A stretch of DNA of 64,000 bases. Origin: Parcubacteria group bacterium GW2011_GWC1_36_108. Lineage in GTDB: Bacteria; Patescibacteriota; Minisyncoccia; Moranbacterales; GWC2-37-73. The translations under genes were made by a program, and so were the position numbers. Under the pieces are notes generated by a model, which ran no database searches, had not been told where the DNA came from, and was given only the letters and a program-made list of their open reading frames with translations. Below are positions 1 to 64,000 of the stretch, in pieces. Numbering within the stretch: position 1 is the stretch's first letter; every line of letters starts with the position of its first letter. The DNA lies in the NCBI GenBank assembly GCA_000991245.1, contig LBRD01000006.1:39340-103339 (forward strand). The letters run 5' to 3'.

Positions 1-410
1 ACAAGTGAGCCTACTTCAACGCTTAATTCAGGCTGTTTTGAGAGTTTCTTAATAAATGATCTATTATTGCCTGTAAAGTCGAAATTATCCATCTCACAGG
101 CCCTAATCCACCTTATTTCATCATGCTCCCTTAATTCAAATTCCCCATTGAAACAATCAACCGAATAAGCAATTATCTTCAAAATTCCTGTTCTATAATG
201 ATGAATATTCTCATCAAAAAATTCGCCAACAACAACATCAATGTCAAGCTCCTCCTTAAGTTCCCTTTTTAGACATTCCTGGGGGGATTCATTATGTTCC
301 ATTTTTCCACCCGGAAATTCCCATTTGCCACCAACAACACCGCCAGCTTTTCTCTTGGCAATCAAAAATTTTTCATCCTTTTTAATTATGGCCACTGTAA
401 CGAGTTGCAT
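1..410 (-). CDS. Nudix (MutT-like) hydrolase, partial. The C-terminus lies beyond the window start. Not in the ORF track because there is no in-window stop.
   Basis: Minus-strand translation from the ATG at 410-408 reads MQLVTVAIIKKDEKFLIAKRKAGGVVGGKWEFPGGKMEHNESPQECLKRELKEELDI, which contains a Nudix box (G-x5-E-x7-REUxEE). Confidence 0.6.
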   Translation of the reverse strand, partial: MQLVTVAIIKKDEKFLIAKRKAGGVVGGKWEFPGGKMEHNESPQECLKRELKEELDIDVVVGEFFDENIHHYRTGILKIIAYSVDCFNGEFELREHDEIRWIRACEMDNFDFTGNNRSFIKKLSKQPELSVEVGSL

Positions 411-482
411 AATATTATATCAATTATGATACACTATAAAATATTATACAGTCTCTAGGCAATAATATTGCATCATTTCAAG

Positions 483-2294
483 CTAGTCTACATCCCCCAT
501 TTGTTGCAGATCAAGAAGTTTTTTATAAAGGCCATCGTTGGTCTTGGAAAGTTCGGCGTGAGAACCAGTCTCAACAACCATTCCTTTTTCCAACACCACA
601 ATCTTGTCAGCTTTTTTGATCGTGCTTAATCTGTGCGCAATAATAATAACTGTTCTGTTTTTGGTAATCTTATCCATTGCATTTTGAATAAGATATTCAC
701 TTTGCGAATCAAGATTACTGGTTGCCTCATCAAAAATGAGCACTTTCGGATTTGCCAAAATGGCTCGCGCAATTCCAATGCGTTGCCTTTGCCCGCCTGA
801 TAATTTTATTCCTCGCTCGCCAACAATCGTGTCGTAACCATCATTCAATTGCTTGATGAATTCTTCTGCATTAGCAATTTTAGCCGCGGCTTGAATTTCA
901 AGTTTACTAGCACTGGGTTTTGCATAAGCAATATTTTCGCTCACACTAGCATTGAATATCTCAACATCTTGCGGAACAATCGCAAAAAATTTACGAAATC
1001 CATACAAATCATATTCTCGTAAATCTTTTCCATCCAAAAGAACTTGTCCGCCAGTTGGATCATAATGACGATATATCATCCTAGCCAAAGTTGTTTTTCC
1101 ACCGCCCGATGGTCCAATCAAAGCTGTCGTGGCTCCTTCAGGAATAATTAAATTAATATTTTTCAGTGCCCTAAGTTTGCTATCCGCATAAGCAAAGCTC
1201 ATATCTTTAAATTCCAAAACTCCTTTAAGATTCTTCGGGGAGAGTCCTGAGCTTGGATTTTCAATATCAATTTCTTCTTTTAAGAGTTGATGGATCCTTT
1301 CCACTGCTTCAGAACTTTCCATAATCTTGTCATATAGTCTAGATATACGATACAAAGATATTAAAGCCTTTTCTGAAATTGTGAATACAAAAACCAGCGT
1401 TCCTAGTGTGATGCTTCCCTTCCAAACAAAATAAGCGCCGAAAAGCATAATAAATAATCGTCCCAAATCAATCACCAAATTTCTCTTGAGATTTTGATTC
1501 ATAATGCCTCCATATTCAAGCAGGAGGGCACCTTTTATTTCTTCGCGCAATTTTCCGAAGCGAACACATTCCCTTTTTTCCTGCGTGAATGACTTCACGG
1601 TATTAATATTCACAATTGATTGAGTCATCATTCCTGCAGCTTTTTCATATGAATCATATCGCTTTTTCCTATATGGAAAAACCTTGCGATTTACGCGTAT
1701 AGTTAAATACAAAAAAATCGGAACAAAGAAAATGACAACCATACCAAATCTCCAATCAACCCAGAACAAGACTACGGTTGTAAAGATAATTTGCAAAATT
1801 GTCGGTGCAACGTCCCATGAGAGATTACCAATCAGGTCGCCAATTTTATCAATACCTCGCTGGACCTTGCTAGCCTTACTGCCAGAATTTTCTTTTTCGT
1901 GATATTTAAGTCCCAAATAAATAAGTTTTTCATGCGCCTGTTGAAAAAGATGGGATTCCGTATTGGCAAATATTTGAAAAATTCTCTTATCATTAAAATA
2001 TTGCAAGACAGAAACTGTTTCATTAACCAAAAACATCAAAGCAATCAGAATGATAATATAACCAACCTTATCCAAAGAAAAATTAGTGATTGAATCTATA
2101 ATCAATTTGAGCACGTAAGGACCACCAAGACGCATAATTTCCACCAATAACATCCAAGACAAAACTTTTTTAATCATTTTGTGCGTTGGAAATAGCAATT
2201 CCCAAAGACGCACCCAAAAACCACGGATATCAAAGCCGCGCTCAGGATTTTCAAATTGTTGCTTTTTTTCTGTCATATTATTATATTGTATCAC
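483..2294 (-). CDS. ABC transporter, fused permease and ATPase (MsbA-like exporter)
   Basis: 603 aa. N-terminal transmembrane domain, Walker A GPSGGGKTT, ABC signature LSGGQRQRIGIARA, Walker B LIFDEATSNLD. True start may be the internal Met (MTEKKQQ). Confidence 0.85.
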   Translation of the reverse strand: MIQYNNMTEKKQQFENPERGFDIRGFWVRLWELLFPTHKMIKKVLSWMLLVEIMRLGGPYVLKLIIDSITNFSLDKVGYIIILIALMFLVNETVSVLQYFNDKRIFQIFANTESHLFQQAHEKLIYLGLKYHEKENSGSKASKVQRGIDKIGDLIGNLSWDVAPTILQIIFTTVVLFWVDWRFGMVVIFFVPIFLYLTIRVNRKVFPYRKKRYDSYEKAAGMMTQSIVNINTVKSFTQEKRECVRFGKLREEIKGALLLEYGGIMNQNLKRNLVIDLGRLFIMLFGAYFVWKGSITLGTLVFVFTISEKALISLYRISRLYDKIMESSEAVERIHQLLKEEIDIENPSSGLSPKNLKGVLEFKDMSFAYADSKLRALKNINLIIPEGATTALIGPSGGGKTTLARMIYRHYDPTGGQVLLDGKDLREYDLYGFRKFFAIVPQDVEIFNASVSENIAYAKPSASKLEIQAAAKIANAEEFIKQLNDGYDTIVGERGIKLSGGQRQRIGIARAILANPKVLIFDEATSNLDSQSEYLIQNAMDKITKNRTVIIIAHRLSTIKKADKIVVLEKGMVVETGSHAELSKTNDGLYKKLLDLQQMGDVD

Positions 2295-2580
2295 GATTGC
2301 TTTTGCACATCAAAAAACATTCCCACAAGAGAATGCTTCCACAACCATAGAGCAAAATTAGGGTCATACTCAATTTATGGTTCAAAAAAAATAAAGATTT
2401 ATTTTTTGTTTTGCCTGTTTTCTTTCGAGGCAACAGAGAGCGACAGCGAACTCTTAGCGAGCAATCATAGTTCTTCGATTGCGAAGCGTGCCTAGAAAGG
2501 AAGCAGGCAAAACAAAATTGCACCAATCTTTTGAAGCTTAGAACTATAGATTACGCACAATTCCAAAATTACAGCTTTTG

Positions 2581-2775
2581 TTACTTTTTATGAGCAGCCA
2601 GTGCCTTTATTTTTTCTAGTTCCTCCTTTGGCACATTTTCTTCGATTCGCCTGACAATCTGATGAGCCCTGGTGGCAGAAATTTTGCATTCCTTTGCAAT
2701 ATCACGAAAAAACTTACCTTCAGCGTGAAGTTTATATATCTTTTTCCTTTCCTTTGTAAAATTATATGCTCCCAT
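2581..2775 (-). CDS. Small helix-turn-helix protein (sigma-70 region-4-like) at the 3' end of the R-M cassette. Possible controller or regulator.
   Basis: 64 aa. FFRDIAKECKISATRAHQIVRR resembles a sigma region 4 / LuxR-type HTH. Directly follows the Dam-like MTase gene. Confidence 0.4.
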   Translation of the reverse strand: MGAYNFTKERKKIYKLHAEGKFFRDIAKECKISATRAHQIVRRIEENVPKEELEKIKALAAHKK

Positions 2776-2795
2776 AATGTTTATATGTAACGAAT

Positions 2796-3866
2796 TTACT
2801 CACAGCAAACGTAATGTAAATATTCCACAGTTTTATTTGCGGAGTAATCCCTGTTTTTATCCTTGTCAGCTTTAAATCTGTTATATTCTTTTTTGAAACA
2901 TCCGTATTTTCCACGCAATCCCATTATGTCTCTCACTTCTTGAGGAGTCATTAGTCCTTCATTGTTATAGCTTAAAAATATATACTTCGCCTTAATATTC
3001 AAAATTAAATCCTTAAATGATTTCTTAACTTCATTTTTAGAACAATACAATGATTTTTGCTTGGAATATTCTCTTAAGCCAGTTTTTCCCTTCAACTCTG
3101 GATTATCATATTTTGCGATAGTTTCCAATACGTGATAATTAGAAGCATATTGTCTTTGATTGTATGGTGGATCCAAATAAACAATATCCCCTTTAATCTT
3201 TTTAGTTAACGTATTTATATCTTCATTATAAACCTGATGTTCATGATCATTAATAAAAAACGGGGCGGGCTTTAATAGCATTGTTTTCTGCGCTGTTTTT
3301 TTCAATTTCTTTAAAAAAGCACCATATACTGAGGCAGTATTTGCACATTTATCAATAGATTCGATCAAACTTGTAAGTAAAAAGAAATATTCGTTTTCAT
3401 TTATTATTTTTTTATTTCTCCACCGCTCAAGCTGTTGCCTAATGACATCACATTTCATTCCATTCTCATCAGAAAAATATAATCTCTGGATTTTCTTATT
3501 TTTAGTTCCACCCTGACAATAGTTTTTATAAACGAAACCCTTGTTTCCTTTCAGATTAGAAAGATATTCACAAACAAATTCTTTTTTATTTTTTACATCA
3601 ACACTCCTTAATTCTGGCAACACACTCTCCAATTTTTTAAACCTAAATTCCTTATGATTACCGATATAATGCCTATTTAAAACATAGCTATAATACTGAA
3701 TATCATTTGCAATAACTTTATATCCCTTTTTCTTAAAATGCGCCCCAACAGCTCCTGTACCAGCAAATAAATCACAAAAAACATGGTTATCATCATTCTT
3801 AACCACCTTACTAATTGAATCTTCCAAAAATTCCAACAGGGATAATTTACTTCCTATGTAATTCAT
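2796..3866 (-). CDS. Dam-like (D12 / alpha class) N6-adenine DNA methyltransferase
   Basis: N-terminal YIGSK...DLFAGTGAVG (motif I) and a later DPPY (motif IV). This order is typical of the Dam/DpnM family. Confidence 0.8.
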   Translation of the reverse strand: MNYIGSKLSLLEFLEDSISKVVKNDDNHVFCDLFAGTGAVGAHFKKKGYKVIANDIQYYSYVLNRHYIGNHKEFRFKKLESVLPELRSVDVKNKKEFVCEYLSNLKGNKGFVYKNYCQGGTKNKKIQRLYFSDENGMKCDVIRQQLERWRNKKIINENEYFFLLTSLIESIDKCANTASVYGAFLKKLKKTAQKTMLLKPAPFFINDHEHQVYNEDINTLTKKIKGDIVYLDPPYNQRQYASNYHVLETIAKYDNPELKGKTGLREYSKQKSLYCSKNEVKKSFKDLILNIKAKYIFLSYNNEGLMTPQEVRDIMGLRGKYGCFKKEYNRFKADKDKNRDYSANKTVEYLHYVCCE

Positions 3867-3869
3867 AAT

Positions 3870-4739
3870 TTATTTTACAATAAACAAAACCTTGGAATGA
3901 GCTTGGTATTGTTTTTTCTGTTTTTTACCATAACTAAAATTTACCGCGTCTAATTCCACCTTTTGTTCAAAAAATTCACCCACATTTTTTTTGATTAATT
4001 CATAATCGCGCTTAATTTTCCAGCTTTCTGACGGATTGCTCTTGTCGTAAATTAAAATAAACAAACGATTATCATCTCCAAATCTAGCTTCTCCCTGATA
4101 TTCATACAAATATTTTGCAACAAGAATGGGATTTTTTATGGCTTCATCAATTGTTCGCTTGTCCTTAAACCACTCCTTGGGTAGATTTGTAACCTTTATA
4201 TCAACTGGCTGTTCATTCCAGATTACATCGACACCTTTTACTTTTTTTATTATTGGAACAACGTTTTTATTTTCACAAATTAAATCCTCCAAAAACACGG
4301 TACTCCAATGATTATACCAAGTACACAGAGTATAGGATTTGATTGTATCATAAAGCCTGCTGCTGACCGCATTAACAATATCATTATATAAAAAATATTT
4401 TCTCACATAATTTGCTTGAATGTGAGAATCAACAGCACCCTGAATCATTCCCCAGATATGAGAATCAACCTTATCCAACTCTTCAATAATTTTTTGGTGA
4501 GTTGCACCTGTTAAACCAATTTCACCCTCCCTCATCTCTTTATAAAGATCTCTAATATAATCATTTATTTGAGTTGTTGTAACTTTTTTATTATCAAATG
4601 CCTCAAGAATATTGGCTATCGTTTGTGTTACATCCCTTGAAGATTCAATGATAAATTTATTGCAAAATTTAAATAAATCGGCCTTTTTTAAGGATTTTAA
4701 TTTTATAAAATTTACATCACGAGAACTTGAAATAGCCAT
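3870..4739 (-). CDS. Candidate type II restriction endonuclease (289 aa) sandwiched between two MTase genes
   Basis: Position between the two methyltransferases with 4-19 nt spacing. Possible PD-(D/E)xK-like GVDVIWNEQPVDIKV. No recognisable family from sequence alone. Confidence 0.4.
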   Translation of the reverse strand: MAISSSRDVNFIKLKSLKKADLFKFCNKFIIESSRDVTQTIANILEAFDNKKVTTTQINDYIRDLYKEMREGEIGLTGATHQKIIEELDKVDSHIWGMIQGAVDSHIQANYVRKYFLYNDIVNAVSSRLYDTIKSYTLCTWYNHWSTVFLEDLICENKNVVPIIKKVKGVDVIWNEQPVDIKVTNLPKEWFKDKRTIDEAIKNPILVAKYLYEYQGEARFGDDNRLFILIYDKSNPSESWKIKRDYELIKKNVGEFFEQKVELDAVNFSYGKKQKKQYQAHSKVLFIVK

Positions 4740-4757
4740 GCCATTTTCTATTAAAAT

Positions 4758-5543
4758 TTAGATATTTTTGAAAATAAAAATATATTCATGTTTAAAGATA
4801 TAATAATCGCTGGAAAGTGCTCGGTATCTCCAAATAGATTCCTTGTTTTGCTTTGCGCGATTACCTCCCATATTTTTAACTATAACACTTTTTAGTGTTA
4901 ATCCTAATTTTTGTGCTTCGGCCATACAATAAAATCCTAGTGGAATCCATTGCCCTTGTGTATATTTATCGCCTATTATAATAGCCAAATAACCATCCTT
5001 TGCCAAAACTGAAATGGTGTTTTCCAAAACTCCTGAAAATTTTTCTAAAAACGCTTTCAATGAAGTCGCGTTCGATAAATCCTCTCTGTGATCGCTAAAT
5101 TTTATAATATCAGCATATGGTGGATGCAAAATAGCCAACTGAACATTATTTTTATTATTTTCTTCTAAAATATTTTGAACTTTTAAAAAAGTTTTTTTAT
5201 CTCCACTATCTCCCGTCAATAATTTAAGAAAGTTTCTTTTGCTATCTAATTTCTCCTCAACATGCTTAATGATATCCTCCTTAATATCTATGCCTATAAA
5301 ATTCCTGCCAAGACTTTCAGCTTCATATGCAGCAGTTCCACTCCCTACGAATGGATCCATCACAACATCATTTTTTTTACTATACCTTAAAATCAATTGG
5401 TGTGGAATCTGTGGGACAAAATTTCCATGATAAAAGCCATCGTGCTTACCACTTTTATCTCTTTCAGGAATAACCCAGAGACTATCCGTCCACACCTCAG
5501 AATCTTTCCAATTTTCCAAATCTATATCATTAAATTTTGGCAT
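4758..5543 (-). CDS. Second DNA methyltransferase (amino-MTase, N6A or N4C), motif I before motif IV
   Basis: DPFVGSGTAAYEAESLGRNFIGID (AdoMet motif) followed by HPPY about 75 residues later. 261 aa. Confidence 0.7.
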   Translation of the reverse strand: MPKFNDIDLENWKDSEVWTDSLWVIPERDKSGKHDGFYHGNFVPQIPHQLILRYSKKNDVVMDPFVGSGTAAYEAESLGRNFIGIDIKEDIIKHVEEKLDSKRNFLKLLTGDSGDKKTFLKVQNILEENNKNNVQLAILHPPYADIIKFSDHREDLSNATSLKAFLEKFSGVLENTISVLAKDGYLAIIIGDKYTQGQWIPLGFYCMAEAQKLGLTLKSVIVKNMGGNRAKQNKESIWRYRALSSDYYIFKHEYIFIFKNI

Positions 5544-5712
5544 ACTATCTTGTTTTTATTTTATTATAGTGATATTTTAACACTATAAATATTCCCGCGC
5601 AACTGTGGACAACTTTTTCAAAAATAAAGCACTACCACGTGCAACACACAACGCACTAATATCCTCATTATCCCACATCCCAAGCCCAAAATCAACCAAA
5701 TTTTTGGATATT

Positions 5713-5738
5713 AAAAACCCCGCCGGGGCGGGGTTTTT
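5713..5738. terminator. Bidirectional rho-independent terminator between hup and the R-M cassette
   Basis: AAAAACCCCGCCGGGGCGGGGTTTTT: a GC hairpin flanked by an A-run and a T-run. Confidence 0.7.
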
Positions 5739-5764
5739 GGTGTGTGTATTGAAAACCGTTTTTA

Positions 5765-6061
5765 TTACAATACTGCTTCTTTTGCAGCTTTTGCAAGACG
5801 GAATTTAACAACAGTTTTTGCAGCAATTTTGATTTTTGCTCCAGTTGCTGGGTTTACACCCATTCGTGCCTTTCGTTTTGCTTTAACCATTTTACCAAAT
5901 CCAGGAAGAACGAATTCTCCAGTTTTTTTAACTTCTTTGTAAGCGATTGCAACTAGTTCATCGAAGAATCCAGTTACTTCTTTTTTAGCCAAGCCTGTTT
6001 TTTCAGACAAGACTGTCACTAGTTGTGACTTTGTCATTTTTGCCATAGCGTGTGTTTTCAT
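5765..6061 (-). CDS. hup: DNA-binding protein HU
   Basis: MTKSQLVTVLSEKTGLAKKEVTGFFDEL...PGFGKMVKAKRKARMGVNPATGAKIKIAAKTVVKF. Confidence 0.9.
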   Translation of the reverse strand: MKTHAMAKMTKSQLVTVLSEKTGLAKKEVTGFFDELVAIAYKEVKKTGEFVLPGFGKMVKAKRKARMGVNPATGAKIKIAAKTVVKFRLAKAAKEAVL

Positions 6062-6143
6062 TTTTAGTCCGTTTTTATGCGGGCAAAAAACAAATTATTT
6101 ATTATTTATTTATTACTTTGCATGTTGGCTCATGCATATCACA

Positions 6144-6153
6144 ATTATACACC
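6144..6153 (-). promoter_or_regulatory. Candidate extended -10 (TGTGTATAAT) for hup
   Basis: Minus strand reads GGTGTATAAT about 80 nt upstream of the hup ATG. No good -35. Confidence 0.35.
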
Positions 6154-6225
6154 ATTATTAAAAGCTTTGCTAGTGCTATTTAAAATATTGTCAATAGTAA
6201 TGGGGTGCATATCCCCTCTCGCAAA

Positions 6226-7212
6226 CTATTTGACTGCTGGCTGCGGAATATCTGTCTTTTTCAAAGCAACGCGCTTGAAACAAAAGTTGCCCCCGTCATG
6301 CTTCCAGCTTTTCATATACGGATCATTTTGAGATTGAATGTCATTCAAACTTGAACGCATAAAATCTGCACATAAGGAGTATCCATCAGTGTTTTCCACT
6401 TTATATTCAATAGCTTTAACATTCTGAATTTCTATCGAAAATTTTGTTGAACCCAAATCATCCAATTTTTGTGGCAACTTTCCAGTCTCGCTGAAATAGC
6501 TTTGAATAGAATTATCAACAGATTGCAAATCATTAACAACTTGCTGATCAATATTTTTCTGCCTAGAAACTGCTGGAGAATCAATAATGAAAAATCCAGA
6601 AATAAAGGTCACGATTACCACCGCAATAGCAACATAGGCTGAAATCTTATTCATTGGAGAAGAAATTTCTGTTCTACGCATATCCCAGAAATAGTAACCG
6701 AAAATTCCACCGGCAATCAACAAAATTGCAAAAACTTTAAGCAAGAAACTTGCGGCATAATCTCCACTCAAAAAGTTCACAACGAGAGTGATGAGATCGC
6801 CGATGATGGTTGCCGATGCAAAAAATAACACCAAATATGTGAGCCATTTTCTGACTTTTGATTCAAGCGATATTTTCTGCTCATTGATTCTTTTGGTAAT
6901 AATTCGCGAAATCGCAAAGAAAATCGGTCCAGCGATTATAAGAGCCGCGATCCCAAATTTTACCATTCCCTGATTAAAAGCAGGAAACATCCTAGACTCA
7001 GCATCGGTAACAAATTTATCAATAAAACCAAACAAAATAGAGCCCTCGCCAAAAGCCACAAAGGCTAGAGAAAAGAAAACTACGAGATACAAAAAGAAAT
7101 CCTGCGCACTACCTTCTTGATCCTGCCTGCCAAAACCAGTTTCTTGATTATTCATAAGTGTAAAAAAAATAATTAAAAAAATTATTAAAAACAGTATCAT
7201 TAATACAACCAT
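6226..7212 (-). CDS. Hypothetical multi-pass membrane protein with a C-terminal soluble domain
   Basis: Several hydrophobic helices. No catalytic motif recognised. Confidence 0.5.
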   Translation of the reverse strand: MVVLMILFLIIFLIIFFTLMNNQETGFGRQDQEGSAQDFFLYLVVFFSLAFVAFGEGSILFGFIDKFVTDAESRMFPAFNQGMVKFGIAALIIAGPIFFAISRIITKRINEQKISLESKVRKWLTYLVLFFASATIIGDLITLVVNFLSGDYAASFLLKVFAILLIAGGIFGYYFWDMRRTEISSPMNKISAYVAIAVVIVTFISGFFIIDSPAVSRQKNIDQQVVNDLQSVDNSIQSYFSETGKLPQKLDDLGSTKFSIEIQNVKAIEYKVENTDGYSLCADFMRSSLNDIQSQNDPYMKSWKHDGGNFCFKRVALKKTDIPQPAVK

Positions 7213-7385
7213 ATTATAACATTATTACGAATTTAAGACTTACGCATTTTCTCAACTATTTCTTTTTTGGCACGCTTTTGGATAAATACTCAATATCCAA
7301 AAGCTCAAGAGTCGCTGTCGCCAACAATTGGCCAAAAAAGAAATGTTTCGAAATGCGTAACTTCTTGAGTTAATAAAAAATCAAC

Positions 7386-7415
7386 CAAAAAAACAGAGTC
7401 TGAACTCTGTTTTTA
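7386..7415. terminator. Bidirectional terminator downstream of smc
   Basis: AAAAAAACAGAGTCTGAACTCTGTTTTT. Confidence 0.6.
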
Positions 7416-7420
7416 AAATT

Positions 7421-9730
7421 TCATTTCGCGATAATCTTACCACCTTGTCCTACTTGGTCCAATTTTACTGAAAGAAGTTTTGAAATTCCATCATCGCCCA
7501 TAGTCACACCATATAGAAGTGAGGCTTGGCGCATAGTTTCGCGATTATGAGTGATAGCAATAAATTGCGTAGTTCCAGAAAGCTCTTGAAGAATCTTGCT
7601 AAAGCGAGCTGAATTTGCTTCATCAAGCGCTGCTTCAACTTCATCAAGAATTGCGAATGGTGGTGGATTATGAGCAATAATTGCAAACAAAAGAGCTAGC
7701 GATGTCAGTGAACGTTCGCCACCTGAAAGCATAGACAAATTAGCAATCTTCTTCCCCGGAGGACACGCGAAAATATCAACACCAACTTCATCCCTTTGAT
7801 CATCTTGATCTTCTTGGTTTTCATTTTCAGCATCTTGTTCAGAAATATTTTCTTCCTCTAAAACTTTCGACTTTCTACTTTTAACTTTCAACTTAATGAG
7901 GTGTGCATTTCCACCACCAAAAATAATACGGAAATATTTAGTAAATTCTTTGTTTATTTGTTCAAAAGCTTCTTCAAATTCAATCTTAATACGCTGATCC
8001 ATTTCTTTAATAATTGCCTCCAGTGAAATAAGCGCGTCTGCCAAATCCTTAAGTTCTTGTGTTAGAAAATCAAAGCGCGCCGTGGTTTCATTGTATTCAT
8101 CAACAATCATCGGATCAATACCACCAATTTGTTCCATTTGCAATTTAAGTTTTGAAATTTCTCGCTCAAGCATTTCCTTGTCGATTACTTCTCCATCAAA
8201 CTTAAGTGCACTAACTTCGCATTTAAGCTCATCCTTAATTTCATTAGTCAAATCTTCCTCTCGCACCTCCACTCGAGCCAATTTAATTTTTGCATCATTA
8301 AACTGATCTTTAAGGACATTCAATTGTTCTTGCTTAACGCGAGATTCACGTTCCAATTGAAAAAATCTTTCACGAAGCTGTCTAACCCTTTGCACTTCTT
8401 GTCCAATTTCTTTTTCAATTTTTTCAAATTGAGCTTTTAATTCAATTTCATTAGCCTTAAAACCTTTCTTTTTTTCTTCAAGCTCTTCAATATTTTTGTT
8501 GATCTCTCCAACTTCTTTTGAATTGTCTTTCTTAATGGAAACTTCTCCTTTGCCAGATTCTTCATACAAATCAAAAAGTTGTTGTTGAATTGCGCGAGCA
8601 GATTCCTTGATGTCCTGCAAATCATCCATATTTTCAGCTTCTTCAACTCGAAGAATCAAACGCTCTTGCGCCATTCTGATGTTAGAAAGTTTTGTCTGAA
8701 CATATTTCAAATCAACCGGAATAATTTCGATAACCTTCTGATTGGCCAATTTTTCTCTTTCCACCACCACGCGCCCTTCTGAAATAATCAGCTCGCGTTC
8801 AACATTATTAAGCTCATGTCTAATTTGTGTTTTTTTTCTATCCAATTCCTGCTCAGCTCCAGAGTCCTGCGCTTTACCAGATTCACGATTAAGCTCGTCA
8901 GTCATTTTATCCACCTCGCGCTGCATATTCATCATCGTTGCGCCAAGAGCTTCTTTTTCGCTTGAAAATTGCTGACGCTGCGTCTGAAATTCATGCCACA
9001 AAAATGAAAACAATTTTGTTTGTTTTTCCTTAAGCTCATCAGCTACCACTCTGCCCTGCTGTGCTTTTTCAGCTTGACGCTTCAACATTCGAAGATGCGG
9101 TTCAATCTCACGAATAAGCCCAGCGGTGCGTTCCATATTCTCTCGCGTTGAATCAAGCTTCTTGAGCGCTCTGTCTTTCTTGATTTGATATTGTTTCACT
9201 CCAGCAGCATCTTCAAGCACACTGCGACGATCAGTCGGCGACGCATTTAAAAGAGCATCGGACATTCCTTGATTAATCACGCAATAGCTTTCCTTGCCAA
9301 CTCCAGCCTTAGCCAATAAGTCGCTAACATCCAGTAATCTTGAACGATTTCCATTAATCAAATATTCTGATTCGCCAGAGCGATACAATTTTCTAGTAAT
9401 AATAACCTCCGTAAACTCCAATGGTATTCTTTTATCTGAATTGTCAAAATGCAGCGACACTTGCGCGCTTGAAAGTCTAGCCTTTGTCCCAGAGCCAGCA
9501 AAAATAATATCCTCAGCTTTTTTCCCGCGCAGTGTTTTCATGGACTGTTCTCCCATCGCCCATTTGATCGCATCAGATGCATTTGATTTTCCAGATCCAT
9601 TGGGTCCAACAATTGCGGTGATTCCCTTGGCATCACTTCCAGCATTAAAATTCCCCGCTGGCAAAAATTCCAGCGTGGTCTTATTAGCAAACGATTTAAA
9701 TCCTAATATTTCAACTTTCTTTAAGTACAT
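7421..9730 (-). CDS. smc: SMC-family chromosome segregation ATPase (short form, 769 aa)
   Basis: N-terminal Walker A GPNGSGKSN, central coiled coil, C-terminal LSGGERSLTSLALLFAI and Walker B FAILDEVEAALD. Confidence 0.85.
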   Translation of the reverse strand: MYLKKVEILGFKSFANKTTLEFLPAGNFNAGSDAKGITAIVGPNGSGKSNASDAIKWAMGEQSMKTLRGKKAEDIIFAGSGTKARLSSAQVSLHFDNSDKRIPLEFTEVIITRKLYRSGESEYLINGNRSRLLDVSDLLAKAGVGKESYCVINQGMSDALLNASPTDRRSVLEDAAGVKQYQIKKDRALKKLDSTRENMERTAGLIREIEPHLRMLKRQAEKAQQGRVVADELKEKQTKLFSFLWHEFQTQRQQFSSEKEALGATMMNMQREVDKMTDELNRESGKAQDSGAEQELDRKKTQIRHELNNVERELIISEGRVVVEREKLANQKVIEIIPVDLKYVQTKLSNIRMAQERLILRVEEAENMDDLQDIKESARAIQQQLFDLYEESGKGEVSIKKDNSKEVGEINKNIEELEEKKKGFKANEIELKAQFEKIEKEIGQEVQRVRQLRERFFQLERESRVKQEQLNVLKDQFNDAKIKLARVEVREEDLTNEIKDELKCEVSALKFDGEVIDKEMLEREISKLKLQMEQIGGIDPMIVDEYNETTARFDFLTQELKDLADALISLEAIIKEMDQRIKIEFEEAFEQINKEFTKYFRIIFGGGNAHLIKLKVKSRKSKVLEEENISEQDAENENQEDQDDQRDEVGVDIFACPPGKKIANLSMLSGGERSLTSLALLFAIIAHNPPPFAILDEVEAALDEANSARFSKILQELSGTTQFIAITHNRETMRQASLLYGVTMGDDGISKLLSVKLDQVGQGGKIIAK

Positions 9731-11256
9731 GGCGCGCAGCGCAAGTTAAAAGTATAAAGTTTTTAAAGTTTATAAAGTAAAATGCAAACAAAATCCATCC
9801 ATGGACTTTATGAACTTTCAACTTTATGAACTTTATAACTTCTTTATTGTACTACACTTTTTTATTTTGGGAAAGAAAACAGCACTATAAAGAAATCTTT
9901 ATAGTGCTGTATTTGGATCGGGAATTATTATGGTTGTTTTTGAGGTTTTGTTGAGTGTTCTAATTCTCAACTATAATAATTCCCAATTGAATTTGGTTCC
10001 CGTGCTGATTGCCTCGTGAATCACGTGACCTGTCAGCACGGGTGCAGATTTTGGGTGTTGCGGAAATTAGATCAGAGTAATCGTCGAATTTTTTGCCTAA
10101 GCAAGTTTGTCCACGTCATATGGGACAATGTTATCGACATTCCTTACCAATTCCCTGGCCAAAATAACTTTACGTCCCTCTCACTGGCTCTTAGACCTAG
10201 AGGATACTCAACGCTATTTAAGTATAACCCCACATCAATACTTGTCAAGCGATTTTATACAAATTAAAAAGGCATGTCTGGATAGATCATGCCTTCGTGC
10301 CTCCGTGGAGGTTATGTGAGTTGAAGCAAATTCAGAAAAATGGTTTCATTTTCTTGCCTCCTTTTTTGAGTTTTGAGATTTTTTGTACCGACCCGAGGGA
10401 ATGTTTTCCCTCGGGCCATATTATACACCAAATTTGAGAAAATTTTGCGGAGGCACGGGGAATTTTTCATCCCCGAGCCTTTCCGCGGTCAGATTTTTGC
10501 GGAGGTCGTGAGCGATTCGCTATCCCGAGCGAGGCAACCAATGTCTTGGTGCCGATGGGTCCATGATCAGCATGACCCGTGGGAGATGCTCCCGACCGTC
10601 CGCGTTTACTACCTGGCAAGTTGATATATATCAGTCATTTGCTGATATATATTTTATGCCAAGCTAGACAAAGCCACTGGTATACATTTCTGCCTCCTTC
10701 CGAGGATATCTTTACGAATCTCCTCGTAAACTCTGGTTGGCCGCGGCTCAGGCGCCGGCGATCAGGGCGGTAATCTTGGCGGCTATGTTTGTTCCAAAGG
10801 TTGCCACGGGCTGTCTTCGTTTCATGTTACACCTCCGATTTTTTGGTCCTCCCTCTACGAGGCGAGGTTGTTAATGCCTTCCTTTTGGGATTTGGAAGGT
10901 ACAAACAGAAAAGTATTTATATTGTCTTTTTCTCTAATGATTTCTTACAAAAATACCTTTCCCGTTTGTGCCTTCCAAAATTTTCTCTTTTCCAAAGAAC
11001 TTTTTAACTTTTTATCGTTAAAGACCAGTATAGCAAATAAAATCGATGTTGTCAAGGGCTTACTATACACAATCCATTTTTTGGCTTAAATAAAGCAAAT
11101 AATAAGAATTTTATAATTTTTAATTTTGTAATTTTATAAATAAATCAAAATTTTTAATGTTTAAAACATTTAAAAATTAAGAAATTATTTAAAAATTAAA
11201 AATTGGAAATTAAAAATTTAAAGTCAATAAGTTACCAAAAAGATAACAATGACTTA

Positions 11257-12267
11257 TTATTTTGATATATATTCCGCCATCTCAACCAATCTATTGGAAT
11301 ATCCCCATTCATTGTCATACCAACCCACGATTTTAACCTGATTTCCCATCGACATTGTTAGTGGCAGATCGACAATTGAAGAATGCGGGTTCATCTTATA
11401 ATCCATAGAAACTAATTCTTTTCTGGTTGCATCAAGAATGTTGAGCATGTTTCCGAGAGCTGCCTTTTCAAAAGCAGCATTAATTTCCTCCACGGTTTTT
11501 GGTTTTTCTACTGTGCAGATAAAATCGACAATCGAAACAACTGGGGTTGGAACGCGAAGCGCTATTCCATCAAGCTTGCCTTTTAAATGTGGAATAACCT
11601 TCCCTACCGTTTTGGCAGCACCTGTGGTGGTTGGGATAATTGAAAGTGCGGCAGCCCGAGCGCGGCGCAGGTCGCGATGTGGCAAATCTAAAAGATTCTG
11701 ATCGTTGGTGTAAGAATGCGTGGTGGTCATGAAACCTTGCTCAACATTGCAAAGATCATCCAATACTTTAATCATTGGAGCTAAACAGTTTGTTGTGCAA
11801 GAACCATTAGAAACAATCGTTTCACCTTTATATTCCTTTTCATTAATTCCTAAAAGAAACACCGGCACATCATCTTTTGGAGGAGCTGACAAAACAACTT
11901 TTTTTGCGCCGGCCTCAATATGCTTTCCAGCGCCTTCTTGATCCAAAAATATTCCAGTGCAATCAAGCACAACATCAACCTCCATTTTTTTCCAAGGCAA
12001 ATTTAATGGATCTTTTTCAGAAAAATATTTGATTGGCTTTCCATCAATAATGAGCTCACTGTTTTCCTTGTCCACATCAACATTGCGCTGCCAAATACCG
12101 TATGATGAATCATATTTAAGAAGATGCGCACTTGTTTCAATATCAGTCAAATCATTAATCGCCACAACCTCCATTCCCTTTTTCTCAAACGCGATTTTTA
12201 ATGATGGTCTTCCTATTCTCCCAAAACCATTAATTGCAACTTTCAACATACAATATTCAACAGTCAA
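11257..12267 (-). CDS. gap: Glyceraldehyde-3-phosphate dehydrogenase
   Basis: INGFGRIGR NAD-binding motif, catalytic SCTTNCLAP. Confidence 0.9.
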   Translation of the reverse strand: MTVEYCMLKVAINGFGRIGRPSLKIAFEKKGMEVVAINDLTDIETSAHLLKYDSSYGIWQRNVDVDKENSELIIDGKPIKYFSEKDPLNLPWKKMEVDVVLDCTGIFLDQEGAGKHIEAGAKKVVLSAPPKDDVPVFLLGINEKEYKGETIVSNGSCTTNCLAPMIKVLDDLCNVEQGFMTTTHSYTNDQNLLDLPHRDLRRARAAALSIIPTTTGAAKTVGKVIPHLKGKLDGIALRVPTPVVSIVDFICTVEKPKTVEEINAAFEKAALGNMLNILDATRKELVSMDYKMNPHSSIVDLPLTMSMGNQVKIVGWYDNEWGYSNRLVEMAEYISK

Positions 12268-12374
12268 TATACAAAATGCAATAATTAATTTTGTATAATA
12301 ATTGTTTTTTATTTTAAATTTTTATTTATAGTATCCATACTAGACCAGAGCATCTTGCTAACCTCCTCCGCATC

Positions 12375-12650
12375 TTATTCTCCATCAATACTAACCAAGT
12401 GCCAATGATCGCCTTGAACTTTTTTGATATTGAATTTTGTTTTTTCTAAAATTGTTCCTTTGACAATATTTTTGATTCCAAATTTCAAATTGTCCACACT
12501 AATATCTTCCACGTGTTCGTCGTGACCATCGTGCGCCAAAGCAATCTGTCCAATCTCAAGAGAAGCAGAATTAACCTGCGAAAGTTTTTCACTTTTTACA
12601 ATCTTCATCAAATCATCAACAATTTCCTTGGCTAACATAAAATCATGCAT
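12375..12650 (-). CDS. HypA-like hydrogenase nickel-insertion protein with only the N-terminal Ni-binding domain (no Zn-finger cysteines)
   Basis: The trimmed start gives MHDFMLAKEIVDDL (MHE-like N-terminus) and the LEIGQIA core. There are no CxxC pairs. The ORF-track N-terminus MLHAICYMLHEL is the translation of an intergenic repeat. Confidence 0.4.
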   Translation of the reverse strand: MHDFMLAKEIVDDLMKIVKSEKLSQVNSASLEIGQIALAHDGHDEHVEDISVDNLKFGIKNIVKGTILEKTKFNIKKVQGDHWHLVSIDGE

Positions 12651-12751
12651 GAGCTCATGTAACATGTAGCATATAGCATGTAGCATTTTTGAATTCAGGA
12701 ACCCAAATGCATTTTTGTTATATGTTATATGTTGTATGTTATATGTTTAAT

Positions 12752-14014
12752 TTAGTGGACTGCGCAGCTGATACAAGGATCATATGCGCGAATGAATGCG
12801 CGCATCTTTCGCTCCATAGCTTTTTCATCTTTCTCAATAATTCCAGGAATAAACGCCGCAATATCATCCTCCAGATGTGTCAAAAATTGAGCGGTTGGGG
12901 TGATGATGTTCACGTTTTTAATATAACCCTTTGGATCAATATCAACCCAATAATAAAGCGTTCCGCGTGGAGCTTCAACAGCGGCTGCAGCTGTTCCCTC
13001 ACGCACCACGTAATCCTTTGTAATCGCATTGGCAAGATCCAGATGAGTAAGCTCCTTCAATAATTGCACAGATTCCTCAACACAATGAATCACTTCCACC
13101 ATTTGATACAGAACATTGTGAAATGGATTATAATCCGGAAGATTAAAGTTAAGCGACTTTAAATACTTCTGAGCGGCCGAGCTTAATTTTTCGTGATTAT
13201 TATTAACCCTTGCAATTGCCCCAACCATATAACTTGTTTTACCATCGCGCTGTACCCGCTTAACAATTTCATTGGGTCGCTGAAATTCATGAAAATTATC
13301 TTCAAAGTGTTGGACATCAACATGAAGTCCTTTATTAGAAGTCACATCTCCGTCATAAATCGCGTATTCCCCTTTTGTTTTCAAACAGACATATTCAGTG
13401 GGACGAGAAAAATTTGGAGTTTTAATAGTCTTAAAAAATGCTGCTAATTCTAAGGCTATTGGCATCGTTTCTTCACCCTTAGTAATTAAGAGTTTTAACT
13501 CTTCAGCTGTTGGAACTTTTTTAAAGCCACCAATTTCATTAGTCAGAGGATGCACCACTCGTCCACCAATAATTTTAATAAGTTCCATTCCATATTCTCG
13601 AATTTTCACAGCTTTTTTTGTTTCTTCTGGATATTCCTTCACTAGTTGCAAATCATTTTCAATATCCAAAAAATCAGCCAACGACAAGAAAAACAAATGC
13701 AAAGCATGCGAATGAATAAATTGGGCATGCTCCATAACTCTTCGCAATTTTTCAGTTTCCGGCGTAACCTCAATCTTCATCGCGTTTTCAATAGCCTTTA
13801 TTGCGGTTAAATTATGCACCACAGGACAAATGCCACAAATACGCTGAGCGATTACTGGCATGTCTTTATAATGTCGTCCGATTAAAATTCCCTCAATCAA
13901 ACGAATTCCTTCTTGCACTTCAAACTTAGCACTTTTAACATCACCTTTAATAACACTCGCCATAAAGCCAGTGTGTCCTTCAATTTTTGCAATGTGGTTT
14001 ATTTTTATATTCAT
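12752..14014 (-). CDS. [NiFe] hydrogenase large subunit (group 3-like, 420 aa)
   Basis: N-terminal RICGICPVVH and C-terminal DPCISCAVH Ni-Fe ligand motifs. The protein ends at the His with no C-terminal extension. Confidence 0.85.
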   Translation of the reverse strand: MNIKINHIAKIEGHTGFMASVIKGDVKSAKFEVQEGIRLIEGILIGRHYKDMPVIAQRICGICPVVHNLTAIKAIENAMKIEVTPETEKLRRVMEHAQFIHSHALHLFFLSLADFLDIENDLQLVKEYPEETKKAVKIREYGMELIKIIGGRVVHPLTNEIGGFKKVPTAEELKLLITKGEETMPIALELAAFFKTIKTPNFSRPTEYVCLKTKGEYAIYDGDVTSNKGLHVDVQHFEDNFHEFQRPNEIVKRVQRDGKTSYMVGAIARVNNNHEKLSSAAQKYLKSLNFNLPDYNPFHNVLYQMVEVIHCVEESVQLLKELTHLDLANAITKDYVVREGTAAAAVEAPRGTLYYWVDIDPKGYIKNVNIITPTAQFLTHLEDDIAAFIPGIIEKDEKAMERKMRAFIRAYDPCISCAVH

Positions 14015-14141
14015 AACACAGTTTATAAAGTTATATTAAATATTTTCTGCATTCGCTCGGAAATAAAAACTTTTTTTATTTCGCTCGCTTCATTTGAAAA
14101 TAAAGTTCGTAAAGTTTATAAAGTAAGAGCTGAGAATAGTT

Positions 14142-14936
14142 CTATTTATCCGTATGATCTGATTCCCACTTTTCGATATCGTCACGCAATCCGTAGATTT
14201 CAGTTGTGTTTTCAAATTCTTCGTCGGTCATCATTGTTTTCAAAGTCATTTTCATAGCTTTCACATTTCCTGTTGGACGAAGTCCTCGACAACCCTGACA
14301 ACCCATGCGCGAAGTTGGACAAACAGCATCACAACCACCCAAAATCATTGGTCCAAAACAAGGTTTCTTATCCAAAAGCAAACAGCGATTGCCTTTCTTT
14401 TTACATTCAACGCAAACAGGACTATCAGGAATTGTTGGCAACTCGCCCTCACCTTTCACATTAGCAAGAAGTATTGGAAAATATTTTAAGAATTCTTCAC
14501 CCGTAATAGGACAACCCGGAAAAGTAAAATCAACTTTCACAAAATTATCAACTTCCTGAACTTCTTCAGTTTCAATGCCTTGAATATATTTATACACATG
14601 TTTTGCTGTTTGCTGCTTTTCATGATAATTTCTAATTTCAGGGATTCCACCCATTGCCGCACAGTTACCAATCACCACCAAAAGTTTACTGCGCTTTCGA
14701 AGTTCCATTAAAGTTTTTTTATTGGCCGCCGTCATTGGGTTACCTTCCACAAATCCAATATCAATTGGCTCGCCAGCATCCTCATCATCTTCAAGTAAAC
14801 GAAAATCAACCATCTCAACTAAACTCATAGCTTCCAAAAACTTCTCACCCAAATCCAGCAGCGCAAACTGACAACCCTCGCAAGACGTCAAAGAAACGAT
14901 AGCAATTTTAGGCTTTTTAATCTCCTCAATTTCCAT
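14142..14936 (-). CDS. [NiFe] hydrogenase small (delta-type) subunit with proximal plus two additional Fe-S clusters
   Basis: SCEGCQ near the N-terminus, GNCA, GCP, then CVECKKKGNRC...CFGP...GCDAVCP...CQGC. Confidence 0.8.
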   Translation of the reverse strand: MEIEEIKKPKIAIVSLTSCEGCQFALLDLGEKFLEAMSLVEMVDFRLLEDDEDAGEPIDIGFVEGNPMTAANKKTLMELRKRSKLLVVIGNCAAMGGIPEIRNYHEKQQTAKHVYKYIQGIETEEVQEVDNFVKVDFTFPGCPITGEEFLKYFPILLANVKGEGELPTIPDSPVCVECKKKGNRCLLLDKKPCFGPMILGGCDAVCPTSRMGCQGCRGLRPTGNVKAMKMTLKTMMTDEEFENTTEIYGLRDDIEKWESDHTDK

Positions 14937-15026
14937 ATCTTTTATTTTTATATTCCCATTAATAAGATCATTGTAACATATTTTTTACAATAAAAAAATG
15001 GAGAACTTGTTTATTAGTTCTCCATA

Positions 15027-15692
15027 TTATTTTCCAGCCATTTTTAGTGACCGTGGATAATAATGCATAGTTGCAAAATCCATTTTTTCCTTTATAACAT
15101 CAATCGCATCATTATAAAGAAAACTTTTCTTGTTTATAGTATGCAAAATATCCATTTTTGCACCGGAAGTCATTCCGATAATAAAACCATAATGCATAAG
15201 CACAACATCCCCCTGCAAATACAAAGTTTTATCACCATCAATTGTAAGCAAATGCTCAATTGTTATGCCATTACTATCAACAGCAGTTTTTTCTTCTGAG
15301 TCATTGATAATAATCGGTATAAGCAAATGACCATAAACTACTTTTAATGAATACGCCAAATGAAGTCCATCCCTTTGCGCGTTAGCCAGTATTTTTTCGG
15401 CATGGATATTTCCACCAAAATATTCCATTATTTCAAGCTCATCAATCTTATTTTTTTGCGTGTTTTCCAGTAAATGCGTATATACATCCATTTCACCTTC
15501 GCATCTGCAAAGAAGCTCTTTGTCTACCACTGCACGAAGTTCACAGCCAAGAATATCTCCTCCTTTTTTACAAAGTTTTTGCAAATGTTTTTTTGCATGT
15601 TCACCACCATTAAGTGGCGTTGCTGGACATGTTTGCATTATCTTCAAAAGAAGTTCCAATCCTGCGGGTGTAATCACTTTTTTATCAATCAT
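15027..15692 (-). CDS. Hypothetical Cys-containing protein translationally coupled to hypC (hydrogenase-associated, function unknown)
   Basis: 4-nt overlap with hypC. Cys pattern C22, C41, C50, C62xC64. No known maturation motif recognised. Confidence 0.3.
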   Translation of the reverse strand: MIDKKVITPAGLELLLKIMQTCPATPLNGGEHAKKHLQKLCKKGGDILGCELRAVVDKELLCRCEGEMDVYTHLLENTQKNKIDELEIMEYFGGNIHAEKILANAQRDGLHLAYSLKVVYGHLLIPIIINDSEEKTAVDSNGITIEHLLTIDGDKTLYLQGDVVLMHYGFIIGMTSGAKMDILHTINKKSFLYNDAIDVIKEKMDFATMHYYPRSLKMAGK

Positions 15693-15904
15693 ATTGTGCC
15701 TCCTTGTTCTTGTAAGATGTTAAGGATCTCTTTGGCTTGCTCAATATCCATGATTTCAATGATTATTCCTCTTTGAGAAATAACGAAATCACCGATTGCT
15801 AAGTCTACAATGGTTTTTAATTCCTGTCTAGCTCCATCGTGATTTTCCACGATAACAGAATTTTCTTTTATTTCAATAACTTTTTTAGGTAAAGTTAGAC
15901 ACAT
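15689..15904 (-). CDS. hypC: Hydrogenase maturation chaperone HypC/HupF
   Basis: Starts MCLTLP (the MC(L/I)(A/G)(I/V)P signature). 71 aa. Confidence 0.8.
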   Translation of the reverse strand: MCLTLPKKVIEIKENSVIVENHDGARQELKTIVDLAIGDFVISQRGIIIEIMDIEQAKEILNILQEQGGTI

Positions 15905-16023
15905 AGCGCTTTGCGCAAGTCAAAAGCAGAAAGTCAAAAGCTAAAAGCATTACAAAACTGCATTTTTCTTTATGGACTTTACAGACTTGAGACTTTACAG
16001 ACTAATTATTATTTTCTAGTGAA

Positions 16024-16075
16024 GTCGAGAGAAATAAAAGTAATCTTTTATTTCCGAGCGAACGACGAAACCAAG
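16024..16075. other. Conserved ~55-nt intra-operon element (GAGAGAAATAAAAG...TTTTATTTCCGAGCGAACGACGAAAC)
   Basis: Near-identical copy at 27284-27345. Variants at 14048-14097 and 49247-49276. Confidence 0.6.
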
Positions 16076-16088
16076 AGTTTACTAACTC

Positions 16089-17030
16089 TTATTCTTCATC
16101 AATAGCGGTATCAACAGCAGTTAACTTATTTATCGGAGCAACAAAGTCAGCTGGATGAGATGAAATTGAGCATTTTCCACTACTGCAAAAATCAATCATC
16201 TTTTGAGCAACAGTTTTTTTAACTTCATCTTGAGCATCTCCTAGTATTTTTCTGATATCAAAAGCGATTTCTTCTTTTTTGTGCACAGTTTTAATGATGC
16301 TGTTTACAAAAGCCACGCGGGTCGCTGTGTCAACATTGAAACAACAAATCCCGTTAGCCACAGCTTCTTTCACTCTTCCGTTTTCCCAATCAGAAGCGCC
16401 ATGCAAAATAAGTGGCACAGAAACAAGCTCACAAATTTTTGCCAACCTTTCATAATCTGGCTCTTTTCTCTCTTTAACAAAACCATGCGCATTTCCAATT
16501 GCGACAGCCAAAGCATCAATTCCTGTTCGCTGCACAAATTCAGCAGCTTGCTCCGGAACTGTCATATATTTATCCCAGTCAACCTCACCTGATTCCATTT
16601 CTCCAATATATGGAACGCTTCCCAATTCGCCTTGAACATCAACGCCTTTTTCATGACAATAATCTACTATTTTTTTTGTAATTGCAACATTATCATCGAA
16701 ATCTTTTCTTGATCCGTCAATCATAACAGATGTGAATCCGATATCAACACAGCGTTGAACGATATCAAAATTTTTGCCATGATCAAGATGTATTCCAACA
16801 GGAATTTCCGGAGCATAACATTCAACCATATTTTTTATAATGTTAAATATCATTCTTCCGCCAGCATAATCCATGGTTTTTTCAGTGATTTGCAAAATAA
16901 CCGGACTTTTCATTTCTTGAGCCGCTTCAATAATAGCCCTGGTTGTTTCCATGTTTGTGGTATTAAACGCTCCCACAGCATATCCTTCTTCTTGTGCCTT
17001 TGTAAGAATTTCTTTTACTGATGTTATCAT
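16089..17030 (-). CDS. fba: Class II fructose-bisphosphate aldolase
   Basis: EGYAVGAFN, HLDHG and related motifs. 313 aa. Confidence 0.85.
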   Translation of the reverse strand: MITSVKEILTKAQEEGYAVGAFNTTNMETTRAIIEAAQEMKSPVILQITEKTMDYAGGRMIFNIIKNMVECYAPEIPVGIHLDHGKNFDIVQRCVDIGFTSVMIDGSRKDFDDNVAITKKIVDYCHEKGVDVQGELGSVPYIGEMESGEVDWDKYMTVPEQAAEFVQRTGIDALAVAIGNAHGFVKERKEPDYERLAKICELVSVPLILHGASDWENGRVKEAVANGICCFNVDTATRVAFVNSIIKTVHKKEEIAFDIRKILGDAQDEVKKTVAQKMIDFCSSGKCSISSHPADFVAPINKLTAVDTAIDEE

Positions 17031-17120
17031 TAGTCATGTAACATATAGCATATAGCATGCAACAAACAGTGACATCAACAATGTGTGTTTGAATTTTTGT
17101 TATATGTTGTATGTTTTATG

Positions 17121-17891
17121 TTATATGTTTTGATTTATTATTTCTGCAATTTTAACAAACTCCATTGGAATCAAGCTTTCTCTTCCAACCAAGACACCAT
17201 CCATTCCTGGATCAATGCAAAGTTGTTTGGCAGTTGCAGCTTTCACACTGCCTCCGTATAAAATCTTGATTTTTTCAGCCACTGGTTGACCAAAAGTATC
17301 GGCAAATATTTTCTTAATCAAAATCCTAACTTCCATAATTTCATCGCTGGTTGGAACACTATCACTACCAACAGCCCACACCGGTTCATATGCAATAACC
17401 ACTGTTGCAATTTTTGAAACTGGAACATCAGCAAGTCCTTCATGAATCTGTTTGATTATAACATCGGTTGTTTTTCCATTTTGTCTATCTTCAAGTGTTT
17501 CGCCTACACAACAAATTGGAGCAAGACCCGCATTTAAAATGCTATTTATTTTCATCTTTACAACCTCATTTGTTTCATTAAAATTTTTCCTTCGCTCACT
17601 GTGCCCAACAATAGCATACTCACCGCCAATGTTTTTCACCATTGGTGCAGAAATTTCACCCGTAAAAGATCCGCGATCTTCCCAGAAAATATTTTGCGCT
17701 CCTACGGAAAAATCATTTTTTTCAATTTTACCAACAAATGATTCGAGATGAATTGATGGTGGGCAAAGAACAATTTCACACTCAGAAACATTTTTTCCTT
17801 GCAACTCTTTTTTAAAAGACTCCAAATAGCGATCCCGTTCAGCAACGGTAAGAAGGTTCATTTTTAAATTTCCCACAATCAATTTACCCAT
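17121..17891 (-). CDS. tpiA: Triosephosphate isomerase
   Basis: VGNLKMN, AIVGHSERR and YEPVWAVG motifs. Confidence 0.9.
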   Translation of the reverse strand: MGKLIVGNLKMNLLTVAERDRYLESFKKELQGKNVSECEIVLCPPSIHLESFVGKIEKNDFSVGAQNIFWEDRGSFTGEISAPMVKNIGGEYAIVGHSERRKNFNETNEVVKMKINSILNAGLAPICCVGETLEDRQNGKTTDVIIKQIHEGLADVPVSKIATVVIAYEPVWAVGSDSVPTSDEIMEVRILIKKIFADTFGQPVAEKIKILYGGSVKAATAKQLCIDPGMDGVLVGRESLIPMEFVKIAEIINQNI

Positions 17892-17910
17892 AGTTATTTT
17901 ATCTTTAAGC

Positions 17911-18390
17911 TTAAAAATACAAAGTGATTGCTAAAACTATCGCCCCAGCTACCATTGTCCCAGCGAGTAAGAGAGGTAGAGATTTTTTTAGTTTAACATC
18001 AAAAACAAAAGCTGCAAGTGCGCCTGTCATCCCACCCAAAAGTGGAATTGGAGTTGCAGCCAAAATAAAAATTGCCCATTCTCCATATTTTTCCATTTTT
18101 CCATTAGCGCGTTTTCTAGTATGTTCGAAAAGCCAAACAAAAAACTTTTCAAAAATAGGAATATATTTTGACAAAAGTTTTGCAATTGGATCAAGTAATA
18201 AAACGATGATAACCATCACAAAATATGTTCCCGCGACCGAATAAAACCAAGCAGCTAAAGGACTTAGACCATAAACCTTAACTGCCAATGGTATTGAGGC
18301 CCGAAGTTCCGTTACTGGAATAAAGGCAATCAGAAACGTTGCCAGCTCACGAGGAACGTTCGAAAATAAACTAATAATATATTCTGACAT
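17911..18390 (-). CDS. Small integral membrane protein (Sm_multidrug_ex-like)
   Basis: PVTELRASIP motif. Four predicted helices. Confidence 0.45.
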   Translation of the reverse strand: MSEYIISLFSNVPRELATFLIAFIPVTELRASIPLAVKVYGLSPLAAWFYSVAGTYFVMVIIVLLLDPIAKLLSKYIPIFEKFFVWLFEHTRKRANGKMEKYGEWAIFILAATPIPLLGGMTGALAAFVFDVKLKKSLPLLLAGTMVAGAIVLAITLYF

Positions 18391-18475
18391 AAATAAAAAG
18401 TTTATAAAGTAAAAAGTTTTTAAAGTTTATAAGGAAAATTCAAAATACTTTATGAACTTTATAAACTTGATGAAC

Positions 18476-19582
18476 TTATTTCTCCAGTTGTTTTCTTAAA
18501 AATTCTGCTGCTACTTCTGGCTGAAGTGTTGAAATTTCAATGCCAGTGTCCAATTCAAATCCAGCCCAAGTTGCAGTATGAGGCAAAATTTCAATATGCC
18601 AATGAAAATGAGGATAATCTCTCCCATCACACGGAGCGGAATGAATATAAAAATTGTAAGGAGGATCGTTGAGCGCTTTATAAATTGCGCCAAGAGCTTT
18701 ACCAAAGACTTCCGCCAACTTCACTTTCTGCTCATCATTAATTCTTTCAAAATATGGACTATGTTTTTTTGGCATCACATGAACTTCAAATGCTGCTCTT
18801 GAAGCAAACGGACAAAATGCAATAAACTCCTCATTTTCAAAAATCGTACGCTTTCCTTCTTCACTTTCATATTCAGCCATGGTGCAAAAAACACACTCTT
18901 TATTACTTTTATAATATTTTTCCGCACCATCTAATTCTAACTTGATATATGGAGCAACAACGGGAATAGCCATTAATTGTGAATGTGGATGTGAAATTGA
19001 AGCTCCCGCTTCCTTGCCATGATTATGAAAAACTGTTACATAATTGACACCTTTTTTATTCATATGCTCAAGATATCTATCTTGATAAGCGTCAAAAACC
19101 TCGGCAATCTCCATCGTATCCATCATTGCTAATTGACGATAATGATCACGAGTTACAACAATCTCATGATATCCAACACCAGACATTGCAAAATATGGTC
19201 CCTCAGAAATAGGATGTGGCAATTCTCCTTGAGAAAATGCGGGGTATTTATTAGGAAAAACACGCAGCGTCCAATCACCATCAGCTTTGTGATAAATCAA
19301 AACATCCTTTTCCTGACCACTTGCCACAGGATCTTCAAAAAGACATTCCTCAATCCCCTTATCATCTTTATTTCTTTCAAAATTAGCAAAATCACCAGGA
19401 CGCTTTGCGCGTCCCGTTGCAATAACAACCCAATCACCAGAAACAATATCTTGCCTCAACTCTGAAGCTGAGACTTCTTTTGTTTCCTCTTTGGGTTCGT
19501 TTTCTTTTGAATTGTTAATGGAAATATTCACAATTTCTTGCCCTGTTAAATTGTTTACCCAGTTGAATTTATTTATATTCAA
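18476..19582 (-). CDS. galT: Galactose-1-phosphate uridylyltransferase-family (HIT superfamily) enzyme. Start codon uncertain.
   Basis: SHPHSQLMA (HxHxQ) and the CVFC zinc motif. The first ~14 codons of the ORF overlap a conserved leader element, so a downstream (possibly GTG) start is likely. Confidence 0.7.
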   Translation of the reverse strand: MNINKFNWVNNLTGQEIVNISINNSKENEPKEETKEVSASELRQDIVSGDWVVIATGRAKRPGDFANFERNKDDKGIEECLFEDPVASGQEKDVLIYHKADGDWTLRVFPNKYPAFSQGELPHPISEGPYFAMSGVGYHEIVVTRDHYRQLAMMDTMEIAEVFDAYQDRYLEHMNKKGVNYVTVFHNHGKEAGASISHPHSQLMAIPVVAPYIKLELDGAEKYYKSNKECVFCTMAEYESEEGKRTIFENEEFIAFCPFASRAAFEVHVMPKKHSPYFERINDEQKVKLAEVFGKALGAIYKALNDPPYNFYIHSAPCDGRDYPHFHWHIEILPHTATWAGFELDTGIEISTLQPEVAAEFLRKQLEK

Positions 19583-19609
19583 CAGGGCGGAAACACTATT
19601 TAACTGGGG
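19541..19609. other. Structured leader element, copy a (overlaps the annotated galT start)
   Basis: CCCTGTTAAAT...[CCCAGTTGAAT-loop-ATTCAACAGGG]...ATTTAACTGGGG. Confidence 0.7.
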
Positions 19610-19678
19610 TTGTTTTTATTTTTGATTTTGTATTTTTCAATTTGCCAGTTACCAGTTATTGATTACTGGTTACTATTC

Positions 19679-20428
19679 CTACTTCCCAATATTGTATTTT
19701 CCGGTAATCAGTCTCCATTTTGTCTTAAACAAATCAATCAACACCTGAATAAATCCATTTGGTCCGGTCAGACTCACTGTTGAACCTTCTTCATTGAGCC
19801 ATCTTACTGGCATTTGTTTAATCTTGAAACCAAGCTCTTTTGCTAAAATAATCAATTCAAAATCAAAACCGAAACGATCAACAACCATGCGCTGCGCAAC
19901 TTCGTGAGCAGCTTTGCCGGTCAACATTTTAAAACCACATTGAGTATCTGGAAAACTCCAGAGCCCCAATATAATCCTAATAAGCCAATTTCCACCTTCG
20001 CCCATAAATTCTCGATATTTTGGTTGATGAATTTGAACAAATGCTCCTTTTATTTTTCGTGAACCAACAACGACATCAACACCAGACTCCAATTCTGGTA
20101 GACACTTCTCCACATGCGTAATTGAAGTTGAACCATCAGCATCTAAAAATACAACGTACTTACCTTTAGCTTCAAGTAATCCCTGACGAACAACATAACC
20201 CTTACCATGATTAACTTCGTTGTTTATAACACGAAGGTTTTTTATTTGTTTTGCATAATTTCGCGCCACCTCAGCCGTATTATCAGGTGAGCCATCAATA
20301 ACAATAATAACCTCATATTCAAAATTCTTGTCTGACAAAAATTTTTCAATTTCCAATAAGTTAGCACCTATTCTTTCTTTTTCTTTATATGCCGGAATCA
20401 CCACCGACAAGTATGGCTGCTGTTCCAT
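19679..20428 (-). CDS. Family 2 glycosyltransferase (polyprenyl-phosphate sugar transferase-like)
   Basis: SVVIPAYKE...IIVIDGSPDNT...FLDADG motifs. Confidence 0.75.
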   Translation of the reverse strand: MEQQPYLSVVIPAYKEKERIGANLLEIEKFLSDKNFEYEVIIVIDGSPDNTAEVARNYAKQIKNLRVINNEVNHGKGYVVRQGLLEAKGKYVVFLDADGSTSITHVEKCLPELESGVDVVVGSRKIKGAFVQIHQPKYREFMGEGGNWLIRIILGLWSFPDTQCGFKMLTGKAAHEVAQRMVVDRFGFDFELIILAKELGFKIKQMPVRWLNEEGSTVSLTGPNGFIQVLIDLFKTKWRLITGKYNIGK

Positions 20429-20486
20429 TTTTTTTAAATATTACTGATTAAACACCTTTTAAACTATTTTAATTATAACACATGAT

Positions 20487-20915
20487 TTAATTTGTATCTA
20501 GCCATGATTGGAGGATTATCCTAGCAGCTTCTTGATCATCAGTTTTAGCAATATCTCGTCCTCCACGCATTTTAATGTTTGCCTGTGCCATTTTAGTTGT
20601 GAACATTTCTTCTTGAAACATAACACTAATTCCGGATTCTTTCTCAATCTTTTTTGCAAAATCCATTTTCTCTTGCTCACTTTGCTTGTCATTAGTATGC
20701 TTTGTCATTCCAAGTACAATCATTTTTATATCTTCTTTTTTGATAATCTCTTTTAATTTTTGCAAAAACTCACCATCATTCTTGATTGTGTCATATGCGA
20801 AAGCCATTTTCGTTTCACTGTCAGCAATTGCTAATCCAATTTTAGACTTACCAAAATCTACCCCCAAAATGTGGCTTACTTCAGCCATATCTGACTGGTC
20901 TATTGACTTATTCAT
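20487..20915 (-). CDS. ruvX: RuvX/YqgF Holliday-junction-resolvase-like nuclease
   Basis: ILGVDFGKSKIGLAIAD N-terminal RNase H-like motif. Confidence 0.8.
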   Translation of the reverse strand: MNKSIDQSDMAEVSHILGVDFGKSKIGLAIADSETKMAFAYDTIKNDGEFLQKLKEIIKKEDIKMIVLGMTKHTNDKQSEQEKMDFAKKIEKESGISVMFQEEMFTTKMAQANIKMRGGRDIAKTDDQEAARIILQSWLDTN

Positions 20916-20996
20916 AAATATATGCTATTATTAATCATCGATATACGTAGTATATCATATATCCTAAATTTCAGTTCTTACAAAAAGGAGAATGCT

Positions 20997-21302
20997 ATGG
21001 AAAAGTTCAGACCGGAATCACAATACATGCGCAAAGGCGTTATGGCATTATTTGCAGTAGCAATACCTCTGGCCATATTTTTTTGCTGGTACTGGGTAAG
21101 CTACATATTCCGCGTTTCAAATGAGGCGTTCTATGAATCTGTACCAGGAGGTATTCCCTGGTGGATGCCAACACTCGCTATGTTTATTGCCAGCTACATA
21201 ATAAGTATAGCTCGTAAGATACAAATAAGAGATGCTCGAAAGAATAAATATATCTCTTATGACGGAAAAGATTCGAGGTTTCATAGCTGTCTCCTTAAAT
21301 AA
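20997..21302 (+). CDS. Small two-helix membrane protein (hypothetical). The only plus-strand gene in this stretch.
   Basis: AAGGAG RBS 8 nt upstream of the ATG at 20997. Followed by a strong terminator. GC visibly higher than the neighbours. Confidence 0.5.
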   Translation: MEKFRPESQYMRKGVMALFAVAIPLAIFFCWYWVSYIFRVSNEAFYESVPGGIPWWMPTLAMFIASYIISIARKIQIRDARKNKYISYDGKDSRFHSCLLK

Positions 21303-21325
21303 GGCCGCTACTCAGCAAGTATTCA

Positions 21326-21368
21326 GAACCCCACCTCCAGAACATCGGAGACTAGGGGTTCTTTTTTT
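21326..21368 (+). terminator. Rho-independent terminator
   Basis: GAACCCC...GGGGTTC stem followed by TTTTTTT. Confidence 0.7.
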
Positions 21369-21508
21369 ATTTCAAAATATCCTTTTTTGTCATTCTCAGC
21401 TTGACTGGGAATCCAGCCCTTATCAGCCTCGGTAAATTTATTATTTCAAATATGTAGTAACGATTAGTGTCGGGTCTGGATTCCCGTTTTCACGGGAATG
21501 ACAATGAC

Positions 21509-22273
21509 CTACACCGTCAGAACTTCCACTCCGTTTTTCGTGATTAAAATTGTGTTTTCATAGTGGGCGCTGAGTTTTCGGTCAGCAGTCAAATATGCCC
21601 AACCATCGGGGCTCATAACAGTAAGATGGGTTCCAACATTAACCATTGGTTCCAGCGCCAAAGTCATCCCCTGCTCCAATACCAAATCCCTGAAACCTTT
21701 TTCGAAATAATTTGGAACTTGTGGATCTTCGTGAAGATTTTTTCCAATACCGTGACCAACCAAATTTTTCACTACTGAAAAACCAGCATCCTCAGCAATC
21801 TTTTGCGCAGTTTTGCAATATTCGCTAAGCATTGATCCGGCTTTTAAATTTTTAATTCCTTTCCAAAAAGCTTTTTCAGTAATTTCCATTAATTTCTGAG
21901 CTTCTGCGCTAATTTCTCCAACAGCAAAGGTGCGTGCCATATCAGAATAAAAACCTTCTATTTCAATACCAATATCAATCTTAAAAATGTCGCCATTTTT
22001 CAAGATTTTGTCTTCGCTGGGAATACCGTGCACAATTTCATCATTAATCGAAGCGCAAATTGTGGCAGGAAAAGGATTGCTGCCTCCGCCATATCCCTTA
22101 AAAGCTGGGGTTCCACCAGCATTTAAAACAAGCTCCTCGGCGAGCTTGTCAATTTCTATTGTGCTCACGCCAGGTCTAACTTGCTCACCAATTTCTCGCA
22201 TAATTTCAGCCAGCATTTTGCCAGCGCGACGCATAATAGCTATTTCTGATTCAGTTTTAATTGAAATACTCAT
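21509..22273 (-). CDS. map: Methionine aminopeptidase type I
   Basis: IKTESEIAIMRRAG and metal-ligand motifs. Start trimmed to MSISIK. Confidence 0.85.
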   Translation of the reverse strand: MSISIKTESEIAIMRRAGKMLAEIMREIGEQVRPGVSTIEIDKLAEELVLNAGGTPAFKGYGGGSNPFPATICASINDEIVHGIPSEDKILKNGDIFKIDIGIEIEGFYSDMARTFAVGEISAEAQKLMEITEKAFWKGIKNLKAGSMLSEYCKTAQKIAEDAGFSVVKNLVGHGIGKNLHEDPQVPNYFEKGFRDLVLEQGMTLALEPMVNVGTHLTVMSPDGWAYLTADRKLSAHYENTILITKNGVEVLTV

Positions 22274-22414
22274 AATATTATTTAAAACTCGAAATTCGAA
22301 TATCGAAACTCGAAACAAATTTTAATATCAAATTTTCAAAATTCAAAACATTTTTAATTATTTGAATTTATTATTTTGATATTGTTTCGGATTTCGGATT
22401 TCGTGCTTCGGATT

Positions 22415-23053
22415 TTAAAACTCTTCAATAATATCTTCAAAAACTTTCTCCACACTTTGGTTTCCATCCACTTCAATAAGCATTCCTTTTTCTCTGTATT
22501 TTTCAATAACTGGAACTGTGACTTCATAAAAAGTTTTTAGTCTTTTGGCCACGCCATCGGGAGTGTCATCGCCTCGTTGCATCACAGGTCCACCACAAGT
22601 AGGACAAGGATCTTCATCACCGGAAATGTGTTTACCTAAAATGAAATGCCGATAGCAAACTGTGCAAGCATAACGTTTTGTGATGCGAGCAACAGATTCA
22701 TCATATGGAAGAGTAATGTAAATTGCCTTATCTATCGGCCTGTTGAGCTCTTGCAGCATTTTTTCAATAGGCTCAATTTGTCCTATTGTTCGCGGCGCAC
22801 TGTCCAATATGACGCCCTTTTGGGAAGAAACTTTTTCTAAACTATTTTTAATAACATCAACCGTGATTTCATCCGGGATCATTTCCTTATGATCATTTAA
22901 TTCTTTGATTTTCTTTCCCAACTCTGAATTTTCTCTGCCAATTTCACGAAAAATTTGCCCTGTTTCAATATGCGCAAGATTATATTTTTCAGCCAAAAGA
23001 TCTGCTTGTGTGCCCTTGCCGGAGCCTTGAGGACCGAAGATAATTAGATTCAT
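22415..23053 (-). CDS. adk: Adenylate kinase with a Zn lid (CxxC...CxxC)
   Basis: MNLIIFGPQGSGKGTQA, CTVCYRH and CPTCGG. Start trimmed because the ORF N-terminus overlaps a repeat. Confidence 0.9.
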   Translation of the reverse strand: MNLIIFGPQGSGKGTQADLLAEKYNLAHIETGQIFREIGRENSELGKKIKELNDHKEMIPDEITVDVIKNSLEKVSSQKGVILDSAPRTIGQIEPIEKMLQELNRPIDKAIYITLPYDESVARITKRYACTVCYRHFILGKHISGDEDPCPTCGGPVMQRGDDTPDGVAKRLKTFYEVTVPVIEKYREKGMLIEVDGNQSVEKVFEDIIEEF

Positions 23054-23074
23054 GCAGCATGTATCATATAGCAT

Positions 23075-23148
23075 GTAACATAAGACTCAAAGAAAAAAGC
23101 TGAATCTGTATTTTTGTTATATGTTATATGTTGTATGTTATATGTTTT
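23075..23148. repeat. Representative intergenic tandem-heptamer inverted array (CATATAG-type arm, AT spacer, TTATATG-type arm)
   Basis: CATGTATCATATAGCATGTAACAT...TTGTTATATGTTATATGTTGTATGTTATATG. Same architecture at about 19 other intergenic sites. Confidence 0.8.
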
Positions 23149-24420
23149 TTAGAATCCTTCGTAATCTCTCATCACGAGTTGACCTTCAATTTGCTTGATT
23201 GTCTCAATCACAACTGAAACAACAATAAGAATGCTTGTGCCACCAATTTGAATAGCTTGAATATTGGTTAATCCCTGAACTATAAACGGAAGCACAGCAA
23301 TGATTCCTAGAAATATTGACCCCGTAAGGGTAATGCGATTCATAATCTTATAAAGAAAATCTGCGGTTGTTGCCCCCGGTCTGATGCCTGGAATATATCC
23401 TCCTTGTTTTTGCAAATTTTCTGCAATTTTAACTGGATCAAAAACGACAGCAGTATAAAAATATGTAAACATCACAATCAAAACAAAATACATACTACTA
23501 TAAAAAACTTGATTTTGGAAAAGAGTGTTCACGAAAGTTGCTGCATTGGCAATCATTGGGCTGCTAGCTTTCATTAAAAAAGTTGCAATCATTCCAGGAA
23601 AAAGCATAATGGACATCGCAAAAATGATTGGAATCACACCAGCTTGATTAACCCTAAGTGGCAAATGTGAAGATGAACCGCCATAAGTTTTGTCCCCTCT
23701 AACTCTCTTTGCATATGAAACTGGGATATTTCTTTGACCCTCTGTTACCATCACAACTCCACTAATAGTAATGAGCGTTACTACCAAAAGTCCGATGTAA
23801 ATGAATATTTGGGTGGAATCAAATGTCAAAAACAATTTTGACATACTTGAAGGCAAGCCACTGACAATTCCGGCAAAGATAATCAAGGAAACCCCGTTTC
23901 CAATTCCCTTTTCTGTGATAAGTTCTCCAAGCCACATCAAAAAAACTGTTCCTGCGGTTGCAATAACAACGATAACAAAAATTTCAAAAGTTGAAGTTAT
24001 TGAAAGCACTCCTTGGGAGCGAAGAAGTGTTACCATAGAAAAAGTCTGAATTACCGCCAAAGGAACAGTGAGCCACCTTGTCCACATATTAAATTTCTGA
24101 CGACCAGCTTCACCCTCTTCTTTGTATAATTGTTCTACTCGTGGCACAATCATCGTCAAAAGCTGCATAATAATTGACGCAGTAATATACGGTCCAACAC
24201 CGAGCATTACGATTGAAATATTTGTCAAACCTCCTCCAGAAAAAACATTCAACATCCCCAAAAATTGATTGCCTTCAAAAAGTCTTCGAAGTTGTTCGAT
24301 ATTCACACCTGGAAGAGGAATGTTGGCGGCTATGCGGAAAACAATAAGAATCCCCAAGATAAAGAGGATTTTATTGCGAAGCTCGGTTATTTTAAATATT
24401 TGTGTTATTTTTTCAAGCAT
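23149..24420 (-). CDS. secY: Preprotein translocase SecY
   Basis: Ten-helix profile and conserved SecY segments. Confidence 0.9.
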   Translation of the reverse strand: MLEKITQIFKITELRNKILFILGILIVFRIAANIPLPGVNIEQLRRLFEGNQFLGMLNVFSGGGLTNISIVMLGVGPYITASIIMQLLTMIVPRVEQLYKEEGEAGRQKFNMWTRWLTVPLAVIQTFSMVTLLRSQGVLSITSTFEIFVIVVIATAGTVFLMWLGELITEKGIGNGVSLIIFAGIVSGLPSSMSKLFLTFDSTQIFIYIGLLVVTLITISGVVMVTEGQRNIPVSYAKRVRGDKTYGGSSSHLPLRVNQAGVIPIIFAMSIMLFPGMIATFLMKASSPMIANAATFVNTLFQNQVFYSSMYFVLIVMFTYFYTAVVFDPVKIAENLQKQGGYIPGIRPGATTADFLYKIMNRITLTGSIFLGIIAVLPFIVQGLTNIQAIQIGGTSILIVVSVVIETIKQIEGQLVMRDYEGF

Positions 24421-24519
24421 AAAAGACAGCTTTTTAGGCTTTAGCTTCTTAGCTTCTTAGCCGTTAAATTAAATATAATTTTAATTTCCTGAAAAGCTGC
24501 GAAGCTGATGCCTGAGAAG

Positions 24520-24957
24520 CTATTCTAGGATTTTTCCGCCTGCTTTGATTATAGCATCTTTTGCAGTTTGAGAGCAAAGAAGCTCTGCTGAAATAGTAAG
24601 TTTTTTAGTAACAGTTCCAGTAGCTAAGATTTTCACACCATCTTTCGCATCAGCTTTATCAATAAGCTTAGTTTTGAGCAATGTTTCAACAGAAACAACA
24701 TCTCCATCTTTGTAAAATTTTTCCAAAGCTTCCAATTTTACAACTGTTTTCTTGGCAGCAAGAGATTTAAATCCACGAACTTTTTTCAAACGTTCAACAA
24801 GTGAAGATCGTCCACCTTCAAACAATGGATCAATAGATGCTCCAGAGCGAGCTTTCTGACCCTTGTTTCCTTTTCCAGAATAAGTTCCGCGTTTTCCTCC
24901 GCGACCAACGGTTTTTTTATCCTTTCGTTTTTTTACTGTAAGTTGATGAATTTGCAT
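24520..24957 (-). CDS. rplO: Ribosomal protein uL15
   Basis: GRGGKRGTYSGKGNKGQKARSG. Confidence 0.9.
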   Translation of the reverse strand: MQIHQLTVKKRKDKKTVGRGGKRGTYSGKGNKGQKARSGASIDPLFEGGRSSLVERLKKVRGFKSLAAKKTVVKLEALEKFYKDGDVVSVETLLKTKLIDKADAKDGVKILATGTVTKKLTISAELLCSQTAKDAIIKAGGKILE

Positions 24958-24958
24958 A

Positions 24959-25489
24959 TTATTTTACTGCTTTAATTTCCTTAGCTTCTTTAACTTCAAC
25001 GTCTTTAGTCATTTTAATGCGTGGAGCCTTGAGAGCTTTCAAAGCTTCAATTGTTGCTCGCGCAACATTAAGCTTATTCGCTGTTCCCAAAGATTTTGAA
25101 ACAATGTCGCGAATACCAGCCAAATCAACCACTGCTCGCACAGCACCTCCAGCAATAACACCTCGTCCCTCTGAAGCTGGCTTAAGCAAAACTTTTGCGC
25201 TTCCCAATTTCATTCTAATGTCATGAGGAATAGTATTGTCGGACAAATTAACCGTGATCATACATTTCTTTGCATCATTGTAAGCCTTGGTAATAGCATC
25301 AGAAACATCCGATCCCTTAGACACACCAACACCAACTCTTCCTTTGCGATCACCGATCACCAAAGTTGCACGAAAACGAAATCTTCGTCCTCCTTTTACT
25401 ACACGAGTAACACGAGCTAAATCCAAAAGTTTTTGTTCAAATTCTGGTTTCTCTCTGCGTGTATTTTTTTTGCCTGGTCTCTTATTCAT
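24959..25489 (-). CDS. rpsE: Ribosomal protein uS5
   Basis: GRRFRFRATLVIGDRKGRVGVGVSKG. Confidence 0.9.
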   Translation of the reverse strand: MNKRPGKKNTRREKPEFEQKLLDLARVTRVVKGGRRFRFRATLVIGDRKGRVGVGVSKGSDVSDAITKAYNDAKKCMITVNLSDNTIPHDIRMKLGSAKVLLKPASEGRGVIAGGAVRAVVDLAGIRDIVSKSLGTANKLNVARATIEALKALKAPRIKMTKDVEVKEAKEIKAVK

Positions 25490-25519
25490 AGGATAATATA
25501 GTATTTATAATTCAAAACA

Positions 25520-25870
25520 TTAAAACTGCAGTCCGCCTTCTCTAGCACCATCAGCTAAAGATTTAACTTTTCCATGATATTGATATCCTGCTCTATCAAA
25601 TGTCACTGATTCAATTTTAAGTGCAACGCATTTCTTAGCAATAAGCTTTCCAACTTCTTTTGCACCCTCAATTGTATTGGCTGCCTTTTTTATTTCTGCA
25701 AGATTTGCGCTTGCGAGAGTCTTTCCAACAGTGTCATCAATAACTTGAACATAAATGCCCTTCAGGCTTTTAAACACGGCTAACCTCGGCCTGCTTGCAG
25801 ATCCTGAGATCTTTGCGCGAACTCTACGTTTTCTTTGTAATCGGCCGCTATTGCTACTTAATTTGTTCAT
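25520..25870 (-). CDS. rplR: Ribosomal protein uL18
   Basis: RPRLAVFKSLKGIYVQVIDD. Confidence 0.9.
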   Translation of the reverse strand: MNKLSSNSGRLQRKRRVRAKISGSASRPRLAVFKSLKGIYVQVIDDTVGKTLASANLAEIKKAANTIEGAKEVGKLIAKKCVALKIESVTFDRAGYQYHGKVKSLADGAREGGLQF

Positions 25871-25989
25871 AAAATTATACTAATTATGCGAATTTATGCT
25901 AATACACGAATATGCGAATTACGAATGTTATATTTGCGTCATTTGCATATTTGCAGCATTCGCATTCATTCGTGTATTCGTATCGCTAA

Positions 25990-26526
25990 TTATTTACTTG
26001 ATTTTTTACCTTCTTTTCTTCGTACATGCTCTCCAACATATTTAAATCCTTTTCCCTTGTACGGTTCAACTGGCTTAAGTGCTCTAATATTAGCAGAAAA
26101 TTGCCCAACCTTGTGTTTGTCAATTCCTGATACTGTCATCACATTTCCCTCAATCACAACATCCAAATCTGCAGGAACTTCAACAACTACAGGATGTGAA
26201 AATCCGAGCGCAAGAGTAATGGTCTTTCCTGCAATCGCCATACGAAAACCAACTCCATTAAGTTCAAGTTGTTTCTTGAATCCAGTTACCACTCCTTCGA
26301 TCATATTTTCAATCACACGAGCTGTTGTGCCCCAAAGAGCAGGAACATTTTTACCTTTAGCTTCTTTTTCAACCGTAAATTCTTTTTCTCCAAATTTAAT
26401 CGAAACATCAAAATGATGCTGAAATGTCATCGTGCCTTTTGGACCAACAACAGTAACCAGATTTTTATCTGTTGTTACAGTTACGCCTTCTGGGATAGCT
26501 ACAGATTTTTTTCCAATTCTACTCAT
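25990..26526 (-). CDS. rplF: Ribosomal protein uL6
   Basis: MSRIGKKSVAIPEGVTV. Confidence 0.9.
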   Translation of the reverse strand: MSRIGKKSVAIPEGVTVTTDKNLVTVVGPKGTMTFQHHFDVSIKFGEKEFTVEKEAKGKNVPALWGTTARVIENMIEGVVTGFKKQLELNGVGFRMAIAGKTITLALGFSHPVVVEVPADLDVVIEGNVMTVSGIDKHKVGQFSANIRALKPVEPYKGKGFKYVGEHVRRKEGKKSSK

Positions 26527-26623
26527 ATATATTTAACTTACAACTCATAACTTATAACTTATAACGTGCCATGCTTGAGTTTTTTAAGTTGTTTGTTATT
26601 GGTTATTAGTTATTAGTTATTTC

Positions 26624-27028
26624 TTACCAAACTTCACAAATTACTTCACCACCGAGACCAAGTTTTTTTGCCTTATCGCCTGTCATCATTCCTTGCGATG
26701 TTGATATCACTGAAATTCCATATCCATTCTTAACACGCTTTATATCAGTCTTTTTCACATAAATTCTCTGACCTTGGCGACTTACACGCTTGATTTCAGA
26801 AATTGCAGGATTCTTTTCAGTATTTGAAACAACTTCATATCGAAGGACAATTCTAAGCACTGGAAATGTTTCTCCCATTTCTTTTTTCACAGATTCGATG
26901 AAATTTCTTTGCTCTAAAATTTTAGCGATAGACAGTTTCAATTTCGAAAAAGGCACTAACACTTCTTTGTGTTTAACCATTTGCGCATTTCGAATTCTTG
27001 TAAGCATGTCTGCTATTGGATCTAACAT
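26624..27028 (-). CDS. rpsH: Ribosomal protein uS8
   Basis: DPIADMLTRIRNA. Confidence 0.9.
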   Translation of the reverse strand: MLDPIADMLTRIRNAQMVKHKEVLVPFSKLKLSIAKILEQRNFIESVKKEMGETFPVLRIVLRYEVVSNTEKNPAISEIKRVSRQGQRIYVKKTDIKRVKNGYGISVISTSQGMMTGDKAKKLGLGGEVICEVW

Positions 27029-27070
27029 ATTCTAATTCTTTATCCTAATTATAATTATACTAATTCAAAT

Positions 27071-27256
27071 TTACCAACTACTCTTTGTTACTCCCGGTAG
27101 CTCACCCTTGCTTGCTAATTCTCGGAAGCAGATTCTGCAGATATCGTATGCACGAAGATAGCCATGCTTACGACCACATCGCCAACAACGGCGCACAATT
27201 CTGGTTGAAAACTTTGGTTTCTTCTCTGCTCGAGCTTCTGTAGATGTTTTTGCCAT
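27071..27256 (-). CDS. rpsZ: Ribosomal protein uS14, zinc-binding type Z
   Basis: 61 aa. [20 protein letters not shown]. Confidence 0.9.
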
Positions 27257-27283
27257 AAAATTCTTGTGTTAATTCTTATTGTC

Positions 27284-27345
27284 TAGCGGAGCGAGAGAAA
27301 TGAAAATTCTTTTTCATTTCCGAGCGAGCGACGACAACAAAACGT
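27284..27345. other. Second copy of the TTTCCGAGCGARCGACGA element, between rplE and rpsZ
   Basis: GAGCGAGAGAAATGAAAATTCTTTTTCATTTCCGAGCGAGCGACGACAAC. Confidence 0.6.
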
Positions 27346-27352
27346 ACTCGTT

Positions 27353-27910
27353 TTATTCGCTTTTTAGTGGAAATCCTAATAATTTAAATAATTCTAATCC
27401 TTCTGCTTGTGTGTGTGCATTTGTTGAAACTGTGATCTGCATTCCGAACGTATGCTTTACTTTTTCTGGAGAAATTTCAGGAAAAATCATATGCTCCTTG
27501 AGTCCAATATTCAGATTACCTCCCGTATCAACAGCTTTTCTATTTAACCCTTGAAAATCTCTGGTTCGTGGAAGTGTTGCTGCTACAATCCTATCGATAA
27601 ACTGCCACATCCTAGCTCCACGCAAAGTAACTTTGACACCAATCTCCATCCCCTCTCTAATTTTAAATCCAGAAATAGCTTTCTTCGCTTTTGTCTTTAC
27701 AGGTTTTTGACCAGTAATTGCAGTAAGCGCAGTTACAATTTCTTCTATTTTGTCATTTTCCTTAACAATCTTTCCAATTCCAACATTAACAACAACCTTC
27801 TGAATTCGAGGTACAGCCATAACACTTTTATAGCTAAACTTCTTCTTCATCTCAGCTACAGCTATTTTGGTATATTTATCTTTTGCTGGAGTTATATTCA
27901 TACAATTCAC
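27353..27910 (-). CDS. rplE: Ribosomal protein uL5
   Basis: Conserved uL5 core. Confidence 0.9.
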   Translation of the reverse strand: MNCMNITPAKDKYTKIAVAEMKKKFSYKSVMAVPRIQKVVVNVGIGKIVKENDKIEEIVTALTAITGQKPVKTKAKKAISGFKIREGMEIGVKVTLRGARMWQFIDRIVAATLPRTRDFQGLNRKAVDTGGNLNIGLKEHMIFPEISPEKVKHTFGMQITVSTNAHTQAEGLELFKLLGFPLKSE

Positions 27911-27968
27911 TTAAAACGAATAAATTAAGGGCTATTTACTATATTAAAACATTTTCTCAAAATTCAAA

Positions 27969-28274
27969 TTATATTTCTTTTCCGCATTTCTTGCATACCC
28001 GAACTTTCTTTCCATTAGTTGTTTGATATGAAACTCGAGTTGTCTTTCCGCATCCTGGGCAAATAATCATTGCATTGGAAGCATCGAATGGGGCTGCGAT
28101 TTCAACACGTTGTCCTCGCTGTCCTTCTCGACGAGACTTTTGATGTTTCGTCACAATATTCAATTTTTCAACCACAATTTTTCCCTCGCTTGGCACAGTA
28201 CGAACAACCTTTCCTTGCTTTCCCTTATCTTTGCCAGCTATTTTTTTTACGAGGTCTCCTTTTTTAATTCTCAT
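27969..28274 (-). CDS. rplX: Ribosomal protein uL24 carrying a C4 zinc-ribbon in its C-terminal half
   Basis: MRIKKGDLVKKIAGKDKGKQGKV, then CPGCGKTTRV...VCKKCGK. Confidence 0.85.
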   Translation of the reverse strand: MRIKKGDLVKKIAGKDKGKQGKVVRTVPSEGKIVVEKLNIVTKHQKSRREGQRGQRVEIAAPFDASNAMIICPGCGKTTRVSYQTTNGKKVRVCKKCGKEI

Positions 28275-28303
28275 ATATATATCTTATTTATGGACTGCAA
28301 TTA

Positions 28304-28669
28304 TTATAATACCTCTGGTGCTAATGAAACGATCTTTGAGAAACCTTTTTCACGAAGTTCTCGAGCAATCGGTCCAAAAATACGAGTTCCTTTTGGCTCT
28401 TTATCATTCAAAACCACAGCAGCATTTTCATCAAATCGAATATATGAACCATCTTTTCTGCGAATAGCTTTCTTCGTTCTAACAACCACAGCGCGAATCT
28501 TATCACCTTTTTTTACCAATCCTCGCGGTTCTGAAGATTTTACAGAGCAAACAATAATATCACCAACAGAAGCATAGCGTCTTCTGGTTCCACCAAGAAC
28601 TTTAAAACACTCAATGATTTTTGCTCCTGAGTTATCAGCTGCCTTTAATTTTGTTTCTGCTTGAATCAT
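28304..28669 (-). CDS. rplN: Ribosomal protein uL14
   Basis: [17 protein letters not shown]. Confidence 0.9.
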
Positions 28670-28691
28670 ATATTTACTACTATACTAAATG

Positions 28692-28943
28692 TTATGCTAT
28701 TACTGTGTGGCTCTTATCTTTACTGATTGGTCGACACTGAATAAATTCAACCTTTTCGCCTTTCTTAAATTTATTCTCAGCGTCGTGAACCTTATATTTC
28801 ACTGTTGATTTATATTTCTTATGATACTTGGGATGAGTTTTCAATGACTGAACAGCAACAACAATTGTTTTGTCCATTTTATCACTAACAACAACTCCCT
28901 TTTTCTTTGCTAAATTTTTTGTAACATTTGTCATAATAGTCAC
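28692..28943 (-). CDS. rpsQ: Ribosomal protein uS17
   Basis: KGVVVSDKMDKTIVVAV. Confidence 0.9.
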   Translation of the reverse strand: MTIMTNVTKNLAKKKGVVVSDKMDKTIVVAVQSLKTHPKYHKKYKSTVKYKVHDAENKFKKGEKVEFIQCRPISKDKSHTVIA

Positions 28944-28982
28944 TTCGCTAAATTTTAAATTTGAAATTTGAAATTATTGTAA

Positions 28983-29177
28983 TTACTTTTGCTCAGCTCT
29001 TTCTTTTAAGATAGTCAGTGTGCGAGCAATATCAGTTTTTAATGCTCGATATTGTCGATGATTCTTAAGCTGCCGAGCAGCAATATCAAACCTAAGCTTA
29101 ACAGCTTGAGTTCTTTTTTCAGCGAGCATCTTTTTCAGTTGCTCAATATTCATATCTCTAATTTCCTGAATTTTCAT
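28983..29177 (-). CDS. rpmC: Ribosomal protein uL29
   Basis: 64 aa. EIRDMNIEQLKKML. Confidence 0.85.
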   Translation of the reverse strand: MKIQEIRDMNIEQLKKMLAEKRTQAVKLRFDIAARQLKNHRQYRALKTDIARTLTILKERAEQK

Positions 29178-29187
29178 ATATGATTTC

Positions 29188-29601
29188 TTATTTTTCTTTA
29201 ACTACAAACTTTGTCTTAACATTAAGCTTATGAGAGGCTAGTCGCATTGCTTCTTTGGCAATTGCTTCTGTTATACCATCCATTTCAAATAAAACTCTTC
29301 CTTGCTTAGTTTTTGCTACGAAATGATCAACACTTCCTTTTCCCTTACCCATAGGTGTTTCATCACCCTTCTTTGTCATTGGCTTGTCAGGAAAAATTCT
29401 AATCCAAATTTTGCCTCCTCGCTTGACATATCTTGTCATCGCACGACGAGCAGCTTCGATTTGACGTGCAGAAATCAATCCAGAAGTCATAGCCTTGAGT
29501 CCAAAGCTACCAAAACTAACAGTGTTACCAGTTTGGGCAACTCCGCGGATTTCTCCACCTCGATGAATCTTTCTGTGTTTAACTTTTTTCGGCATCAACA
29601 T
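29188..29601 (-). CDS. rplP: Ribosomal protein uL16
   Basis: [16 protein letters not shown]. Confidence 0.9.
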
Positions 29602-29639
29602 ATGCGTATCTTTTAATCAAAATGTAAAATTTTTCTTGG

Positions 29640-30287
29640 TTACTCCTTATCAAATACTTCTCCTTTGTACAACCATGTCTTTACTCCAATTGCTCCATAA
29701 GTTGTAAACGCAGTAGCTTTTGAGAAATCAATGTCAGCACGAAGTGTGTGAAGTGGAACTGTTCCACGTGACAACCATTCTCTTCGTGACATTTCTGCTC
29801 CTCCCAATCGTCCAGAAACTTCAATCTTCACTCCTTTAATGTTCTTGTTCTTTTCAACTTGATCCAACATTGATTTTAGAATCCTTCTAAAAGGCACACG
29901 TTTTTCAAGTTGTTCTGCAACATTTTGAGCAACCAATGAAGCATTCTCTTCAAATTGTCTAACTTCTTGAGCTTCAATTCTTAGATCAATCTTCTTTCCT
30001 GCAAAAAATTTAGTTTTAATTGCTGCACTCATATCGCCAATCCCTGTCCCACCTCTTCCAATCAAAACTCCCGGACGAGATGTTTTTATGATCAATTTCA
30101 GCGTATTAGCGCTTCTTTCAATTTCAACATCAGCAATAGCTGCAGATTTCCATTTTTTCATCACAAACTCACGAACCTGAACATCCTCTTTGAGTTTTTT
30201 GGTGTAATCTTTACCAGCAAACCACCTTGATTTCCAAGTTGTTGTGATTCCTAGACGCAGCCCTGTTGGATTGACTTTATGTCCCAT
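29640..30287 (-). CDS. rpsC: Ribosomal protein uS3
   Basis: MGHKVNPTGLRLG and a KH domain. Confidence 0.9.
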   Translation of the reverse strand: MGHKVNPTGLRLGITTTWKSRWFAGKDYTKKLKEDVQVREFVMKKWKSAAIADVEIERSANTLKLIIKTSRPGVLIGRGGTGIGDMSAAIKTKFFAGKKIDLRIEAQEVRQFEENASLVAQNVAEQLEKRVPFRRILKSMLDQVEKNKNIKGVKIEVSGRLGGAEMSRREWLSRGTVPLHTLRADIDFSKATAFTTYGAIGVKTWLYKGEVFDKE

Positions 30288-30350
30288 AATTTTATCTCTA
30301 ATTAACTGTATTTTTTATCATTTATTATCTCTAAAATTCAATGTTTCAAT

Positions 30351-30920
30351 TTATGCTCCAGATTTTCTTTGAAAAACTTTTTTCAAAAATCCACTATCTT
30401 GTCCTTTCTTTATTGTTTCTTTGCTAGCGGTAGTTTTTTTAGCAACAGTTTTTTCCTGAACAACTTCCTCACCAGCTTCTGCTTTTTCCATTTCCGCTAC
30501 AGCTTCTTTCATCGCTTTGGTTCTAGCAGCTTCATTTTCAGCTTTTTGTTTATCCAATTCGGCTTTTGTCTTCTTGTTTTTTCCTTCTATTCTTTCTTCC
30601 AATTCCAGTTTAATATGAGATGTTCTTTTCAAAAGCAATGTTGCTCGTCCCTGAGCTCTCGGAAGCCATCTCTTAAGTTTAGCTCCTTCTCCCACGAGAA
30701 TACTGCTAACAAACATATTTTCTTTGTCCAATCCAAAATTATTTTCAGCATTTGACAAAGCACTGTTCAATAGTTTCTCCAAAGGTTCACTTGTCTTTTT
30801 TACAAGATGATGAAGCTGAACAAGAGCTGCGCTTGCATTCATTCCGACAATGCTGTTTGTTACCAAACGAACTTTTCGCGGAGATGTTCTTAAATTGTTG
30901 AGTGATGCTATTACTTTCAT
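30351..30920 (-). CDS. rplV: Ribosomal protein uL22 with a ~75-aa Lys/Glu-rich C-terminal extension
   Basis: uL22 core in the first ~110 aa, then a KAELDKQKAENEAARTKAMKEA...-type tail. Confidence 0.85.
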   Translation of the reverse strand: MKVIASLNNLRTSPRKVRLVTNSIVGMNASAALVQLHHLVKKTSEPLEKLLNSALSNAENNFGLDKENMFVSSILVGEGAKLKRWLPRAQGRATLLLKRTSHIKLELEERIEGKNKKTKAELDKQKAENEAARTKAMKEAVAEMEKAEAGEEVVQEKTVAKKTTASKETIKKGQDSGFLKKVFQRKSGA

Positions 30921-30972
30921 AATAATATATATGTCTCTAATTTACACTAATTTCTAATTATATCCTTCCAAT

Positions 30973-31314
30973 TTATTTCTTTTTTGCTGGAGCATCATTC
31001 TTAGCGGCCTTTACAGCATCTTGTTGTTTCTGTTTAGCTGCTTGTTCCATTTCTTTCTGCATCTTACCTCCATGACGAGTGAACTTACGAGTTGGAGAAA
31101 ACTCTCCAAGTCTGTGTCCAACCATTTCTTCGGTAACATATACTGCAGTGTGCTCTCGTCCATTGTGAACTCCGAATGTAAATCCGATCATTTCAGGTGC
31201 AATTGTACAAGCTCGAGACCAAGTTTTAATTGTTCCTTCACCAGCTTTTGCATTTAAAACTTTTTTCATTACTCGTGGATCAACGTATGGTCCTTTCTTT
31301 AAACTTCTTGACAT
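30973..31314 (-). CDS. rpsS: Ribosomal protein uS19 (C-terminal basic extension)
   Basis: [12 protein letters not shown]...GHRLGEF. Confidence 0.9.
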
Positions 31315-31374
31315 ATTTTTCTTTAATTAGTTCATTAATCTCTCTAAAAGAGAAATCATTTTAACTATTTTTAA

Positions 31375-32205
31375 CTATTTCTTAATCCTTCGTTTTACAA
31401 TAAATTTATCACTATATCTATTCTTCTTTCTTGTTTTCTTTCCAAGTGCAGGTTTTCCCCAAGGAGTTTTAGGATATTTAAGTCCAATTCCTTGTTTACC
31501 TTCTCCTCCTCCGTGTGGATGATCAACAGGATTCATTGCTGATCCTCGAACTTCCGGTCTCTTTCCTTTCCACCTGTTTCTTCCAGCTTTACCAAGTGTT
31601 TCAGCACTATGTTCAAAATTGCTCACTTTTCCAATGGTTGCGTAACATTCTTTGCTTACAATTCTGATTTCTCCAGATGACATCTTAAGTTGTGCCATTT
31701 TTTCATCAATAGCCATCAGAATTGCACCAGATCCAGCGCTACGAGTGATTTGTCCACCTTTTCCAGCAATCAATTCAATATTTGAAATAGCTGTTCCTGA
31801 TGGAATATTTTTCAAAACCGTACGATTTCCTTTTTTAATCGGAGCGTCCACGCCAGACATAATTTCCATTCCAGCTTTCATCCCTTCCGTAGCTAAGATA
31901 TATTTTTTGTCTCCATCAATATATGAGATAAGAGCAATCAGCGCGCTTCTGTTAGGATCTTTTTCAATTGCAACAACTCGTCCAAGCACACCAAATTTCT
32001 GTTGCTTGAAATCTACCAAACGATATCGTCTTTTGTGTCCACCTCCTTGATGACGGGTTGAGATCTTTCCGTGAGATCGTCCAGCTTTCTGAGTCATCGG
32101 TGCAAGCAGGGATTTCTCAGGTTTTTTGTCAGTCAAATTATCAGGTTTAACAATAGACATATTTCGTCTACCAGCTGTATTTTTTTTGTATACTTTAATT
32201 GCCAT
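31375..32205 (-). CDS. rplB: Ribosomal protein uL2
   Basis: 276 aa. Conserved uL2 C-terminal HPHGGGEGK. Confidence 0.9.
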
Positions 32206-32282
32206 ATCTTTCTTAACTCATGGAACATGGAGCATGGAACATGCATTCTTGCTCTATGTTTTATGTTATGTGTTCTATGTTA

Positions 32283-32681
32283 TTATGCTCCTTGAAATAA
32301 TTCAATCTTATCTCCCTGTTTCAATGTTACTGTTGCTTTTTTGAATCCTGCCTTTGTCCCCATATGACGACCATATGCTTTCTTTTTAGACTTGATGTTC
32401 ACAACACTAACTTTTTCAACTTTCACACTATACATTCCCTCAATTGCCAATTTCACTTGTTTTTTTGTTGCGCTGTGGATAACCTTGAAAGTATACTTAT
32501 TGTCAGCCATTGCTTTGTGAGTCTTTTCAGTAATCCAAGGTTCAGTAAGAACACGATATGCAATATCCGAATTTTTTGCAGCAACAATCACTTCTTTTTT
32601 GTCAGCAGCCTTTTTAACTGCTTTCTTAACAGTCGGCTTTGAAGGGGTTGCTAATTCTTTTTTTTCTTCTATTACTGCCAT
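32283..32681 (-). CDS. rplW: Ribosomal protein uL23 (N-terminal extension)
   Basis: YRVLTEPWITEKTH...KVIHSATKKQVKLAIE. Confidence 0.85.
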   Translation of the reverse strand: MAVIEEKKELATPSKPTVKKAVKKAADKKEVIVAAKNSDIAYRVLTEPWITEKTHKAMADNKYTFKVIHSATKKQVKLAIEGMYSVKVEKVSVVNIKSKKKAYGRHMGTKAGFKKATVTLKQGDKIELFQGA

Positions 32682-32782
32682 ATATTTAACTTATAACTCA
32701 CAACTTACAACCGACAACGGTCTTCTCATCTTAATTGTGATTTTTCTTGTTGTTAGTTGTTAGTTGTTAGTGGTTTGTTAAT

Positions 32783-33412
32783 TTATTTTGCAAACTTTTC
32801 TTCCAAAAATGCAATCGAGGCTTTGCTCAAAAGCAAAAACTTATTGTTCAGCAAATCCATTACATTTAAATCTTTCGTTTCAATATTTGAAATATTCTTA
32901 AGGTTTCTGCTGATAACTGAAGTTTTCTTTTCCTCCTCAGAGAAAGAAACTAAAACTTTTCCAGTCAACTTAAGATTTTTCAAAATCTGATCAAACTCTT
33001 TTGTCTTTGCTTTCGCAACTGCCAATGAATCAATCGCAATCAAAGTTCCACTGCGAAGTTTTTCACTGATCGCAATAACAACTGCTTTTTGCTTCATTTT
33101 CTTATTTAAATCTCTCTTGAAATTTCTTTCATTAGTTGGACCAAAAGCAACACCTCCGCCTTTCATCACAGGATTTCTCTTTTGCCCTTGTCTAGCTGAG
33201 CCAGTTCCTTTTTGTTTAAAAGGTTTCTTGCCAGATCCTGCAACTTCACTTTTATCCTTGGTGTGTGCAATTGGATTTCGCTGATTTCCAGCAATAACCA
33301 TAAAAACCTGATGCAGCAACTCATCATTTGCTTTTGCACCAAAAACAGCATCCTTGACTTCCAGATCTTCTATTTTTTTTCCTTCTTGATTGTGAATAGC
33401 AATTGTAGCCAT
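32783..33412 (-). CDS. rplD: Ribosomal protein uL4
   Basis: KPFKQKGTGSARQG. Confidence 0.9.
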   Translation of the reverse strand: MATIAIHNQEGKKIEDLEVKDAVFGAKANDELLHQVFMVIAGNQRNPIAHTKDKSEVAGSGKKPFKQKGTGSARQGQKRNPVMKGGGVAFGPTNERNFKRDLNKKMKQKAVVIAISEKLRSGTLIAIDSLAVAKAKTKEFDQILKNLKLTGKVLVSFSEEEKKTSVISRNLKNISNIETKDLNVMDLLNNKFLLLSKASIAFLEEKFAK

Positions 33413-33467
33413 AATATTCTCGCTTCGCTAAATTTTAAATTCTAAATTCTAAATTTTAAATTGATAT

Positions 33468-34034
33468 CTATGCTCTTACTTCAACGATTCTTCCAACAAC
33501 TCCTGGCACTGCACCTAAAACTCCCATAATGCTTCTTTCGGTGTCAATATATACAATTTTGATTCCCTTGGTTGTTGATCTTTTTCCTCCCATTCGTCCA
33601 GCCATTCTCTTTCCTTTGATAACGTGTTGTGGTTGCTGAGCACCAATTGATCCAGGAGCTCTGTTGTCATGCTTATGACCGTGTGTTGCAGGAGAACCAG
33701 CAAATCCATGTCGTTTTACAACTCCTTGAAATCCCTTTCCTTTTGCAATACCACTGATTTGAACTTCATCCCCGATTGCGAAAGTTTCAACTGTGATTTG
33801 GTCACCAACAGCAACTTTTGCATCTTCGTCCAAACGAAATTCTTTTCTATGAGTAACATTCTTAGTTTTAGCAAGTTCCAATTGAACTGCAGAATAACCA
33901 TTTTTTTCCTGTGTTCGAATTACTGAAACAGTATTCACTGGACATTCAATCAAAGTCACATTAAGTGCTCCCTGCTCTTTGTCATACAGTGTGGTCATTC
34001 CCAATTTTTTCCCTAAAATATATTTTATATACAT
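33468..34034 (-). CDS. rplC: Ribosomal protein uL3
   Basis: Start trimmed to MYIKYILGKKLGMTTLYD. The upstream 19 codons of the ORF are likely spurious. Confidence 0.85.
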   Translation of the reverse strand: MYIKYILGKKLGMTTLYDKEQGALNVTLIECPVNTVSVIRTQEKNGYSAVQLELAKTKNVTHRKEFRLDEDAKVAVGDQITVETFAIGDEVQISGIAKGKGFQGVVKRHGFAGSPATHGHKHDNRAPGSIGAQQPQHVIKGKRMAGRMGGKRSTTKGIKIVYIDTERSIMGVLGAVPGVVGRIVEVRA

Positions 34035-34258
34035 ATTGTTCTTTATAAAGCGTTTCTTGATAAAAAAAATCTGGCTTCTCAGCCAGCACAACTCAAGATT
34101 TCTCTCGTATTGGCTAGTTGAGTATCCCGATTTATCAGGACTTTAACTAGTATTTCTTCTGTTTTTTCTAACTTATCTATATTAAACCATTTTCTAAAAT
34201 AATGCAAGCCCTCGGCTTATCCGTGAAAATTCGTCTGCAATTCGTAAAATTCGTGTTT

Positions 34259-34591
34259 TTACATCTTTATCTCAACATCAACTCCAGCTGGCAAGTCAAG
34301 ACTTGTTAGATTTTCAATCGTTTTTGGAGTTGGATCCCAGATATCAATCAAACGTTTGTGAATTCGCATTTCGTATTGGTCTCGAGCATCCTTATACACA
34401 AATGTTGACTTATTCACAGTAACTTTATGAATTTCTGTAGGAAGTGGTACAGGACCAGTGAAACTAGAGCCAGAGCGCTCAACCGTTTCTGCAATTTTAC
34501 GAGCAGACTGATCAATAACCTTACTATCGTAAGCCTTGATCTTGATTCTGATTCTTGTAGCTTGTTCGTTTTCTGTTTTTTTCGCAGCCAT
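34259..34591 (-). CDS. rpsJ: Ribosomal protein uS10
   Basis: [10 protein letters not shown]...SGPVPLPT. Confidence 0.9.
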
Positions 34592-34692
34592 CTGATTCTT
34601 TTGTGATAAACAATTTAAATTACAATTTTTACTTTATTCTAGTAAACACTAGCAGACACAAGCTAATTGTGTCTGCAAAGTTTTCTCGAACC

Positions 34693-35886
34693 TTATTTTA
34701 TGATTTTTGTTGCAACTCCAGCACCAACAGTCTTTCCACCTTCGCGAATTGCGAATCTCATTCCTTCTGCCATAGCTACAGGAGCGATCAATTTGATAAC
34801 CAAGTTGATTGTGTCTCCAGGCATAACCATCTCAGTTCCTTCTGGAAGCACAACTTCTCCAGTTACATCAGTTGTTCGGATGTAGAATTGAGGTTTATAT
34901 CCTTTGAAGAATGGAGTATGTCGTCCACCTTCTTCTTTTGTCAAAATGTAAATTTCACCTTCGAATTCAGTATGAGGAGTGATTGAACCAGTCTTAGCCA
35001 AAACTTGTCCGCGTTCAACATCTTCCTTTTTAATTCCACGAATCAAAAGTCCAGCATTGTCTCCAGCTTGTCCCTTATCAAGTGATTTGTTGAACATTTC
35101 GATTCCAGTCACAACTGTTTTTGCAGTTGGACGAAGACCAACGATTTCAACTTCTTCATTGATGTTGATTGTTCCTGATTCGATTCTTCCAGTTACCACT
35201 GTTCCACGACCTTCAATTGAGAAGATATCTTCAATAGGCATAAGGAAAGGTTTTTCTGTTTCACGAACAGGTTCTGGAATTTGAGCATCCAAAGCAGCCA
35301 TAAGGTCATAGATTGGCTTCACAACTGCATCATCAATTGATTTTGCTGTCAAAGCTTGAGTTGCTGATCCACGGATAACTGCTGCGTTATCACCATCAAA
35401 TTCATATTTTGAAAGAAGTTCACGAACTTCAGCTTCAACAAGCTCAATAAGTTCCTCATCATCAACCATATCAACCTTATTGATGAAAACAACGATTGCA
35501 GGTACACCAATTTGTTTTGCAAGCAAGATGTGTTCACGTGTTTGAGGCATAGGACCATCAGTAGCAGAAACTACCAAGATTGCTCCATCCATTTGAGCAG
35601 CACCAGTAATCATGTTTTTGATGTAATCAGCATGTCCTGGGCAGTCTACGTGAGCGTAATGACGAACGTCTGTTTCGTATTCACAATGTGAAGTAGCGAT
35701 AGTAATTCCACGTTCTCTTTCTTCTGGAGCATTATCAATTTCACCAACTCCTCTTTCTTTTGCAAATCCTTTCAAAAATTGACCATGAAGAATAGCCGCG
35801 GTCAAAGTTGTCTTGCCGTGGTCAACGTGTCCAATTGTTCCTACGTTTACATGTGGTTTTGTTCGTTCAAACTTTTCTACTGCCAT
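34693..35886 (-). CDS. tuf: Elongation factor Tu
   Basis: [26 protein letters not shown]. Confidence 0.95.
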
Positions 35887-36223
35887 AGTGTTTTTTTCGC
35901 TATTCCCTGCGAGCTATTTTTGCTCAAGAGTGCGATTGTTTAAAGATGATTTATTATTTAATATAACATGGATTTACTCTTAATTGCAAATCCAAAAAAT
36001 TCCTTTTGCGGAAATTAGATACTTAATTACTTTACACGAATAGAAAATATCTGTCAAGGGCTGAAGATTAGCTTTTTAGGCATTAGCTTTTTAGCTTTTC
36101 AGTTAACGAATTTTTTGGCTTATTTAAAGCATCTTTTACAGATAATAGTTCATGCCAAATTCAAAATATCCACACATCTGCATAGTTATATATTGTTATT
36201 AAAATCATTGACTAAATATTGAT

Positions 36224-36259
36224 ACAAAAAGCTATCAACCCAATAAGGCCGATAGCTTT
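36224..36259 (-). terminator. Terminator for the coiled-coil gene
   Basis: AAAGCTATC...GATAGCTTT 9-bp stem, followed by a T-run on the minus strand. Confidence 0.6.
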
Positions 36260-36285
36260 ATAAAAGAAAGGTGTTTTTACTGTGC

Positions 36286-36642
36286 TTACTGAGAATATGA
36301 ATGTTTTTCCAGTTTGACGACGCGTTTTTCAAGTTTCTCAAATTGTTCAGCGTCAACCTTGCGTTTCAGTTCAAATTTCACCTCTACCATATCGTCTTGC
36401 AATCTGTCGATTTTTGTTTCGACTAATTCGAGTCGACCCTCAACACCACCAAGCCTAACTTCCACCTTTTCAAGTCTGTTCTCAACTTTTTCCAGCCTAT
36501 TATCTATACCATCAAGACGAACATTAGTCCCTGATTGAGCTTCAGCCAGTATCTTAATAGAATCATCCATTCTTTCAAGAATAGAGCCGATTTGATTTAC
36601 TGTGAAAACTTTTTCTTCTTTTGTTTGAGATGTATTTTTCAT
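36286..36642 (-). CDS. Hypothetical coiled-coil protein with RLEKVE-type heptad repeats
   Basis: IDNRLEKVENRLEKVEVRLGGVEGRLELVETKIDRL. Confidence 0.5.
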   Translation of the reverse strand: MKNTSQTKEEKVFTVNQIGSILERMDDSIKILAEAQSGTNVRLDGIDNRLEKVENRLEKVEVRLGGVEGRLELVETKIDRLQDDMVEVKFELKRKVDAEQFEKLEKRVVKLEKHSYSQ

Positions 36643-36681
36643 GTTTGTATTTTATAACTATAAATTAGGTGCGTCAAACCT

Positions 36682-36753
36682 GCCCCGTGAAATTGTTTAC
36701 CCTATTGAATTTATTTTATTCAATAGGGCGGTACTCAGCACTATTTCACTGGG
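36682..36753. other. Structured leader element, copy b (40 nt upstream of the coiled-coil gene)
   Basis: CCCCGTGAAAT...[CCCTATTGAAT-loop-ATTCAATAGGG]...ATTTCACTGGGG. Confidence 0.7.
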
Positions 36754-36764
36754 GTCAATTTTAA

Positions 36765-37031
36765 TCACTGCAAATAAGTTTTTGCTTCTTCGAGCGTTGC
36801 AATGAAATTTGCAGTGTGATCCTTAAAAATCATCACGCGATTGGTCACATTTTCACCCTTTTGATTCTTATACGAATCAGTAATGGTCAGATAGTTGCTA
36901 CCATTACTAGCTTTTTTCACATCAAAGAAATAATTTTTACCCCCAGCGCGCAGCATTTTTGAAAACACGCTTTCTTTGATTTTGTTTTCTCCGTTATAGG
37001 TGGCTGATTGGTTTTGATTTTGGTTATACAT
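36765..37031 (-). CDS. Small nucleic-acid-binding-like protein (PUR-alpha / DUF3276-like). Tentative.
   Basis: GGKNYFFDVKKASNGSNYLTITDS...RVMIFKDH...ATLEEA repeat pattern. Start trimmed to MYNQNQ. Confidence 0.3.
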   Translation of the reverse strand: MYNQNQNQSATYNGENKIKESVFSKMLRAGGKNYFFDVKKASNGSNYLTITDSYKNQKGENVTNRVMIFKDHTANFIATLEEAKTYLQ

Positions 37032-37328
37032 ATAAATTGACTTACAACTAACAATTCCCAACCAACAACACACTAATGCAAACTAGCTGCACACATGTAT
37101 TGTGGTTAAAAGTTATTAGTTATGAGTTGTGAATTATTGGTTGTTAGTTGTTTGTTATAAGTTGTTAGTTATTCATAAGCCTGGCCACTGCTCATAGTGA
37201 TATCATAGCACTTACCCAATATCACTGCAAGCATCAACGGCTGTGGATAACTTGGGGTAGGTTTTAGGTGTTAGGTTGTAGCTATTAGGTTTACAAAAAA
37301 ACAGCCCTTGCGAGCTGATTTTAGAGAT

Positions 37329-37349
37329 GGGTATTTAAATGGGTATTTA
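37329..37349. repeat. GGGTATTTAAAT(GGGTATTTA) near-palindromic motif, copy 1
   Basis: Direct reading. Confidence 0.8.
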
Positions 37350-37351
37350 TT

Positions 37352-37738
37352 TTATAAAGTCTCTATCCATTTGTCATCAATGAGTTTAAGCACTGACTGA
37401 CCACTGATTGGAATTTCATCCTCATTAAAATATGTGACATGAACTGCGGTCTCAGATGCAGAGCCTCCTGCAAGCCCCCTCGCTTTATAATCACCTTTTC
37501 TGATGTATGAATATTCCACGCTGCCTCCATCTTCTTGCGTAATTTTAATTTCCCAAAGATAAAGTCCTTGCTCATCTTCCAATTTACGACGAGTTTCAAA
37601 TTTAAGCTCACCCAATATTTTTTCAAATAATGAGCAAACCTCTTCCAAATTTGGAATATGCTCAGGAGTTGGAATATTTTCCGGTATAAAATTTTTAAGC
37701 GGTTCAGCAAATGGATTGTTTGAAAATTTTTCAGACAT
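37352..37738 (-). CDS. Hypothetical protein (island cassette gene)
   Basis: Start trimmed to MSEKFSNNPF. The ORF N-terminus MMIIVQLNTHLNTHL is a translation of the repeat motif. Flanked on both sides by the GGTGGGTATTTAAAT motif. Confidence 0.4.
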   Translation of the reverse strand: MSEKFSNNPFAEPLKNFIPENIPTPEHIPNLEEVCSLFEKILGELKFETRRKLEDEQGLYLWEIKITQEDGGSVEYSYIRKGDYKARGLAGGSASETAVHVTYFNEDEIPISGQSVLKLIDDKWIETL

Positions 37739-37758
37739 ATTTTTTTCTAAAATTTTTA

Positions 37759-37782
37759 GGTGGGTATTTAAATGAGTATTTA
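37759..37782. repeat. GGTGGGTATTTAAATGAGTATTTA motif, copy 2
   Basis: Direct reading. Confidence 0.8.
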
Positions 37783-37797
37783 ATTGCACAATAATCA

Positions 37798-38505
37798 TCA
37801 TTTCAGACCTATGATTGCAATCATCGCATCAACGAATGGCGTTTTATCCCTTCGAAAAGAGAACAGATTATCCGCTTCAAAAGTACAGGTCTCATTATTT
37901 TCAATATTGGTTTCTTTTATGCCCAGCCCCGTAAGTTGTTTTTTGATTATACTCTTGAGGTCTACAAACATTTTGCCGTCTCTTTTAGTGATAAATTCAT
38001 GATAATCCGCAAACGATTCCAACGCATCAGCCTTTATCTCAAAATGGCATTCATTTATTCCTGGTCCTAGTGCAACAAACAAATCATTTTTATTTCCACC
38101 CAAGCTTGAAATTCCATCCACTGTGTTTTTCAATACATCCCCAACAATACCTCTCCAACCAGCATGCGCAAGAGCAACAATTCCCTTTTCTTTTTCATAG
38201 AAAAATACCGGCACGCAGTCAGCAATCGTTATTGCAAGAAACGCGCCTTTTTCAGTTGTGATTAAGGCATCGGTCTTTGTGATGATTTTCGTTTCGGCAT
38301 CAGTCACAACTTCAACATGATTACCGTGAACCAAATTGGCACTGACCACCGCACCACCATCAATTCCAAACTTTTCAAAAAATAATTCTCGATTTTTCTG
38401 ATTTTTCCTTCTAATTGCCTCATCTGAAGCAATTCTCAATGAGCCGTCTTCCTTTTCGGACATAATAGCTGTGAGTTCGGGAAATTGTTCAAAAAAATTC
38501 AACAT
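37798..38505 (-). CDS. pgeF: YfiH/PgeF (DUF152) laccase-domain protein
   Basis: HGNHVEVV and CVPVFFYEKEKGIVALAHAGWRG. Confidence 0.8.
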   Translation of the reverse strand: MLNFFEQFPELTAIMSEKEDGSLRIASDEAIRRKNQKNRELFFEKFGIDGGAVVSANLVHGNHVEVVTDAETKIITKTDALITTEKGAFLAITIADCVPVFFYEKEKGIVALAHAGWRGIVGDVLKNTVDGISSLGGNKNDLFVALGPGINECHFEIKADALESFADYHEFITKRDGKMFVDLKSIIKKQLTGLGIKETNIENNETCTFEADNLFSFRRDKTPFVDAMIAIIGLK

Positions 38506-38526
38506 ATTATTTTAGCAGATAGGTGT

Positions 38527-39111
38527 TTAATTATCTATTATGACAAACTCATCTTCACGAATCGCATAGGCTGGTAATTTTTCTTTATAATCTTCCAACA
38601 TCTTAAATTTATCATCACCACTCATAGCAGCGTATTCTCCATTGGACATGTAATGCGTAATCATCTTAACTGACAAAAAATTCAAACCATCGAACACTCT
38701 ATCATAATCCTGATCATAATAATATTTGGCAAACACCAATGACCCAGCCGAAGAACCTATGACGATTTTATTCTCCAAGAGCTTTTCTGGGTCAGAAATC
38801 TCTTCCAATTTTTTCTGAAGCATCGGAGTGTCACCTCCCCTAAAATAAACAACTTCACATTTTTTTATTTGGTTGGCAAATTCAGATGGATTATCTGATG
38901 CCAAAATGTAATCAATATCCCAACGAGCCAAAACAAGCCTGAATCTTTTCGTTTCCAGCAAAAGATCTTCCCAATTTTCTTTAGGTCTAGCGAAAAATAC
39001 CAACAAGACTTTTGACTCTCTTGGAATCAAACTTAAGAGCTTCCAAAGATTGAAGTATTTCTTAATCGAGAATTTTTTTGTCGAGCCACCCTGCAGGATA
39101 TATTTTGTCAT
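38527..39111 (-). CDS. Peptidase S51 (PepE/cyanophycinase-like) family protein
   Basis: GGSTKK, VYFRGGDTPML, IGSSAGSLVF. Confidence 0.55.
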   Translation of the reverse strand: MTKYILQGGSTKKFSIKKYFNLWKLLSLIPRESKVLLVFFARPKENWEDLLLETKRFRLVLARWDIDYILASDNPSEFANQIKKCEVVYFRGGDTPMLQKKLEEISDPEKLLENKIVIGSSAGSLVFAKYYYDQDYDRVFDGLNFLSVKMITHYMSNGEYAAMSGDDKFKMLEDYKEKLPAYAIREDEFVIIDN

Positions 39112-39113
39112 AA

Positions 39114-39527
39114 TTATTTTTCTAAATTATCAACCAAAAACTTTTTCAAGCTCTCCAAATCTTTTCTCTCTGCGTCGTAAAAATATGTTTTAATGCCGAC
39201 TGACTCCGCGCTTTTGACGGCTTCGGCGCCATGTTCGAAATAAATGACATCATCTGCTTTTAGGTCAAAATGTTCCAGCATCATTTCATGGTATTTCGGA
39301 TCAGTCTTTTCGGGATCGTGTTTCAAAGTAAAAACTTCATATGGCGCATCATGCAGCTTGAATGTTTCCATCTGCTCATCATTTGCTCCGGTTAGAATTA
39401 TTTTCCTGTTTGGAAATTCCTCAAGAAGCTCGTGCATTTCTTCAAATACATTTCCATCTTCCTCGATTAATGTAAAAACCGCGTCTACTAAGATTGTTTT
39501 CATAGAATTTTTAATTATTTTTATCAA
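39114..39527 (-). CDS. Small HAD-superfamily hydrolase
   Basis: ILVDAVFTL (motif I-like), ILTGAND and a terminal D motif. Confidence 0.5.
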   Translation of the reverse strand: MIKIIKNSMKTILVDAVFTLIEEDGNVFEEMHELLEEFPNRKIILTGANDEQMETFKLHDAPYEVFTLKHDPEKTDPKYHEMMLEHFDLKADDVIYFEHGAEAVKSAESVGIKTYFYDAERKDLESLKKFLVDNLEK

Positions 39528-39792
39528 AGGTTGTGCCTAAAGTATACCCAATTATTCCACTAAATATCGTTGCAACCAATGAGCCTTCCAGTATTCCAAG
39601 AACAGCCAAGGCTAGCGTACCTATTGTTATAAATATAATTGCAACACTTTTTAAGGTATTATTTGGAGTAAGCCAATGCTTCAATTCGCCAGTAGTTGCC
39701 TTCATTGCCCACATTAAAGTAATCCACCAAATTGTAACTGCAGAAAATGGCACCACCAACATTATTAATAGTAACCAAAAGTTTTTTTCCAT
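39511..39792 (-). CDS. Small two-helix membrane protein
   Basis: Hydrophobic profile only. Confidence 0.35.
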   Translation of the reverse strand: MEKNFWLLLIMLVVPFSAVTIWWITLMWAMKATTGELKHWLTPNNTLKSVAIIFITIGTLALAVLGILEGSLVATIFSGIIGYTLGTTFDKNN

Positions 39793-39815
39793 ACTTCTTT
39801 AAATTAGTTTAAATA

Positions 39816-39992
39816 TTATTTCTTCCAATCTTTAATCTCAATTCCACCGTGGATTCTTTTAACTACGACTTTCTGTTTTGTTTTCCAACCCAATTCCCGC
39901 ACCATTTCAACTGGCAAAGTTAAACCAACTGACTGTTTGCCGATTTTGCACAGCTTGCGGATGTTTTTATCTTCTGATTTTCGAACTGCCAT
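39816..39992 (-). CDS. AbrB/MazE/SpoVT-fold small DNA-binding protein (58 aa). Not in the ORF track.
   Basis: Minus-strand translation MAVRKSEDKNIRKLCKIGKQSVGLTLPVEMVRELGWKTKQKVVVKRIHGGIEIKDWKK. The looped-hinge-helix pattern is typical of MazE/AbrB antitoxin-like proteins. Confidence 0.55.
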   Translation of the reverse strand: MAVRKSEDKNIRKLCKIGKQSVGLTLPVEMVRELGWKTKQKVVVKRIHGGIEIKDWKK

Positions 39993-40054
39993 ATGTTTTT
40001 TGCCATACCCTCGTTACAATATACTGAAATATTGTAATGAAGTCTGTATAATTT

Positions 40055-41008
40055 TTATTTTTTCAATAATAACAAAACAAGGCCAATAACTCTATCCTTG
40101 TCTTTTGGATTGCTTTCGGCAATAAGTAAAGTGAGTGCAGTAAGCGCTTCTGGGGTGATTTTTTTTCTGAAATCAAAACCAGCTTTTTGCAAAAACCAAA
40201 TAAAAGAAAACGCACCGCTTCTTTTGTTGCCATCAACAAATGGATGGTTCTTCACCACAAAATAAAGCAGATGCACAGCTTTTTCCTCGATTGTTGGATA
40301 CAAATCTTTTCCGCCAAAAGCCTGGAAAACATTTCCCACAATTCCAGCCAAACTGCTTCCCTTGCGCTCGATGGCAAAAATTTCAGTCGCCTGCCCTTTT
40401 CGAATAAGTTCTTTTTTGAGTTGTCCAATGGAATCTTCCAATTCTTCCCCGGTCAAAGCAACTTTCTTTTTTGTGGCGCCCTTAACTGGAAGCGCTTCTT
40501 TGTCATACGCATCCAATGAAAACCAGGTTCCTGCAAACATCTTCACGAGCTCCATCGCATCTCGAGCTGTGATACGGTCGTCCGACGGAAGCAACTTTTT
40601 TGTCTCCTCAACTGCAATCAAAAACTTTTCGTAATTTTGTTCAATACGGGAAGGGTTGATTACAAAGCCATTCGTAATATAGTTACGAAGAATTTTAGAA
40701 GCCCACTTTCTAAAAATTATAGCATTGCTGGAATTTGCCCTATATCCCACAGCCAGAATCATATCCAGTGAGTAAAACGACACCGGCTTATCAGAATTTG
40801 CAATGTGCATTTTTTGCACATTGCTTTTTTCATCAACTTCTTTGTTTTTTAAAATATTACCAATATGCTTTGTGACTACTGATCTTTCTAGATTAAAAAC
40901 GTCGGCGATCTGTTGCTGAGATGCCCAGATTGTTTCTTTTTTCGCATCAACAGAAAGCTCAATAGCTCCATTTTTCGCTTGATAAATTTCAATGTTTTTT
41001 TGTTTCAT
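40055..41008 (-). CDS. Fic/Doc-family protein of the RhuM type
   Basis: C-terminal HPFVDGNKRSGAFS (the Fic motif HPFx[DE]GNxR). N-terminal RhuM-like IEIYQAKNGAIELSVD...TIWASQQQIADVF. Confidence 0.75.
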   Translation of the reverse strand: MKQKNIEIYQAKNGAIELSVDAKKETIWASQQQIADVFNLERSVVTKHIGNILKNKEVDEKSNVQKMHIANSDKPVSFYSLDMILAVGYRANSSNAIIFRKWASKILRNYITNGFVINPSRIEQNYEKFLIAVEETKKLLPSDDRITARDAMELVKMFAGTWFSLDAYDKEALPVKGATKKKVALTGEELEDSIGQLKKELIRKGQATEIFAIERKGSSLAGIVGNVFQAFGGKDLYPTIEEKAVHLLYFVVKNHPFVDGNKRSGAFSFIWFLQKAGFDFRKKITPEALTALTLLIAESNPKDKDRVIGLVLLLLKK

Positions 41009-41045
41009 TTTTTAATGAATTATTGATTATAATGATATTATATCA

Positions 41046-41054
41046 CTATATATT
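41046..41054 (-). promoter_or_regulatory. Candidate extended -10 (TGATATAAT) for the Fic gene
   Basis: Minus strand reads TAGTGATATAAT about 38 nt upstream of the ATG. Confidence 0.35.
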
Positions 41055-41093
41055 TTTTATGCAATACCTAACATATTTTTTATATTAGTATTT

Positions 41094-41115
41094 AATACCT
41101 ATTTAAATACCCACC
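41094..41115. repeat. Motif copy 3, opposite orientation (AATACCTATTTAAATACCCACC)
   Basis: Direct reading. Confidence 0.8.
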
Positions 41116-41215
41116 TCGTCGCAACTGCTTCAAGTTTACTCCTATAATCCTTGATATTCAAGCATTAAAAAAGGACCGGAAAATACTATTTCCCGGTCCT
41201 GAGGCGTTGTGTGAT

Positions 41216-41404
41216 TTATTCACTGTACGATTTAAGCAATCTTGCCATCGCCCTGTGCCCGTCTGGATCGTACCTGCGATGGATCGCAGCTAGACGCCTA
41301 GTAACGTCAACACCTTCCAAAACTTTACGTCTGTCTGTTGCAGCAGCCAATGCCCAACTGAAGTTTTTGGCTCTTGGTTTTTCAGGAACTTTTTCTTTAC
41401 TCAT
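41216..41404 (-). CDS. Small basic Ala/Arg-rich protein (62 aa). GC-rich cassette gene.
   Basis: GGGAGG RBS 7 nt upstream of the MSKEKVPEKP start. Overlaps the stop of the upstream ORF (ATGA). Confidence 0.3.
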   Translation of the reverse strand: MSKEKVPEKPRAKNFSWALAAATDRRKVLEGVDVTRRLAAIHRRYDPDGHRAMARLLKSYSE

Positions 41405-41421
41405 TTTAATCCCTCCCATCT

Positions 41422-41637
41422 TCATGGCCAAGCATTTAATATTGTCTGGATTTCAGACTCCCGACATCCAAGACAATTTCCTTGACCACCACAGGTGCAA
41501 ACCCCATAATCAGGGTCGTTACGCATACGAGGCATTTCATCTGCATTCTTTCTGCAAAATCGTGCTAGCTCAAGATTCACAGTGTATGCTTGTTTTTTTT
41601 CTGGTTCAGCTTGAAATCCACGACATCCGCAATGCAT
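41422..41637 (-). CDS. Small Cys-rich protein (71 aa). GC-rich cassette gene.
   Basis: AGGAGGTG RBS immediately upstream of MHCGCRGFQ. The sequence contains CGC, CRK and CTCGGQGNCLGC. Confidence 0.3.
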   Translation of the reverse strand: MHCGCRGFQAEPEKKQAYTVNLELARFCRKNADEMPRMRNDPDYGVCTCGGQGNCLGCRESEIQTILNAWP

Positions 41638-41664
41638 AACCCACCTCCTGTGTTTTTTGTATAG

Positions 41665-41680
41665 ATTTAAATACCCACCC
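41665..41680. repeat. Motif copy 4, opposite orientation (GATTTAAATACCCACC)
   Basis: Direct reading. Confidence 0.8.
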
Positions 41681-41731
41681 AACCCAAGTCTAAACCTAAA
41701 CTGATATTTGGACAAGAAAAAGGGTTCTTTT

Positions 41732-42307
41732 TCACATGAACACATTTTCTGCATTGTTTCTATCGCGATGCCACATTTCGGGATTGATTTTTATGTATTC
41801 TCTGATTTTATTCAGTGATTCGTCGTCGCGAATTATGTGATCATAGAAACGAGGCTGCCAAGCAAAATTCATAGTTTGACCAATATGATTTATTTCAAAT
41901 GAACATCGACCCTTATACCATCTAATTATTTTTGACAAAGAATATGGGTTATTCATAGGATTATTTTTTCCCGTGATACCACCCGTAGAGACGCGATTAA
42001 TCGCGTCTCTACGCATTGCCATGTTAATATCATTTTTGCAAATTTCAATTATCCCATGAACATGATTAGGCATCACAACAAATTCATCCAAAACAATAAA
42101 TGGAAAATGATCTGGAATTCCCTTCCAACATTCTTCTGCGATTTTTCCAATTTTATTCAACACCATTTTTCCATCCACAATCTCGCCAAAAAATTCCTCG
42201 CGATTTTTTGTGCAGATAGTCACGAAATACATCCCATTTTGAGAATAATCATAACCCTCTAATCTTGCAGATTTAATTGTGTATTTATTTTTAAATTTTT
42301 CTTGCAT
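41732..42307 (-). CDS. HuH tyrosine transposase, IS200-like / REP-associated (RAYT) type
   Basis: HuH motif MPNHVHGII and a downstream IIRWYKGRCS (Y-KG-S pattern). No tnpB partner. REP-like palindromes sit inside the gene and upstream. Confidence 0.65.
   Translation of the reverse strand: MQEKFKNKYTIKSARLEGYDYSQNGMYFVTICTKNREEFFGEIVDGKMVLNKIGKIAEECWKGIPDHFPFIVLDEFVVMPNHVHGIIEICKNDINMAMRRDAINRVSTGGITGKNNPMNNPYSLSKIIRWYKGRCSFEINHIGQTMNFAWQPRFYDHIIRDDESLNKIREYIKINPEMWHRDRNNAENVFM
41985..42012. repeat. REP-like 28-bp perfect palindrome GTAGAGACGCGATTAATCGCGTCTCTAC (copy inside the RAYT coding sequence, in frame)
   Basis: Direct reading. Identical to the copy at 42400-42427. Confidence 0.85.
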
Positions 42308-42399
42308 TTTTGTTTATTTTATATATCCATTATTGCATAAAAATTAATATAACAAAAAACGATTTCATTAGGAAATCGTTTTTTGTATAGAAACGTTGC

Positions 42400-42427
42400 G
42401 TAGAGACGCGATTAATCGCGTCTCTAC
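42400..42427. repeat. REP-like 28-bp palindrome, second copy, between fusA and the RAYT gene
   Basis: Direct reading. Confidence 0.85.
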
Positions 42428-42440
42428 CACAAATTGAAAT

Positions 42441-44534
42441 TTATTTTTTAGCAATAATCTCATCAGCAACATTCTTTGGAACTTCTGAATAATTTGAAAA
42501 TTCCATTGAATAACTGGCGCGTCCTTGAGTCATTGATCGCATTTGAGTTGCGTAACCAAACATATTTGCAAGAGGAACTTCTGATTCAATTTCTTTCACG
42601 CGAGCGTTTCCTTCTCCGCGATCATTGATTTCTTTGATCATTCCACGACGTGAGTTGATGTCACCAACAATGTCTCCCATAAATTGTTCTGGGCAAGTCA
42701 CTACCACTTTCATGATAGGTTCAAGAATAACTGGGTTGGCGCGCTTTACTGCTTCCTGCACTGCCATTGAACCAGCGATTTTGAAAGCTGCTTCGTTGGA
42801 GTCAACTTCATGGAAGGATCCGTCATACAAAGTTACAACCACATCAACCATTGGATATCCAGCCAAAACTCCATTTTCCAAAGCTTCCTTGGCTCCAACA
42901 GAAATAGGTTTGATGTATTCTTGTGGAATAACACCACCTTTAATTTCGTCAAAGAATTCAAAGCCTTTACCTTTTTCTTCTTGAGGACGAACTTTAAGCC
43001 AACAATGACCATACTGTCCGCGACCTCCAGATTGTTTAACATATTTTCCTTCAGCTTGAGCTTCAGCTTTGATTGTTTCGCGATATGCAACTTGAGGCTG
43101 ACCGATATTTGCTTCAACACCAAATTCTCGTTTCATACGATCAACAATAATATCAAGATGAAGTTCACCCATTCCTGAGATAATCGTTTGTCCTGATTCT
43201 TCATCAGTGCGAAGTCGTAGTGTTGGGTCTTCGCCAGCAAGTTTGCGAAGAGCAACTCCCATTTTTTCTTGATCAGCTTTTGTCTTTGGTTCAACTGCAA
43301 TATCAATCACAGGTTCTGGGAAAACAATATTTTCAAGTTGAATTGGGTTTGCTTCATCACAAAGAGTGTCTCCAGTTGTTGTATTCTTAAGTCCAACCAA
43401 AGCTCCAATTCCACCAGCGCGAATCTCATCAATTTCTTCACGATGATTTGCATGCATTTGAAGAATTCGTCCAATTCTTTCTCTTTCTCCATTGGTTGAA
43501 TTGATAACATATGAGCCAGCTTTAAGTGTTCCTGAATATACGCGGAAGAATGTTAGTTGTCCTACAAATGGATCAGTTGCGACTTTGAAAGCCAAAGCAG
43601 AAAATGGTTCGTTGTCATCAGCGTGACGTTCAATTTCCAATTCTGTTTTTGGATCAATTCCTTTGATAGAAGTAACATCCAATGGAGATGGAAGATAATC
43701 AACCACAGCATCCAAAACTAATTGCACACCTTTGTTACGAAGAGCAGTTCCAGTAAAAACTGGCACAAGTTTTGCATCGATAACTCCTTGGCGTAGTGCA
43801 ACTTTCAATTCATCAATAGAAATTTCCTCTCCGTTTAAATATTTTTCAGTCAAAGCATCATTGGTTTCAGAAACTTTTTCAATCATTTTTTCTCTCCAAG
43901 CTTGCGCCTTTTCCAAAAGCTCTGCAGGAATTTCACTTTCAACCACGATTTCACCCATCGGACCATCAAAAGAATATGCTTTCATTTTGATCAAATCAAC
44001 CACGCCAGAAAAATCATTACGTTCTCCGATTGGCATTTGAAGAGCGATTGCATTTGGGGTTAAACGATTCCAAATTGAATTGATCACGTAATCAAAATCA
44101 GCACCTTCTTTGTCAATCTTATTGATAAAACAAATTCGAGGCACCTTATATTTGTCAGCTTGACGCCAAACAGTTTCAGATTGTGGCTCAACACCTTCTT
44201 TACCATCAAAAATAACAACAGCACCATCAAGCACTCGTAGTGAGCGTTCAACTTCTACTGTGAAGTCCACATGTCCCGGGGTGTCAATAATATTAATTGG
44301 ATGACCCTTCCAGAAACATTTGGTTGCAGCGGATGTGATGGTGATTCCACGCTCCTGTTCTTGAGCCATCCAGTCCATTGTGGCTGAGCCATCATGAACT
44401 TCACCAATCTTATGAGTGATTCCAGTATAAAACAAAATACGCTCAGTGGTTGTTGTTTTTCCACCGTCGATATGAGCAATAATACCAATATTTCTTAATT
44501 TTGCGATTTCACTTTCTGTGGATACTATAGACAT
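42441..44534 (-). CDS. fusA: Elongation factor G
   Basis: [20 protein letters not shown] and a full five-domain length (697 aa). Confidence 0.95.
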
Positions 44535-44675
44535 AAAGATAAATTTAACTTTTTATTTAATTTAGTTTGATCCAGTTTATAGCAAATGTCCCAACTAATG
44601 TACGAATAAATTACTAATATACTAATAGGGTTTGTACATTAGTATATTCGTAAAAGATTCGTATTTTAGCGGGGA

Positions 44676-45143
44676 TTAAGCGAAATGAGCAAACGCTTTG
44701 TTTGCTTCAGCCATTCGGTGAGTATCGTCACGCTTTTTCATTGCAGATCCAACTTTATTTGATCCATCAATAAGTTCATCAGCGAGTTTTTCAGCCATTC
44801 TTTTTCCTTTCTTAGCCCGACATGCTGTCAAAATCCATCTAACTGCAAGTGTTTGACGACGTTCTCCAGAAACTTGAATCGGAACTTGATAGTTTGCGCC
44901 ACCAATTCTTTTTGATTTAAGTTCAAGTAGTGGAGAAATATTTTTAATTGCTTGTTCAAAAACATTAAGACCACCTTTTTTGGTTCGTTCGTGAATCACA
45001 TCAAAACAATCATAGATCACTCTTTCTGCAACACTTCTTTTTCCGTCTTGCATCACGTTACCAATAAAGCGTCCCACCAAAATGTTTCCATATCGTGAGT
45101 CTGGTTTCCATTGTTTTACAAATGTTCGTTTTCTTCGTGCCAT
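44676..45143 (-). CDS. rpsG: Ribosomal protein uS7
   Basis: Conserved uS7 sequence. Confidence 0.95.
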   Translation of the reverse strand: MARRKRTFVKQWKPDSRYGNILVGRFIGNVMQDGKRSVAERVIYDCFDVIHERTKKGGLNVFEQAIKNISPLLELKSKRIGGANYQVPIQVSGERRQTLAVRWILTACRAKKGKRMAEKLADELIDGSNKVGSAMKKRDDTHRMAEANKAFAHFA

Positions 45144-45328
45144 ATATGCAATTAATTTTTAATTTTGTAATTTTATAATTTTTAAATAATTTCTAATTTA
45201 TAAATGTTTAAACATTAAAAATTTTGATTTATTTATAAAATTAAAAATTGTAAAAATTAAAAATTGTAAGTCCTAATCTTTAATTATAATATATTTAATT
45301 CAGATATCTTTTTTATAAATCCAGCTAA

Positions 45329-45751
45329 CTACTCTGTTTTTGCCTTTGGACGTTTTGCGCCATATTTAGAGCGAGATCGATTTCTTCCCTCAACTCCAGC
45401 ACTGTCCAAAACTCCGCGAACAATGTGATATCGAACACCAGGAAGATCTTTCACGCGTCCTCCGCGAATCATAACGATTGAATGTTCTTGCAAATTGTGT
45501 CCAACTCCTGGAATGTATGCGGTAACTTCCATTCCGTTTGTTAATCGAACTCTAGCAATCTTTCGAAGAGCAGAGTTAGGTTTCTTTGGAGTGGTTGTGC
45601 TTACCTTAATACAAACTCCTCGCTTAAAAGGGTTTACAGTTTTCTTTGGCTTATTTTGCAAAGTGTTAAAAGTCATTGTCATTGCTGGCGACTTTGTTTT
45701 CTTCACTGCTGATTTTCGGCTTTTTTTCACTAACTGATTTATTGTTGGCAT
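45329..45751 (-). CDS. rpsL: Ribosomal protein uS12
   Basis: PTINQLVKK...[10 protein letters not shown]. Confidence 0.95.
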
Positions 45752-45999
45752 ACTCTTCAGATTTATTTATTCATTTATATATACAATACTAAACATTTGA
45801 TATTATATTGAAATCCCAACCAGAACGAAGTGAGCTTCAATTAATACCTTTCTAACCCAAAATAGCCAAGAAATTGGCTATTTCACTAGCAAAACTATTC
45901 TACACAATATTTAAAAATGTGTCAAACACATGCACCCACCCAAACCTCACTCCAACCCTCTCCTTTTCTAAGGAGAGGGAGAAACTTGGAAGGAAACTT

Positions 46000-46644
46000 T
46001 TAGACCGCGAGTCCAAAGAACAGATTAAGCATTGTATTTAAGAAAAAACCAAGTGGCGCGGAGAAAATAAATATGAACAACAAAAGCAGCATAAAGCCGT
46101 ATTGCTCAAGCATTATCATCACTTCTGTTCTAAGTGGAAAAACCGCAAACAGCAATTTTGAACCATCAAGCGGTGGAAATGGAATTAAATTGAAAAAGGC
46201 CAAAATAACATTCCAAAAAATAACCAGCATTGAAATTTCAAAAAATATTGAACCAATTGACCCAGAAATCAAAGTTGAAACGTCTGCCCAATTATTGAAG
46301 TTATGAATTATTTCAAGTTTAATTGAAGCTGGAATCGAAATCATGCGAGCTATAATTGCAAAAACAAAAGCGATTAAAATGTTTGATCCTGGACCACCAA
46401 GCGCCACCAACGCTGGTCCCCATTTTTGATTTTTAAGATTATATGGGTTGTAAGGCACAGGTTTTGCCCATCCAAAAGCAAACCCCGTGGTCATTATCAT
46501 AAACAAAGGAACCACGATTGAGCCCCAGGGGTCAATATGTTTAATTGGATTGAAATTAAGACGACCTGCATATTTTGCAGTACTGTCACCAAGCCAAAGA
46601 GCCACAAAGCCATGCGCGACCTCGTGTACTATGATTGTAAGCAT
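46000..46644 (-). CDS. M50-family (site-2-protease-like) membrane zinc metalloprotease
   Basis: HEVAHG (HExxH) inside a transmembrane helix. Multi-pass membrane profile. Confidence 0.6.
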   Translation of the reverse strand: MLTIIVHEVAHGFVALWLGDSTAKYAGRLNFNPIKHIDPWGSIVVPLFMIMTTGFAFGWAKPVPYNPYNLKNQKWGPALVALGGPGSNILIAFVFAIIARMISIPASIKLEIIHNFNNWADVSTLISGSIGSIFFEISMLVIFWNVILAFFNLIPFPPLDGSKLLFAVFPLRTEVMIMLEQYGFMLLLLFIFIFSAPLGFFLNTMLNLFFGLAV

Positions 46645-46855
46645 GTAGCAAATCTGAAAGATATAAATTTTTTCAAATTTGAAGCATTGTTATATATTAT
46701 ACGTTGTATGTTAAACGATTAACTCTTGCCAATTCATAACATCCATGATATATTAAAACTTGTAATAAATCAAATGGTTATGGCATACAATTTATAGTGT
46801 TTAGCAAGAGATTGTTATATGTTATATGTTATATGTTATATGTTGTCTAAATATG

Positions 46856-47026
46856 AGTAAAACATGCAGCGTGTGTGGCCGAGGAACAATTGCTGGAAAT
46901 TCTCGAAGTCATTCAAATATCGCATCTAAAAGAAAATTTTCAATCAATATCCAGACTAAAAAAGTTGATGGGAAAAAAGCTAAGGTTTGCACTAAGTGCA
47001 TCAAAACTGAAAACAAAGAAGCTTAA
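46856..47026 (+). CDS. rpmB: Ribosomal protein bL28 (zinc-binding form)
   Basis: MSKTCSVCGRGTIAGNSRSHSNIASKRKF...CTKC. The ORF-track N-terminus MLYVICCLN translates a repeat and was trimmed. Confidence 0.85.
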   Translation, partial: SKTCSVCGRGTIAGNSRSHSNIASKRKFSINIQTKKVDGKKAKVCTKCIKTENKEA

Positions 47027-47054
47027 TCCCATATGCCTTTTCTAACGAAAAATT

Positions 47055-47082
47055 CCCTGACATATTGTCGGGGGATTTTTTT
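47055..47082 (+). terminator. Terminator after rpmB
   Basis: CCCTGACA-TAT-TGTCGGGG followed by a T-run. Confidence 0.6.
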
Positions 47083-47130
47083 ATTTGCTAAGTATTTGCT
47101 ACGTAACATGCTACGTAGCAAAATAAAAAT

Positions 47131-47172
47131 AAAAAGACAGGAGAGAAAATTCTAATTCTCCTGTCTTTTTTT
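47131..47172. terminator. Bidirectional terminator (serves the 619-aa gene on the minus strand)
   Basis: AGACAGGAGA...TCTCCTGTCT 10-bp stem, A-run on the 5' side and T-run on the 3' side. Confidence 0.65.
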
Positions 47173-47187
47173 GCAATACTTGACTGC

Positions 47188-49047
47188 TTACCCGACGGCG
47201 ATGACCTCAATCTCGCCTCTGCGAGAATTTATCATTTCAAGCAATGCTTTTTTCGCTTTTTCTCCTTGCGCATAATTCCATGCCTCAAGAAGCTTTTTAA
47301 TTGAGATGCGATTGCTTTTTTTCTTAATGCGAGCAATCACTTCAGCCTCGGCCTTTCCTTTTGCACACACAGCCATTTCAAGCAGATAACCAATTGTGAG
47401 ATCATTGCGATCGCCAACAGCAGAAAGAATACTAAGCTGAACGTCTTCATTGCTGCTAGAAAGAAAATCATTCAATCCAATATGTGTCTTATAACTTGGC
47501 AATGAAGAAATTGCGATCGTCTTTGCATTCATCACACTCATGAAACCACCGTTCTCAATTTCTCCAAAGTCGATTGCTTCGACATTCTGACATGAGCGCA
47601 ATTTTTCAATCATGCAAAAAATGGTTTGTTCATGTTTTTTCATCATCTCGGGAATTTTACCGAAATTCTTCAAGAGCAACTTCGGTTCACATTCCTCAAG
47701 ACTCACCATTGATGACAAAATTTCCTTAACAACTTCGGAAGCTATGGCATATGGAAGAGCTTTCTCAAGCATGCCCATGGTTGCTCCAGCACGCTCTTTA
47801 CAACCGGTCACGATTGCCATTTGAACCATGCTGTTTTTTGCCTTTTCCATCAGAAGAAAAATGTCACGGGTCGAACAGGTTCCATGTTCATACATCTCCT
47901 TGATTATCTTCACCTGCAAATTTGGAATATCACATTCAAAAAGTTTCCAGAGCTTGTCTGTCTGAATGCGACTCAAAAGATGCTCGATCATATACGGAGC
48001 AAGCTTCTGCAATCCACTTTTTTCCTCCTGATTCATGCATGCAGAAAAAATCTCGTTCGTATTGATGTCATCACGACTTACCAATGCTTCAGCAAATTTC
48101 TCATCATTGCCAACAATGTGAATTATCCATGATAACTCGCACAGATCACGAAAACTGTATTCATTATTTTTCGCCACTGTAATGAGAACAGTTGCCTCAT
48201 GCGGACCACTGAGTCGACCACTCTGTAAGGATTTTTTCACCACATCAAAGGGACAATCAGGAAGCTTTACCACATCAAGTATAAATTCCCATAAATTATT
48301 TGCGCAGTAGCAAGCCTCAATAAAAGGCGCCAATTGCTCTTTTGGGATAAGATGAATTTTTTCCCTTGCCAACCTGACCAACCCGCTTCGTATGTCAACA
48401 TTGGCAGGCGTTGCATAGAGCAAAATCGGGTTCACAATATCGGCAATTTCATAATCACCTTTCTGTAAAAGAACTGCTACGTAAATCCCGGTAAGATTAT
48501 GGTCGTCCGAATTGAGCAAATATTCCATCACTTTTTTTGTCGGCATGTTATGTAGCCTTTTTTTGAAACCAATTTCGAGAGCATCACTTATTTCGCAGGA
48601 ATAATTTTTTTTCCAGATCGGGTACATATCCTCGATTGTAAACTCATCAAAGGACGCAATAGCCACAGCCAACTTTCGAGTTGCTGGGTAGTTACCCTTC
48701 ATCAAGTCAATCATTTCGAGCAAATATTTTCCAGGACGCTTTTCAGCCACTTCAGCAATACTTTCACGAACAGAAAGCTCATTCCAGCTGTTACGCATCA
48801 ATTTCACAAGATGCACTGGATTGTAGTCATCCCTTTTTGCCAGCGTACGAACGACGGAAACTTTTGCCTGCGGAACGCCGAAGACAAGATCGAAAAGCTC
48901 AAAAAGTACCGGTGTGGAACACTGATCAAGCTTCTTGTACAGTTTCAGCCACTCCTCCTTAGTCCACCATTTCATCTCCAGAAGTGCAAATGTTGCCAGC
49001 CATTGAAACTTTGCCTTTTGCGAAAGTTGCTGTTTTGCAGTTTTCAT
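47188..49047 (-). CDS. Large (619 aa) predicted alpha-helical-repeat protein of unknown function
   Basis: Long uninterrupted ORF with moderately elevated GC. No nucleotide-binding or catalytic motif recognised. Confidence 0.5.
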   Translation of the reverse strand: MKTAKQQLSQKAKFQWLATFALLEMKWWTKEEWLKLYKKLDQCSTPVLFELFDLVFGVPQAKVSVVRTLAKRDDYNPVHLVKLMRNSWNELSVRESIAEVAEKRPGKYLLEMIDLMKGNYPATRKLAVAIASFDEFTIEDMYPIWKKNYSCEISDALEIGFKKRLHNMPTKKVMEYLLNSDDHNLTGIYVAVLLQKGDYEIADIVNPILLYATPANVDIRSGLVRLAREKIHLIPKEQLAPFIEACYCANNLWEFILDVVKLPDCPFDVVKKSLQSGRLSGPHEATVLITVAKNNEYSFRDLCELSWIIHIVGNDEKFAEALVSRDDINTNEIFSACMNQEEKSGLQKLAPYMIEHLLSRIQTDKLWKLFECDIPNLQVKIIKEMYEHGTCSTRDIFLLMEKAKNSMVQMAIVTGCKERAGATMGMLEKALPYAIASEVVKEILSSMVSLEECEPKLLLKNFGKIPEMMKKHEQTIFCMIEKLRSCQNVEAIDFGEIENGGFMSVMNAKTIAISSLPSYKTHIGLNDFLSSSNEDVQLSILSAVGDRNDLTIGYLLEMAVCAKGKAEAEVIARIKKKSNRISIKKLLEAWNYAQGEKAKKALLEMINSRRGEIEVIAVG

Positions 49048-49289
49048 GCTGTCTCTCCCTTTTTTGGTTAGATGTGAAATCTATATGTGTTTTTGCCTAT
49101 TCAACTGTCAAAAAACTTAGTTATTTATTAAATCATTTTATATCCATTAATGCAAGGGTTTCTAAAAACAAAAAATTCCCAACTTTGTAGTGGGGATTTT
49201 TTGTTATAATTGCTAGTGATTCAGTAAATGAAAGTAACAGCAAATATTTTCATTTGTGACGAGCGACGCAATTTCCAAGCACGAAGTGA

Positions 49290-49625
49290 TTATTTCTTTT
49301 CTGTTGAAGTTGTAGTGATAACCTCTTTTACTATTTCATCTCCCTTCTTTTTCTTTTCAACTTTGAAAATTCTGGCCAAATACAAAGAAATAGCCACGAC
49401 AGCGACTGTCACAATAGTGGCATATAGAAATTTAGCCTTAAGCCCATCCCCCGGTTCAGCAAAAAATCTCTCGATGAAAGCTTTAATAGCATCATTCCAA
49501 GCAAGACCCGCCACGAGTCCAAAACTGGTAATGATATATCCCAAGGTTTTTTCGCGAATCTCTCTTTCAAGTTCCGCACCCTTGTCCTTTATTGTGACTA
49601 TTTTTTCAGTAATTTTTTTCATCAT
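49290..49625 (-). CDS. Small protein with a C-terminal transmembrane helix (hypothetical)
   Basis: Charged N-terminal half and a hydrophobic helix LYATIVTVAVVAISLYLA. Preferred over the antisense plus-strand ORF. Confidence 0.35.
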   Translation of the reverse strand: MMKKITEKIVTIKDKGAELEREIREKTLGYIITSFGLVAGLAWNDAIKAFIERFFAEPGDGLKAKFLYATIVTVAVVAISLYLARIFKVEKKKKGDEIVKEVITTTSTEKK

Positions 49626-49683
49626 GGTTTAGTTTACGCGGTTTATATCAGCTTTCTTTCAAAAATATATTACACAAGTCACT

Positions 49684-49750
49684 CGAATACATTTTTCTTT
49701 TTGTCCCGTGGAAGTACTCTTCCAAGCGAAAAAAGAAAAAGTATTCTCGC
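49684..49750. repeat. Hairpin repeat R2, inverted copy
   Basis: CGAATACATTTTTCTTTTTG-[CCCGTGGAAGTACTCTTCCAAGC]-GAAAAAAGAAAAAGTATTCTCG is the reverse complement of 50696-50767. Confidence 0.8.
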
Positions 49751-49761
49751 TCCAACTTTTG

Positions 49762-50424
49762 CTAAAATAATCGACTTGCGGGTTTTTCAAAAGTCATCTT
49801 ACGATAAACGTCGCGAGTAGTTTGCACGTCGCGTTTGCAATATTCCAAAATGTCATTCACTTTTCCATCGGCAAAAAATTGAGCAACTTGCGATCCATCA
49901 ATGCCATCTTTTGGCGAAGGAATGTCGAGAGCTAGTGCCAAATATTCCAAACCAATACTTGAATTTGACCATTTTACCCACTCCTTCATCGTGTCATAAA
50001 TTGGATAACCTCTGTAGCGTGCAAAGTTCAATTCATATGCAGGTTTAACTCCAAGCACAATTGAGCGTTGATAGATGAAGCGCAAATCAAAATCCATCAC
50101 ATTGTGCCCGATAAATTGCAGATCATAATCTGGATATTGCATATTGCGCGGAGTCGAACTAAGCGCATCAACCAAATGCCAAAATTGCTGCAGGGTTTCC
50201 TTTTCGTTATTTTCGTTATAAAAATTTTGCGGCGCATCGTCGTCCACAGCATATCCAATGCAAAGGATTCTTCCAAAAGCTCCGTCAAAGTTTGTCTTTT
50301 GAACAAATTCATCGAATTTTTCCTGATCAAATTCAGGATTTTTTTTATCAAAAAGAAGTCGCAATGTTTCCATTTTGCTTTCTTCAGCCGGCAAAGTTTC
50401 AATATCCAAAAATAGTTTTCGCAT
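49762..50424 (-). CDS. RNase H-fold 3'-5' exonuclease related to the PolB exonuclease domain (COG3298-like)
   Basis: Exo I LFLDIETLP, Exo II FIGHNVMDFDLRF, Exo III YCKRDVQTT. Confidence 0.6.
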   Translation of the reverse strand: MRKLFLDIETLPAEESKMETLRLLFDKKNPEFDQEKFDEFVQKTNFDGAFGRILCIGYAVDDDAPQNFYNENNEKETLQQFWHLVDALSSTPRNMQYPDYDLQFIGHNVMDFDLRFIYQRSIVLGVKPAYELNFARYRGYPIYDTMKEWVKWSNSSIGLEYLALALDIPSPKDGIDGSQVAQFFADGKVNDILEYCKRDVQTTRDVYRKMTFEKPASRLF

Positions 50425-50471
50425 AAATATTTTTTCAATGATTACCTAGATAGTATAACACAAAAGACTCT

Positions 50472-50767
50472 TTTCCACATTTCTTTTTCCGCAAAAGAAA
50501 CGTGGAGCAAAGAAAACTCGCACCTGATGAAGGTACTGTGGCAAAAACTTCGCTCTTCGCTAAAATTTACACTTCGCGCCTACGCTTGCTAGCGGGCGCT
50601 ACGTTTTAAAATTTCTTAACGCGAAATCGCTTGTTTTTCGCCTACGTACTTCATATGGTGCAAAGGGAATGCGGGATGCAAATGCAACTAAGTAAGAGTG
50701 AGAATACTTTTTATTTTTTCGCTTGGAAGAGCACTTCCACGGGAAAAAATAAAAATGTATTCGAACG
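50472..50767. repeat. Composite intergenic repeat element (R1 module, 92-nt insertion, R2 hairpin module)
   Basis: Homologous at roughly 85-90% identity to 54661-54892 apart from the insertion. Confidence 0.8.
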
Positions 50768-50837
50768 ACACAAAAAATATAACTACGCTACACTAAATTA
50801 GAAAACAATAAAAAAACATTTCCCAAAGAAAATGTTT

Positions 50838-51548
50838 TTAGAGAACTTTCAATTGTTTTACAATCCTTTCATATTCAGGGATTGTCTGACCAACGAGATT
50901 CCAGAAACGCTTGCCGTGGTTAAATTCTTTCAAATGGCAAAGCTCATGAACGATAATGTAATCCGCGTGGCGTTGCGGCAAAAGCAAAATCTTGTAATTA
51001 AAATTCAAATTGCCCTTTGAAGAACATGAGCCCCAACGAGTTTTTTGATTTCTAATTGCAACCCCATTATATTGAAAACCATAAAATTCAGCATACTTTT
51101 CCAAACGACTTTTTACCATTTCGCGAGCAGTTTCCTTAAGTTTCAGATATTCAGCTTGATCATGACGTGCAAAAAGACTATTTCGTCCGATTTTTTTCAT
51201 GGTCTTCATTTTTTCAAGCACCCACTCAGCATTTTTTCGGATAAAATCATCAGCGCTAACAAACCCCATGCGCCATGGCAAGGTTACAGTACAATTTCCA
51301 TCACAAGAAATGACTAATTTAAGCCTTTTTGCGGTTCTGTGCTTTCTTACGGTATATTCAATTTTCTCGCTTCGCAGCGTCATTTTTTTCTGAATAGTCA
51401 TCTTGGTTTCATCAACTGGTTTATTGTTTTCTTCATCAATATCAAGCCAATCTTGCAATGAAATACCCTCTTTTAAGGAAAAACTTTCCCCAAAATTGGT
51501 TAGGTTTGACAAATATACATTAAAATGTTTTAATATGTATTTTTTCAT
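50838..51548 (-). CDS. YgjP-like (DUF45) metal-dependent hydrolase
   Basis: HELCHLKEFNHGKRFWNLV (HExxH plus a downstream H). Confidence 0.65.
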   Translation of the reverse strand: MKKYILKHFNVYLSNLTNFGESFSLKEGISLQDWLDIDEENNKPVDETKMTIQKKMTLRSEKIEYTVRKHRTAKRLKLVISCDGNCTVTLPWRMGFVSADDFIRKNAEWVLEKMKTMKKIGRNSLFARHDQAEYLKLKETAREMVKSRLEKYAEFYGFQYNGVAIRNQKTRWGSCSSKGNLNFNYKILLLPQRHADYIIVHELCHLKEFNHGKRFWNLVGQTIPEYERIVKQLKVL

Positions 51549-51735
51549 GAGCCTGTTTAAAATCTCATGCCTTGATAAAATGTTCTGATTTCGAGCGAAA
51601 ACCGTGAAAAGCGAGGAGGGCTATCGAGATAACCCGACGAGTTTTGAGCGGTTTGCAGCCGAAATCAGGACATTTTAGCAGGCAAGCGATGTAATTCCGA
51701 CCCTACATAAGAGCGATGAGACTTTAAACAGGCTC

Positions 51736-52950
51736 CTATTGCTTGATCAATATGTTATACCTCGCGACAGATTTGTTGTAAAGTGCCACCTTTTCGTTAT
51801 ACTTTTTCACATCTTTTTTATAATTATCCAAATAATTATTATATTCTTTGACGAGTTCATTATATTTTTCAACATTTTGATCATTTTGAAATGCATCAAG
51901 CTCCTTTTTCATATCCCCCAGTTTTTTTTCTTCTTTTGCAATTGTTTTTTTCTGCGCTTGAAGCTGCGGCAACAGTGTTGCTATACTTTTTTTGAGACTA
52001 TCAATTTCGGCAATGATTTTTTTTGTTTCAATTATTCCTAAATACTGTCGCCCAGAAGTTTTTTGATAGATCGTCACCAGTGTTAGTTGTTGCAATACTG
52101 CTTGCTGAGCCTGCTGAGAATCAAGAGCGGTCAATTCATCCGCACCAACAGCCTTGTTACTAGCTGAATCAAATGATGGAATGATTCCAATCTTGTTTCC
52201 CACACTAGTTGTTTCTGCGTAACAATACCCGCTACCATAAGTAGAAGAATCTTTCGGACAAGCAATTCCAATTGCCATATGATTATCCTGCTCATAAGCA
52301 AAGATAGCCGTCCCATATCCCATCTCTCTAAGCAGTGCTACGGCAAGCAGGCTCTTGTCCGAACAAACACCGGCTTGCTCAAACAATGTTTCGTATGGAT
52401 ACAAAATTGTTTCAGAATTTGTTTGTGCCAAAATATTTTTAGCCTTGGCATCGTCATAAACAATTGCTTGTACAAAAGCCAACGTCAAATCAACAATTTG
52501 ATCATCCGAAAGTTTGTGCTTAAGGCCGAGCTCCTGAAGCTTGGCAGCGAGACTAGCAATTGATTTATCATTTTCATCGCGAGTCAAAAACATTCCGTAG
52601 TATTCTTCTTGCCAATTCTGCTTGAGTTCGCCAGTATAAGAAAACATTTTTGGTGCTGTTTTGTAATATTCATAAACTGATTGATACAATGTTTCAGTCA
52701 GTTTATATTTCGCACCTTTATATTCCCAATTAAATTCGCGAGAAACAGGATTTTGCAACTCCGGAAAAGGGTTTGTCTTTTTTTCTATTTCCAATTGGGT
52801 TTTTGTTTCCGACACAAGCTCTTGCAAAGCAGGAATAATCTGAGAGGGAGACTCCAAACCTTTCTTTTGATACACATACAAAAGCAACCCCGCAATAACT
52901 GCGAGTTCTATCAATATTATTCCTATTTTTTTCAGCCAACTCGTAAACAT
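51736..52950 (-). CDS. Membrane-anchored transglutaminase-like protein with a C-terminal coiled coil
   Basis: N-terminal transmembrane helix. GVCSDKSLLAVALLREMGY...NHMAIGI resembles a Cys-His transglutaminase core. The C-terminus is Lys/Glu-rich. Confidence 0.45.
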   Translation of the reverse strand: MFTSWLKKIGIILIELAVIAGLLLYVYQKKGLESPSQIIPALQELVSETKTQLEIEKKTNPFPELQNPVSREFNWEYKGAKYKLTETLYQSVYEYYKTAPKMFSYTGELKQNWQEEYYGMFLTRDENDKSIASLAAKLQELGLKHKLSDDQIVDLTLAFVQAIVYDDAKAKNILAQTNSETILYPYETLFEQAGVCSDKSLLAVALLREMGYGTAIFAYEQDNHMAIGIACPKDSSTYGSGYCYAETTSVGNKIGIIPSFDSASNKAVGADELTALDSQQAQQAVLQQLTLVTIYQKTSGRQYLGIIETKKIIAEIDSLKKSIATLLPQLQAQKKTIAKEEKKLGDMKKELDAFQNDQNVEKYNELVKEYNNYLDNYKKDVKKYNEKVALYNKSVARYNILIKQ

Positions 52951-53084
52951 TAGGATTTAGGAATTAGGAGTTAGAATTTGGAAGTTAGGGCATTAATAAG
53001 TATTGTTAGAGGTCAGTTTATATTAATACGAAAACAGCATTAACTTTCTTTAATATGCTCCAATCATAGCAAAATTAAGGCAAA

Positions 53085-53121
53085 GAAAAAAGGGGCGTCG
53101 CATTTATTGCAAACACCCCTT
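53085..53121 (-). terminator. Terminator for the 90-aa gene
   Basis: AAGGGG...CCCCTT stem, with a T-run on the minus strand. Confidence 0.5.
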
Positions 53122-53212
53122 ATATTTTATCCATTACTTTTTAAGTAATACGCCTCCTTGTAATTGGCGCCGCCATATCTGCATTGTGGTGCAGACTGAC
53201 TGGGATAAAAAA

Positions 53213-53485
53213 TTACGAAATAATCAGCTGAGAACACTGCCTCTGAAGATTGTTTGGCAGCGGCACATTGAGCTCCCTGAATCTTTTTACGGTAGTGATA
53301 ATATTTTTCAAGATTGGAACAATGTTGCGTCGCCCTATTCTTTTTGCTTTATCAAGCTTTGCGAGATTGTTATGAAGATTTTGACGCATTTTTCCGAGTT
53401 CACGATTTTCGATTTTGGCAACTATTGCTTGCCTTGCCAATCCTGGATCCCCAACAAAAGAAATCTGTTGCTTGAACATAATCAT
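53213..53485 (-). CDS. Hypothetical 90-aa protein
   Basis: AAGGGGGAA RBS upstream of the ATG and a terminator downstream. Confidence 0.4.
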   Translation of the reverse strand: MIMFKQQISFVGDPGLARQAIVAKIENRELGKMRQNLHNNLAKLDKAKRIGRRNIVPILKNIITTVKRFRELNVPLPNNLQRQCSQLIIS

Positions 53486-53915
53486 TTCCCCCTTTTCATT
53501 TGAAAGTGTGCTGCCTAACTATTTGTCATTTTTAATTATAACTGAACATTTATCTCCTGCGATTACTTGTAAATTGTTTACTAAGTTTAAATTTTGAGAG
53601 GGCAAAGATTCTTGTGTTACTATTAAATCATTGCCGTATCTGACAACACAAAAATCAACATCCACATTATTCAAGTTCTCTTTAGCTCGATCTGCCATCG
53701 CAGTATCCCCCTTCTTAGTTGTTAAAAAACAAAAAACCAGCTTTCGCTGGGTGGTTTTTACATAAATTCTGCTAACAATTTTTATGCAATATTACCCAAC
53801 GAAAATTTGCCTCCGACTAGGAGAATGTTCAGGTCCAAGAGGACAATCGCAAATTTTATTGAGAAATTATTCATATACAGTCATTATAGCTGGTTTTTAC
53901 TGATTGTCAATAGCA

Positions 53916-53945
53916 AAAAGCTGGCCATCAAAGGCCAGCTTTTTA
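53916..53945. terminator. Bidirectional terminator downstream of ndk
   Basis: AAAAAGCTGGCC-ATCAAA-GGCCAGCTTTTT. Confidence 0.75.
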
Positions 53946-53966
53946 AATCTTCCTAATACCTAATAC

Positions 53967-54569
53967 CTATTCCAGTATTCCATCAAGGTTTACATCATAC
54001 AACATTGCTTCTGAAATTGAACGATATGCAATGATCTCACTTTCATCAAACCAAATTTTAATTTCTCTTTCTGCTTCTTCTGGTTTGTCGGAGCAATGGA
54101 TCAAGTTTCGCACGGCGCGACCATCCATCCCTGCCAAGTCATATGAATCCAAAGTGAGGTCGCCACGAATTGTTCCGATATCAGAAGTCAATGGTTCAGT
54201 TCCACCAACCAATTTTGTCACAATTCCAACTGCAGAATTTCCCTCAATTACCATTGCAAGCACTGGCCCAGAAGTCATAAATGTTACCAACTGACCAATA
54301 ATATCACGACCATACTCAATCGCCTCTTTTTCAACAGGAAGTTTCATTTCTTCTCGTCCTTTCACAATTCGTTCCCCTTTTGATTGAAACCACGCCTCAT
54401 CTTTATTATAATGCGTCCAGCATTGCTCAGCTTTGGGAACCAACATTTTCATTGCAGTAAGTTTAAGACCAACTCTTTCAAAACGAGAAATGATCTCGCC
54501 AACCATAGAACGTTGAATTCCATCGGGTTTGATAATTACAAATGTTCTTTCTTTTTTTGGATGTTGCAT
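53967..54569 (-). CDS. ndk: Nucleoside diphosphate kinase (with internal insertions and a C-terminal extension)
   Basis: ERTFVIIKPDGIQRSMVGEIISRFE and the active-site NLIHCSD. Start trimmed to MQHPKK. Confidence 0.8.
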   Translation of the reverse strand: MQHPKKERTFVIIKPDGIQRSMVGEIISRFERVGLKLTAMKMLVPKAEQCWTHYNKDEAWFQSKGERIVKGREEMKLPVEKEAIEYGRDIIGQLVTFMTSGPVLAMVIEGNSAVGIVTKLVGGTEPLTSDIGTIRGDLTLDSYDLAGMDGRAVRNLIHCSDKPEEAEREIKIWFDESEIIAYRSISEAMLYDVNLDGILE

Positions 54570-54660
54570 ATTACTTTGTCTTTTATAAATTAAAAAGCGA
54601 TTATCTCGCTGAATATTCATATTTTAGCAGAAAATTGAGATTAATCAAGAGCCGTGCTTA

Positions 54661-54892
54661 TTTCCACATTTCTTTTTCCCGCAAAAAGAAACCTGGAGGA
54701 AAGAAAAGCTCGCACCGGATGAAGATACTGTGGCAAAAACTTCGTTCTTCACTAAAATCAAAGGGATGCGGAATGCAAAAAAAGCAAGAGTGAGAATGAT
54801 TTTTGTTTTTTCGCTTAAAACAAGTCTCATTGGCGTTATGTCAAAAGTTGCAATTGTTTTTCTGTGACAAAAACAAAAAGGCATTCTCACGA
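54661..54892. repeat. Composite intergenic repeat element (R1 plus R2 with a nested insertion)
   Basis: See 50472-50767. The R2 loop carries the insert AAAACAAGTCTCATTGGCGTTATGTCAAAAGTTGCAATTGTTTTTCTGTGACAAAAAC, which is also present at 61871-61927. Confidence 0.8.
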
Positions 54893-54902
54893 TTTTCAAA
54901 AA

Positions 54903-55775
54903 TCAATTAGCACCCTTTAAAACACATTTCGAAGAATTATTCATACATTCATAAACAATGTTACCCAACTCATCTGTTCTGAGAATGTTTGCTCGATGTT
55001 GTGTAAGTCTTTGCAAGACTTCAGGATTTGGATGTCCGTAGGAATTATTTTTGCTGACAGAAATGATTGCATCGGTTGGGGTCACTTTATCCAAAAATTC
55101 ATTACCGGTTGCATATTTTGACCCGTGATGTGCAACTTTCAAAAAGTCTGCATCGATATCGATATTTTTTGCCAACAGCTCATTCTCCTGCTCACTTGTC
55201 AAATCCCCTGTGAACAAAAATTCATTCTCCCCAATTGTTAATTTTACCAACACACTATTACTATTTGTATCCTTGTCATTAACATTAGCAACCGTTTCAA
55301 GTGGATATAAAATTTCAGCCGCAGCTCCATTGGAAAACTTGATACTAACATTTTTCTTAGCTTCAATTTTTTCCACTTTATTCTTTTCAATTTCCTCTTC
55401 CAATTTTTTATAGGTCTGAGATTCACTTTGTATTTTTGTTTCCAAAATAGAATTGACATTATACGCATTTATAACATCCACCAGTCCTCCAATATGATCT
55501 TGATCTGGATGCGAAACAATAATCGCTTCAATATTACGATCCCAAAATGGAATATACTTGCCCATTTTTTCCAGAAGCAACTTGCCATCTTTCCCACCAT
55601 CAATCAAAAGTTGCTGAGAACCATTAGAAATCAAAATTGCATCTCCCTGCCCAACATTCAAAAAAACCACGGCAAGCGGAGAATTTTTACTATGAAAAAT
55701 AATTGCAATCAAAATAATTGCAATCGCGGCAAGCGATGCCAGCACTGTGTAAATTAATTTTCTATTATTTTTCAT
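54903..55775 (-). CDS. Metallo-beta-lactamase-fold protein corresponding to the ComEC C-terminal domain (own N-terminal transmembrane helix)
   Basis: LNVGQGDAILI and SHPDQDHIGG. 4-nt overlap with the upstream comEC ORF. Confidence 0.7.
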   Translation of the reverse strand: MKNNRKLIYTVLASLAAIAIILIAIIFHSKNSPLAVVFLNVGQGDAILISNGSQQLLIDGGKDGKLLLEKMGKYIPFWDRNIEAIIVSHPDQDHIGGLVDVINAYNVNSILETKIQSESQTYKKLEEEIEKNKVEKIEAKKNVSIKFSNGAAAEILYPLETVANVNDKDTNSNSVLVKLTIGENEFLFTGDLTSEQENELLAKNIDIDADFLKVAHHGSKYATGNEFLDKVTPTDAIISVSKNNSYGHPNPEVLQRLTQHRANILRTDELGNIVYECMNNSSKCVLKGAN

Positions 55776-57295
55776 TTTCCATTTTTTGTCCTACTTGTCA
55801 AAAGATCGTTATACAACATTTCCTCCTCAAGTTTAATTCTAGCATATTCCTGCTTCTTTTTTATCCAGAAAATAACTATCGCAAGTGTTACATAATACAA
55901 AAAAACCTGCCACGGCGTAACTTTTTCTATTTCAACACTTGCCCAAGGAAACTGCGCTAGAATATGAATTAGTTTTATCTCATAAAATAAGAGTACAAAC
56001 GCCAGCCAAGAAAAAACCAGCGAAAGTGGCGAAAAAATAAAACCGAAAAGACACACAAGAAAAACTAGCAGCATCGAGAGCGGAACGATTGGCAAAATAA
56101 AAACATTAGCCAAGAGTGAAATTGGCGACACAATATTGAAATTATATGCAATTATTGGAAGCACAAAAATCTGCGCACTGAGAGACAACAATATAATTTC
56201 AGAAATCCCAAAGGCTTTATGATTTTTAATGAAACTTTTTTCCCAAAAAGATGCGCTCGCAACAATTCCAAGAGTTGCCAAAAATGACAATTGAAAACCA
56301 ACATCCCACCGGAGTAATAGTGGATTAATCGCGAGCATAATTGCACCCGCGAAAATAATCGCATTTTCGCAGTTTGCCAACCGCCCATTTTTCATCGCCC
56401 AAAGTAAAATAGAGCTCATCACCCCCGCTCGCACTGCTGAAGAAGGAAATCCCACCATAACAACAAACAAAAATATTCCAACAATTGCAAACCAAATTGC
56501 TTGCTTGCGCCAAAGTCCCAAAAAAATTCCCAGCATTATTAAATATTCCGCAATGATTGTCACATTATATCCAGAAACAGCTACAATGTGTGTCATCCCA
56601 GTGCGAGAAAAATCATTTTGAATTTCTTTTGAAAGTCCGCTTCCACCACCAAACAAAAGTCCACTGGCCAATGCGCCATAAGGCTGTGGAACAACCTTTG
56701 TTATCTTATTTTCAAACGTTGTTCGCGCTAAAATTATTTTAGAATAAATCCAATTACCTTTTTTCTCAGCAATCTTTTCTATTTTTCCCTTGCATTGATA
56801 CAGCACGCCTTCTTTTGCCATATACATCTTGTAATCAAAACTGGCATTCAAATTTTCAATTGGTTTTAATATGCAAGAAACATCCAATAGATCGCCATAA
56901 AAATATTCTGGATATTTCGCGGATTGAATTAAGACTAAAATTTTTTCCTTTGAAAATTCTGCAACAATATTCTGTCCGAAAGCTGAGGGAGTAACTTTTT
57001 CAACTATTGCAGTTTCCTTGAATGTTTTGCCTGAATAAATTAAGTTTTTTGTTCTTTCAATTTCTTTGTCAGTAATCCACCCACCCAAAACAAAAGCGAG
57101 CGCAAAAAAAGCAGCCAGCGCTGCGAATTTATTTTTGCCTGCCTGCCGGTAGGCAGGTAAAAAAATAAACAACATTATCAAAGAAAAAAGTGCTAGCAGA
57201 AAAAAATAATATTGATTTATTTCAAAAAACGACCGCACAAAAACACCCCCAACAAAATTCAACAGCACAAACAAAAAGACGCGTGATCTACTCAT
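55772..57295 (-). CDS. comEC: ComEC/Rec2 competence channel protein (DUF4131 plus competence domains, no lactamase domain)
   Basis: Multi-pass membrane protein with MTHIVAVSGYNVTIIAEYL, the typical ComEC segment. Confidence 0.7.
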   Translation of the reverse strand: MSRSRVFLFVLLNFVGGVFVRSFFEINQYYFFLLALFSLIMLFIFLPAYRQAGKNKFAALAAFFALAFVLGGWITDKEIERTKNLIYSGKTFKETAIVEKVTPSAFGQNIVAEFSKEKILVLIQSAKYPEYFYGDLLDVSCILKPIENLNASFDYKMYMAKEGVLYQCKGKIEKIAEKKGNWIYSKIILARTTFENKITKVVPQPYGALASGLLFGGGSGLSKEIQNDFSRTGMTHIVAVSGYNVTIIAEYLIMLGIFLGLWRKQAIWFAIVGIFLFVVMVGFPSSAVRAGVMSSILLWAMKNGRLANCENAIIFAGAIMLAINPLLLRWDVGFQLSFLATLGIVASASFWEKSFIKNHKAFGISEIILLSLSAQIFVLPIIAYNFNIVSPISLLANVFILPIVPLSMLLVFLVCLFGFIFSPLSLVFSWLAFVLLFYEIKLIHILAQFPWASVEIEKVTPWQVFLYYVTLAIVIFWIKKKQEYARIKLEEEMLYNDLLTSRTKNGK

Positions 57296-57329
57296 ACGTC
57301 TATTATATCAAATTTATTAAATATATCCA

Positions 57330-57548
57330 TCAACCAATATCAACCATTTTTATCTTGGTAGTTTTTCCTCCGACAATATTTATCATGCTTTTGGAAACTT
57401 TAAAATGTTGTGACAACAATTTTATCAGAGCCTCATTGGCTTTGCCGTCGACTGGCGGAGCTGTAAGCTTCACTTTATATTCGCCCTCAGAAACTTTGAT
57501 GATTTCATTTTTGGAAGATTTGGGGGAAACTTTTATATATATTCTCAT
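57330..57548 (-). CDS. yggU: YggU/DUF167 family protein
   Basis: KVSPKSSKNEI...LTAPPVDGKANEALIKLL. Confidence 0.7.
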   Translation of the reverse strand: MRIYIKVSPKSSKNEIIKVSEGEYKVKLTAPPVDGKANEALIKLLSQHFKVSKSMINIVGGKTTKIKMVDIG

Positions 57549-58480
57549 CGTACTATATCTCCATTATTAATACTTTCAACATTTCTTCTGGCAATATTTT
57601 GTTTAATGCGAATAAACATATTAACAAGCATCAAGATAATCAAAAATATGTTTGCATAAACAAATATATTTCGTATGATTTCATTTTTCATATCAGTACC
57701 CAAAAAATAAGCGTGGACAATAACTCCGACGTATAAAATAATATTTAAGAAATGCACAGCTCGCCATAATTTAAATGAAAGGTGTTTGCGAGCATACGAT
57801 GTGACAACTAAAATTAGCATCAAATAAAATCCGATGATTCCCATCGCTACAAGTGCTGGCTCGTAAGTTGAAGCAAGCGGCACCAAAACATCAATCAGGT
57901 TGAATCCCATAAACTTGTCAAAAATCAAAACCGTGCCATGAACAAGCGCAAACAAAGTTGCTTGCAGTGCAATCCAACCATGCGCGTTCAGCGCATATAC
58001 AGGTGCAAAAACTTTTCGCAAAAATGGAACTCTTATTGTTAACGCTAAAAATATAGAAATATACAAAAGAGTAAAACCAAGCAAGCCACTAGCGCGAGAA
58101 ACGTACCAAGCCCAAGGAGTTTCATTTTGAGATTGGTTTATATCATCTTGAGTCACTGCCGGCTTTCCTGGGATTGAAATAGCGTCTAACGGATCACTTT
58201 TAGCCAAGATTTCCGTGCCATCATAATATCCATCATTATCACTGTCCGGGTTTTTAGGATCAGTTTTGTATATCTGATCTTCAGCCTGATCAGTGAGTCC
58301 ATCCAAATCCAAATCAACTATTGGCTGCCCTTGATAATCAATTTGCTGTTGCCCTGTTTCAACTTGCTGAGCATTTGCATACCAAAAAGAAAACAACCCA
58401 AAAAACACAACGGTCAAGAGCATTTTTCTCCCGTCAAAAGTATTTCTTTTTTGCTGCAATGTTTTTTCAGCTTTTTTCAT
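57545..58480 (-). CDS. Membrane protein with N-terminal Asp-rich (thrombospondin-type-3-like) repeats and a C-terminal multi-helix domain with conserved His residues
   Basis: DLDLDGLTDQAEDQ...DSDNDGYYDG. Helices containing AHGWIALQATLFALVHG. Confidence 0.35.
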   Translation of the reverse strand: MKKAEKTLQQKRNTFDGRKMLLTVVFFGLFSFWYANAQQVETGQQQIDYQGQPIVDLDLDGLTDQAEDQIYKTDPKNPDSDNDGYYDGTEILAKSDPLDAISIPGKPAVTQDDINQSQNETPWAWYVSRASGLLGFTLLYISIFLALTIRVPFLRKVFAPVYALNAHGWIALQATLFALVHGTVLIFDKFMGFNLIDVLVPLASTYEPALVAMGIIGFYLMLILVVTSYARKHLSFKLWRAVHFLNIILYVGVIVHAYFLGTDMKNEIIRNIFVYANIFLIILMLVNMFIRIKQNIARRNVESINNGDIVR

Positions 58481-58512
58481 TTTTTCAATATTATATTAAA
58501 TTAACTGGATGT

Positions 58513-58539
58513 GTCATTCCCGTGAAAACGGGAATCCAG
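58513..58539. repeat. Hairpin repeat GTCATTCCCGTGAAAACGGGAATCCAG
   Basis: Reverse-complement copy at 21476-21502. Variant at 21389-21419. Confidence 0.8.
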
Positions 58540-58615
58540 GGCTGGGCATCGCTCTGGATCCCCAGTCCCTCCAGAGGCGGGCACGGCAAGCTGAGGATGA
58601 CAACACAAAAAAATA

Positions 58616-59560
58616 TTACAAATTATGCAAATATTTTTTAGCTTCAGGAGAAATCCAGGCGCTGCCGCGACAATCCAAAAAGACTGCTGCTACATTATTT
58701 TCTCTTGCATATATTATACCATTTTTCTTTCCCATTAAAAACAGGCTCTTTGCCCACACGTCAGCCTCGGTGGTTGAATCCGCAATAACAGAAAACGATT
58801 TTATATCAAATAAAAACTGATTTGCATTCTTTGGGTTGATAATGTGATGCATCATCTTGCCATCAATCTCCCACCTTCTTTTTCCTATACCAGATGTTGC
58901 AATTGCCATATTTGAAAGTGCAAACATTATTTTTTCAGCAGAAATACCTTCAACATCAACTGTCCACAATTTTCCATCCTCATCGTTTCCTCGCATAAAA
59001 ATATCCCCGCCGGAATCAATCAGAAAATTTTCCCATCCTTTGCTATCAAAGAAATTAACGACTTTGTCAGTAACATATCCCTTAACAATTCCTGAAAAAT
59101 CCATTTTTACTCCAAAAAAAACTTTGTCGTCTTTTATTTTTAAATCTTCATTTAACTTCTTATTTGAAAGCAGTGTTTGGTTTTGAATATTTTTTCCCAA
59201 TTTACGTGTTCCCATTTCAAAATCATCAGCATAACCAATATTCTCAAGCACGCCTAATATTCTTGGATCAAACAACCCCTCGGTTTTTTTGTTATATTCT
59301 AAGGAGAGCGAAGCAACTTCTCTCATAACATCAGAAGCAAAATTCCAATCTCCAACAGCCAGATTTAACTTTGATAATTCACTTTCAAAAATGAAGCGAC
59401 TGAACGTATTTGTGAAATCAACATACATTTCTTTTGCTTGCGCAATGTTTTCAATGGCATTTTTTTGCTGCACTTCATCAAGCGCAACTACCTGAAAAAC
59501 AATATCCGTCCCAAGTGCACGAAATTGTTCTCGAATGATGCAAGGAAATTTCATATCCAT
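58616..59560 (-). CDS. apbE: ApbE-family FAD:protein FMN transferase
   Basis: ALGTDIV, IVKGYVTDK, FLIDSGGDIFMRG, AIATSG. Confidence 0.7.
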   Translation of the reverse strand: MDMKFPCIIREQFRALGTDIVFQVVALDEVQQKNAIENIAQAKEMYVDFTNTFSRFIFESELSKLNLAVGDWNFASDVMREVASLSLEYNKKTEGLFDPRILGVLENIGYADDFEMGTRKLGKNIQNQTLLSNKKLNEDLKIKDDKVFFGVKMDFSGIVKGYVTDKVVNFFDSKGWENFLIDSGGDIFMRGNDEDGKLWTVDVEGISAEKIMFALSNMAIATSGIGKRRWEIDGKMMHHIINPKNANQFLFDIKSFSVIADSTTEADVWAKSLFLMGKKNGIIYARENNVAAVFLDCRGSAWISPEAKKYLHNL

Positions 59561-59563
59561 TTT

Positions 59564-59926
59564 TTAATTTTCAAATGTATCAACGATTCCGTTTAGATCA
59601 TCGTCTTTTACGATATATATTTCTGCGATGTCCGGATGTTTGTCCTCATCATCAGGAATACCGTCGCGATCACGATCTGAAAGTGAAATTGTTTGCAGCT
59701 GATTTTCTGTAACTATTTTTGCAGGCTCAACAACAATCGTTTCTTCGACCGTTACAGTTTTTTCCGATGATGAAGAAGGTTCAACTTTGACATCTTCATT
59801 TTCATCATCATCTTCTTCGTATTCTTCCTCATCATCATCGGCATTTGCAAAATGAAAAACACTTAAGCCTCCGCCAAAAACCAAAGAAAAAACCATAAAC
59901 AGAACTGCAAATTTTTTCTTGAACAT
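59564..59926 (-). CDS. Secreted acidic protein (signal peptide plus an Asp/Glu-rich segment)
   Basis: MFKKKFAVLFMVFSLVFGG, then DDDEEEYEEDDDENED. Confidence 0.4.
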   Translation of the reverse strand: MFKKKFAVLFMVFSLVFGGGLSVFHFANADDDEEEYEEDDDENEDVKVEPSSSSEKTVTVEETIVVEPAKIVTENQLQTISLSDRDRDGIPDDEDKHPDIAEIYIVKDDDLNGIVDTFEN

Positions 59927-59955
59927 AATTTATATGTTTTTAAATATTTTAAACT

Positions 59956-60357
59956 TTATGATTTTTTTGTGGTTGTTTTTGAGGAAGTTGAGCTTGATGC
60001 TGGTTTTGTCACTGTCACTGTTTTTGTTACTGCTGGAATAGTTTTTGTTACCGACACGCCAACTTGCCGCTCCACCGTGCCCGGATTGTTAGCAACGCTA
60101 TTAACTTTTGTCGCCTTATCCGTCAAGATACGCTGCTGAGCATCAAGAGCATAATCAGTTGCTGATTTATAATTTTGCAAGTCAGCCTCAGCAATCACAC
60201 TTTTTGCTTCTTCAACATTTTTTTGACGCATAAAAAGAACAGCCGAAAACACAAGCACGGCATTCATAACAAAAAACATTAATTTCCCGCCATGTTTTTT
60301 TAATTTTTCTAATAACATTGTTTTATTTTTTATTGTTAAACAATTAATCACACACAA
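59956..60357 (-). CDS. Membrane-anchored Thr/Ser-rich protein (hypothetical). Start uncertain.
   Basis: One hydrophobic helix, then VTKTIPAVTKTVTVTKPASSSTSSKTTTKKS. Confidence 0.3.
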   Translation of the reverse strand: MCVINCLTIKNKTMLLEKLKKHGGKLMFFVMNAVLVFSAVLFMRQKNVEEAKSVIAEADLQNYKSATDYALDAQQRILTDKATKVNSVANNPGTVERQVGVSVTKTIPAVTKTVTVTKPASSSTSSKTTTKKS

Positions 60358-60564
60358 TTTATGACTTTAAACACTGAGTTCAGCGCTTAATTTTTGTTTG
60401 CCTATTTCCTTTTTGAGCACGTTCTTGACCCAAGACTATGGTCAAGAACTCAAAGAATTGCTGTCGCAATAATTGGCCAACCGCCTATTTGATATTACGC
60501 CTTGTGAGTATATTTTATTCATTTTTTTGATATATTCAAAAAAATGCCCGCGCAAGAGCATTTT

Positions 60565-61263
60565 TTAGTTATTTTCGCGTATTCCACAAATATCAAAATT
60601 GTTCTCAATGCTTTTCTTTATTTTTTCCAAATCAAGTGTTTTTCCGCTTGTTATTTTTTTCATATTTGGGTTAATGGTTCGCATTTCACGATATTCTTGC
60701 AAATAATATGCCTTTGCACCCTTGATCCATTTGGCAATTTTTAAAAAATCATCTTCACTATGAATCCCTGGAACAACCGTGGTGCGAAACTCATATGGAA
60801 CACCACTTTGCATAATCATAATCACACTCATTTTTATTCTTGCAATATCGGTAGTGAGTCCTGTTGCTATGCTGTACTTTTTAGGCGAATGTTTTATGTC
60901 CATCGCAATAAAATCAACGAGCTTTTCTTTTATAATTCTTCTCAAAACATCTGGGCGTGTTCCATTGGAATCAAGTTTTACCTTATATCCCATCGCTTTT
61001 ATTTTTTTGATAAACTCAATAATATCCGGTTGTATTGTTGGTTCTCCACCAGTAATGCAAACTCCCTCAAGTCTACCCTTACGTTTTTCCAAATGCTGAA
61101 AAAATTCTTCTTCCAATTTATTCAAAGCTGGAAACTGAGACCTGATTACCAGCTCTGGATTATGACAAAAGGGACAACGAAAACTGCAACCAACAGTAAA
61201 AACCGTTGTTGCAATTGTCCCCGGAAAATCTATTAAAGTTAGTTTTTGAAACCCACCGATGCG
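60565..61263 (-). CDS. nrdG: Anaerobic ribonucleotide reductase activating protein (radical SAM)
   Basis: GCSFRCPFCHN (CxxxCxxC). Start trimmed to MRIGGF. Confidence 0.8.
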   Translation of the reverse strand, partial: RIGGFQKLTLIDFPGTIATTVFTVGCSFRCPFCHNPELVIRSQFPALNKLEEEFFQHLEKRKGRLEGVCITGGEPTIQPDIIEFIKKIKAMGYKVKLDSNGTRPDVLRRIIKEKLVDFIAMDIKHSPKKYSIATGLTTDIARIKMSVIMIMQSGVPYEFRTTVVPGIHSEDDFLKIAKWIKGAKAYYLQEYREMRTINPNMKKITSGKTLDLEKIKKSIENNFDICGIRENN

Positions 61264-61349
61264 CATATTTGTTTTTTTCTTTATCAAAAAGGAAATTTGA
61301 GGCAATTGCAAGCTGTGCGCAATTGCCTCATCATCATCCTTGCGAATTC

Positions 61350-61616
61350 TTAGCAAGAAGCGCAAGCTCCGTCGGTTACAACATATTCATTGCGATCTGC
61401 AAATTCTGCTTGTTTGCCCTTGTTCCATTGTGTCACTGGACGAATGTATCCAACAACACGAGAATAAACTTCTGTTTGTTGAAAATTCTTAAGAACAGGA
61501 TCTTTTTGATGACAAGCTTTGCATTTAGTGTAAACTTCACTACCAACTTTGTACGGCATATATTCCTCATTGTTTTCGATTGATTTGCCACAATCATGGC
61601 ATGTGTATTTTTCCAT
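61350..61616 (-). CDS. Stand-alone Zn-ribbon plus glycyl-radical domain protein, paralogous to the NrdD C-terminus
   Basis: CHDCGK...CKAC, then TEVYSRVVGYIRPVTQWNKGKQAEFADRNEY. This nearly matches the NrdD C-terminus TEVYSRVVGYIRPVEQWNKGKQAEFGDRKEY. Confidence 0.6.
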   Translation of the reverse strand: MEKYTCHDCGKSIENNEEYMPYKVGSEVYTKCKACHQKDPVLKNFQQTEVYSRVVGYIRPVTQWNKGKQAEFADRNEYVVTDGACASC

Positions 61617-61627
61617 ATTTTTTCTTG

Positions 61628-61723
61628 CCCCGTTAAATTGCGGTAATCCGCAATATTTAACTGGGGTTTTTTATTTTAATTTTTAGACCCCAGTGAAATA
61701 GTTGCTTCGCAAATTTCACGGGG
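61628..61723. other. Two tandem copies (opposite polarity) of the CCCCNGTNAAAT...ATTTNACNGGGG structured element in the leader of the small nrd ORF
   Basis: 61628-61666 and 61688-61723. Related to 19541-19609 and 36682-36753. Confidence 0.7.
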
Positions 61724-61753
61724 TAAATATTTAATCATCTCAATCAAGAACGT

Positions 61754-61945
61754 CTTCTTGATTAAAATGCTGTTTTAATAACAAGGAGTGAAAATACTTT
61801 TTATTTTTTCACTTGCACCCTCCGGGTATATATTGTCTGGACAAAATCAAAGATTTTGAAAGCCAATTAAAACAAGTCTCATTGGTGTTATGTCAAAGGT
61901 TGCAATTGTTTTTCTGTGACAAAAATAAAAATGTATTCTCACGAC
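61754..61945. repeat. Partial R1 tail plus R2 hairpin module with a nested insertion, downstream of nrdD
   Basis: GAGTGAAAATACTTTTTATTTTTTCACTTGC...AAAACAAGTCTCATTGGTGTTATGTCAAAGGTTGCAATTGTTTTTCTGTGACAAAAATAAAAATGTATTCTCACGA. Confidence 0.75.
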
Positions 61946-61953
61946 GCTAATCA

Positions 61954-64000
61954 TTATTTCTTCTTCCCCACTTTTTCAAGCTTCTTGGCGGGAACTGTGC
62001 CGCAATTTCCATTTGTATACTCTTTACGATCACCAAATTCTGCTTGCTTACCTTTGTTCCATTGCTCCACAGGACGGATATATCCTACTACGCGTGAATA
62101 CACTTCTGTTTTCTGCTCAATCACACATTTTGGACAAATAGGTTGTTCCCCTGGAATGTATCCATGCACAGGACAAATGCTAAAGGTTGGCGTAAGCGTG
62201 AAATATGGAAGTGCATAATTTTCAGCAATTTTTCTTACCAAATTTTTTACCATTTCAATGTCCCAAATACGTTCGCCCAAGAAGCCATGCAAAACTGTTC
62301 CACCTGTATATTTTGTTTGCAATTTTTCTTGCAAATCAAGAGCCTCGAACAAATCTTCAGTGAATTGCACTGGCAATTGAGATGAGTTTGTATAATACGG
62401 CTCAGCTCCATTTGTTCGAACAGCCAAATCATTGGCAAAAATAATATCTGGGTATTTCTCACGATCCTTTCTTGCCAAGCGATATGAGGTTCCTTCTGCA
62501 GGAGTAGCTTCCAAGTTATACATACTGCCAGTTTCTTCTTGGAATTTGAGCATTTTTTCTCTCATATGTGACAAGATTTCTTCTGCCAAAGCTTGTCCTT
62601 CTTTGGTGGTAATATCTTTGCCAATCAAATTAACCAAAGCTTCATTCAATCCAACCAAGCCAATGGTTGAAAAATGATTTGACCAATAAGCTCCTTGTCG
62701 CATCTTGATCGCATCTAAATAAAATTTTGTGTATGGATACAATCCTTTTTCAGTTAAACTTTCAACAAGTTTACGTTTAGTTTCCAAACTTTCTTTTGCA
62801 ATGTCCATCAAGGAATCAAGTTGTTTGAAAAATTCTTTTTTGTTTTTAGCAACATAACCAATTCGCGGCATATTAATCGTCACCACTCCAACACTACCAG
62901 TAAGTGGATTTGCTCCAAACAATCCTCCTCCACGCTTACGCAATTCGCGGTTATCAAGACGAAGTCGACAACACATTGAACGAGCATCGTCAGGATCCAT
63001 ATCTGAATTTACGAAGTTTGCAAAATATGGAATACCATATTTGGCTGTCATTTCCCAAACTGCATCAAAACGTTTGTCGCTCCAGTCGAAATTCTTAGAA
63101 ATATTGTAAGTTGGAATTGGGAAAGTGAAAATTCTTCCACTTGCATCTCCTTCAGTCATAACCTCAGCAAAAGCACGGTTGATGATGTTCATTTCCTCTT
63201 GAAATTCTCCATATGTTTCTTTTTGCGGTACACCTCCGGCAATCACAGCTTCTTTTGCCAGCGCAGTTGGAGCTGTCATATCCATTGTGATGTTAGAAAA
63301 TGGAGTTTGAAATCCAACACGAGTAGAAACATTCATATTGAAAACGAAAGACTGAATTTCTTGTTTTACTTGTGCATAAGTCAATTTATCATAGCGTACA
63401 AACGGAGCAAGCAAGGTGTCAAAATTTGAAAATGCTTGCGCTCCAGCAACTTCTCCTTGAAGAGTATAAATAAAATTAACCATTTGTCCCAAAATTGAAC
63501 CGAGATGTTTGGCAGGCTTGCAAGCAACTTTCCCCGGAACGCCAGTGAAACCTCTTCGAAGCAAATCTTGCAAATCCCAACCGCAACAATATGCTGCCAC
63601 CAATTGCAAATCATGAATGTGAAAATCTCCACTTTCATTAGCTTCGCGAATTTCTTTGGAATAAACACGATTCATCCAATATTTACTACTAACAATTGAA
63701 GCGATGTAATTATTAAGACCTTGCAAAGAATATGCCATATTAGCATTTTCCTTCACTTGCCAATCAATTTCTTGAATATATTTATCCACCAAACTTACCG
63801 CCTCATCCAATGAATGTTCCGTTTCACGAATTTTTCTGTGTTGTTCGCGATAAAGAATATATGACTTGGCAGTTTCATCAAAATCCAAAATCATCAGCAC
63901 GCGCTCAACCAAATCTTGCAATTGTTCGATGGCTGGAATTTCACCTTTTTTGAAATTTTTATTAAGCAACTGCACAACCTTATCTGCAACTCTTTTTGCG
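61954..64000 (-). CDS. nrdD: Anaerobic ribonucleoside-triphosphate reductase (class III). The N-terminus continues beyond the window end.
   Basis: C-terminal CPVHGY...CPKC zinc site and the glycyl-radical motif RVVGY. The first in-window residues (LQDLVERVLMILDFDETAKSYILYREQHRK) look like the end of an ATP cone, so the true start is upstream of 64000. Confidence 0.85.
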   Translation of the reverse strand, partial: AKRVADKVVQLLNKNFKKGEIPAIEQLQDLVERVLMILDFDETAKSYILYREQHRKIRETEHSLDEAVSLVDKYIQEIDWQVKENANMAYSLQGLNNYIASIVSSKYWMNRVYSKEIREANESGDFHIHDLQLVAAYCCGWDLQDLLRRGFTGVPGKVACKPAKHLGSILGQMVNFIYTLQGEVAGAQAFSNFDTLLAPFVRYDKLTYAQVKQEIQSFVFNMNVSTRVGFQTPFSNITMDMTAPTALAKEAVIAGGVPQKETYGEFQEEMNIINRAFAEVMTEGDASGRIFTFPIPTYNISKNFDWSDKRFDAVWEMTAKYGIPYFANFVNSDMDPDDARSMCCRLRLDNRELRKRGGGLFGANPLTGSVGVVTINMPRIGYVAKNKKEFFKQLDSLMDIAKESLETKRKLVESLTEKGLYPYTKFYLDAIKMRQGAYWSNHFSTIGLVGLNEALVNLIGKDITTKEGQALAEEILSHMREKMLKFQEETGSMYNLEATPAEGTSYRLARKDREKYPDIIFANDLAVRTNGAEPYYTNSSQLPVQFTEDLFEALDLQEKLQTKYTGGTVLHGFLGERIWDIEMVKNLVRKIAENYALPYFTLTPTFSICPVHGYIPGEQPICPKCVIEQKTEVYSRVVGYIRPVEQWNKGKQAEFGDRKEYTNGNCGTVPAKKLEKVGKKK

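Follow-up and report, generated by a model that had tools for sequence, protein, structure and literature searches.

The 1.5-kb gap between smc and the GAPDH gene (gap) is probably a Moranbacteria-specific island of two small-RNA genes together with micro-ORFs, and one of its two units, TU1, would resemble dual-function RNAs such as RNAIII. The sequence itself shows promoter and terminator matches, conservation far beyond neutral expectation, covarying pairs, and the start signals and substitution patterns of the ORFs. TU1 and the second unit, TU2, point in the same direction as the neighboring genes, and the island lies immediately upstream of smc. Table 1 lists the features. Throughout, the window is the whole 64-kb stretch of DNA analyzed, WIN denotes its own sequence, and relatives are the related loci, labeled L005 to L051 and the like.

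Table 1. Features of the smc-gap region, in the direction of the minus strand
Feature	Position	Strand	Description
GAPDH (gap)	11257-12249	minus	Gene at one border of the gap
P1, TU1 promoter	11027-11055	minus	TTGACA, 17-nt spacer, TGcTATACT (extended -10)
TU1	~11020 to 10266	minus	~755 nt; promoter-to-terminator unit, ends inferred
E1, ~90-nt hairpin	10891-10979	minus	32 base pairs with a single bulged G; almost unchanged across 13 Moranbacteria species
H2, alternative hairpin	10877-10899	minus	CCUUCC (10899-10894) pairs with GGAAGG (10882-10877)
sORF1 with ribosome-binding site	10748-10836	minus	GGAGG 10836-10832, 6 nt, ATG 10825 to TGA 10748
Mini-ORF with ribosome-binding site	10664-10697	minus	GGAGG 10697-10693, 5 nt, ATG 10687 to TAG 10664
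E2, ~100-nt structured domain	10499-10603	minus	Closing stem around a UCCC/GGGA stem and two hairpins
Two-GC-hairpin module	10393-10486	minus	GCGGAAAGGCUCGGGGA...UCCCCGUGCCUCCGC (10486-10447) and CCCGAGGGAAAACAUUCCCUCGGG (10416-10393)
MKPFF, five-codon ORF	10332-10349	minus	GGAGG 7 nt upstream; uncertain status
T1, TU1 intrinsic terminator	10266-10293	minus	GGCAUG...CAUGCC, then UUUUU; -9.6 kcal/mol
P2, TU2 promoter	10221-10248	minus	TTGACA, 16-nt spacer, TATACT
TU2, ~340-nt structured small RNA	9876-10214	minus	Intrinsic terminator hairpin 9910-9879
Promoter-like site of smc	9846-9873	minus	TTCCCA, 16-nt spacer, TACAAT; end of island
smc (SMC_N family, 769 aa)	7421-9730	minus	Gene at the other border of the gap

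The gap upstream of smc

No other ORF-free gap in the window is as large as positions 9731-11256, which span 1,526 bp (the runner-up measures 682 bp); the longest minus-strand ORF within them has 52 aa. The original prediction of a noncoding gap of about 1.5 kb between smc and gap was thereby borne out. Here as in relatives, the surrounding genes are those for hydrogenase, hypA, gap, smc, DUF5671, HU, and methyltransferases; a 597-aa ABC transporter is encoded about 7 kb from the gap. In 200-nt windows, GC content is 43 to 53% over positions 10300-10900 and 15 to 17% over 11000-11300; the GC-rich core that had been described is real, with 47 to 53% versus 36.4% for the window overall. The hairpins and words quoted for this core are likewise all present, including CCCGAGGGAATGTTTTCCCTCGGG at 10393-10416, the GCGGAGG...CCGC hairpin at 10447-10486, CCCGTGCTGA...TCAGCACGGG at 10000-10043, and TTTTGCGGAGG, which occurs twice. 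The region folds far better than its shuffles, with z scores of -7.1 for the minus strand of 10262-11020, -8.9 for the plus strand of the same interval, and -6.0 for 9874-10215, and in none of these cases was a shuffle equally stable. Thermodynamically, folding is equally good on both strands, a point against the reading given above.

No known family accounted for the gap. At the gathering score, Rfam gave no match in the 64-kb window or in 11 related loci, and when the E-value limit was relaxed to 10 or 5 for the gap and for two gaps of relatives, only chance matches to microRNA (long-hairpin) models and small RNAs appeared. ARAGORN found no tRNA or tmRNA in the window, and the covariance models of RNase P RNA, SRP RNA, and 6S RNA, a match to which would cover sequence and structure (such as P4, domain IV, and the central bubble, respectively), did not place the gap in any of these families. 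These results agree with the reported lack of RNase P, tmRNA, and SRP signatures; of the proposed "6S-like or lineage-specific RNA," the first half found no support in Rfam, and the structures seen lie in a probably Moranbacteria-specific island and match no catalogued family. A tmRNA combines a tRNA-like domain with a tag frame, and this frame has no ribosome-binding site and ATG of its own. A tmRNA was rejected on the negative ARAGORN and Rfam searches and on the ribosome-binding site and ATG that sORF1 possesses. Several further ideas were dropped for want of support: a T-box stem I, a CsrA sponge, tmRNA-like tags, a resemblance between MKRRQP and ribosomal protein L34, and the TCACGTGA palindrome as a parS site. 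In viral contigs, the E1 pattern met only the chance match in a coding region that L043 also gave; the gapped E2 pattern gave at least 120 matches in viral contigs, which were assumed to be chance hits of too loose a pattern and discarded without inspection. A full-text literature search for small RNAs and small ORFs of bacteria of the candidate phyla radiation (CPR; Patescibacteria), to which the Moranbacteria belong, found nothing specific.

The gap's position is an insertion hot spot in relatives, where an IS element, large ORFs, and phage-like genes are found, and its GC content exceeds the genome average, features that could suggest a decayed pseudogene or a mobile-element remnant. Nonetheless, such an origin is highly improbable. 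Pfam matched none of ten gap ORFs, the ORFs occupying this position in L025 and L013 gave no similarity when used as tblastn queries, and blastn against phage and plasmid collections returned no match to the gap; neither a pseudogene nor protein homology, named as a refutation in the original prediction, was found. Moreover, conservation is well above neutral, and tblastx gave similarity in all six frames, which therefore exists at the nucleotide level.

A single RNA gene is not supported: the gap divides into two units, each headed by a separate consensus promoter and closed by an intrinsic terminator. The promoters and terminators of both units are predicted as consensus matches. P1 and P2 each agree with the consensus at 11 of 12 positions, with presumed transcript starts near 11020 and 10214, respectively. 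P1 is among four minus-strand sites in 64 kb that combine a perfect -35 with at least five of six positions in the -10, and two of these four best minus-strand promoter matches fall in this gap. If expressed, the island genes would be among the most strongly promoted in the region. The candidate structured RNA originally proposed stands as conserved minus-strand RNA structures, divided between two units.

A GC-rich core that folds very stably in an AT-rich genome, together with the GC-rich cores of the relatives' gaps, would also fit one large structured noncoding RNA, for instance a 6S-like or lineage-specific housekeeping RNA as first suggested. We regard this as very unlikely: no Rfam family appeared at any threshold in the window or relatives, an internal terminator and a second promoter divide the region, and the GC-rich core, a mosaic of modules common to different relatives, lacks conservation as a block. 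L009, L005, and L047 are entirely without TU1.

Promoter-to-terminator units recur in about 20 related loci, at one to three per locus and in variable order; a TU2-type unit can precede TU1, and either unit is found without the other. Modules are shuffled between species, and the island stays on the upstream side of smc, directly next to it even in loci where rnc, an IS element, or another ORF takes the place of gap. Conservation and covariation in relatives, left to be checked by the original prediction, were both found: modules are kept to a degree well beyond neutral expectation, and covariation is strong in the 3' domain of TU2. Four-fold sites of smc, taken as the neutral baseline, are 39 to 68% identical between the window and relatives, compared with 86 to 100% for E1 and 81 to 85% for core modules. 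For L041 and L042, identity reaches about 98% in the 3' part of TU1, versus 74.5% at neutral sites.

Structures and micro-ORFs of TU1

P1 is kept at the same place in L006, L008, L010, L011, L016, L040 to L042, L045, L049, and L051, and an equivalent of T1 stands just before the second promoter in L006, L008, L016, L038, L041, L045, and L051. The E1 surroundings (10860-11020) fold at -42 kcal/mol (z = -5.1). With covariance model R1, each of 16 loci, which represent 13 species, gave a single E1 copy at 93 to 130 bits, and the window contained no second one. Of the cells in the E1 alignment, 94.5% are paired, whereas sliding the partner lowers the share to about 50%; both sides are changed in three pairs and one side, through G.U, in eight. 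Such G.U pairs can form on the minus strand only. Because E1 is so invariant, its covariation is modest, with 24 to 54 of 500 shuffles reaching the observed values. The best-conserved element is this AT-rich 90-nt hairpin, which lies outside the GC-rich core flagged earlier. H2 competes for the CCUUCC that forms the 3' basal strand of E1, can be formed in 13 of 13 species, and shows compensatory changes (CCUUCC/GGAAGG, CCUUUC/GAAAGG, CCUUUCU/AGAGAGG, and GCCUUCCA/UGGAAUGGC).

sORF1 (25 codons) would encode MKRRQPVATFGTNIAAKITALIAGA, and homologous ORFs occupy the same place in at least 12 relatives, for example MKHNHGPPAATTFGANISKITAAAG in L045 and MKRRQPVTPLRVNISHNF... in L006. Differences at codon positions 1, 2, and 3 number 11, 13, and 25 in the three closest pairs and a nearly flat 112, 118, and 133 over all pairs; the stop position moves between species, and the nucleotides past it remain similar. 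The flat codon-position differences and the shifting stops suggest that the peptide may matter little, or that its translation alone may matter. Insertions and deletions between WIN and L006 measure 12, 12, and 3 nt in the protein alignment, and a deletion in L040 relative to L042 measures 57 nt, all multiples of three. Between L041 and L042, only about 42% of sORF1 alignment columns match, versus 74.5% at neutral sites. The seven-codon mini-ORF reads MYTSGFV, and a hairpin starts at its stop codon. Its counterparts are MYTSGFI (L008), MHTTGFV (L051), and ...YTCGFI (L014), with synonymous variation at Thr (ACC/ACG/ACA) and Gly (GGC/GGA). The MKPFF ORF was not found in relatives and is specific to this genome. 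ORFs with GGAGG or AGGAG before an ATG number about 30 on the gene strand versus 1 on the opposite strand in 18 gaps, and all 18 of those in 11 further gaps are on the gene strand; a perfect GGAGG with an ATG at the optimal spacing of 5 to 7 nt occurs in 13 of 13 species, on the gene strand only.

The evolution of at least two core ORFs is consistent with translation, and the original description of the region as noncoding is not supported to this extent: its core has short ORFs with perfect GGAGG-ATG signals. Alternatively, both units may be purely noncoding small RNAs, in which GGAGG and CCUCC act as internal pairing partners or as a decoy or sponge for ribosomes or an RNA-binding protein, with translation incidental. 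The nearly flat codon-position differences and moving stop of sORF1 favor this possibility, as do the matched numbers of Shine-Dalgarno-like and anti-Shine-Dalgarno-like words, which pair locally (e.g., GCGGAAAGG with CCUCCGC and CCUCCACGGAGG). No gap peptide has a protein family, either: a peptide profile search of 5.8 billion proteins returned nothing but three of its own input peptides, and sORF1-type peptides showed no homologs outside their own family. However, an ATG at that spacing from a perfect GGAGG in every species, the retention of the mini-ORF peptide through synonymous Thr and Gly changes, and the multiples of three in both sORF1 comparisons argue against it, and we judge it rather unlikely.

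Downstream of the mini-ORF, E2 is common to WIN, L006, L008, and L051, four sequences only. Its hairpins are GGGUC...GACCC and GGCACCAA...UUGGUUGCC, and the first CCUCCGCAAAAA motif forms its end. When L006, L008, and L051 were each folded alone, the same architecture resulted; in the minimum-energy fold of WIN, GAGC/GCUC replaces UCCC/GGGA, and the closing stem and both hairpins are kept. The closing stem shows compensatory changes (GGCAGGG/CCCUGCC, GGCAGAG/CUCUGCC, and GUCG/CGAC), as does the second hairpin. Over about 100 nt, the GC-hairpin module shares 81% identity with L016 and 82% with L038, compared with 42 to 55% at the four-fold sites of smc, and an A-U pair of its stem is changed to C-G in L016. 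Because L006 has another reading frame across the GC hairpin, the hairpin does not code for protein. Anti-Shine-Dalgarno-like CCUCCGCAAAA motifs are conserved in TU1, the second sitting between the two GC hairpins.

TU2 and the promoter-like site of smc

P2 and the TU2 transcript start are 88% identical to L006, and an equivalent unit headed by the same 16-nt-spacer promoter class is present in almost all relatives. The conserved 3' domain of TU2 (10000-9876) consists of a long outer stem, an inner hairpin, and an A/C-rich internal loop, and a single-stranded GAUCCAAAUA precedes the terminator hairpin. This hairpin had been noticed as a 14-bp terminator-like hairpin on the minus strand; terminator and strand were supported, and its position is 9879-9910, not 9868-9905, with the T-rich tail at 9878-9868. 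The window reaches 111 bits with covariance model R2, which also detected, beyond its training set, second copies in L041 and L040 and weak matches in L016 and L008. Of 19 pairs in the 3' domain, 12 are changed on both sides and 88.6% of cells pair, values reached by 0 of 500 shuffles, although the pair counts are inflated by an alignment fitted to the model.

A small ORF in a highly structured mRNA beside a separate small RNA, a peptide that diverges far faster than its flanks (L041 versus L042), and the nearby ABC transporter could point to a type I toxin-antitoxin or peptide-natural-product locus, with sORF1 as the toxin or precursor peptide and TU2 as the antitoxin RNA. Yet the gap peptides are mostly polar, without the membrane-spanning stretch of a hydrophobic toxin, no modifying enzymes for a RiPP are encoded nearby in the window or relatives, and each unit occurs without the other. 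The TU1-TU2 duplex energy was no better than with shuffled TU2, in an unrestricted duplex search that is a poor test, and TU2 was rejected as an antisense partner of TU1 on this basis. We consider such a locus very unlikely.

The smc promoter block TTTCTTTCCCAAAATAAAAAAGTGTAGTACAAT is kept in L008, L009, L016, L025, L038, and L045, and the smc 5' untranslated region (UTR) has its own conserved hairpin with a U-rich tail. Such a hairpin would suit a long multiterminator smc leader, in which TU1 and TU2 serve as attenuators and regulated read-through sets smc expression; so would the constant position directly upstream of smc whatever the upstream gene, and the attenuator-like succession of mini-ORF and hairpin together with the E1/H2 alternative pairing. 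This explanation is quite unlikely, however, as each unit has its own consensus promoter and smc its own conserved block, unit number and order vary, a TU2-type unit can come first, and no antiterminator pairing that competes with the terminators was seen.

Proposed mechanism and comparison with known systems

For the island of two small-RNA genes, we infer transcription, translation, the E1/H2 switch, and every function from sequence patterns. A consensus sigma-70-type promoter would drive TU1, with E1 the first element to fold. The basal 3' strand of E1, CCUUCC, could then re-pair with the downstream GGAAGG to give H2, and this toggle may set the stability or translation of the downstream part; alternatively, a double-strand RNase may cut the E1 duplex, and H2 would form at the new 5' end. 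Next would come the fast-evolving 25-aa ORF and the 7-codon mini-ORF with its conserved peptide; the mini-ORF stop abuts the hairpin leading into E2, and its translation would remodel that RNA. The partners of the CCUCCGCAAAA motifs and GC hairpins may be GGAGG sites within TU1 or, on other mRNAs, ribosome-binding sites. TU2 would be a separate structured small RNA whose 3' domain covaries and whose C/A-rich tail is exposed ahead of the terminator.

Dual-function small RNAs include Staphylococcus aureus RNAIII, which encodes delta-hemolysin, SgrS/SgrT, and Bacillus SR1/SR1P. RNAs of this functional class, which is no homology family, form a transcription unit of their own, encode a translated small protein, and regulate other transcripts through base pairing. 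TU1 is likewise an autonomous unit whose promoter and terminator (Table 1) are kept in relatives, as far as sequence goes; like these RNAs, it runs from promoter to terminator over several hundred nucleotides, is rich in hairpins, has toward its 5' part an ORF in the range of 25 to 40 codons with its own ribosome-binding site, and carries C-rich or anti-Shine-Dalgarno-like motifs that could pair ribosome-binding sites. Unlike them, it shows no sequence or model similarity to the known members, has several micro-ORFs and a nearly invariant 5' hairpin with alternative pairing, and specifies a peptide that evolves very fast. The class is reviewed in PMC12310071. With the leader-peptide attenuators, TU1 shares a very short ORF with a conserved peptide, a stop that abuts a hairpin, and alternative pairings nearby. 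Attenuators and ribosome-arrest mini-ORFs of this kind are known from the erm and cat leaders and TnaC; in a transcription attenuator, a short ORF and alternative hairpins govern a terminator that precedes the regulated gene on one transcript. In contrast to these, TU1 contains no regulated gene and is ended by a terminator, the next gene has its own promoter, and no arrest motif is recognizable. The Breaker-lab approach finds structured RNAs in GC-rich intergenic regions (PMC6429828, PMC8632094, and PMC11109978). Our gap resembles those finds in being a long GC-rich intergenic region of an AT-rich genome with covarying conserved hairpins and differs in being a composite of two units and micro-ORFs instead of a single motif, with no match in Rfam 15. 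As far as the evidence goes, the locus is not a new kind of system.

CPR bacteria are uncultured and have minimal genomes, and we know of little or nothing described on their small RNAs or microproteins. At least three elements without an Rfam 15 match appear to be new, namely, E1 with its alternative pairing, E2, and the TU2 3' domain, and two candidate micropeptides were missed by automatic annotation in every assembly examined. These elements could be sought in metatranscriptomes and metaproteomes, and their alignments could seed new RNA families. A bolder and unlikely extension is that E1/H2 represents a new RNA-switch class, in which a ligand- or protein-bound 90-nt sensor hairpin gates a strain-variable micropeptide; the locus would then be a peptide-based recognition, signaling, or antagonism system of episymbiotic CPR bacteria, and TU2 would be another new small-RNA family. 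In that event, the peptide would be kept hypervariable, flanked by ultraconserved RNA on its 5' side and conserved RNA on its 3' side.

Two predicted promoter-to-terminator units between smc and gap

No ORF-free stretch of the window is longer than 9731-11256 (1526 bp; the runner-up has 682 bp), which lies between an SMC_N-family gene, here called smc (7421-9730), and the GAPDH gene gap, both on the minus strand, which carries 61 of the 66 window ORFs of at least 100 amino acids (aa). The emptiness described in the original prediction, with no gene-strand ORF of at least 60 aa, was borne out, the longest minus-strand ORF here being 52 aa; the GC-rich core was likewise recovered (43-53% GC at 10300-10900, against 36.4% for the window overall), and every hairpin and word quoted was found in the sequence. 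The region is hairpin-dense by thermodynamics, folding better than shuffled sequence on both strands (z = -6 to -9), a score that does not tell the relevant strand apart. Four contigs from different samples show zero differences across it, and the window's GAPDH and SMC-family protein are present on dozens of contigs. The stretch adjoining gap drops to 15-17% GC; this extremely AT-rich tract (11100-11250), between the gap stop codon and the first promoter (P1), holds AAATTAAAAATT-like direct and inverted repeats.

Scored against the sigma-70 consensus, assumed to apply to CPR bacteria, the region holds two of the four best sigma-70-type minus-strand promoter matches in the 64-kb window, each followed by an intrinsic terminator. 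The units so delimited, TU1 and TU2, are listed below with their elements. The terminator-like hairpin noted originally is real, although its coordinates were slightly off (corrected in the table). With two promoter-to-terminator units, one large RNA is unlikely; what stood of that forecast is candidate lineage-specific RNA outside Rfam.

Features of the intergenic region and of a second candidate unit
Feature	Coordinates	Strand	Remarks
TU1 promoter (P1)	11055-11027	-	TTGACA, 17-nt spacer, TGcTATACT
E1 hairpin	10979-10891	-	90 nt, AT-rich
sORF1	10825-10748	-	perfect SD-ATG start; MKRRQPVATFGTNIAAKITALIAGA
7-codon mini-ORF	10687-10664	-	perfect SD-ATG start; MYTSGFV
E2 domain	about 10603-10499	-	
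GC hairpins	10486-10393	-	CCUCCGCAAAA motifs
5-codon ORF	10349-10332	-	perfect SD-ATG start
TU1 terminator	10293-10266	-	intrinsic
TU2 promoter	10248-10221	-	TTGACA, 16-nt spacer, TATACT
TU2	about 10214-9876	-	
TU2 terminator	9910-9879	-	intrinsic
Second candidate unit	53737-53910	-	
Its promoter	53910-53883	-	12/12 consensus
Its 30-aa hydrophobic ORF	53874-53782	-	MNNFSIKFAIVLLDLNILLVGGKFSLGNIA
Its terminator	53750-53737	-	

Related loci (about 20, from about 15 species; L-numbers below) were collected via GAPDH, an exact-pattern metagenome scan, and SMC homologs. They carry one to three promoter-to-terminator units upstream of smc, with a total length of 466 to 2714 bp, and the island remains beside smc where gap is replaced upstream by RNase III, an IS element, or a large ORF. 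That the units are attenuators feeding smc has a lower probability; the second terminator is followed by smc's own promoter block.

Neither the entire window nor any of 11 related loci matched Rfam 15 at gathering score, and permissive searches of this and two related intergenic regions returned just chance long-hairpin matches to miRNA models. ARAGORN detected no tRNA or tmRNA, Pfam had no match for the ten longest ORFs of the region, phage and plasmid collections contained no similar DNA, and the real ORFs occupying the same position in two relatives left no trace here. Thus, the Rfam scan proposed with the original prediction fits the region to no known RNA family, and a pseudogene, which would have undone that prediction, is undetectable by Pfam or by the relatives' ORFs and unlikely. 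The simplest account would be that two small, lineage-specific genes form an island here. Their elements appear to form new families, having neither Rfam matches nor protein homologs, and fall within known kinds of genes. The architecture of TU1 is like that of dual-function small RNAs: autonomous, with many hairpins, a small ORF near its 5' end, and anti-SD-like motifs.

The 5' hairpins and micro-ORFs of TU1

Conservation in the region peaks not in the GC-rich core but in E1, a hairpin some 40 nt beyond the inferred TU1 start site. The E1 alignment has a mean column identity of 86%, and promoter plus E1 are 75-95% identical in relatives by blastn, whereas smc four-fold degenerate sites are just 39-68% identical in the same comparisons. 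With an E1 covariance model, each of 16 loci from 13 species gave a single hit, scoring 93-130 bits, and the rest of the window gave no hit. Pairing is kept in 94.5% of alignment cells, compared with about 50% in slid controls. The near-invariance of E1 leaves just three pairs with changes on both sides; in eight others the change is one-sided, via G.U, which pairs only in minus-strand RNA. Furthermore, its 3' basal strand CCUUCC (10899-10894) can also pair with downstream GGAAGG (10882-10877) to give a second hairpin, H2. It forms in each of the 13 species, has compensatory changes (e.g., CCUUUC/GAAAGG), and is kept at least as well as the E1 base. The two pairings are mutually exclusive, and we infer that they look like a switch or like an H2 hairpin arising after cutting of the long E1 duplex.

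Perfect GGAGG/AGGAG-ATG starts number about 30 on the gene strand and 1 on the opposite strand in the first 18 intergenic regions, the window's included, and all 18 in 11 further regions are on the gene strand; that the micro-ORFs are nonfunctional has a lower probability. Homologs of sORF1 (examples are MKHNHGPPAATTFGANISKITAAAG and MKRRQPVTPLRVNISHNFAGNITFSSMPLIGASAGN...) lie 50-106 nt downstream of E1 in most species, with indels in frame, among them a 57-nt deletion that is all that was seen to separate L040 from L042 across TU1. Differences at codon positions 1/2/3 are 11/13/25 in the three closest pairs and nearly flat (112/118/133) over all pairs, and stop codons shift while the nucleotides beyond them remain similar. 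These flat counts and moving stops indicate weak constraint on the peptide at best. Moreover, its divergence outpaces that of neutral sites. In the L041-L042 comparison, identity is 74.5% at four-fold sites of smc and about 98% over the 330 nt at the 3' end of TU1, but in the segment from H2 to sORF1 just about 42% of alignment columns match. That sORF1 encodes a variable peptide acting as a toxin or signal is a reading of lower probability. A profile of the sORF1 peptides searched against 5.8 billion proteins returned self matches only. Among the possible readings, the most interesting would have E1/H2 act as a new switch over a hypervariable micro-peptide. Between L053 (2249-4010) and L054 (800-2868), smc (2325 nt) and the 3' part of TU1 are identical, the TU1 promoter, leader, and sORF1 alleles are divergent, and TU2 is present in L054 only, reflecting either a recombination breakpoint at the sORF1 end or a metagenome assembly chimera.

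As judged from its sequence, the mini-ORF would make a more convincing case than sORF1. Its peptide reads MYTSGFV, MYTSGFI, MHTTGFV, and ...YTCGFI in four species, while the codons vary (Thr ACC/ACG/ACA; Gly GGC/GGA). The stop codon of the mini-ORF marks the start of a hairpin in the window and, judged by eye, also in L008.

The TU1 core and TU2

The GC-rich core of TU1 is a mosaic. The structured domain E2 is supported by only four sequences (the window, L006, L008, and L051), with compensatory changes in the closing stem and second hairpin; the latter three, folded separately, give the same structure (closing stem, UCCC/GGGA stem, and two hairpins), and the window's minimum-energy fold retains the closing stem and both hairpins with a different inner stem. 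The GC hairpins share 81-82% identity with L016 and L038, against 42-55% at neutral sites; an A-U pair exchanged for C-G and an inconsistent L006 reading frame indicate that they act as RNA. In L008 and L051 the whole unit comprises E1, H2, mini-ORF, E2, and terminator in about 390 nt, a set that may be the family core.

TU2 is also structured (z = -6.0), and its simplest account would be a conventional structured small RNA. Its 3' domain, with a long outer stem, an inner hairpin, and an A/C-rich internal loop, is common to relatives whose stem sequences differ greatly, and a GAUCCAAAUA-like single-stranded tail precedes the terminator. A model built from seven sequences scored the window at 111 bits, found extra copies beyond its training set, some upstream of TU1, and weakly detected a second class of TU2 unit. 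Both sides changed in 12 of 19 pairs, with the observed scores reached by no shuffle, in an alignment fitted to the model. TU2 shows no special complementarity to TU1. Within one TU2 hairpin (10000-10043), right beside the smc-like gene, lies TCACGTGA, which is the parS consensus core of 8 bp; the match is confined to the core, the hairpin is missing in L006, and a parS site here is probably chance.

Neighboring elements in the window and relatives

The smc product has only 769 aa, with SMC_N and AAA_23 matches and no hinge family listed, and about 120 listed Moranbacteria SMC homologs have about 760-813 aa, two shorter entries excepted; the gene encodes a short SMC-like ATPase rather than a canonical SMC (about 1200 aa). 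Between its promoter (9873-9846) and ATG (9730), the 5' untranslated region contains a conserved minus-strand element (9779-9815), a GUCCA...UGGAU hairpin followed by UUUUGUUUGCAUUUU, present in most relatives (L005, L025, L038, L041, L045, L051, and L055), which looks like a putative attenuator or protein-binding site for smc. The second candidate small unit of the window is listed in the table.

In relatives, the site upstream of smc is a hot spot for insertion and rearrangement (L052/L053, about 400-1900; L047, 1-3018; L049, 1549-2232; the L025 and L013 intergenic regions; L045, 745-1146). It contains an ISL3 transposase, a Peptidase_S74 gene with a 106- and a 782-aa ORF after it, rnc replacing gap, or two ORFs (379 and 240 aa) that look secreted. 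A bAvd/23S_rRNA_IVP gene, of a kind accessory to diversity-generating retroelements, sits between hypA and gap in L045. One group of relatives carries extra modules (L010, 7860-8600; L011, 7390-7700; L041/L042, upstream of P1): a second TU1-like unit without E1, with three micro-ORFs, two of them ending in LSALTR, and a conserved block, GAAGATACTGTGGCAA...CTAAAATTTTCACTGCG, upstream of P1.

Follow-up and report, generated by a model that had tools for sequence, protein, structure and literature searches.

Repetitive extragenic palindromes (REPs) are marked by GTAG or CGTC tags, and the palindromic elements of Rickettsia (RPEs) also carry CGTC (Di Nocera et al. 2013, PMC3733652). In a 64,000-nucleotide stretch of a Parcubacteria genome (the window), a structured element had been predicted to occur in four copies (a to d), in the 5' leaders of galT, a coiled-coil gene and a small nrd ORF, and to represent a cis-regulatory RNA, a protein-binding site or a REP-like DNA element. 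Our analysis upholds the last of these options and moves the emphasis away from leader RNA: the four copies probably belong to an uncatalogued family of small DNA insertion elements, palindromic and tagged, which is very widespread and resembles REPs and RPEs. YTTR is a new tag, and the phylogenetic range of the family is unusual for REP/RPE-like elements.

Results

Two simple and two composite copies in the window

The half-site CCCNGTNAAAT occurs eight times in the 64-kb window, always at one of the four predicted places. Shuffled sequences are expected to hold 0.35 occurrences; their maximum was two, and eight was reached in 0 of 100 shuffles. Each copy has the form CCCNGTNAAAT...ATTTNACNGGG (Table 1). 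An arm-pair scan allowing three mismatches returned these four copies and no others in the window, and none in 20 shuffles, while the folding z-scores of all four, on both strands, range from -4.5 to -5.8. These measures agree that the four-copy structured element is real.

The simple copies (36-42 nt) are a stem with one bulge, and the composite copies reach 69-76 nt. An unpaired 4-nt tag lies directly 5' of the CCCC arm in each. Copy d runs opposite to a, b and c, with its CCCCGT...ACTGGGG strand on the minus strand, and a further copy just beyond the window shares this orientation. Copies in the window lie 17-25 kb apart, among core genes. Tandem arrays of heptamers and octamers surround copies and occupy many spacers of this genome.

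Table 1. Positions and parts of the four copies and of a neighbouring predicted promoter, in window coordinates
Feature	Position	Strand	Description
Copy a, nested composite	19537-19609	+	GT2-galT spacer
Copy a, tag	19537-19540	+	CTTG
Copy a, outer 5' arm	19541-19551	+	CCCTGTTAAAT
Copy a, outer 3' arm	19598-19609	+	ATTTAAC-T-GGGG
Copy a, nested inner degenerate family member	19554-19587	+	Covariance model aligns UGUUUACCCAGUUGAAU... plus tag; nesting known in other copies
Copy a, inner tag	19554-19557	+	TTTA
Copy a, inner arms	19558-19568, 19577-19587	+	CCCAGTTGAAT, ATTCAACAGGG
Copy b, same composite as a	36679-36754	+	~85% identity to copy a, by eye
Copy b, tag	36679-36682	+	CCTG
Copy b, outer arms	36683-36693, 36743-36754	+	
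Copy b, nested inner copy	36696-36728	+	TTTA + CCCTATTGAAT...ATTCAATAGGG
Predicted sigma-70-like promoter	36649-36677	-	TTGACG-17-TAAAAT, between copy b and ATG 36642; 10/12 consensus matches
Copy c, simple element	61624-61666	+	Covariance model, 54.1 bits
Copy c, tag	61624-61627	+	CTTG
Copy c, arms	61628-61638, 61655-61666	+	Interior hairpin TGCGGTAATCCGCA
Copy d, simple element, opposite orientation	61688-61727	-	Covariance model, 52.9 bits on minus strand
Copy d, tag	61724-61727	-	TTTA (TAAA on plus strand)
Copy d, arms		-	CCCCGTGAAAT...ATTTCAC-T-GGGG; interior GCGAAGC mini-hairpin

Copy a ends 5 nt before the GTG start of galT (19531-19529), or 9 nt if counted from the arm, and the TTG start assigned automatically to galT at 19582 falls inside the copy. 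Copy c ends 11 nt before the ATG (61616) of an 88-aa ORF, and its interior recurs in other Moranbacteria copies. At copy b, the -10 of the predicted promoter ends 6 nt ahead of the ATG; this predicts a leaderless mRNA and puts copy b upstream of the promoter.

The compensatory change reported between the outer stems of a and b (GTTAAAT/ATTTAAC versus GTGAAAT/ATTTCAC) is present, together with a second one in the inner hairpin. The inner hairpin itself and the conserved unpaired words described for these copies are there too, but the hairpin is a degenerate family member with a GTTTA tag and CCCNNTTGAAT arms, and the words are therefore the junctions of a nested composite. The hairpins at 21476-21502 and 58513-58539 (GGATTCCCGTTTTCACGGGAATGAC), said to share a core with the element, differ from it in architecture, with an 8-bp stem and a GAAA/TTTC loop, and we read them as a separate repeat family.

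A conserved unit found across phyla

Three parts make up a unit: an unpaired YTTR tag on the 5' side (TTTA, CTTG or CCTG); a stem of 11 bp in which a single T is bulged (CCCCGTNAAAT / ATTTN'AC(T)GGGG); and an interior that is free to vary, taking the form of a T-rich loop, of a mini-hairpin or a pair of them, or of a further copy of the element. At least 117 loci in public sequence (596 Gb) match the strict pattern, against about 8 expected by chance on our own arithmetic from 21 fixed bases, 596 Gb and 31 spacings. The scan covered spacings of 13-43 nt, a range that excludes composites of the a/b type. By record title, the matches listed comprise 56 of Desulfobacterota type, 32 from Patescibacteria, 10 from Bacteroidota and 3 from Cloacimonadota; other lineages, one archaeon included, have one match each among the matches listed.

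Ten of the 11 stem pairs are invariant and one varies. The covariation that had been taken as the sign of a selected structure is accordingly real, but it is confined to this single pair, the other ten being fixed in sequence across phyla, and this pattern suggests a sequence-specific recognition site more than a generic RNA helix. Ten arm pairs are chimeric, with a G/A combination, and arm types are mixed at one locus (L054). In the 5' flank of 120 copies, position -1 is a purine in all and position -2 is T in 85%, while the 3' flank is hardly conserved.

A covariance-model search, as proposed with the original prediction, found about 10 copies in 232 kb of relatives, compared with four in the 64 kb of the window. 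The positional bias in the original prediction is real, copies in Patescibacteria standing just ahead of start codons. At least six copies are intragenic, and copy b lies upstream of a predicted promoter. Rfam 15, at gathering and E-value thresholds, returned no family for the window and the elements in 19 loci, tRNAs being the sole hits there, and relaxed searches gave at most chance miRNA-like matches (E at least 0.008). Full-text literature searches with the arm sequences, or with REP, MITE and palindromic-element terms combined with these taxa, returned nothing relevant and no paper describing the element. A phage origin was rejected, given no real similarity to phage records and 3 matches in 2.9 million viral contigs, as was a hammerhead-like reading by eye of a UGAUGA flank, in which stem II is missing.

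Empty sites, nesting and copies inside genes

In the nrd neighbourhoods of two relatives (L129 and L130; 97% amino acid identity in the adjacent ORF), copies c and d are absent, leaving two clean gaps, and orthologous nrd spacers are plain A-rich sequence in ~17 of 22 cases. The GT2-galT spacer holds the same composite in L125, a simple copy in L127 and a different small hairpin in L128, whereas in L126 (85% GalT identity) it runs uninterrupted through the position of copy a. The CAAG tag is confined to spacers with the element. Calls of 368 aa for GalT are likewise limited to carrier genomes, compared with 341-342 aa in the element-free L126 and L128. Before the same small nrd ORF, L108 carries an element at a distance of 10 nt with a different interior and a G-C rather than T-A variable pair, and this spacer has been occupied independently in several lineages (L108, L143, L146, L147).

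Copies also sit in frame within RmlD (45 nt), where a PDB alignment places the extra residues exactly at the insertion, in GrpE of two species (39 nt), in a vWA protein (57 nt), at the N-terminus of NrdD and in a DUF167 protein. Nested 5'arm-5'arm...3'arm-3'arm structures occur at four loci (L025, L070, L035, L054). Comparison between genomes, from which we infer mobility, shows that A-rich spacers between genes gain or lose the unit as one block. The unit also lands in the loops of other copies, an event that gave the composites a and b, which later spread as a unit, and it occasionally lands in frame within genes.

Strand, orientation and position

C-GNA-G triloops number 30 on the forward, tag-bearing strand and 2 on the reverse. 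Interiors fold better on the forward strand in 64 cases against 17 (p = 3e-7), and the same is found separately in Patescibacteria, Desulfobacterota and the remaining lineages. Folding of the interiors with DNA parameters gives like values for the two strands, so that the asymmetry rests on G.U/G.T pairs and GNA loops. GNA triloops are reportedly specially stable loops of DNA mini-hairpins, a property associated with the names of Hirao and Yoshizawa and with the tables of SantaLucia and Hicks. Counts of wobble versus A.C pairs in a relaxed arm scan were contaminated by nested and reverse matches, and the triloop and interior-folding tests were used instead. The strand selected to fold is the tag-bearing forward strand, antisense to the window genes.

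By our tally, 28 of 29 copies in Desulfobacterota loci are co-oriented irrespective of ORF direction; contig JAFDKF010000108 is one example with co-oriented copies. Among Patescibacteria loci, 30 of 35 have the forward strand as their C-rich one, and among Desulfobacterota loci 30 of 41; element orientation tracks the chromosome strand, not the adjacent gene. In Patescibacteria, the distance from the end of a copy to the following ATG is 8-12 nt or 39-44 nt, no copy being found on the other side, and the layout of hairpin, ~40-nt promoter and ATG seen at copy b recurs before unrelated housekeeping genes in Paceibacterota. This positional bias can be explained by insertion into, or survival in, short A-rich spacers.

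Neighbouring genes and larger structures

No transposase or recombinase recurs near copies among the loci examined, and an all-against-all BLAST of 2,308 ORFs from 117 loci (within ~4 kb) found no family at a consistent distance; a neighbour search of this reach is blind to a single-copy RAYT gene elsewhere in the genome. The largest shared neighbour families are UvrA, sensor kinases, four-helix-bundle proteins, PIN and HicB. A search for longer elements bounded by the arms gave none that was convincing, the 'orphan' arms being mostly copies with one mismatch or without the bulge. No target-site duplication is readable in the low-complexity A/T flanks, and no parent insertion sequence was recognised.

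Discussion

We consider a family of small tagged palindromic DNA insertion elements the probable explanation of the four copies. Movement may proceed via a single-stranded DNA form, with a trans-acting nuclease or transposase reading the invariant stem, bulge and tag, by analogy with the HUH/Y1 enzymes that act on REPs and on IS200/IS605 ends. Effects on the window genes would then be by-products: copies a, c and d would place a stable hairpin in an intercistronic transcript, and copy b a hairpin just upstream of a promoter. It is conceivable, if somewhat doubtful, that an unrecognised mobile system working on single-stranded DNA, common to Patescibacteria, Desulfobacterota, Bacteroidota and others, uses the hairpin as its recognition end or as a site of recombination. 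Its enzyme would read the invariant stem, the bulge and the YTTR tag and would differ both from classical RAYTs and from integron integrases, and the arms could enclose anything between a few bases and gene cassettes. The heptamer and octamer tandem arrays could be footprints of such a system.

Some observations sit uneasily with insertion elements as the explanation. The 23-nt stem is near-identical across phyla while selfish repeats are usually lineage-specific, and copy number is modest. The two distance classes and the repeated occupation of the nrd spacer could also mean selected function rather than neutral survival. A structural hairpin kept by host selection could shield the 3' end of the upstream transcript, isolate a promoter from read-through or mark a processing site, and would be homogenised by gene conversion; such a function is compatible with a mobile origin. 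In its favour, the distance classes are sharp, the module of hairpin, promoter and ATG recurs, separate lineages have filled the same spacer, and roles of this type have been reported for REPs (PMC3733652). Most close relatives, however, have the same genes without the element, nested copies and those in ORFs would have no such role, the mRNA-sense strand folds worse, and copy d and one copy just beyond the window are oppositely oriented, which leaves this explanation unlikely. We rate as quite unlikely that the element is a cassette-type recombination site. A site-specific recombinase would then use the arms as half-sites within folded single strands, much as integron integrases use attC, and the interior would be cargo, at the least a few bases and at the most gene cassettes. 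Co-oriented elements of Desulfobacterota loci do lie between small toxin-antitoxin modules at intervals of ~0.8-1.9 kb; the attC R''/R' consensus (RYYYAAC/GTTRRRY) accommodates the 7-bp boxes ATTTAAC and GTTAAAT; arm pairs can be chimeric, and the extrahelical base is constant. The folding strand lies on the C-rich strand, as it likewise does in chromosomal integrons. Against this, the box order is opposite to that of attC, GTNAAAT entering the hairpin and ATTTNAC leaving it, no integrase was found in any locus examined, and a Pfam search of the Desulfobacterota arrays for integrase or transposase returned housekeeping and toxin-antitoxin genes only. Copies are mostly solitary, among housekeeping genes, and cargo-bearing versions were not convincingly found.

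The better folding of the forward strand, and the T-rich run that follows the hairpin there in a and c, would also suit intrinsic terminators that halt antisense transcription at the 5' borders of genes. A T-run had been predicted after every copy, but b and d have none, nor do most Desulfobacterota copies, and the run is the complement of the A-rich spacer before start codons, which element-free relatives share. A terminator scan calls none at any copy, no plus-strand genes or promoters feed the copies, termination is impossible for copies inside ORFs, and what follows the hairpin in the direction of the genes is YAAR and A-rich sequence, not a U-tract. Termination is therefore very unlikely, and a shade less likely still is the reading preferred in the original prediction, a cis-regulatory RNA in the leaders of galT, the coiled-coil gene and the small nrd ORF. 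Hairpins close upstream of three start codons and the one covarying stem pair speak for such an RNA, and GGGG, 8-12 nt ahead of the ATG, could be a ribosome-binding site held in sequestered form. Yet the orthologous leaders of close relatives lack the element, copy b lies upstream of its promoter, copy d has the reverse orientation, this element also stands before or within dozens of unrelated genes from many phyla, the sense strand is less optimised and no Rfam family matches; a leader RNA is already largely refuted.

If the insertion-element reading is correct, Patescibacteria, whose reduced genomes are usually called poor in mobile DNA, share a hairpin almost base for base with the large genomes of sulfate reducers and Bacteroidota, which would imply a common trans-acting enzyme or frequent transfer across phyla. 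The element alters gene starts (the annotated GalT proteins of two carriers exceed those of two compared non-carriers by 26-27 residues), adds peptides to housekeeping proteins and sets strong hairpins beside promoters and start codons, and is thus relevant to annotation and expression models in these uncultured lineages. Its fixed stem makes an easy search target, and matches in the cultured Sunxiuqinia rutila and Rhizobiales AFS086932 could provide an experimental handle if they are true family members.

Among known systems, Correia, ERIC and other bacterial MITEs and the PeSL (promoter/stem-loop) cassettes of T4-type phages are likewise small non-coding inverted-repeat units beside genes that may bring or abut promoters. 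The arms described here serve as terminal inverted repeats, and the Paceibacterota module of hairpin, promoter and ATG recalls these units; our element is much shorter, with no recognisable target-site duplication or parent insertion sequence. Integron attC sites are also recognised as folded single strands, combine conserved 7-bp boxes with an extrahelical base that is constant, and vary greatly in their terminal structure; in some Desulfobacterota loci our element is, like them, co-oriented between small cassettes. Identity with attC was rejected because the box order is reversed relative to R''...R', with GTNAAAT...ATTTNAC on both strands and CCCC/GGGG at the stem base; moreover, no integrase or attI was found in the loci examined, and copies are mostly solitary among core genes. 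With IS200/IS605 ends and their miniature derivatives (PATEs), the element shares a bulged-base hairpin, a nearby conserved tetranucleotide, strand specificity and an orientation tied to the replication strand. Those systems, in contrast, have two unlike end hairpins and carry or derive from tnpA/tnpB, and their active strand is on the lagging-strand template, whereas the better-folding strand here is on the C-rich strand, apparently the leading-strand template.

RPEs offer a precedent for in-frame insertion that adds a short peptide to protein genes, occur in intergenic regions too and have no known transposase. They are 100-150 bp long and restricted to Rickettsia, while the present element measures 36-75 nt, spans several phyla, has another tag and appears to lack sequence similarity to them, and we do not assign it to the RPEs. 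The likeness to REPs is the broadest: both are short imperfect palindromes in which a bulge supplies the asymmetry and one end bears an unpaired tetranucleotide tag, appear to lie mostly in intergenic regions between co-directional genes with some copies intragenic, form inverted pairs (as c and d do), vary in abundance among relatives and imply single-strand folding. Our family differs from REPs in having a YTTR tag, neither GTAG nor CGTC, no RAYT gene found nearby, and apparently tens of copies rather than hundreds per genome. Its stem is near-identical across phyla, in contrast to REP families, each confined to a species or genus, and its interior is freely variable and may hold nested copies of the element itself.

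Results

Half-site CCCNGTNAAAT occurs eight times in the window, as four inverted pairs at the places reported in the original prediction, against 0.35 expected from shuffles. The four copies were correctly located and far exceed chance; a scan with three mismatches found no others in the window, and none in the shuffles. Folding z-scores of the four lie between -4.5 and -5.8, whichever strand is folded. Three features had been overlooked. Immediately 5' of the CCCC arm (the 5' arm of the stem), each copy bears four unpaired bases, a tag that reads CTTG in a, CCTG in b, CTTG in c and TTTA in d; copy d runs the other way, with CCCCGT...AC-T-GGGG on the minus strand; and in copies a and b the inner hairpin comes with a GTTTA tag and CCCNNTTGAAT arms of its own. 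When aligned to a covariance model derived from other genomes, this inner hairpin behaves as a family member. We call the tag-bearing strand of the element forward.

The window is chromosomal and belongs to a Moranbacteria-like member of the Patescibacteria. It encodes a ribosomal protein operon, secY, adk, map, ruvX, a GT2 glycosyltransferase, galT, tpiA and hydrogenase genes; loci identical to it are found in GCA_003475885.1, GCA_003545005.1 and several metagenomes, and the nearest homologues of its GalT are from named Moranbacteria. The minus strand carries almost all genes, and the plus strand is C-rich throughout (GC skew -0.13 to -0.22). By eye, a GGAGG-type ribosome-binding site is missing from most spacers, and in several a TATAAT-like hexamer forms the end, near the ATG.

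Features of the window and of related loci (window coordinates unless a locus is named)
Feature	Position	Strand	Remarks
Copy a	19537-19609		Upstream of galT
Copy b	36679-36754		Upstream of the coiled-coil gene
Copies c and d	61624-61666, 61688-61727		Upstream of the 88-aa small nrd ORF
Fifth copy in this genome	L138 587-653		Same species, ~1 kb past the window's right end; forward strand is the gene strand, as in d; two interior hairpins
Copy in RmlD gene			45 nt, in frame; solved RmlD structures align either side, extra residues unmatched
Copy in grpE			39 nt, after codon 7; two Moranbacteria species
Copy in vWA protein gene			57 nt
Copies in DegT-type aminotransferase, NrdD N-terminus and DUF167 protein			Inside the genes
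galT	18476-19582	minus	
88-aa ORF	61350-61616	minus	Compared with adjacent 673-aa nrdD, 61954-63975
Array spacers	12655-12751, 17031-17131, 23050-23148, 24421-24519, 26527-26623, 32206-32283, 32682-32782, 37032-37351, 46645-46846, others		Tandem 7-8-nt repeats
Palindromic repeat GTCATTCCCGTGAAAACGGGAATCC	21476-21502, 58513-58539		Also upstream of the small nrd ORF in L129/L130 and L146
~170-nt module (repeats D7, D9, D12)	50513-50725, 54705-54892, 61779-61944		84-94% identical
Small-gene insertions in relatives	L125 15086-15862; L127 16998-17339, 7889-8200		Otherwise syntenic with the window

Exact matching of CCCCGTNAAAT-N13-43-ATTTNACTGGGG against one genome per species gave at least 117 loci, where rough arithmetic predicts about 8 by chance. 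By record title, the loci listed include 56 of Desulfobacterota type, 32 from Patescibacteria of many classes, 10 from Bacteroidota and 3 from Cloacimonadota, the remainder being scattered, with one Woesearchaeota contig and two cultured strains among them. Among 2.9 million viral contigs the pattern turned up in only 3, no Rfam family matches the element, and its arms were not found in the literature searched for them. Among 120 distinct copies, the 5' flank reads G-Y-T-T-R, with a purine always next to CCCC and T at the base before in 85%, while the 3' flank is almost free of constraint; the variable stem pair is G-C in 58, T-A in 43, A-T in 3, C-G in 3 and unpaired in 13. An unbiased sample, from a model search of protein-anchored loci, has 7 of 11 stem pairs invariant, three varying in one sequence each, and free covariation in the central pair only. 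The interior is unconstrained, holding T-rich loops, one or two mini-hairpins, or more copies. On five Desulfobacterota contigs (L054, JAFDKF010000108.1, 1-8000; L060, L083, L085 and L117), nearly all copies per contig point in the same direction and separate small toxin-antitoxin modules (AbiEii, PIN/MazE, MqsA-like) every ~0.8-1.9 kb; arm types are mixed, and one 5' arm lies 1.5 kb from the nearest 3' arm.

Relatives of the 88-aa ORF are encoded at 28 metagenomic loci. Copies c and d are both present in the same species (L138), and L129/L130, 97% identical in the ORF, have an uninterrupted A-rich spacer; in the alignment d and c fall into two clean gaps, tags included. The spacer is plain in about 17 of 22 examined, and in L147, L143/144, L146 and L108 different family members occupy this place. 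The galT spacer contains the same composite as copy a in L125 (93% identity), a simple copy in L127 (79%), no element in L126 (85%) and a small unrelated hairpin instead in L128 (83%); CAAG, the reverse of the CTTG tag, is present only where the element is. In the window, L001-L004 and L125, automatic annotation begins galT at a TTG within copy a (368-369 aa); for L126 and L128, which have no element, it begins at a GTG/ATG a little further downstream and yields a GalT of 341-342 aa. The longer N-terminus is probably an artefact of annotation, caused by the insertion.

Copies also lie inside genes (see table) and inside one another. Structures of the form 5'arm-tag-5'arm...3'arm-3'arm in L025, L070, L035, L052 and L054 are accounted for exactly by a tag-and-hairpin unit inserted in another copy's loop. 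Copies a and b are nested composites with shared junctions, about 85% identical by eye (repeat blocks 89% and 81%), which indicates that the composite was itself copied.

In low-GC, mainly Patescibacteria loci, the start codon faces the tag side at 8-12 nt (8 cases) or 39-44 nt (8 cases), and no comparable distance classes exist on the non-tag side. In the 40-nt class a promoter lies between hairpin and ATG. For copy b, a promoter scan gives TTGACG-17-TAAAAT ending 6 nt before the ATG, so the mRNA is predicted to be leaderless, with the copy upstream of its promoter. A conserved module of hairpin, ~40 nt and ATG precedes nusA, dnaK, mutM, rnc, rlmH and other genes in Paceibacterota.

The two strands differ in folding. 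C-GNA-G triloops in interior mini-hairpins number 30 on the forward strand versus 2 on the reverse, and RNA parameters make the forward interior the more stable one in 64 copies and the less stable in 17 (p = 3e-7; Patescibacteria 21 vs 9, Desulfobacterota 28 vs 7, rest 15 vs 1). DNA parameters give no strand difference in interior folding, so the source of the signal is G.T/G.U pairing and the identity of the loops. GNA triloops closed by C-G form exceptionally stable DNA mini-hairpins, a pointer towards single-stranded DNA rather than proof of it. The forward strand is antisense to the genes at copies a, b and c and, in hand tallies over crude longest-ORF gene calls, in 25/25 Patescibacteria matches listed with co-oriented neighbours, and copies within one Desulfobacterota locus are mostly co-oriented (28/29). 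In Desulfobacterota, gene direction does not predict element orientation. Since these copies are co-oriented irrespective of genes, and the forward strand is the C-rich strand in 30/41 Desulfobacterota and 30/35 Patescibacteria loci, orientation seems tied to the replication strand.

The window holds other repeats as well. Inverted arrays of 7-8-nt tandem repeats, two per spacer (e.g. AACATAT.../...GTTATAT), make up many intergenic spacers; their units differ from spacer to spacer, and the arrays fold much better on the plus (antisense) strand than on the gene strand (e.g. -38.9 vs -20.5 kcal/mol). Such arrays often enclose the CCCC element in other phyla, and their final unit resembles the tag. 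Repeat GTCATTCCCGTGAAAACGGGAATCC, often followed by GGATCCCC...GGGGATGACA, resembles the repeat yielding spurious 'RFRGND/PEDD' peptides in many genomes; given its different architecture, we consider it unrelated to the CCCC element. The ~170-nt module contains the inverted repeat AGTGAAAA...TTTTCACT; one of its three occurrences lies in the nrdD/small-ORF spacer, and L108 has no such module in the orthologous spacer. In the 88-aa ORF, the C-terminal cysteine-rich (CxxC motifs) and RVVGY glycyl-radical-like segment of nrdD is found a second time (80% nucleotide identity over 95 nt). At least 22 metagenomic relatives conserve the ORF immediately after nrdD, and it could serve class III ribonucleotide reductase as a GrcA-like 'spare part'. 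The genes inserted in L125 and L127 encode four-helix-bundle proteins ('23S rRNA IVP', PF05635) and a GIY-YIG protein, families that recur in a few element-bearing loci without fixed spacing.

Discussion

Empty sites, copies inside genes and nesting support the view, drawn from sequence comparison, that the element is inserted DNA. The original prediction had preferred a cis-regulatory RNA in three 5' leaders, a reading that does not hold up given the position of copy b upstream of a promoter and the empty sites of close relatives; its fallback, a REP-like DNA element, is supported. Compensatory changes between copies a and b are expected if propagation needs the hairpin. The two distance classes may mark sites where insertion is tolerated, upstream of a promoter or ~10 nt before an operon-internal start, and more frequent loss of palindromes with the stronger hairpin on the lagging-strand template might be one reason for the orientation bias.

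Among the neighbours in the at least 117 loci listed, no protein family recurs near copies; Pfam scans of neighbours gave housekeeping and toxin-antitoxin genes. Nor did we find a long element bounded by arms. A minority rival is that the element is a cassette site, in keeping with the co-oriented copies between toxin-antitoxin modules in some Desulfobacterota loci. Its 7-bp boxes match the consensus of integron attC sites; however, their order is reversed, and membership of attC therefore fails.

In its geometry, the element matches REPs with RAYTs and IS200/IS605 ends, with which it shares an unpaired tetranucleotide, a bulged hairpin and strand specificity (PMC3733652, PMC6006769), although its tag is neither the GTAG nor the CGTC of REPs. 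A stem kept nearly base for base across phyla, a new tag, nesting, entry into ORFs and strand-specific folding set it beyond an ordinary REP.

Follow-up and report, generated by a model that had tools for sequence, protein, structure and literature searches.

The flagged site is the spacer between secY and adk, and the full repeat element there spans positions 23054-23148 of the window (the whole 64-kb stretch of DNA that was analysed). The flanking genes belong to the conserved tuf-to-map ribosomal cluster, which has the canonical gene order in 160 loci. Three parts make up the element:

23115..23146, minus strand: stop-proximal arm, (ACATATA/ACATACA) x4.6 on the mRNA strand, G-free
23083..23114, minus strand: A/T-rich spacer or loop, unlike the loops of the sister copies
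23054..23082, minus strand: start-proximal arm, GUUACAUGCUAUAUGAUACAUGCUGC on the mRNA strand, adjoining the adk start codon

The stop-proximal arm (TRF period 7, 4.6 copies, 92% matches) starts 2 nt past the secY stop codon (23149-23151) and shares 38 nt at 100% identity with the arm at 12716-12747. As the original prediction had proposed, the arrays give rise to false N-terminal extensions of the listed ORFs, in which the matching protein profiles begin late, at residue 8 for adenylate kinase and at residue 13 for HypA. In truth adk starts with the ATG at 23053-23051, and the extension MLYDTCCM is the start-proximal arm misread as protein; the left arm therefore falls outside the coordinates first given for the site. 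We note separately that the arrays are an annotation hazard, as they create spurious start codons and N-terminal extensions, and that they are likely to break assemblies.

With a strict array defined as a TRF repeat of period 7-9 and at least 3 copies, 23 of the 24 strict arrays in the 64-kb window are non-coding, while non-coding DNA makes up 20% of the window (p = 2e-15), which bears out the claim that tandem 7-9-nt arrays are intergenic here. The claim that almost every gap carries them is too strong, as a strict array is present in about a third of the gaps of 35-300 nt (13/42). An inverted-repeat score of at least 30 was reached in 14 co-directional gaps of the window, and most junctions from rplB to rpsH have neither a strict array nor a strong inverted repeat. 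The predicted layout of two inverted arrays per site was found at 14 of the listed sites, where an inverted pair with a spacer is seen (9741-9850, 12655-12745, 15905-16040, 17030-17145, 18395-18480, 22280-22410, 23054-23148, 24425-24520, 25875-25990, 26527-26623, 32206-32282, 32682-32782, 44560-44660 and 45150-45300), but not at six others: 28945-28990, 33420-33470, 37074-37200 and 52950-53000 hold one array only, and at 46645-46855 and 14020-14130 the units run in the same, direct orientation. Across the window and 160 related loci, adjacent arrays are inverted in 29 cases, direct in one and unrelated in three. Similarly, one arm is C-free in the CATATAG family and at 32206, as predicted for all sites, but not at 24425, 9741, 18395, 22280 or 45150; the 24425 hairpin has C and G in both arms. 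Other elements of the window are as follows:

12656..12745, minus strand: same-family sister of the focal element (CATRTAR), in the spacer that separates the gene for the hydrogenase large subunit from the hypA-like one
17039..17123, minus strand: focal-family sister copy, tpiA-fba spacer, with the stop codon of the upstream gene inside the array
46690..46844, no strand assigned: two focal-family arrays in direct orientation around an unrelated inverted repeat, divergent region between a peptidase M50 gene (minus) and rpmB (plus)
32206..32282, minus strand: related CATGGAA/CATAGAA hairpin, rplW-rplB spacer
24428..24521, minus strand: AAGCTAA-family hairpin, rplO-secY spacer
26540..26620, minus strand: AACTAAT/GTTATAA-family hairpin, rpsH-rplF spacer
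32686..32781, minus strand: second copy, AACTAAC/GTTGTAA family, rplD-rplW spacer
37111..37170, minus strand: single AACTAAC-family array of 8.6 copies, without inverted partner
25877..25983, minus strand: ACGAAT/ATTCGT-family hairpin, rplF-rplR spacer
44589..44675, minus strand: TACGAAT/TACTAAT-family hairpin, rpsG-fusA spacer
22283..22417, minus strand: CGAAATC/GATTTCG hairpin, adk-map spacer, both strands folding symmetrically
18398..18468, minus strand: period-9 hairpin of the AAGTTCATA family, folding symmetrically, with relatives at 9753-9841 and 14100-14124
9753..9841, minus strand: period-9 hairpin of the same family, 5' leader of smc
45154..45265, no strand assigned: TTTTTAA-family hairpin, similar to 11107-11222
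11107..11222, no strand assigned: opposite-orientation copy of the 45154-45265 element, 95.7% identity over 70 nt
33429..33462, minus strand: single start-proximal array AATTTAA/AATTTAG followed by AGCGAAGCGA, second copy at 28950-28975
52949..52989, minus strand: single G-free array of CCTAATT type, adjoining a start codon

Across the related genomes the elements share one anatomy, in which two inverted arrays of about 32 nt, each made of 4-5 tandem heptamers without internal dyad, enclose a loop of 5-40 nt, so that the whole measures about 80-120 nt (typically about 95) and fills the intercistronic spacer. TRF assigned period 7 to 206 of 331 arrays, with a median of 4.6 copies and 32 nt (interquartile range 30-38 nt). 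There are 102 distinct canonical heptamers and at least 22 similarity families, and one family in the window is copied in both orientations. The idea that period-7 units supply three-frame stops or ATGs was tried and dropped: among 88 stop-proximal arrays, stops in all three frames were found in 45 on the sense and 34 on the antisense strand, and ATG is not enriched. Rfam returned no gathering-level match in the window and, at E<=1, only sub-threshold miRNA-precursor models, which are generic long hairpins; no tRNA or tmRNA was found.

Some families recur at the same place in relatives. The AAGCTAA family is present in L081 and L053 at the identical rplO-secY junction, the AACTAAT/GTTATAA family at rpsH-rplF in L084, and the ACGAAT/ATTCGT unit is common to the window, L001 and L005-L008; some families keep one junction across about 25% SecY divergence. 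The AACTAAT/AACTAAC family has partly complementary unit changes, with T->C paired with A->G. The AACTAAC, CGCATAA and AATTTAG-CGAAGCGA families sit at different junctions in different genomes, the AATTTAA/AATTTAG family likewise lies at other junctions in relatives, and the copies in L006 vary in copy number per arm. Close relatives have a different element, or none, at the matching junction. For instance, L154, with 93% SecY identity and identical flanking codons, carries an unrelated element in its secY-adk gap, and rpsH and rplF lie 10 nt apart in L053 versus 97 nt in the window. Every junction in the tuf-to-map cluster shows 2-16% occupancy, without preference for any of them; gaps there usually measure 0-36 nt, and arrays are absent from many Parcubacteria and most Firmicutes outgroup loci examined. 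A near-identical strain that could reveal copy-number polymorphism was not found, the nearest SecY identities being 93% (L154, partial), 88% (L053, partial) and 84% (L081). The original prediction did not mention that the elements form dispersed families, which move from gap to gap or are replaced there.

The original prediction also held that the stems pair asymmetrically, with G·U pairs on the plus strand and A·C mismatches in the mRNA. Within the window this stands: a transition-neutral alignment of the hairpins counted sense A·C 42 times and sense G·U 17 times (p = 0.0015), 12 of the 14 hairpins fold better on the plus strand than expected from composition (mean excess -4.7 kcal/mol), and the antisense excess is spread over several families rather than one. 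As RNA, the focal element reaches -30.8 kcal/mol (z -5.5) on the plus strand and -15.4 (z -1.9) on the minus strand, and its sister copy at 12656..12745 reaches -34.4 on the plus strand versus -14.8 kcal/mol on the mRNA strand, with seven sense A·C and no G·U. In contrast, the asymmetry does not hold for the class. In 182 hairpins of related genomes, sense G·U and A·C number 334 and 335, and the strand energies are equal at -31.1 and -31.0 kcal/mol (87 versus 96 favouring one strand or the other), the very outcome that had been named in advance as refuting the idea.

Polarity is heterogeneous among genomes, some leaning one way and some the other (chi-square 60, 26 d.f., p = 2e-4), and within a genome it goes with the G+T versus A+C skew that the non-coding sense strand shows where it is unpaired (Spearman 0.54, p = 0.004, across genomes). 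This cross-genome correlation supports a link of polarity to strand composition, and a strand-biased process acting on palindromes, the second possibility originally offered, fits better than antisense function. A simple background skew of mutation from replication or transcription was rejected, as four-fold-degenerate sites have sense G>C (+0.105) and predict the opposite polarity; array-bearing gaps have sense C>G (-0.11). Transcription and replication direction are inseparable here, as the 1259 co-directional gaps include just 25 on the other strand, with a hairpin in one of these.

The mispairs of each asymmetric hairpin are confined to one or two fixed heptamer positions. At 12656-12745, 5' CATATAA stands opposite CATGTAG, with mismatches at positions 4 and 7; at 32206..32282, CATAGAA stands opposite CATGGAA, and all six sense A·C (G·U 0) fall at a single unit position; at 24428, CAGC stands opposite TAGC. 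Fixed positions of this kind therefore point to few substitutions, multiplied by array homogenisation. Because one substitution is copied many times, a G·U asymmetry in hairpins with tandem-repeat arms is not evidence for the strand of function. A different polarity, which the original prediction had missed, lies in orientation: on the mRNA strand, A and C are enriched in the stop-proximal arm, with A>T in 126 hairpins versus 49 (p = 5e-9).

These results bear directly on the earlier reading that the plus-strand hairpin ends or blocks antisense read-in transcription as RNA, or acts as ssDNA. The plus-strand folding excess in 12 of the 14 window hairpins and the z-scores of the focal element are in its favour, as is a T-run at 23145-23150 behind the plus-strand focal hairpin, but that run is not kept in the sister copies. 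A strand-dependent hairpin stability through G·U pairs is also a feature of G·U-polarised unidirectional intrinsic terminators; unlike intrinsic (Rho-independent) terminators, the elements have AT-rich stems of about 30 bp and loops of about 30 nt, and they lack a conserved U-tract. When terminator-like sites were called on both strands of 9000-28999, 15 were obtained versus 12.7±3.8 in shuffles, and promoter-like sites numbered 72 versus 62.9±10.3; no array was called as either, so both roles were rejected. Canonical GC-rich terminators occur elsewhere in the window, e.g., at 14998-15025 and 42352-42386. No plus-strand promoter consistently precedes the hairpins. With DNA parameters, which were applied to the focal element, the two strands fold to -9.3 and -7.5 kcal/mol (z -1.0 and -0.4), and neither beats shuffles. 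Taken with the symmetry of the 182 related hairpins, the opposite polarity in some genomes and the descent of the asymmetry from one or two unit positions per family, this leaves an antisense or ssDNA function unsupported, and we regard it as very improbable.

A protein that reads direct and inverted heptads in double-stranded DNA, on the model of ribbon-helix-helix repressors or centromere-binding proteins, could in principle use the arrays as sites; the omega repressor of pSM19035 is a model for such a protein. The 7-bp spacing and narrow copy number (median 4.6) would suit such a role, the ACGAAT/ATTCGT unit recurs in several genomes, and the nucleotides between units are often non-complementary across arms, which suggests that units are better conserved than pairing. 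Nevertheless, a cognate protein for each of 102 heptamers is impossible in tiny genomes, inversion is near-obligatory for co-occurring arrays (29:1), and the arrays lie within operons rather than at promoters, with promoter-like sites not enriched, all of which would make protein binding a highly improbable explanation.

Movement of the elements as DNA is a separate matter, and the window encodes a candidate enzyme:

41732-42307: RAYT (REP-associated tyrosine transposase) gene, by matches to Pfam Y1_Tnp, NCBIfam and PDB

Its product matches Pfam PF01797 (Y1_Tnp) with 36.7 bits (cut-off 23) and NCBIfam NF047646 with 73.5 bits, under the cut-off of 80; its best PDB relative is 4er8 TnpArep, HUH and Tyr motifs are present, and homologues are common in Parcubacteria. 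The elements could then be REPIN-like non-autonomous DNA that this RAYT moves as ssDNA hairpins, in a strand-specific, replication-linked manner. REPINs, which belong to REP/RAYT systems, are extragenic inverted doublets with a spacer (Bertels & Rainey 2011, PMC3116915), and the elements here resemble them as extragenic hairpins of about 100 nt with two inverted repeats around a less-conserved spacer, in multi-copy families that evolve fast within genomes. In contrast to REPINs, their arms are tandem heptamers rather than REP palindromes, and one RAYT would have to serve at least 22 families and 102 units. The DNA flanking the RAYT gene holds GTAGAGACGCGATTAATCGCGTCTCTAC and no heptamer arrays, as does that of the homologues in L161, L163 and L164. 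The repeat next to all four genes is a GC-rich palindrome, GTAGAGACG-loop-CGTCTCTAC, and its two copies in the window are both at the RAYT gene. As this is a different palindrome, RAYT was rejected as the mover of the heptamer hairpins; the focal element is also not predicted to form a stable ssDNA hairpin with DNA parameters, and we consider the REPIN-like reading quite improbable. Integron attC sites are imperfect inverted repeats between co-directional genes whose structure is kept while sequence varies and whose folding is strand-specific. The elements share the co-directional setting, the structure kept over variable sequence and the strand-specific folding; unlike attC sites, they have tandem-repeat arms and lie in the universally ordered S10-spc ribosomal cluster without cassettes, and no integrase was found among the scanned proteins.

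A function in the sense mRNA deserves more weight. The hairpins may act in cis within operon transcripts, in translation coupling or re-initiation at genes without Shine-Dalgarno sequences, or as stabiliser or processing sites between cistrons that adjust expression along the operon. The stem base lies a median of 3.5 nt past the stop codon and 9 nt ahead of the first ATG, the orientation polarity goes with gene direction (126 versus 49), the ribosomal-protein genes have no Shine-Dalgarno sequence while some small ORFs have strong ones, and some families persist at a single junction. The closeness to stop and start is, however, expected of any insert in a 10-20-nt gap, and occupancy shows no favoured junctions. 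Opening the start region is predicted to cost 4.4-16.6 kcal/mol with an element (10 gaps) versus 3.1-6.3 without (8 gaps), and a ribosome on the upstream stop is predicted to cut this cost from 16.6 to 4.9 at rplO-secY, from 9.4 to 5.8 at secY-adk and from 6.7 to 2.8 at rplF-rplR. In four of the ten cases the predicted relief is small or nil because the tandem arms re-pair in another register, and uniform unmasking of start codons by such a ribosome was rejected, being true of some gaps only. The element at 9753-9841 lies in a 5' leader without an upstream cistron, and copies occur in both orientations. On the mRNA strand, G·U is no commoner than A·C (334 versus 335), which also counts against this reading, because a strong excess of G·U is expected if RNA pairing is under selection. 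We therefore hold a sense-mRNA function to be rather unlikely. A AATTAGAGA-like motif recurs upstream of ribosomal-protein starts.

A close published parallel to such intercistronic arrays, and one that speaks for a role in mRNA, is the TAACTGA repeat, an intergenic direct heptanucleotide repeat of marine Beggiatoaceae, Cyanobacteria and Bacteroidetes (MacGregor 2015, PMC4679880). Both consist of tandem 7-nt units that are nearly all intergenic and often end a few nt from a start codon, both lie inside ribosomal-protein operons with few Shine-Dalgarno sequences, and both have a patchy phylogeny. In contrast to the TAACTGA repeats, with one dominant heptamer and 169 direct sets versus one indirect (PMC4679880), the elements here comprise 102 heptamers, typically in inverted pairs that form hairpins of about 95 nt. 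Heptanucleotides are, in the account of Mrazek 2007 as relayed in PMC4679880, the commonest long simple-sequence repeats of prokaryotes and are attributed there to slippage; the tandem units and predominant period of 7 (206/331 arrays) are alike in this respect. Our search of the CPR, Patescibacteria and Moranbacteria literature found no description of the present elements. The cyanobacterial STRR heptamers are a further example of heptanucleotide repeats.

The reading that we favour, at about an even chance, is that the flagged site belongs, as a single copy, to a dispersed, fast-turning-over, non-coding 'foldback' repeat class of Moranbacteria and other Parcubacteria, with the strand asymmetry as a by-product. 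Long inverted arms of short tandem sub-repeats around a spacer are described for eukaryotic FB/Tetris foldback transposons with internal tandem repeats (PMC4079207) and a Porphyromonas MITE with a minisatellite (PMC4596501), and copies differ in units per arm, as the L006 copies do. In contrast to those, the elements here are much smaller, bacterial and intercistronic, and neither a transposase nor a terminal inverted-repeat consensus nor a target-site duplication was found for them.

Under the foldback reading, the elements would be co-transcribed inside operons and either mobile or driven by slippage. The arrays would lengthen through replication slippage, as for prokaryotic heptanucleotide repeats, while palindrome-templated copying or descent from a mobile hairpin may uphold the complementarity of the arms, and copies would spread or supplant each other among spacers. 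They may persist because a self-folding insert that runs from stop to start is tolerated in a polycistronic mRNA. The asymmetry in the window would arise from one or two transitions in the unit of one arm, multiplied along the array in a direction that a genome-specific strand bias of composition or mutation may set, and would on this reading be a by-product and not the result of selection for an antisense hairpin.

Several observations stand against the foldback reading. No mobilising enzyme or excision footprint was found for the arrays, and no target-site duplication was evident by eye at the junctions, where filled and empty orthologous examples occur. The narrow interquartile range of array length is not predicted by simple neutral slippage, the orientation is non-random (stop-proximal arm A>T, 126 versus 49), some families are junction-stable over about 25% SecY divergence with partly complementary changes, and several window families have an antisense excess. 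Additionally, one expects useless DNA to be deleted from a streamlined genome (about 1 Mb). Even so, the elements look like foldback DNA, probably of a selfish kind, and not like an antisense control device. It is also conceivable, though distinctly unlikely, that they serve Moranbacteria functionally as mobile 'intercistronic cassettes' with an orientation bias, by bringing a stop and the next start together, for Shine-Dalgarno-free re-initiation or for insulation or processing of cistrons.

The genomes of CPR bacteria, at about 1 Mb, are taken to be streamlined, yet some Moranbacteria have repeat hairpins of about 95 nt in as many as the majority of the spacers of biology's most conserved operon, and these hairpins turn over faster than the adjoining genes. 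If selfish, they would represent a new, RAYT-independent style of miniature foldback DNA. If functional, they would represent an unrecognised intercistronic control where ribosomal genes are without Shine-Dalgarno sites; and as intercistronic cassettes, they would amount to a CPR-specific organisation of operon expression, in which tandem arms permit register-shifting hairpins.

The adenylate kinase profile match starts at residue 8 of the listed adk ORF, which places the real start codon of adk at the ATG 23053-23051; the focal inverted heptamer-array hairpin therefore occupies the entire secY-adk spacer:

23149-24420, minus strand, secY, in the tuf-to-map cluster
23054-23148, focal element

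On the mRNA (minus) strand, the order is the stop codon, AA, 4.6 copies of ACATATA/ACATACA, a 32-nt A/T-rich loop, GUUACAUGCUAUAUGAUACAUGCUGC, and AUG. As plus-strand RNA, the element is predicted to fold at -30.8 kcal/mol (z -5.5; matched by 0 of 200 shuffles), versus -15.4 kcal/mol (z -1.9) for the mRNA strand; with DNA parameters, neither strand folded better than shuffles. The focal arm at 23115-23146 shares 100% identity over 38 nt with the arm at 12716-12747.

The window has a G+C content of 36%, carries nearly all of its genes on the minus strand, and encodes smc, a group-3b-like NiFe hydrogenase, glycolytic genes, and a tuf-to-map ribosomal-protein cluster with secY and adk (gene calls are ORF-based, with start codons estimated by homology). 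One of its proteins is identical to one from 'Candidatus Moranbacteria bacterium GW2011_GWC2_37_73'. Its closest SecY relatives are in MAGs of Moranbacteria and other Parcubacteria, and the comparison set comprised the window and 160 related loci (2.3 Mb), the relatives being MAG contigs sampled around secY only. The rpsE/rplO gap is 1 nt (24957-24959) without rpmD (L30) in between, an arrangement typical of candidate phyla radiation (CPR) genomes. Shine-Dalgarno sequences are absent from the ribosomal-protein genes (window 27030-31375 and others; also the related contigs L053, L003, and L084), small ORFs of hypothetical function, such as those around 41400-41650 and 53100-53800, have strong GGAGG/GGGGG sites, and a AATTAGAGA/AATTAGGAT-like motif recurs in several genomes 10-20 nt 5' of many ribosomal-protein starts.

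The original prediction placed paired arrays in almost every gap between co-directional genes. Their intergenic location was borne out: in the window, TRF detected 24 arrays with unit lengths of 7-9 nt and three copies or more, and 23 were non-coding (p = 2e-15; the non-coding share is 20%). The sole strict heptamer array within coding DNA of the window is AACTTTC x4.7 at 7862-7894, inside smc. "Almost every gap" was too strong, since about one-third of the 35-300-nt gaps hold a strict array. When each spacer was aligned locally to its own reverse complement with transitions scored as neutral, 14 strong inverted repeats were found in co-directional gaps. Across the window and the 160 related loci, 331 arrays were detected (median 4.6 copies, 32 nt), 206 of them with a 7-nt period, and 102 distinct canonical heptamers occur. 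Inverted pairing largely held there as well, adjacent arrays being inverted in 29 cases and direct in one, but four of the sites first listed carry single arrays and two have direct orientation. Arrays were absent from many of the Parcubacteria loci and from most loci of the Firmicutes outgroup.

It had also been proposed that one arm lacks C, giving G·U pairs in plus-strand RNA only and possibly an antisense function. Within the window the asymmetry stands: A·C mispairs in the sense RNA, which become G·U in the plus-strand RNA, outnumber sense G·U pairs 42 to 17 (p = 0.0015), and plus-strand folding exceeds the dinucleotide-shuffle prediction in 12 of 14 hairpins, by more than 2 sd at 12656, 23051, 24428, 26540, and 51562; 32206, a hairpin under the inverted-repeat cut-off, also passes that mark. 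At 12656-12745, of the focal family, the stop-proximal units (CATATAA) depart from the complement of the start-proximal ones (CATGTAG) at unit positions 4 and 7; all six mispairs at 32206 fall at a single unit position (CATAGAA vs CATGGAA), and those at 24428 reflect CAGC vs TAGC. The window mispairs are not independent; they are a few repeat-unit substitutions multiplied along an array. At -59.6 vs -46.0 kcal/mol, 51562-51690 has an antisense excess among the largest; it is a 129-nt GC-rich inverted repeat between two minus-strand genes and is not built of heptamers.

The asymmetry does not extend to the related genomes. Their 182 hairpins, in which copies within families are not independent of each other, show 334 G·U against 335 A·C, mean fold energies of -31.1 and -31.0 kcal/mol for the two strands, and a favoured strand split 87 to 96, which speaks against a class-wide antisense function. 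Polarity instead differs between genomes (chi-square 60, 26 d.f., p = 2e-4), G·U:A·C being 4:25 in L113, 2:11 in L005, 17:4 in L011, and 18:6 in L099, and it correlates with the same genome's G+T/A+C skew in unpaired non-coding sense-strand DNA (rho 0.54, p = 0.004). Both results favour the alternative offered at the outset, a strand-biased process, although the window's four-fold sites are skewed the opposite way (+0.105) to its array-bearing gaps (-0.11). A second polarity, only glimpsed earlier, is real: read in the mRNA sense, A exceeds T in the stop-proximal arm of 126 hairpins versus 49 (p = 5e-9), and that arm is A+C-rich in 119 versus 56, transcription and replication direction being confounded in these data.

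The elements may nevertheless act in the sense mRNA. Opening the start region is predicted to cost 4.4-16.6 kcal/mol in gaps with elements and 3.1-6.3 in those without, and a modelled ribosome on the upstream stop strongly relieves this cost in some gaps but not in others. The 1:1 mRNA-strand G·U:A·C ratio speaks against RNA pairing being under strong selection, and the position of the stem base (median 3.5 nt past the stop codon and 9 nt ahead of the first ATG) is the one expected of any sequence inserted into a gap of 10-20 nt. A role for the arrays in supplying stops and ATGs in three frames failed when tested. Promoter-like and terminator-like sites over 9000-28999 were at shuffle expectation with no array called, and Rfam and tRNA searches of the window were negative. 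The top two sigma-70-like sites in the scanned region (11055-11027 and 10248-10221, minus strand, TTGACA/TATACT) lie in 9731-11256, a gene-free 1.5 kb of raised G+C that has no Rfam or tRNA match and may house unannotated non-coding RNA genes. In the rpsJ-rplC gap (~34110-34150), a ACTAGTTAAAGTCC-loop-GGATACTCAACTAG hairpin outside Rfam is sequence-conserved in five genomes of differing G+C (the window, L053, L003, L084, and L037) and may serve as a ribosomal-protein leader or in autoregulation.

The arrays appear to disperse and turn over. Multi-copy families exist within the window, where elements 11107-11222 and 45154-45265 share 95.7% identity across 70 nt and face opposite ways, and L006 has five near-identical elements in successive ribosomal spacers that differ mainly in unit number beside the loop. 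L154, whose SecY is 93% identical and whose flanking codons match exactly, nevertheless carries an unrelated element in its secY-adk gap. At rpsH-rplF the spacer measures 10 nt in L053 and 97 nt in the window, and L084 has the window's family there. The AACTAAC/GTTGTAA, CGCATAA, and AATTTAG-CGAAGCGA families occupy different junctions from genome to genome. Clustering gave 22 families, with copies mostly sharing orientation within a locus and 46 same versus 31 opposite between loci. Occupancy is 2-16% over 23 cluster junctions, without strong preference, and the median gap at most of these is 0-36 nt. A second dispersed hairpin family, GC-rich and unrelated to the heptamer arrays (CGCTCGGAAAT..loop..ATTTC..GAGCG), was also seen:

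~14055-14100, ~16040-16085, and 27285-27335, both orientations, GC-rich CGCTCGGAAAT hairpins, with a relative's copy in the L081 adk-map gap

The closest mechanistic analogue is the REPIN (inverted REP doublet) model (PMC3116915), and the window encodes a REP-associated tyrosine transposase (RAYT):

41732-42307, minus strand, RAYT-type Y1 transposase gene
41985-42012, perfect 28-nt palindrome GTAGAGACGCGATTAATCGCGTCTCTAC, in frame inside the RAYT ORF
42400-42427, perfect 28-nt palindrome GTAGAGACGCGATTAATCGCGTCTCTAC, just upstream of the RAYT gene

These are the only two copies of GTAGAGACGCGATTAATCGCGTCTCTAC in the window. RAYT homologues in L161, L163, and L164 (Moranbacteria/Parcubacteria) likewise have GTAGAGACG...CGTCTCTAC palindromes both inside and beside them, so the palindrome, not the heptamer array, is the cognate REP, and the heptamer hairpins fail as REPIN members. 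Translated, the in-frame copy gives ..RRDAINRVST.., located between the HUH and Tyr motifs. A REP placed within its cognate RAYT gene may have an autoregulatory role or mark a recurrent insertion hotspot. Direct repeats containing GGTGGGTATTTAAAT lie at 41088-41115 and 41652-41679, and also at 37327-37349. The first two flank a ~560-bp segment directly downstream of the RAYT gene, with two small Shine-Dalgarno-bearing ORFs, that may be a small inserted module. The neighbouring Fic/DOC plus RhuM-family protein (40055-41008, minus strand), together with the small ORFs, suggests a small accessory or mobile gene island between the ribosomal and fusA operons.

Among long SSRs of prokaryotes, heptanucleotide repeats are the most common class, and TAACTGA repeats are intergenic, beside start codons, and within ribosomal operons with few Shine-Dalgarno sites (PMC4679880). 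What is new here is that inverted pairing, forming ~95-nt hairpins, is nearly obligatory, that the unit vocabulary is large, and that the ribosomal operons of CPR bacteria are colonised; literature searches for such elements in CPR returned no description. The initial observation is partly confirmed, with its antisense reading not supported and the strand asymmetry supported as a mutational or compositional by-product, and the elements are best seen as foldback heptamer arrays, a variant of known intergenic repeat classes.
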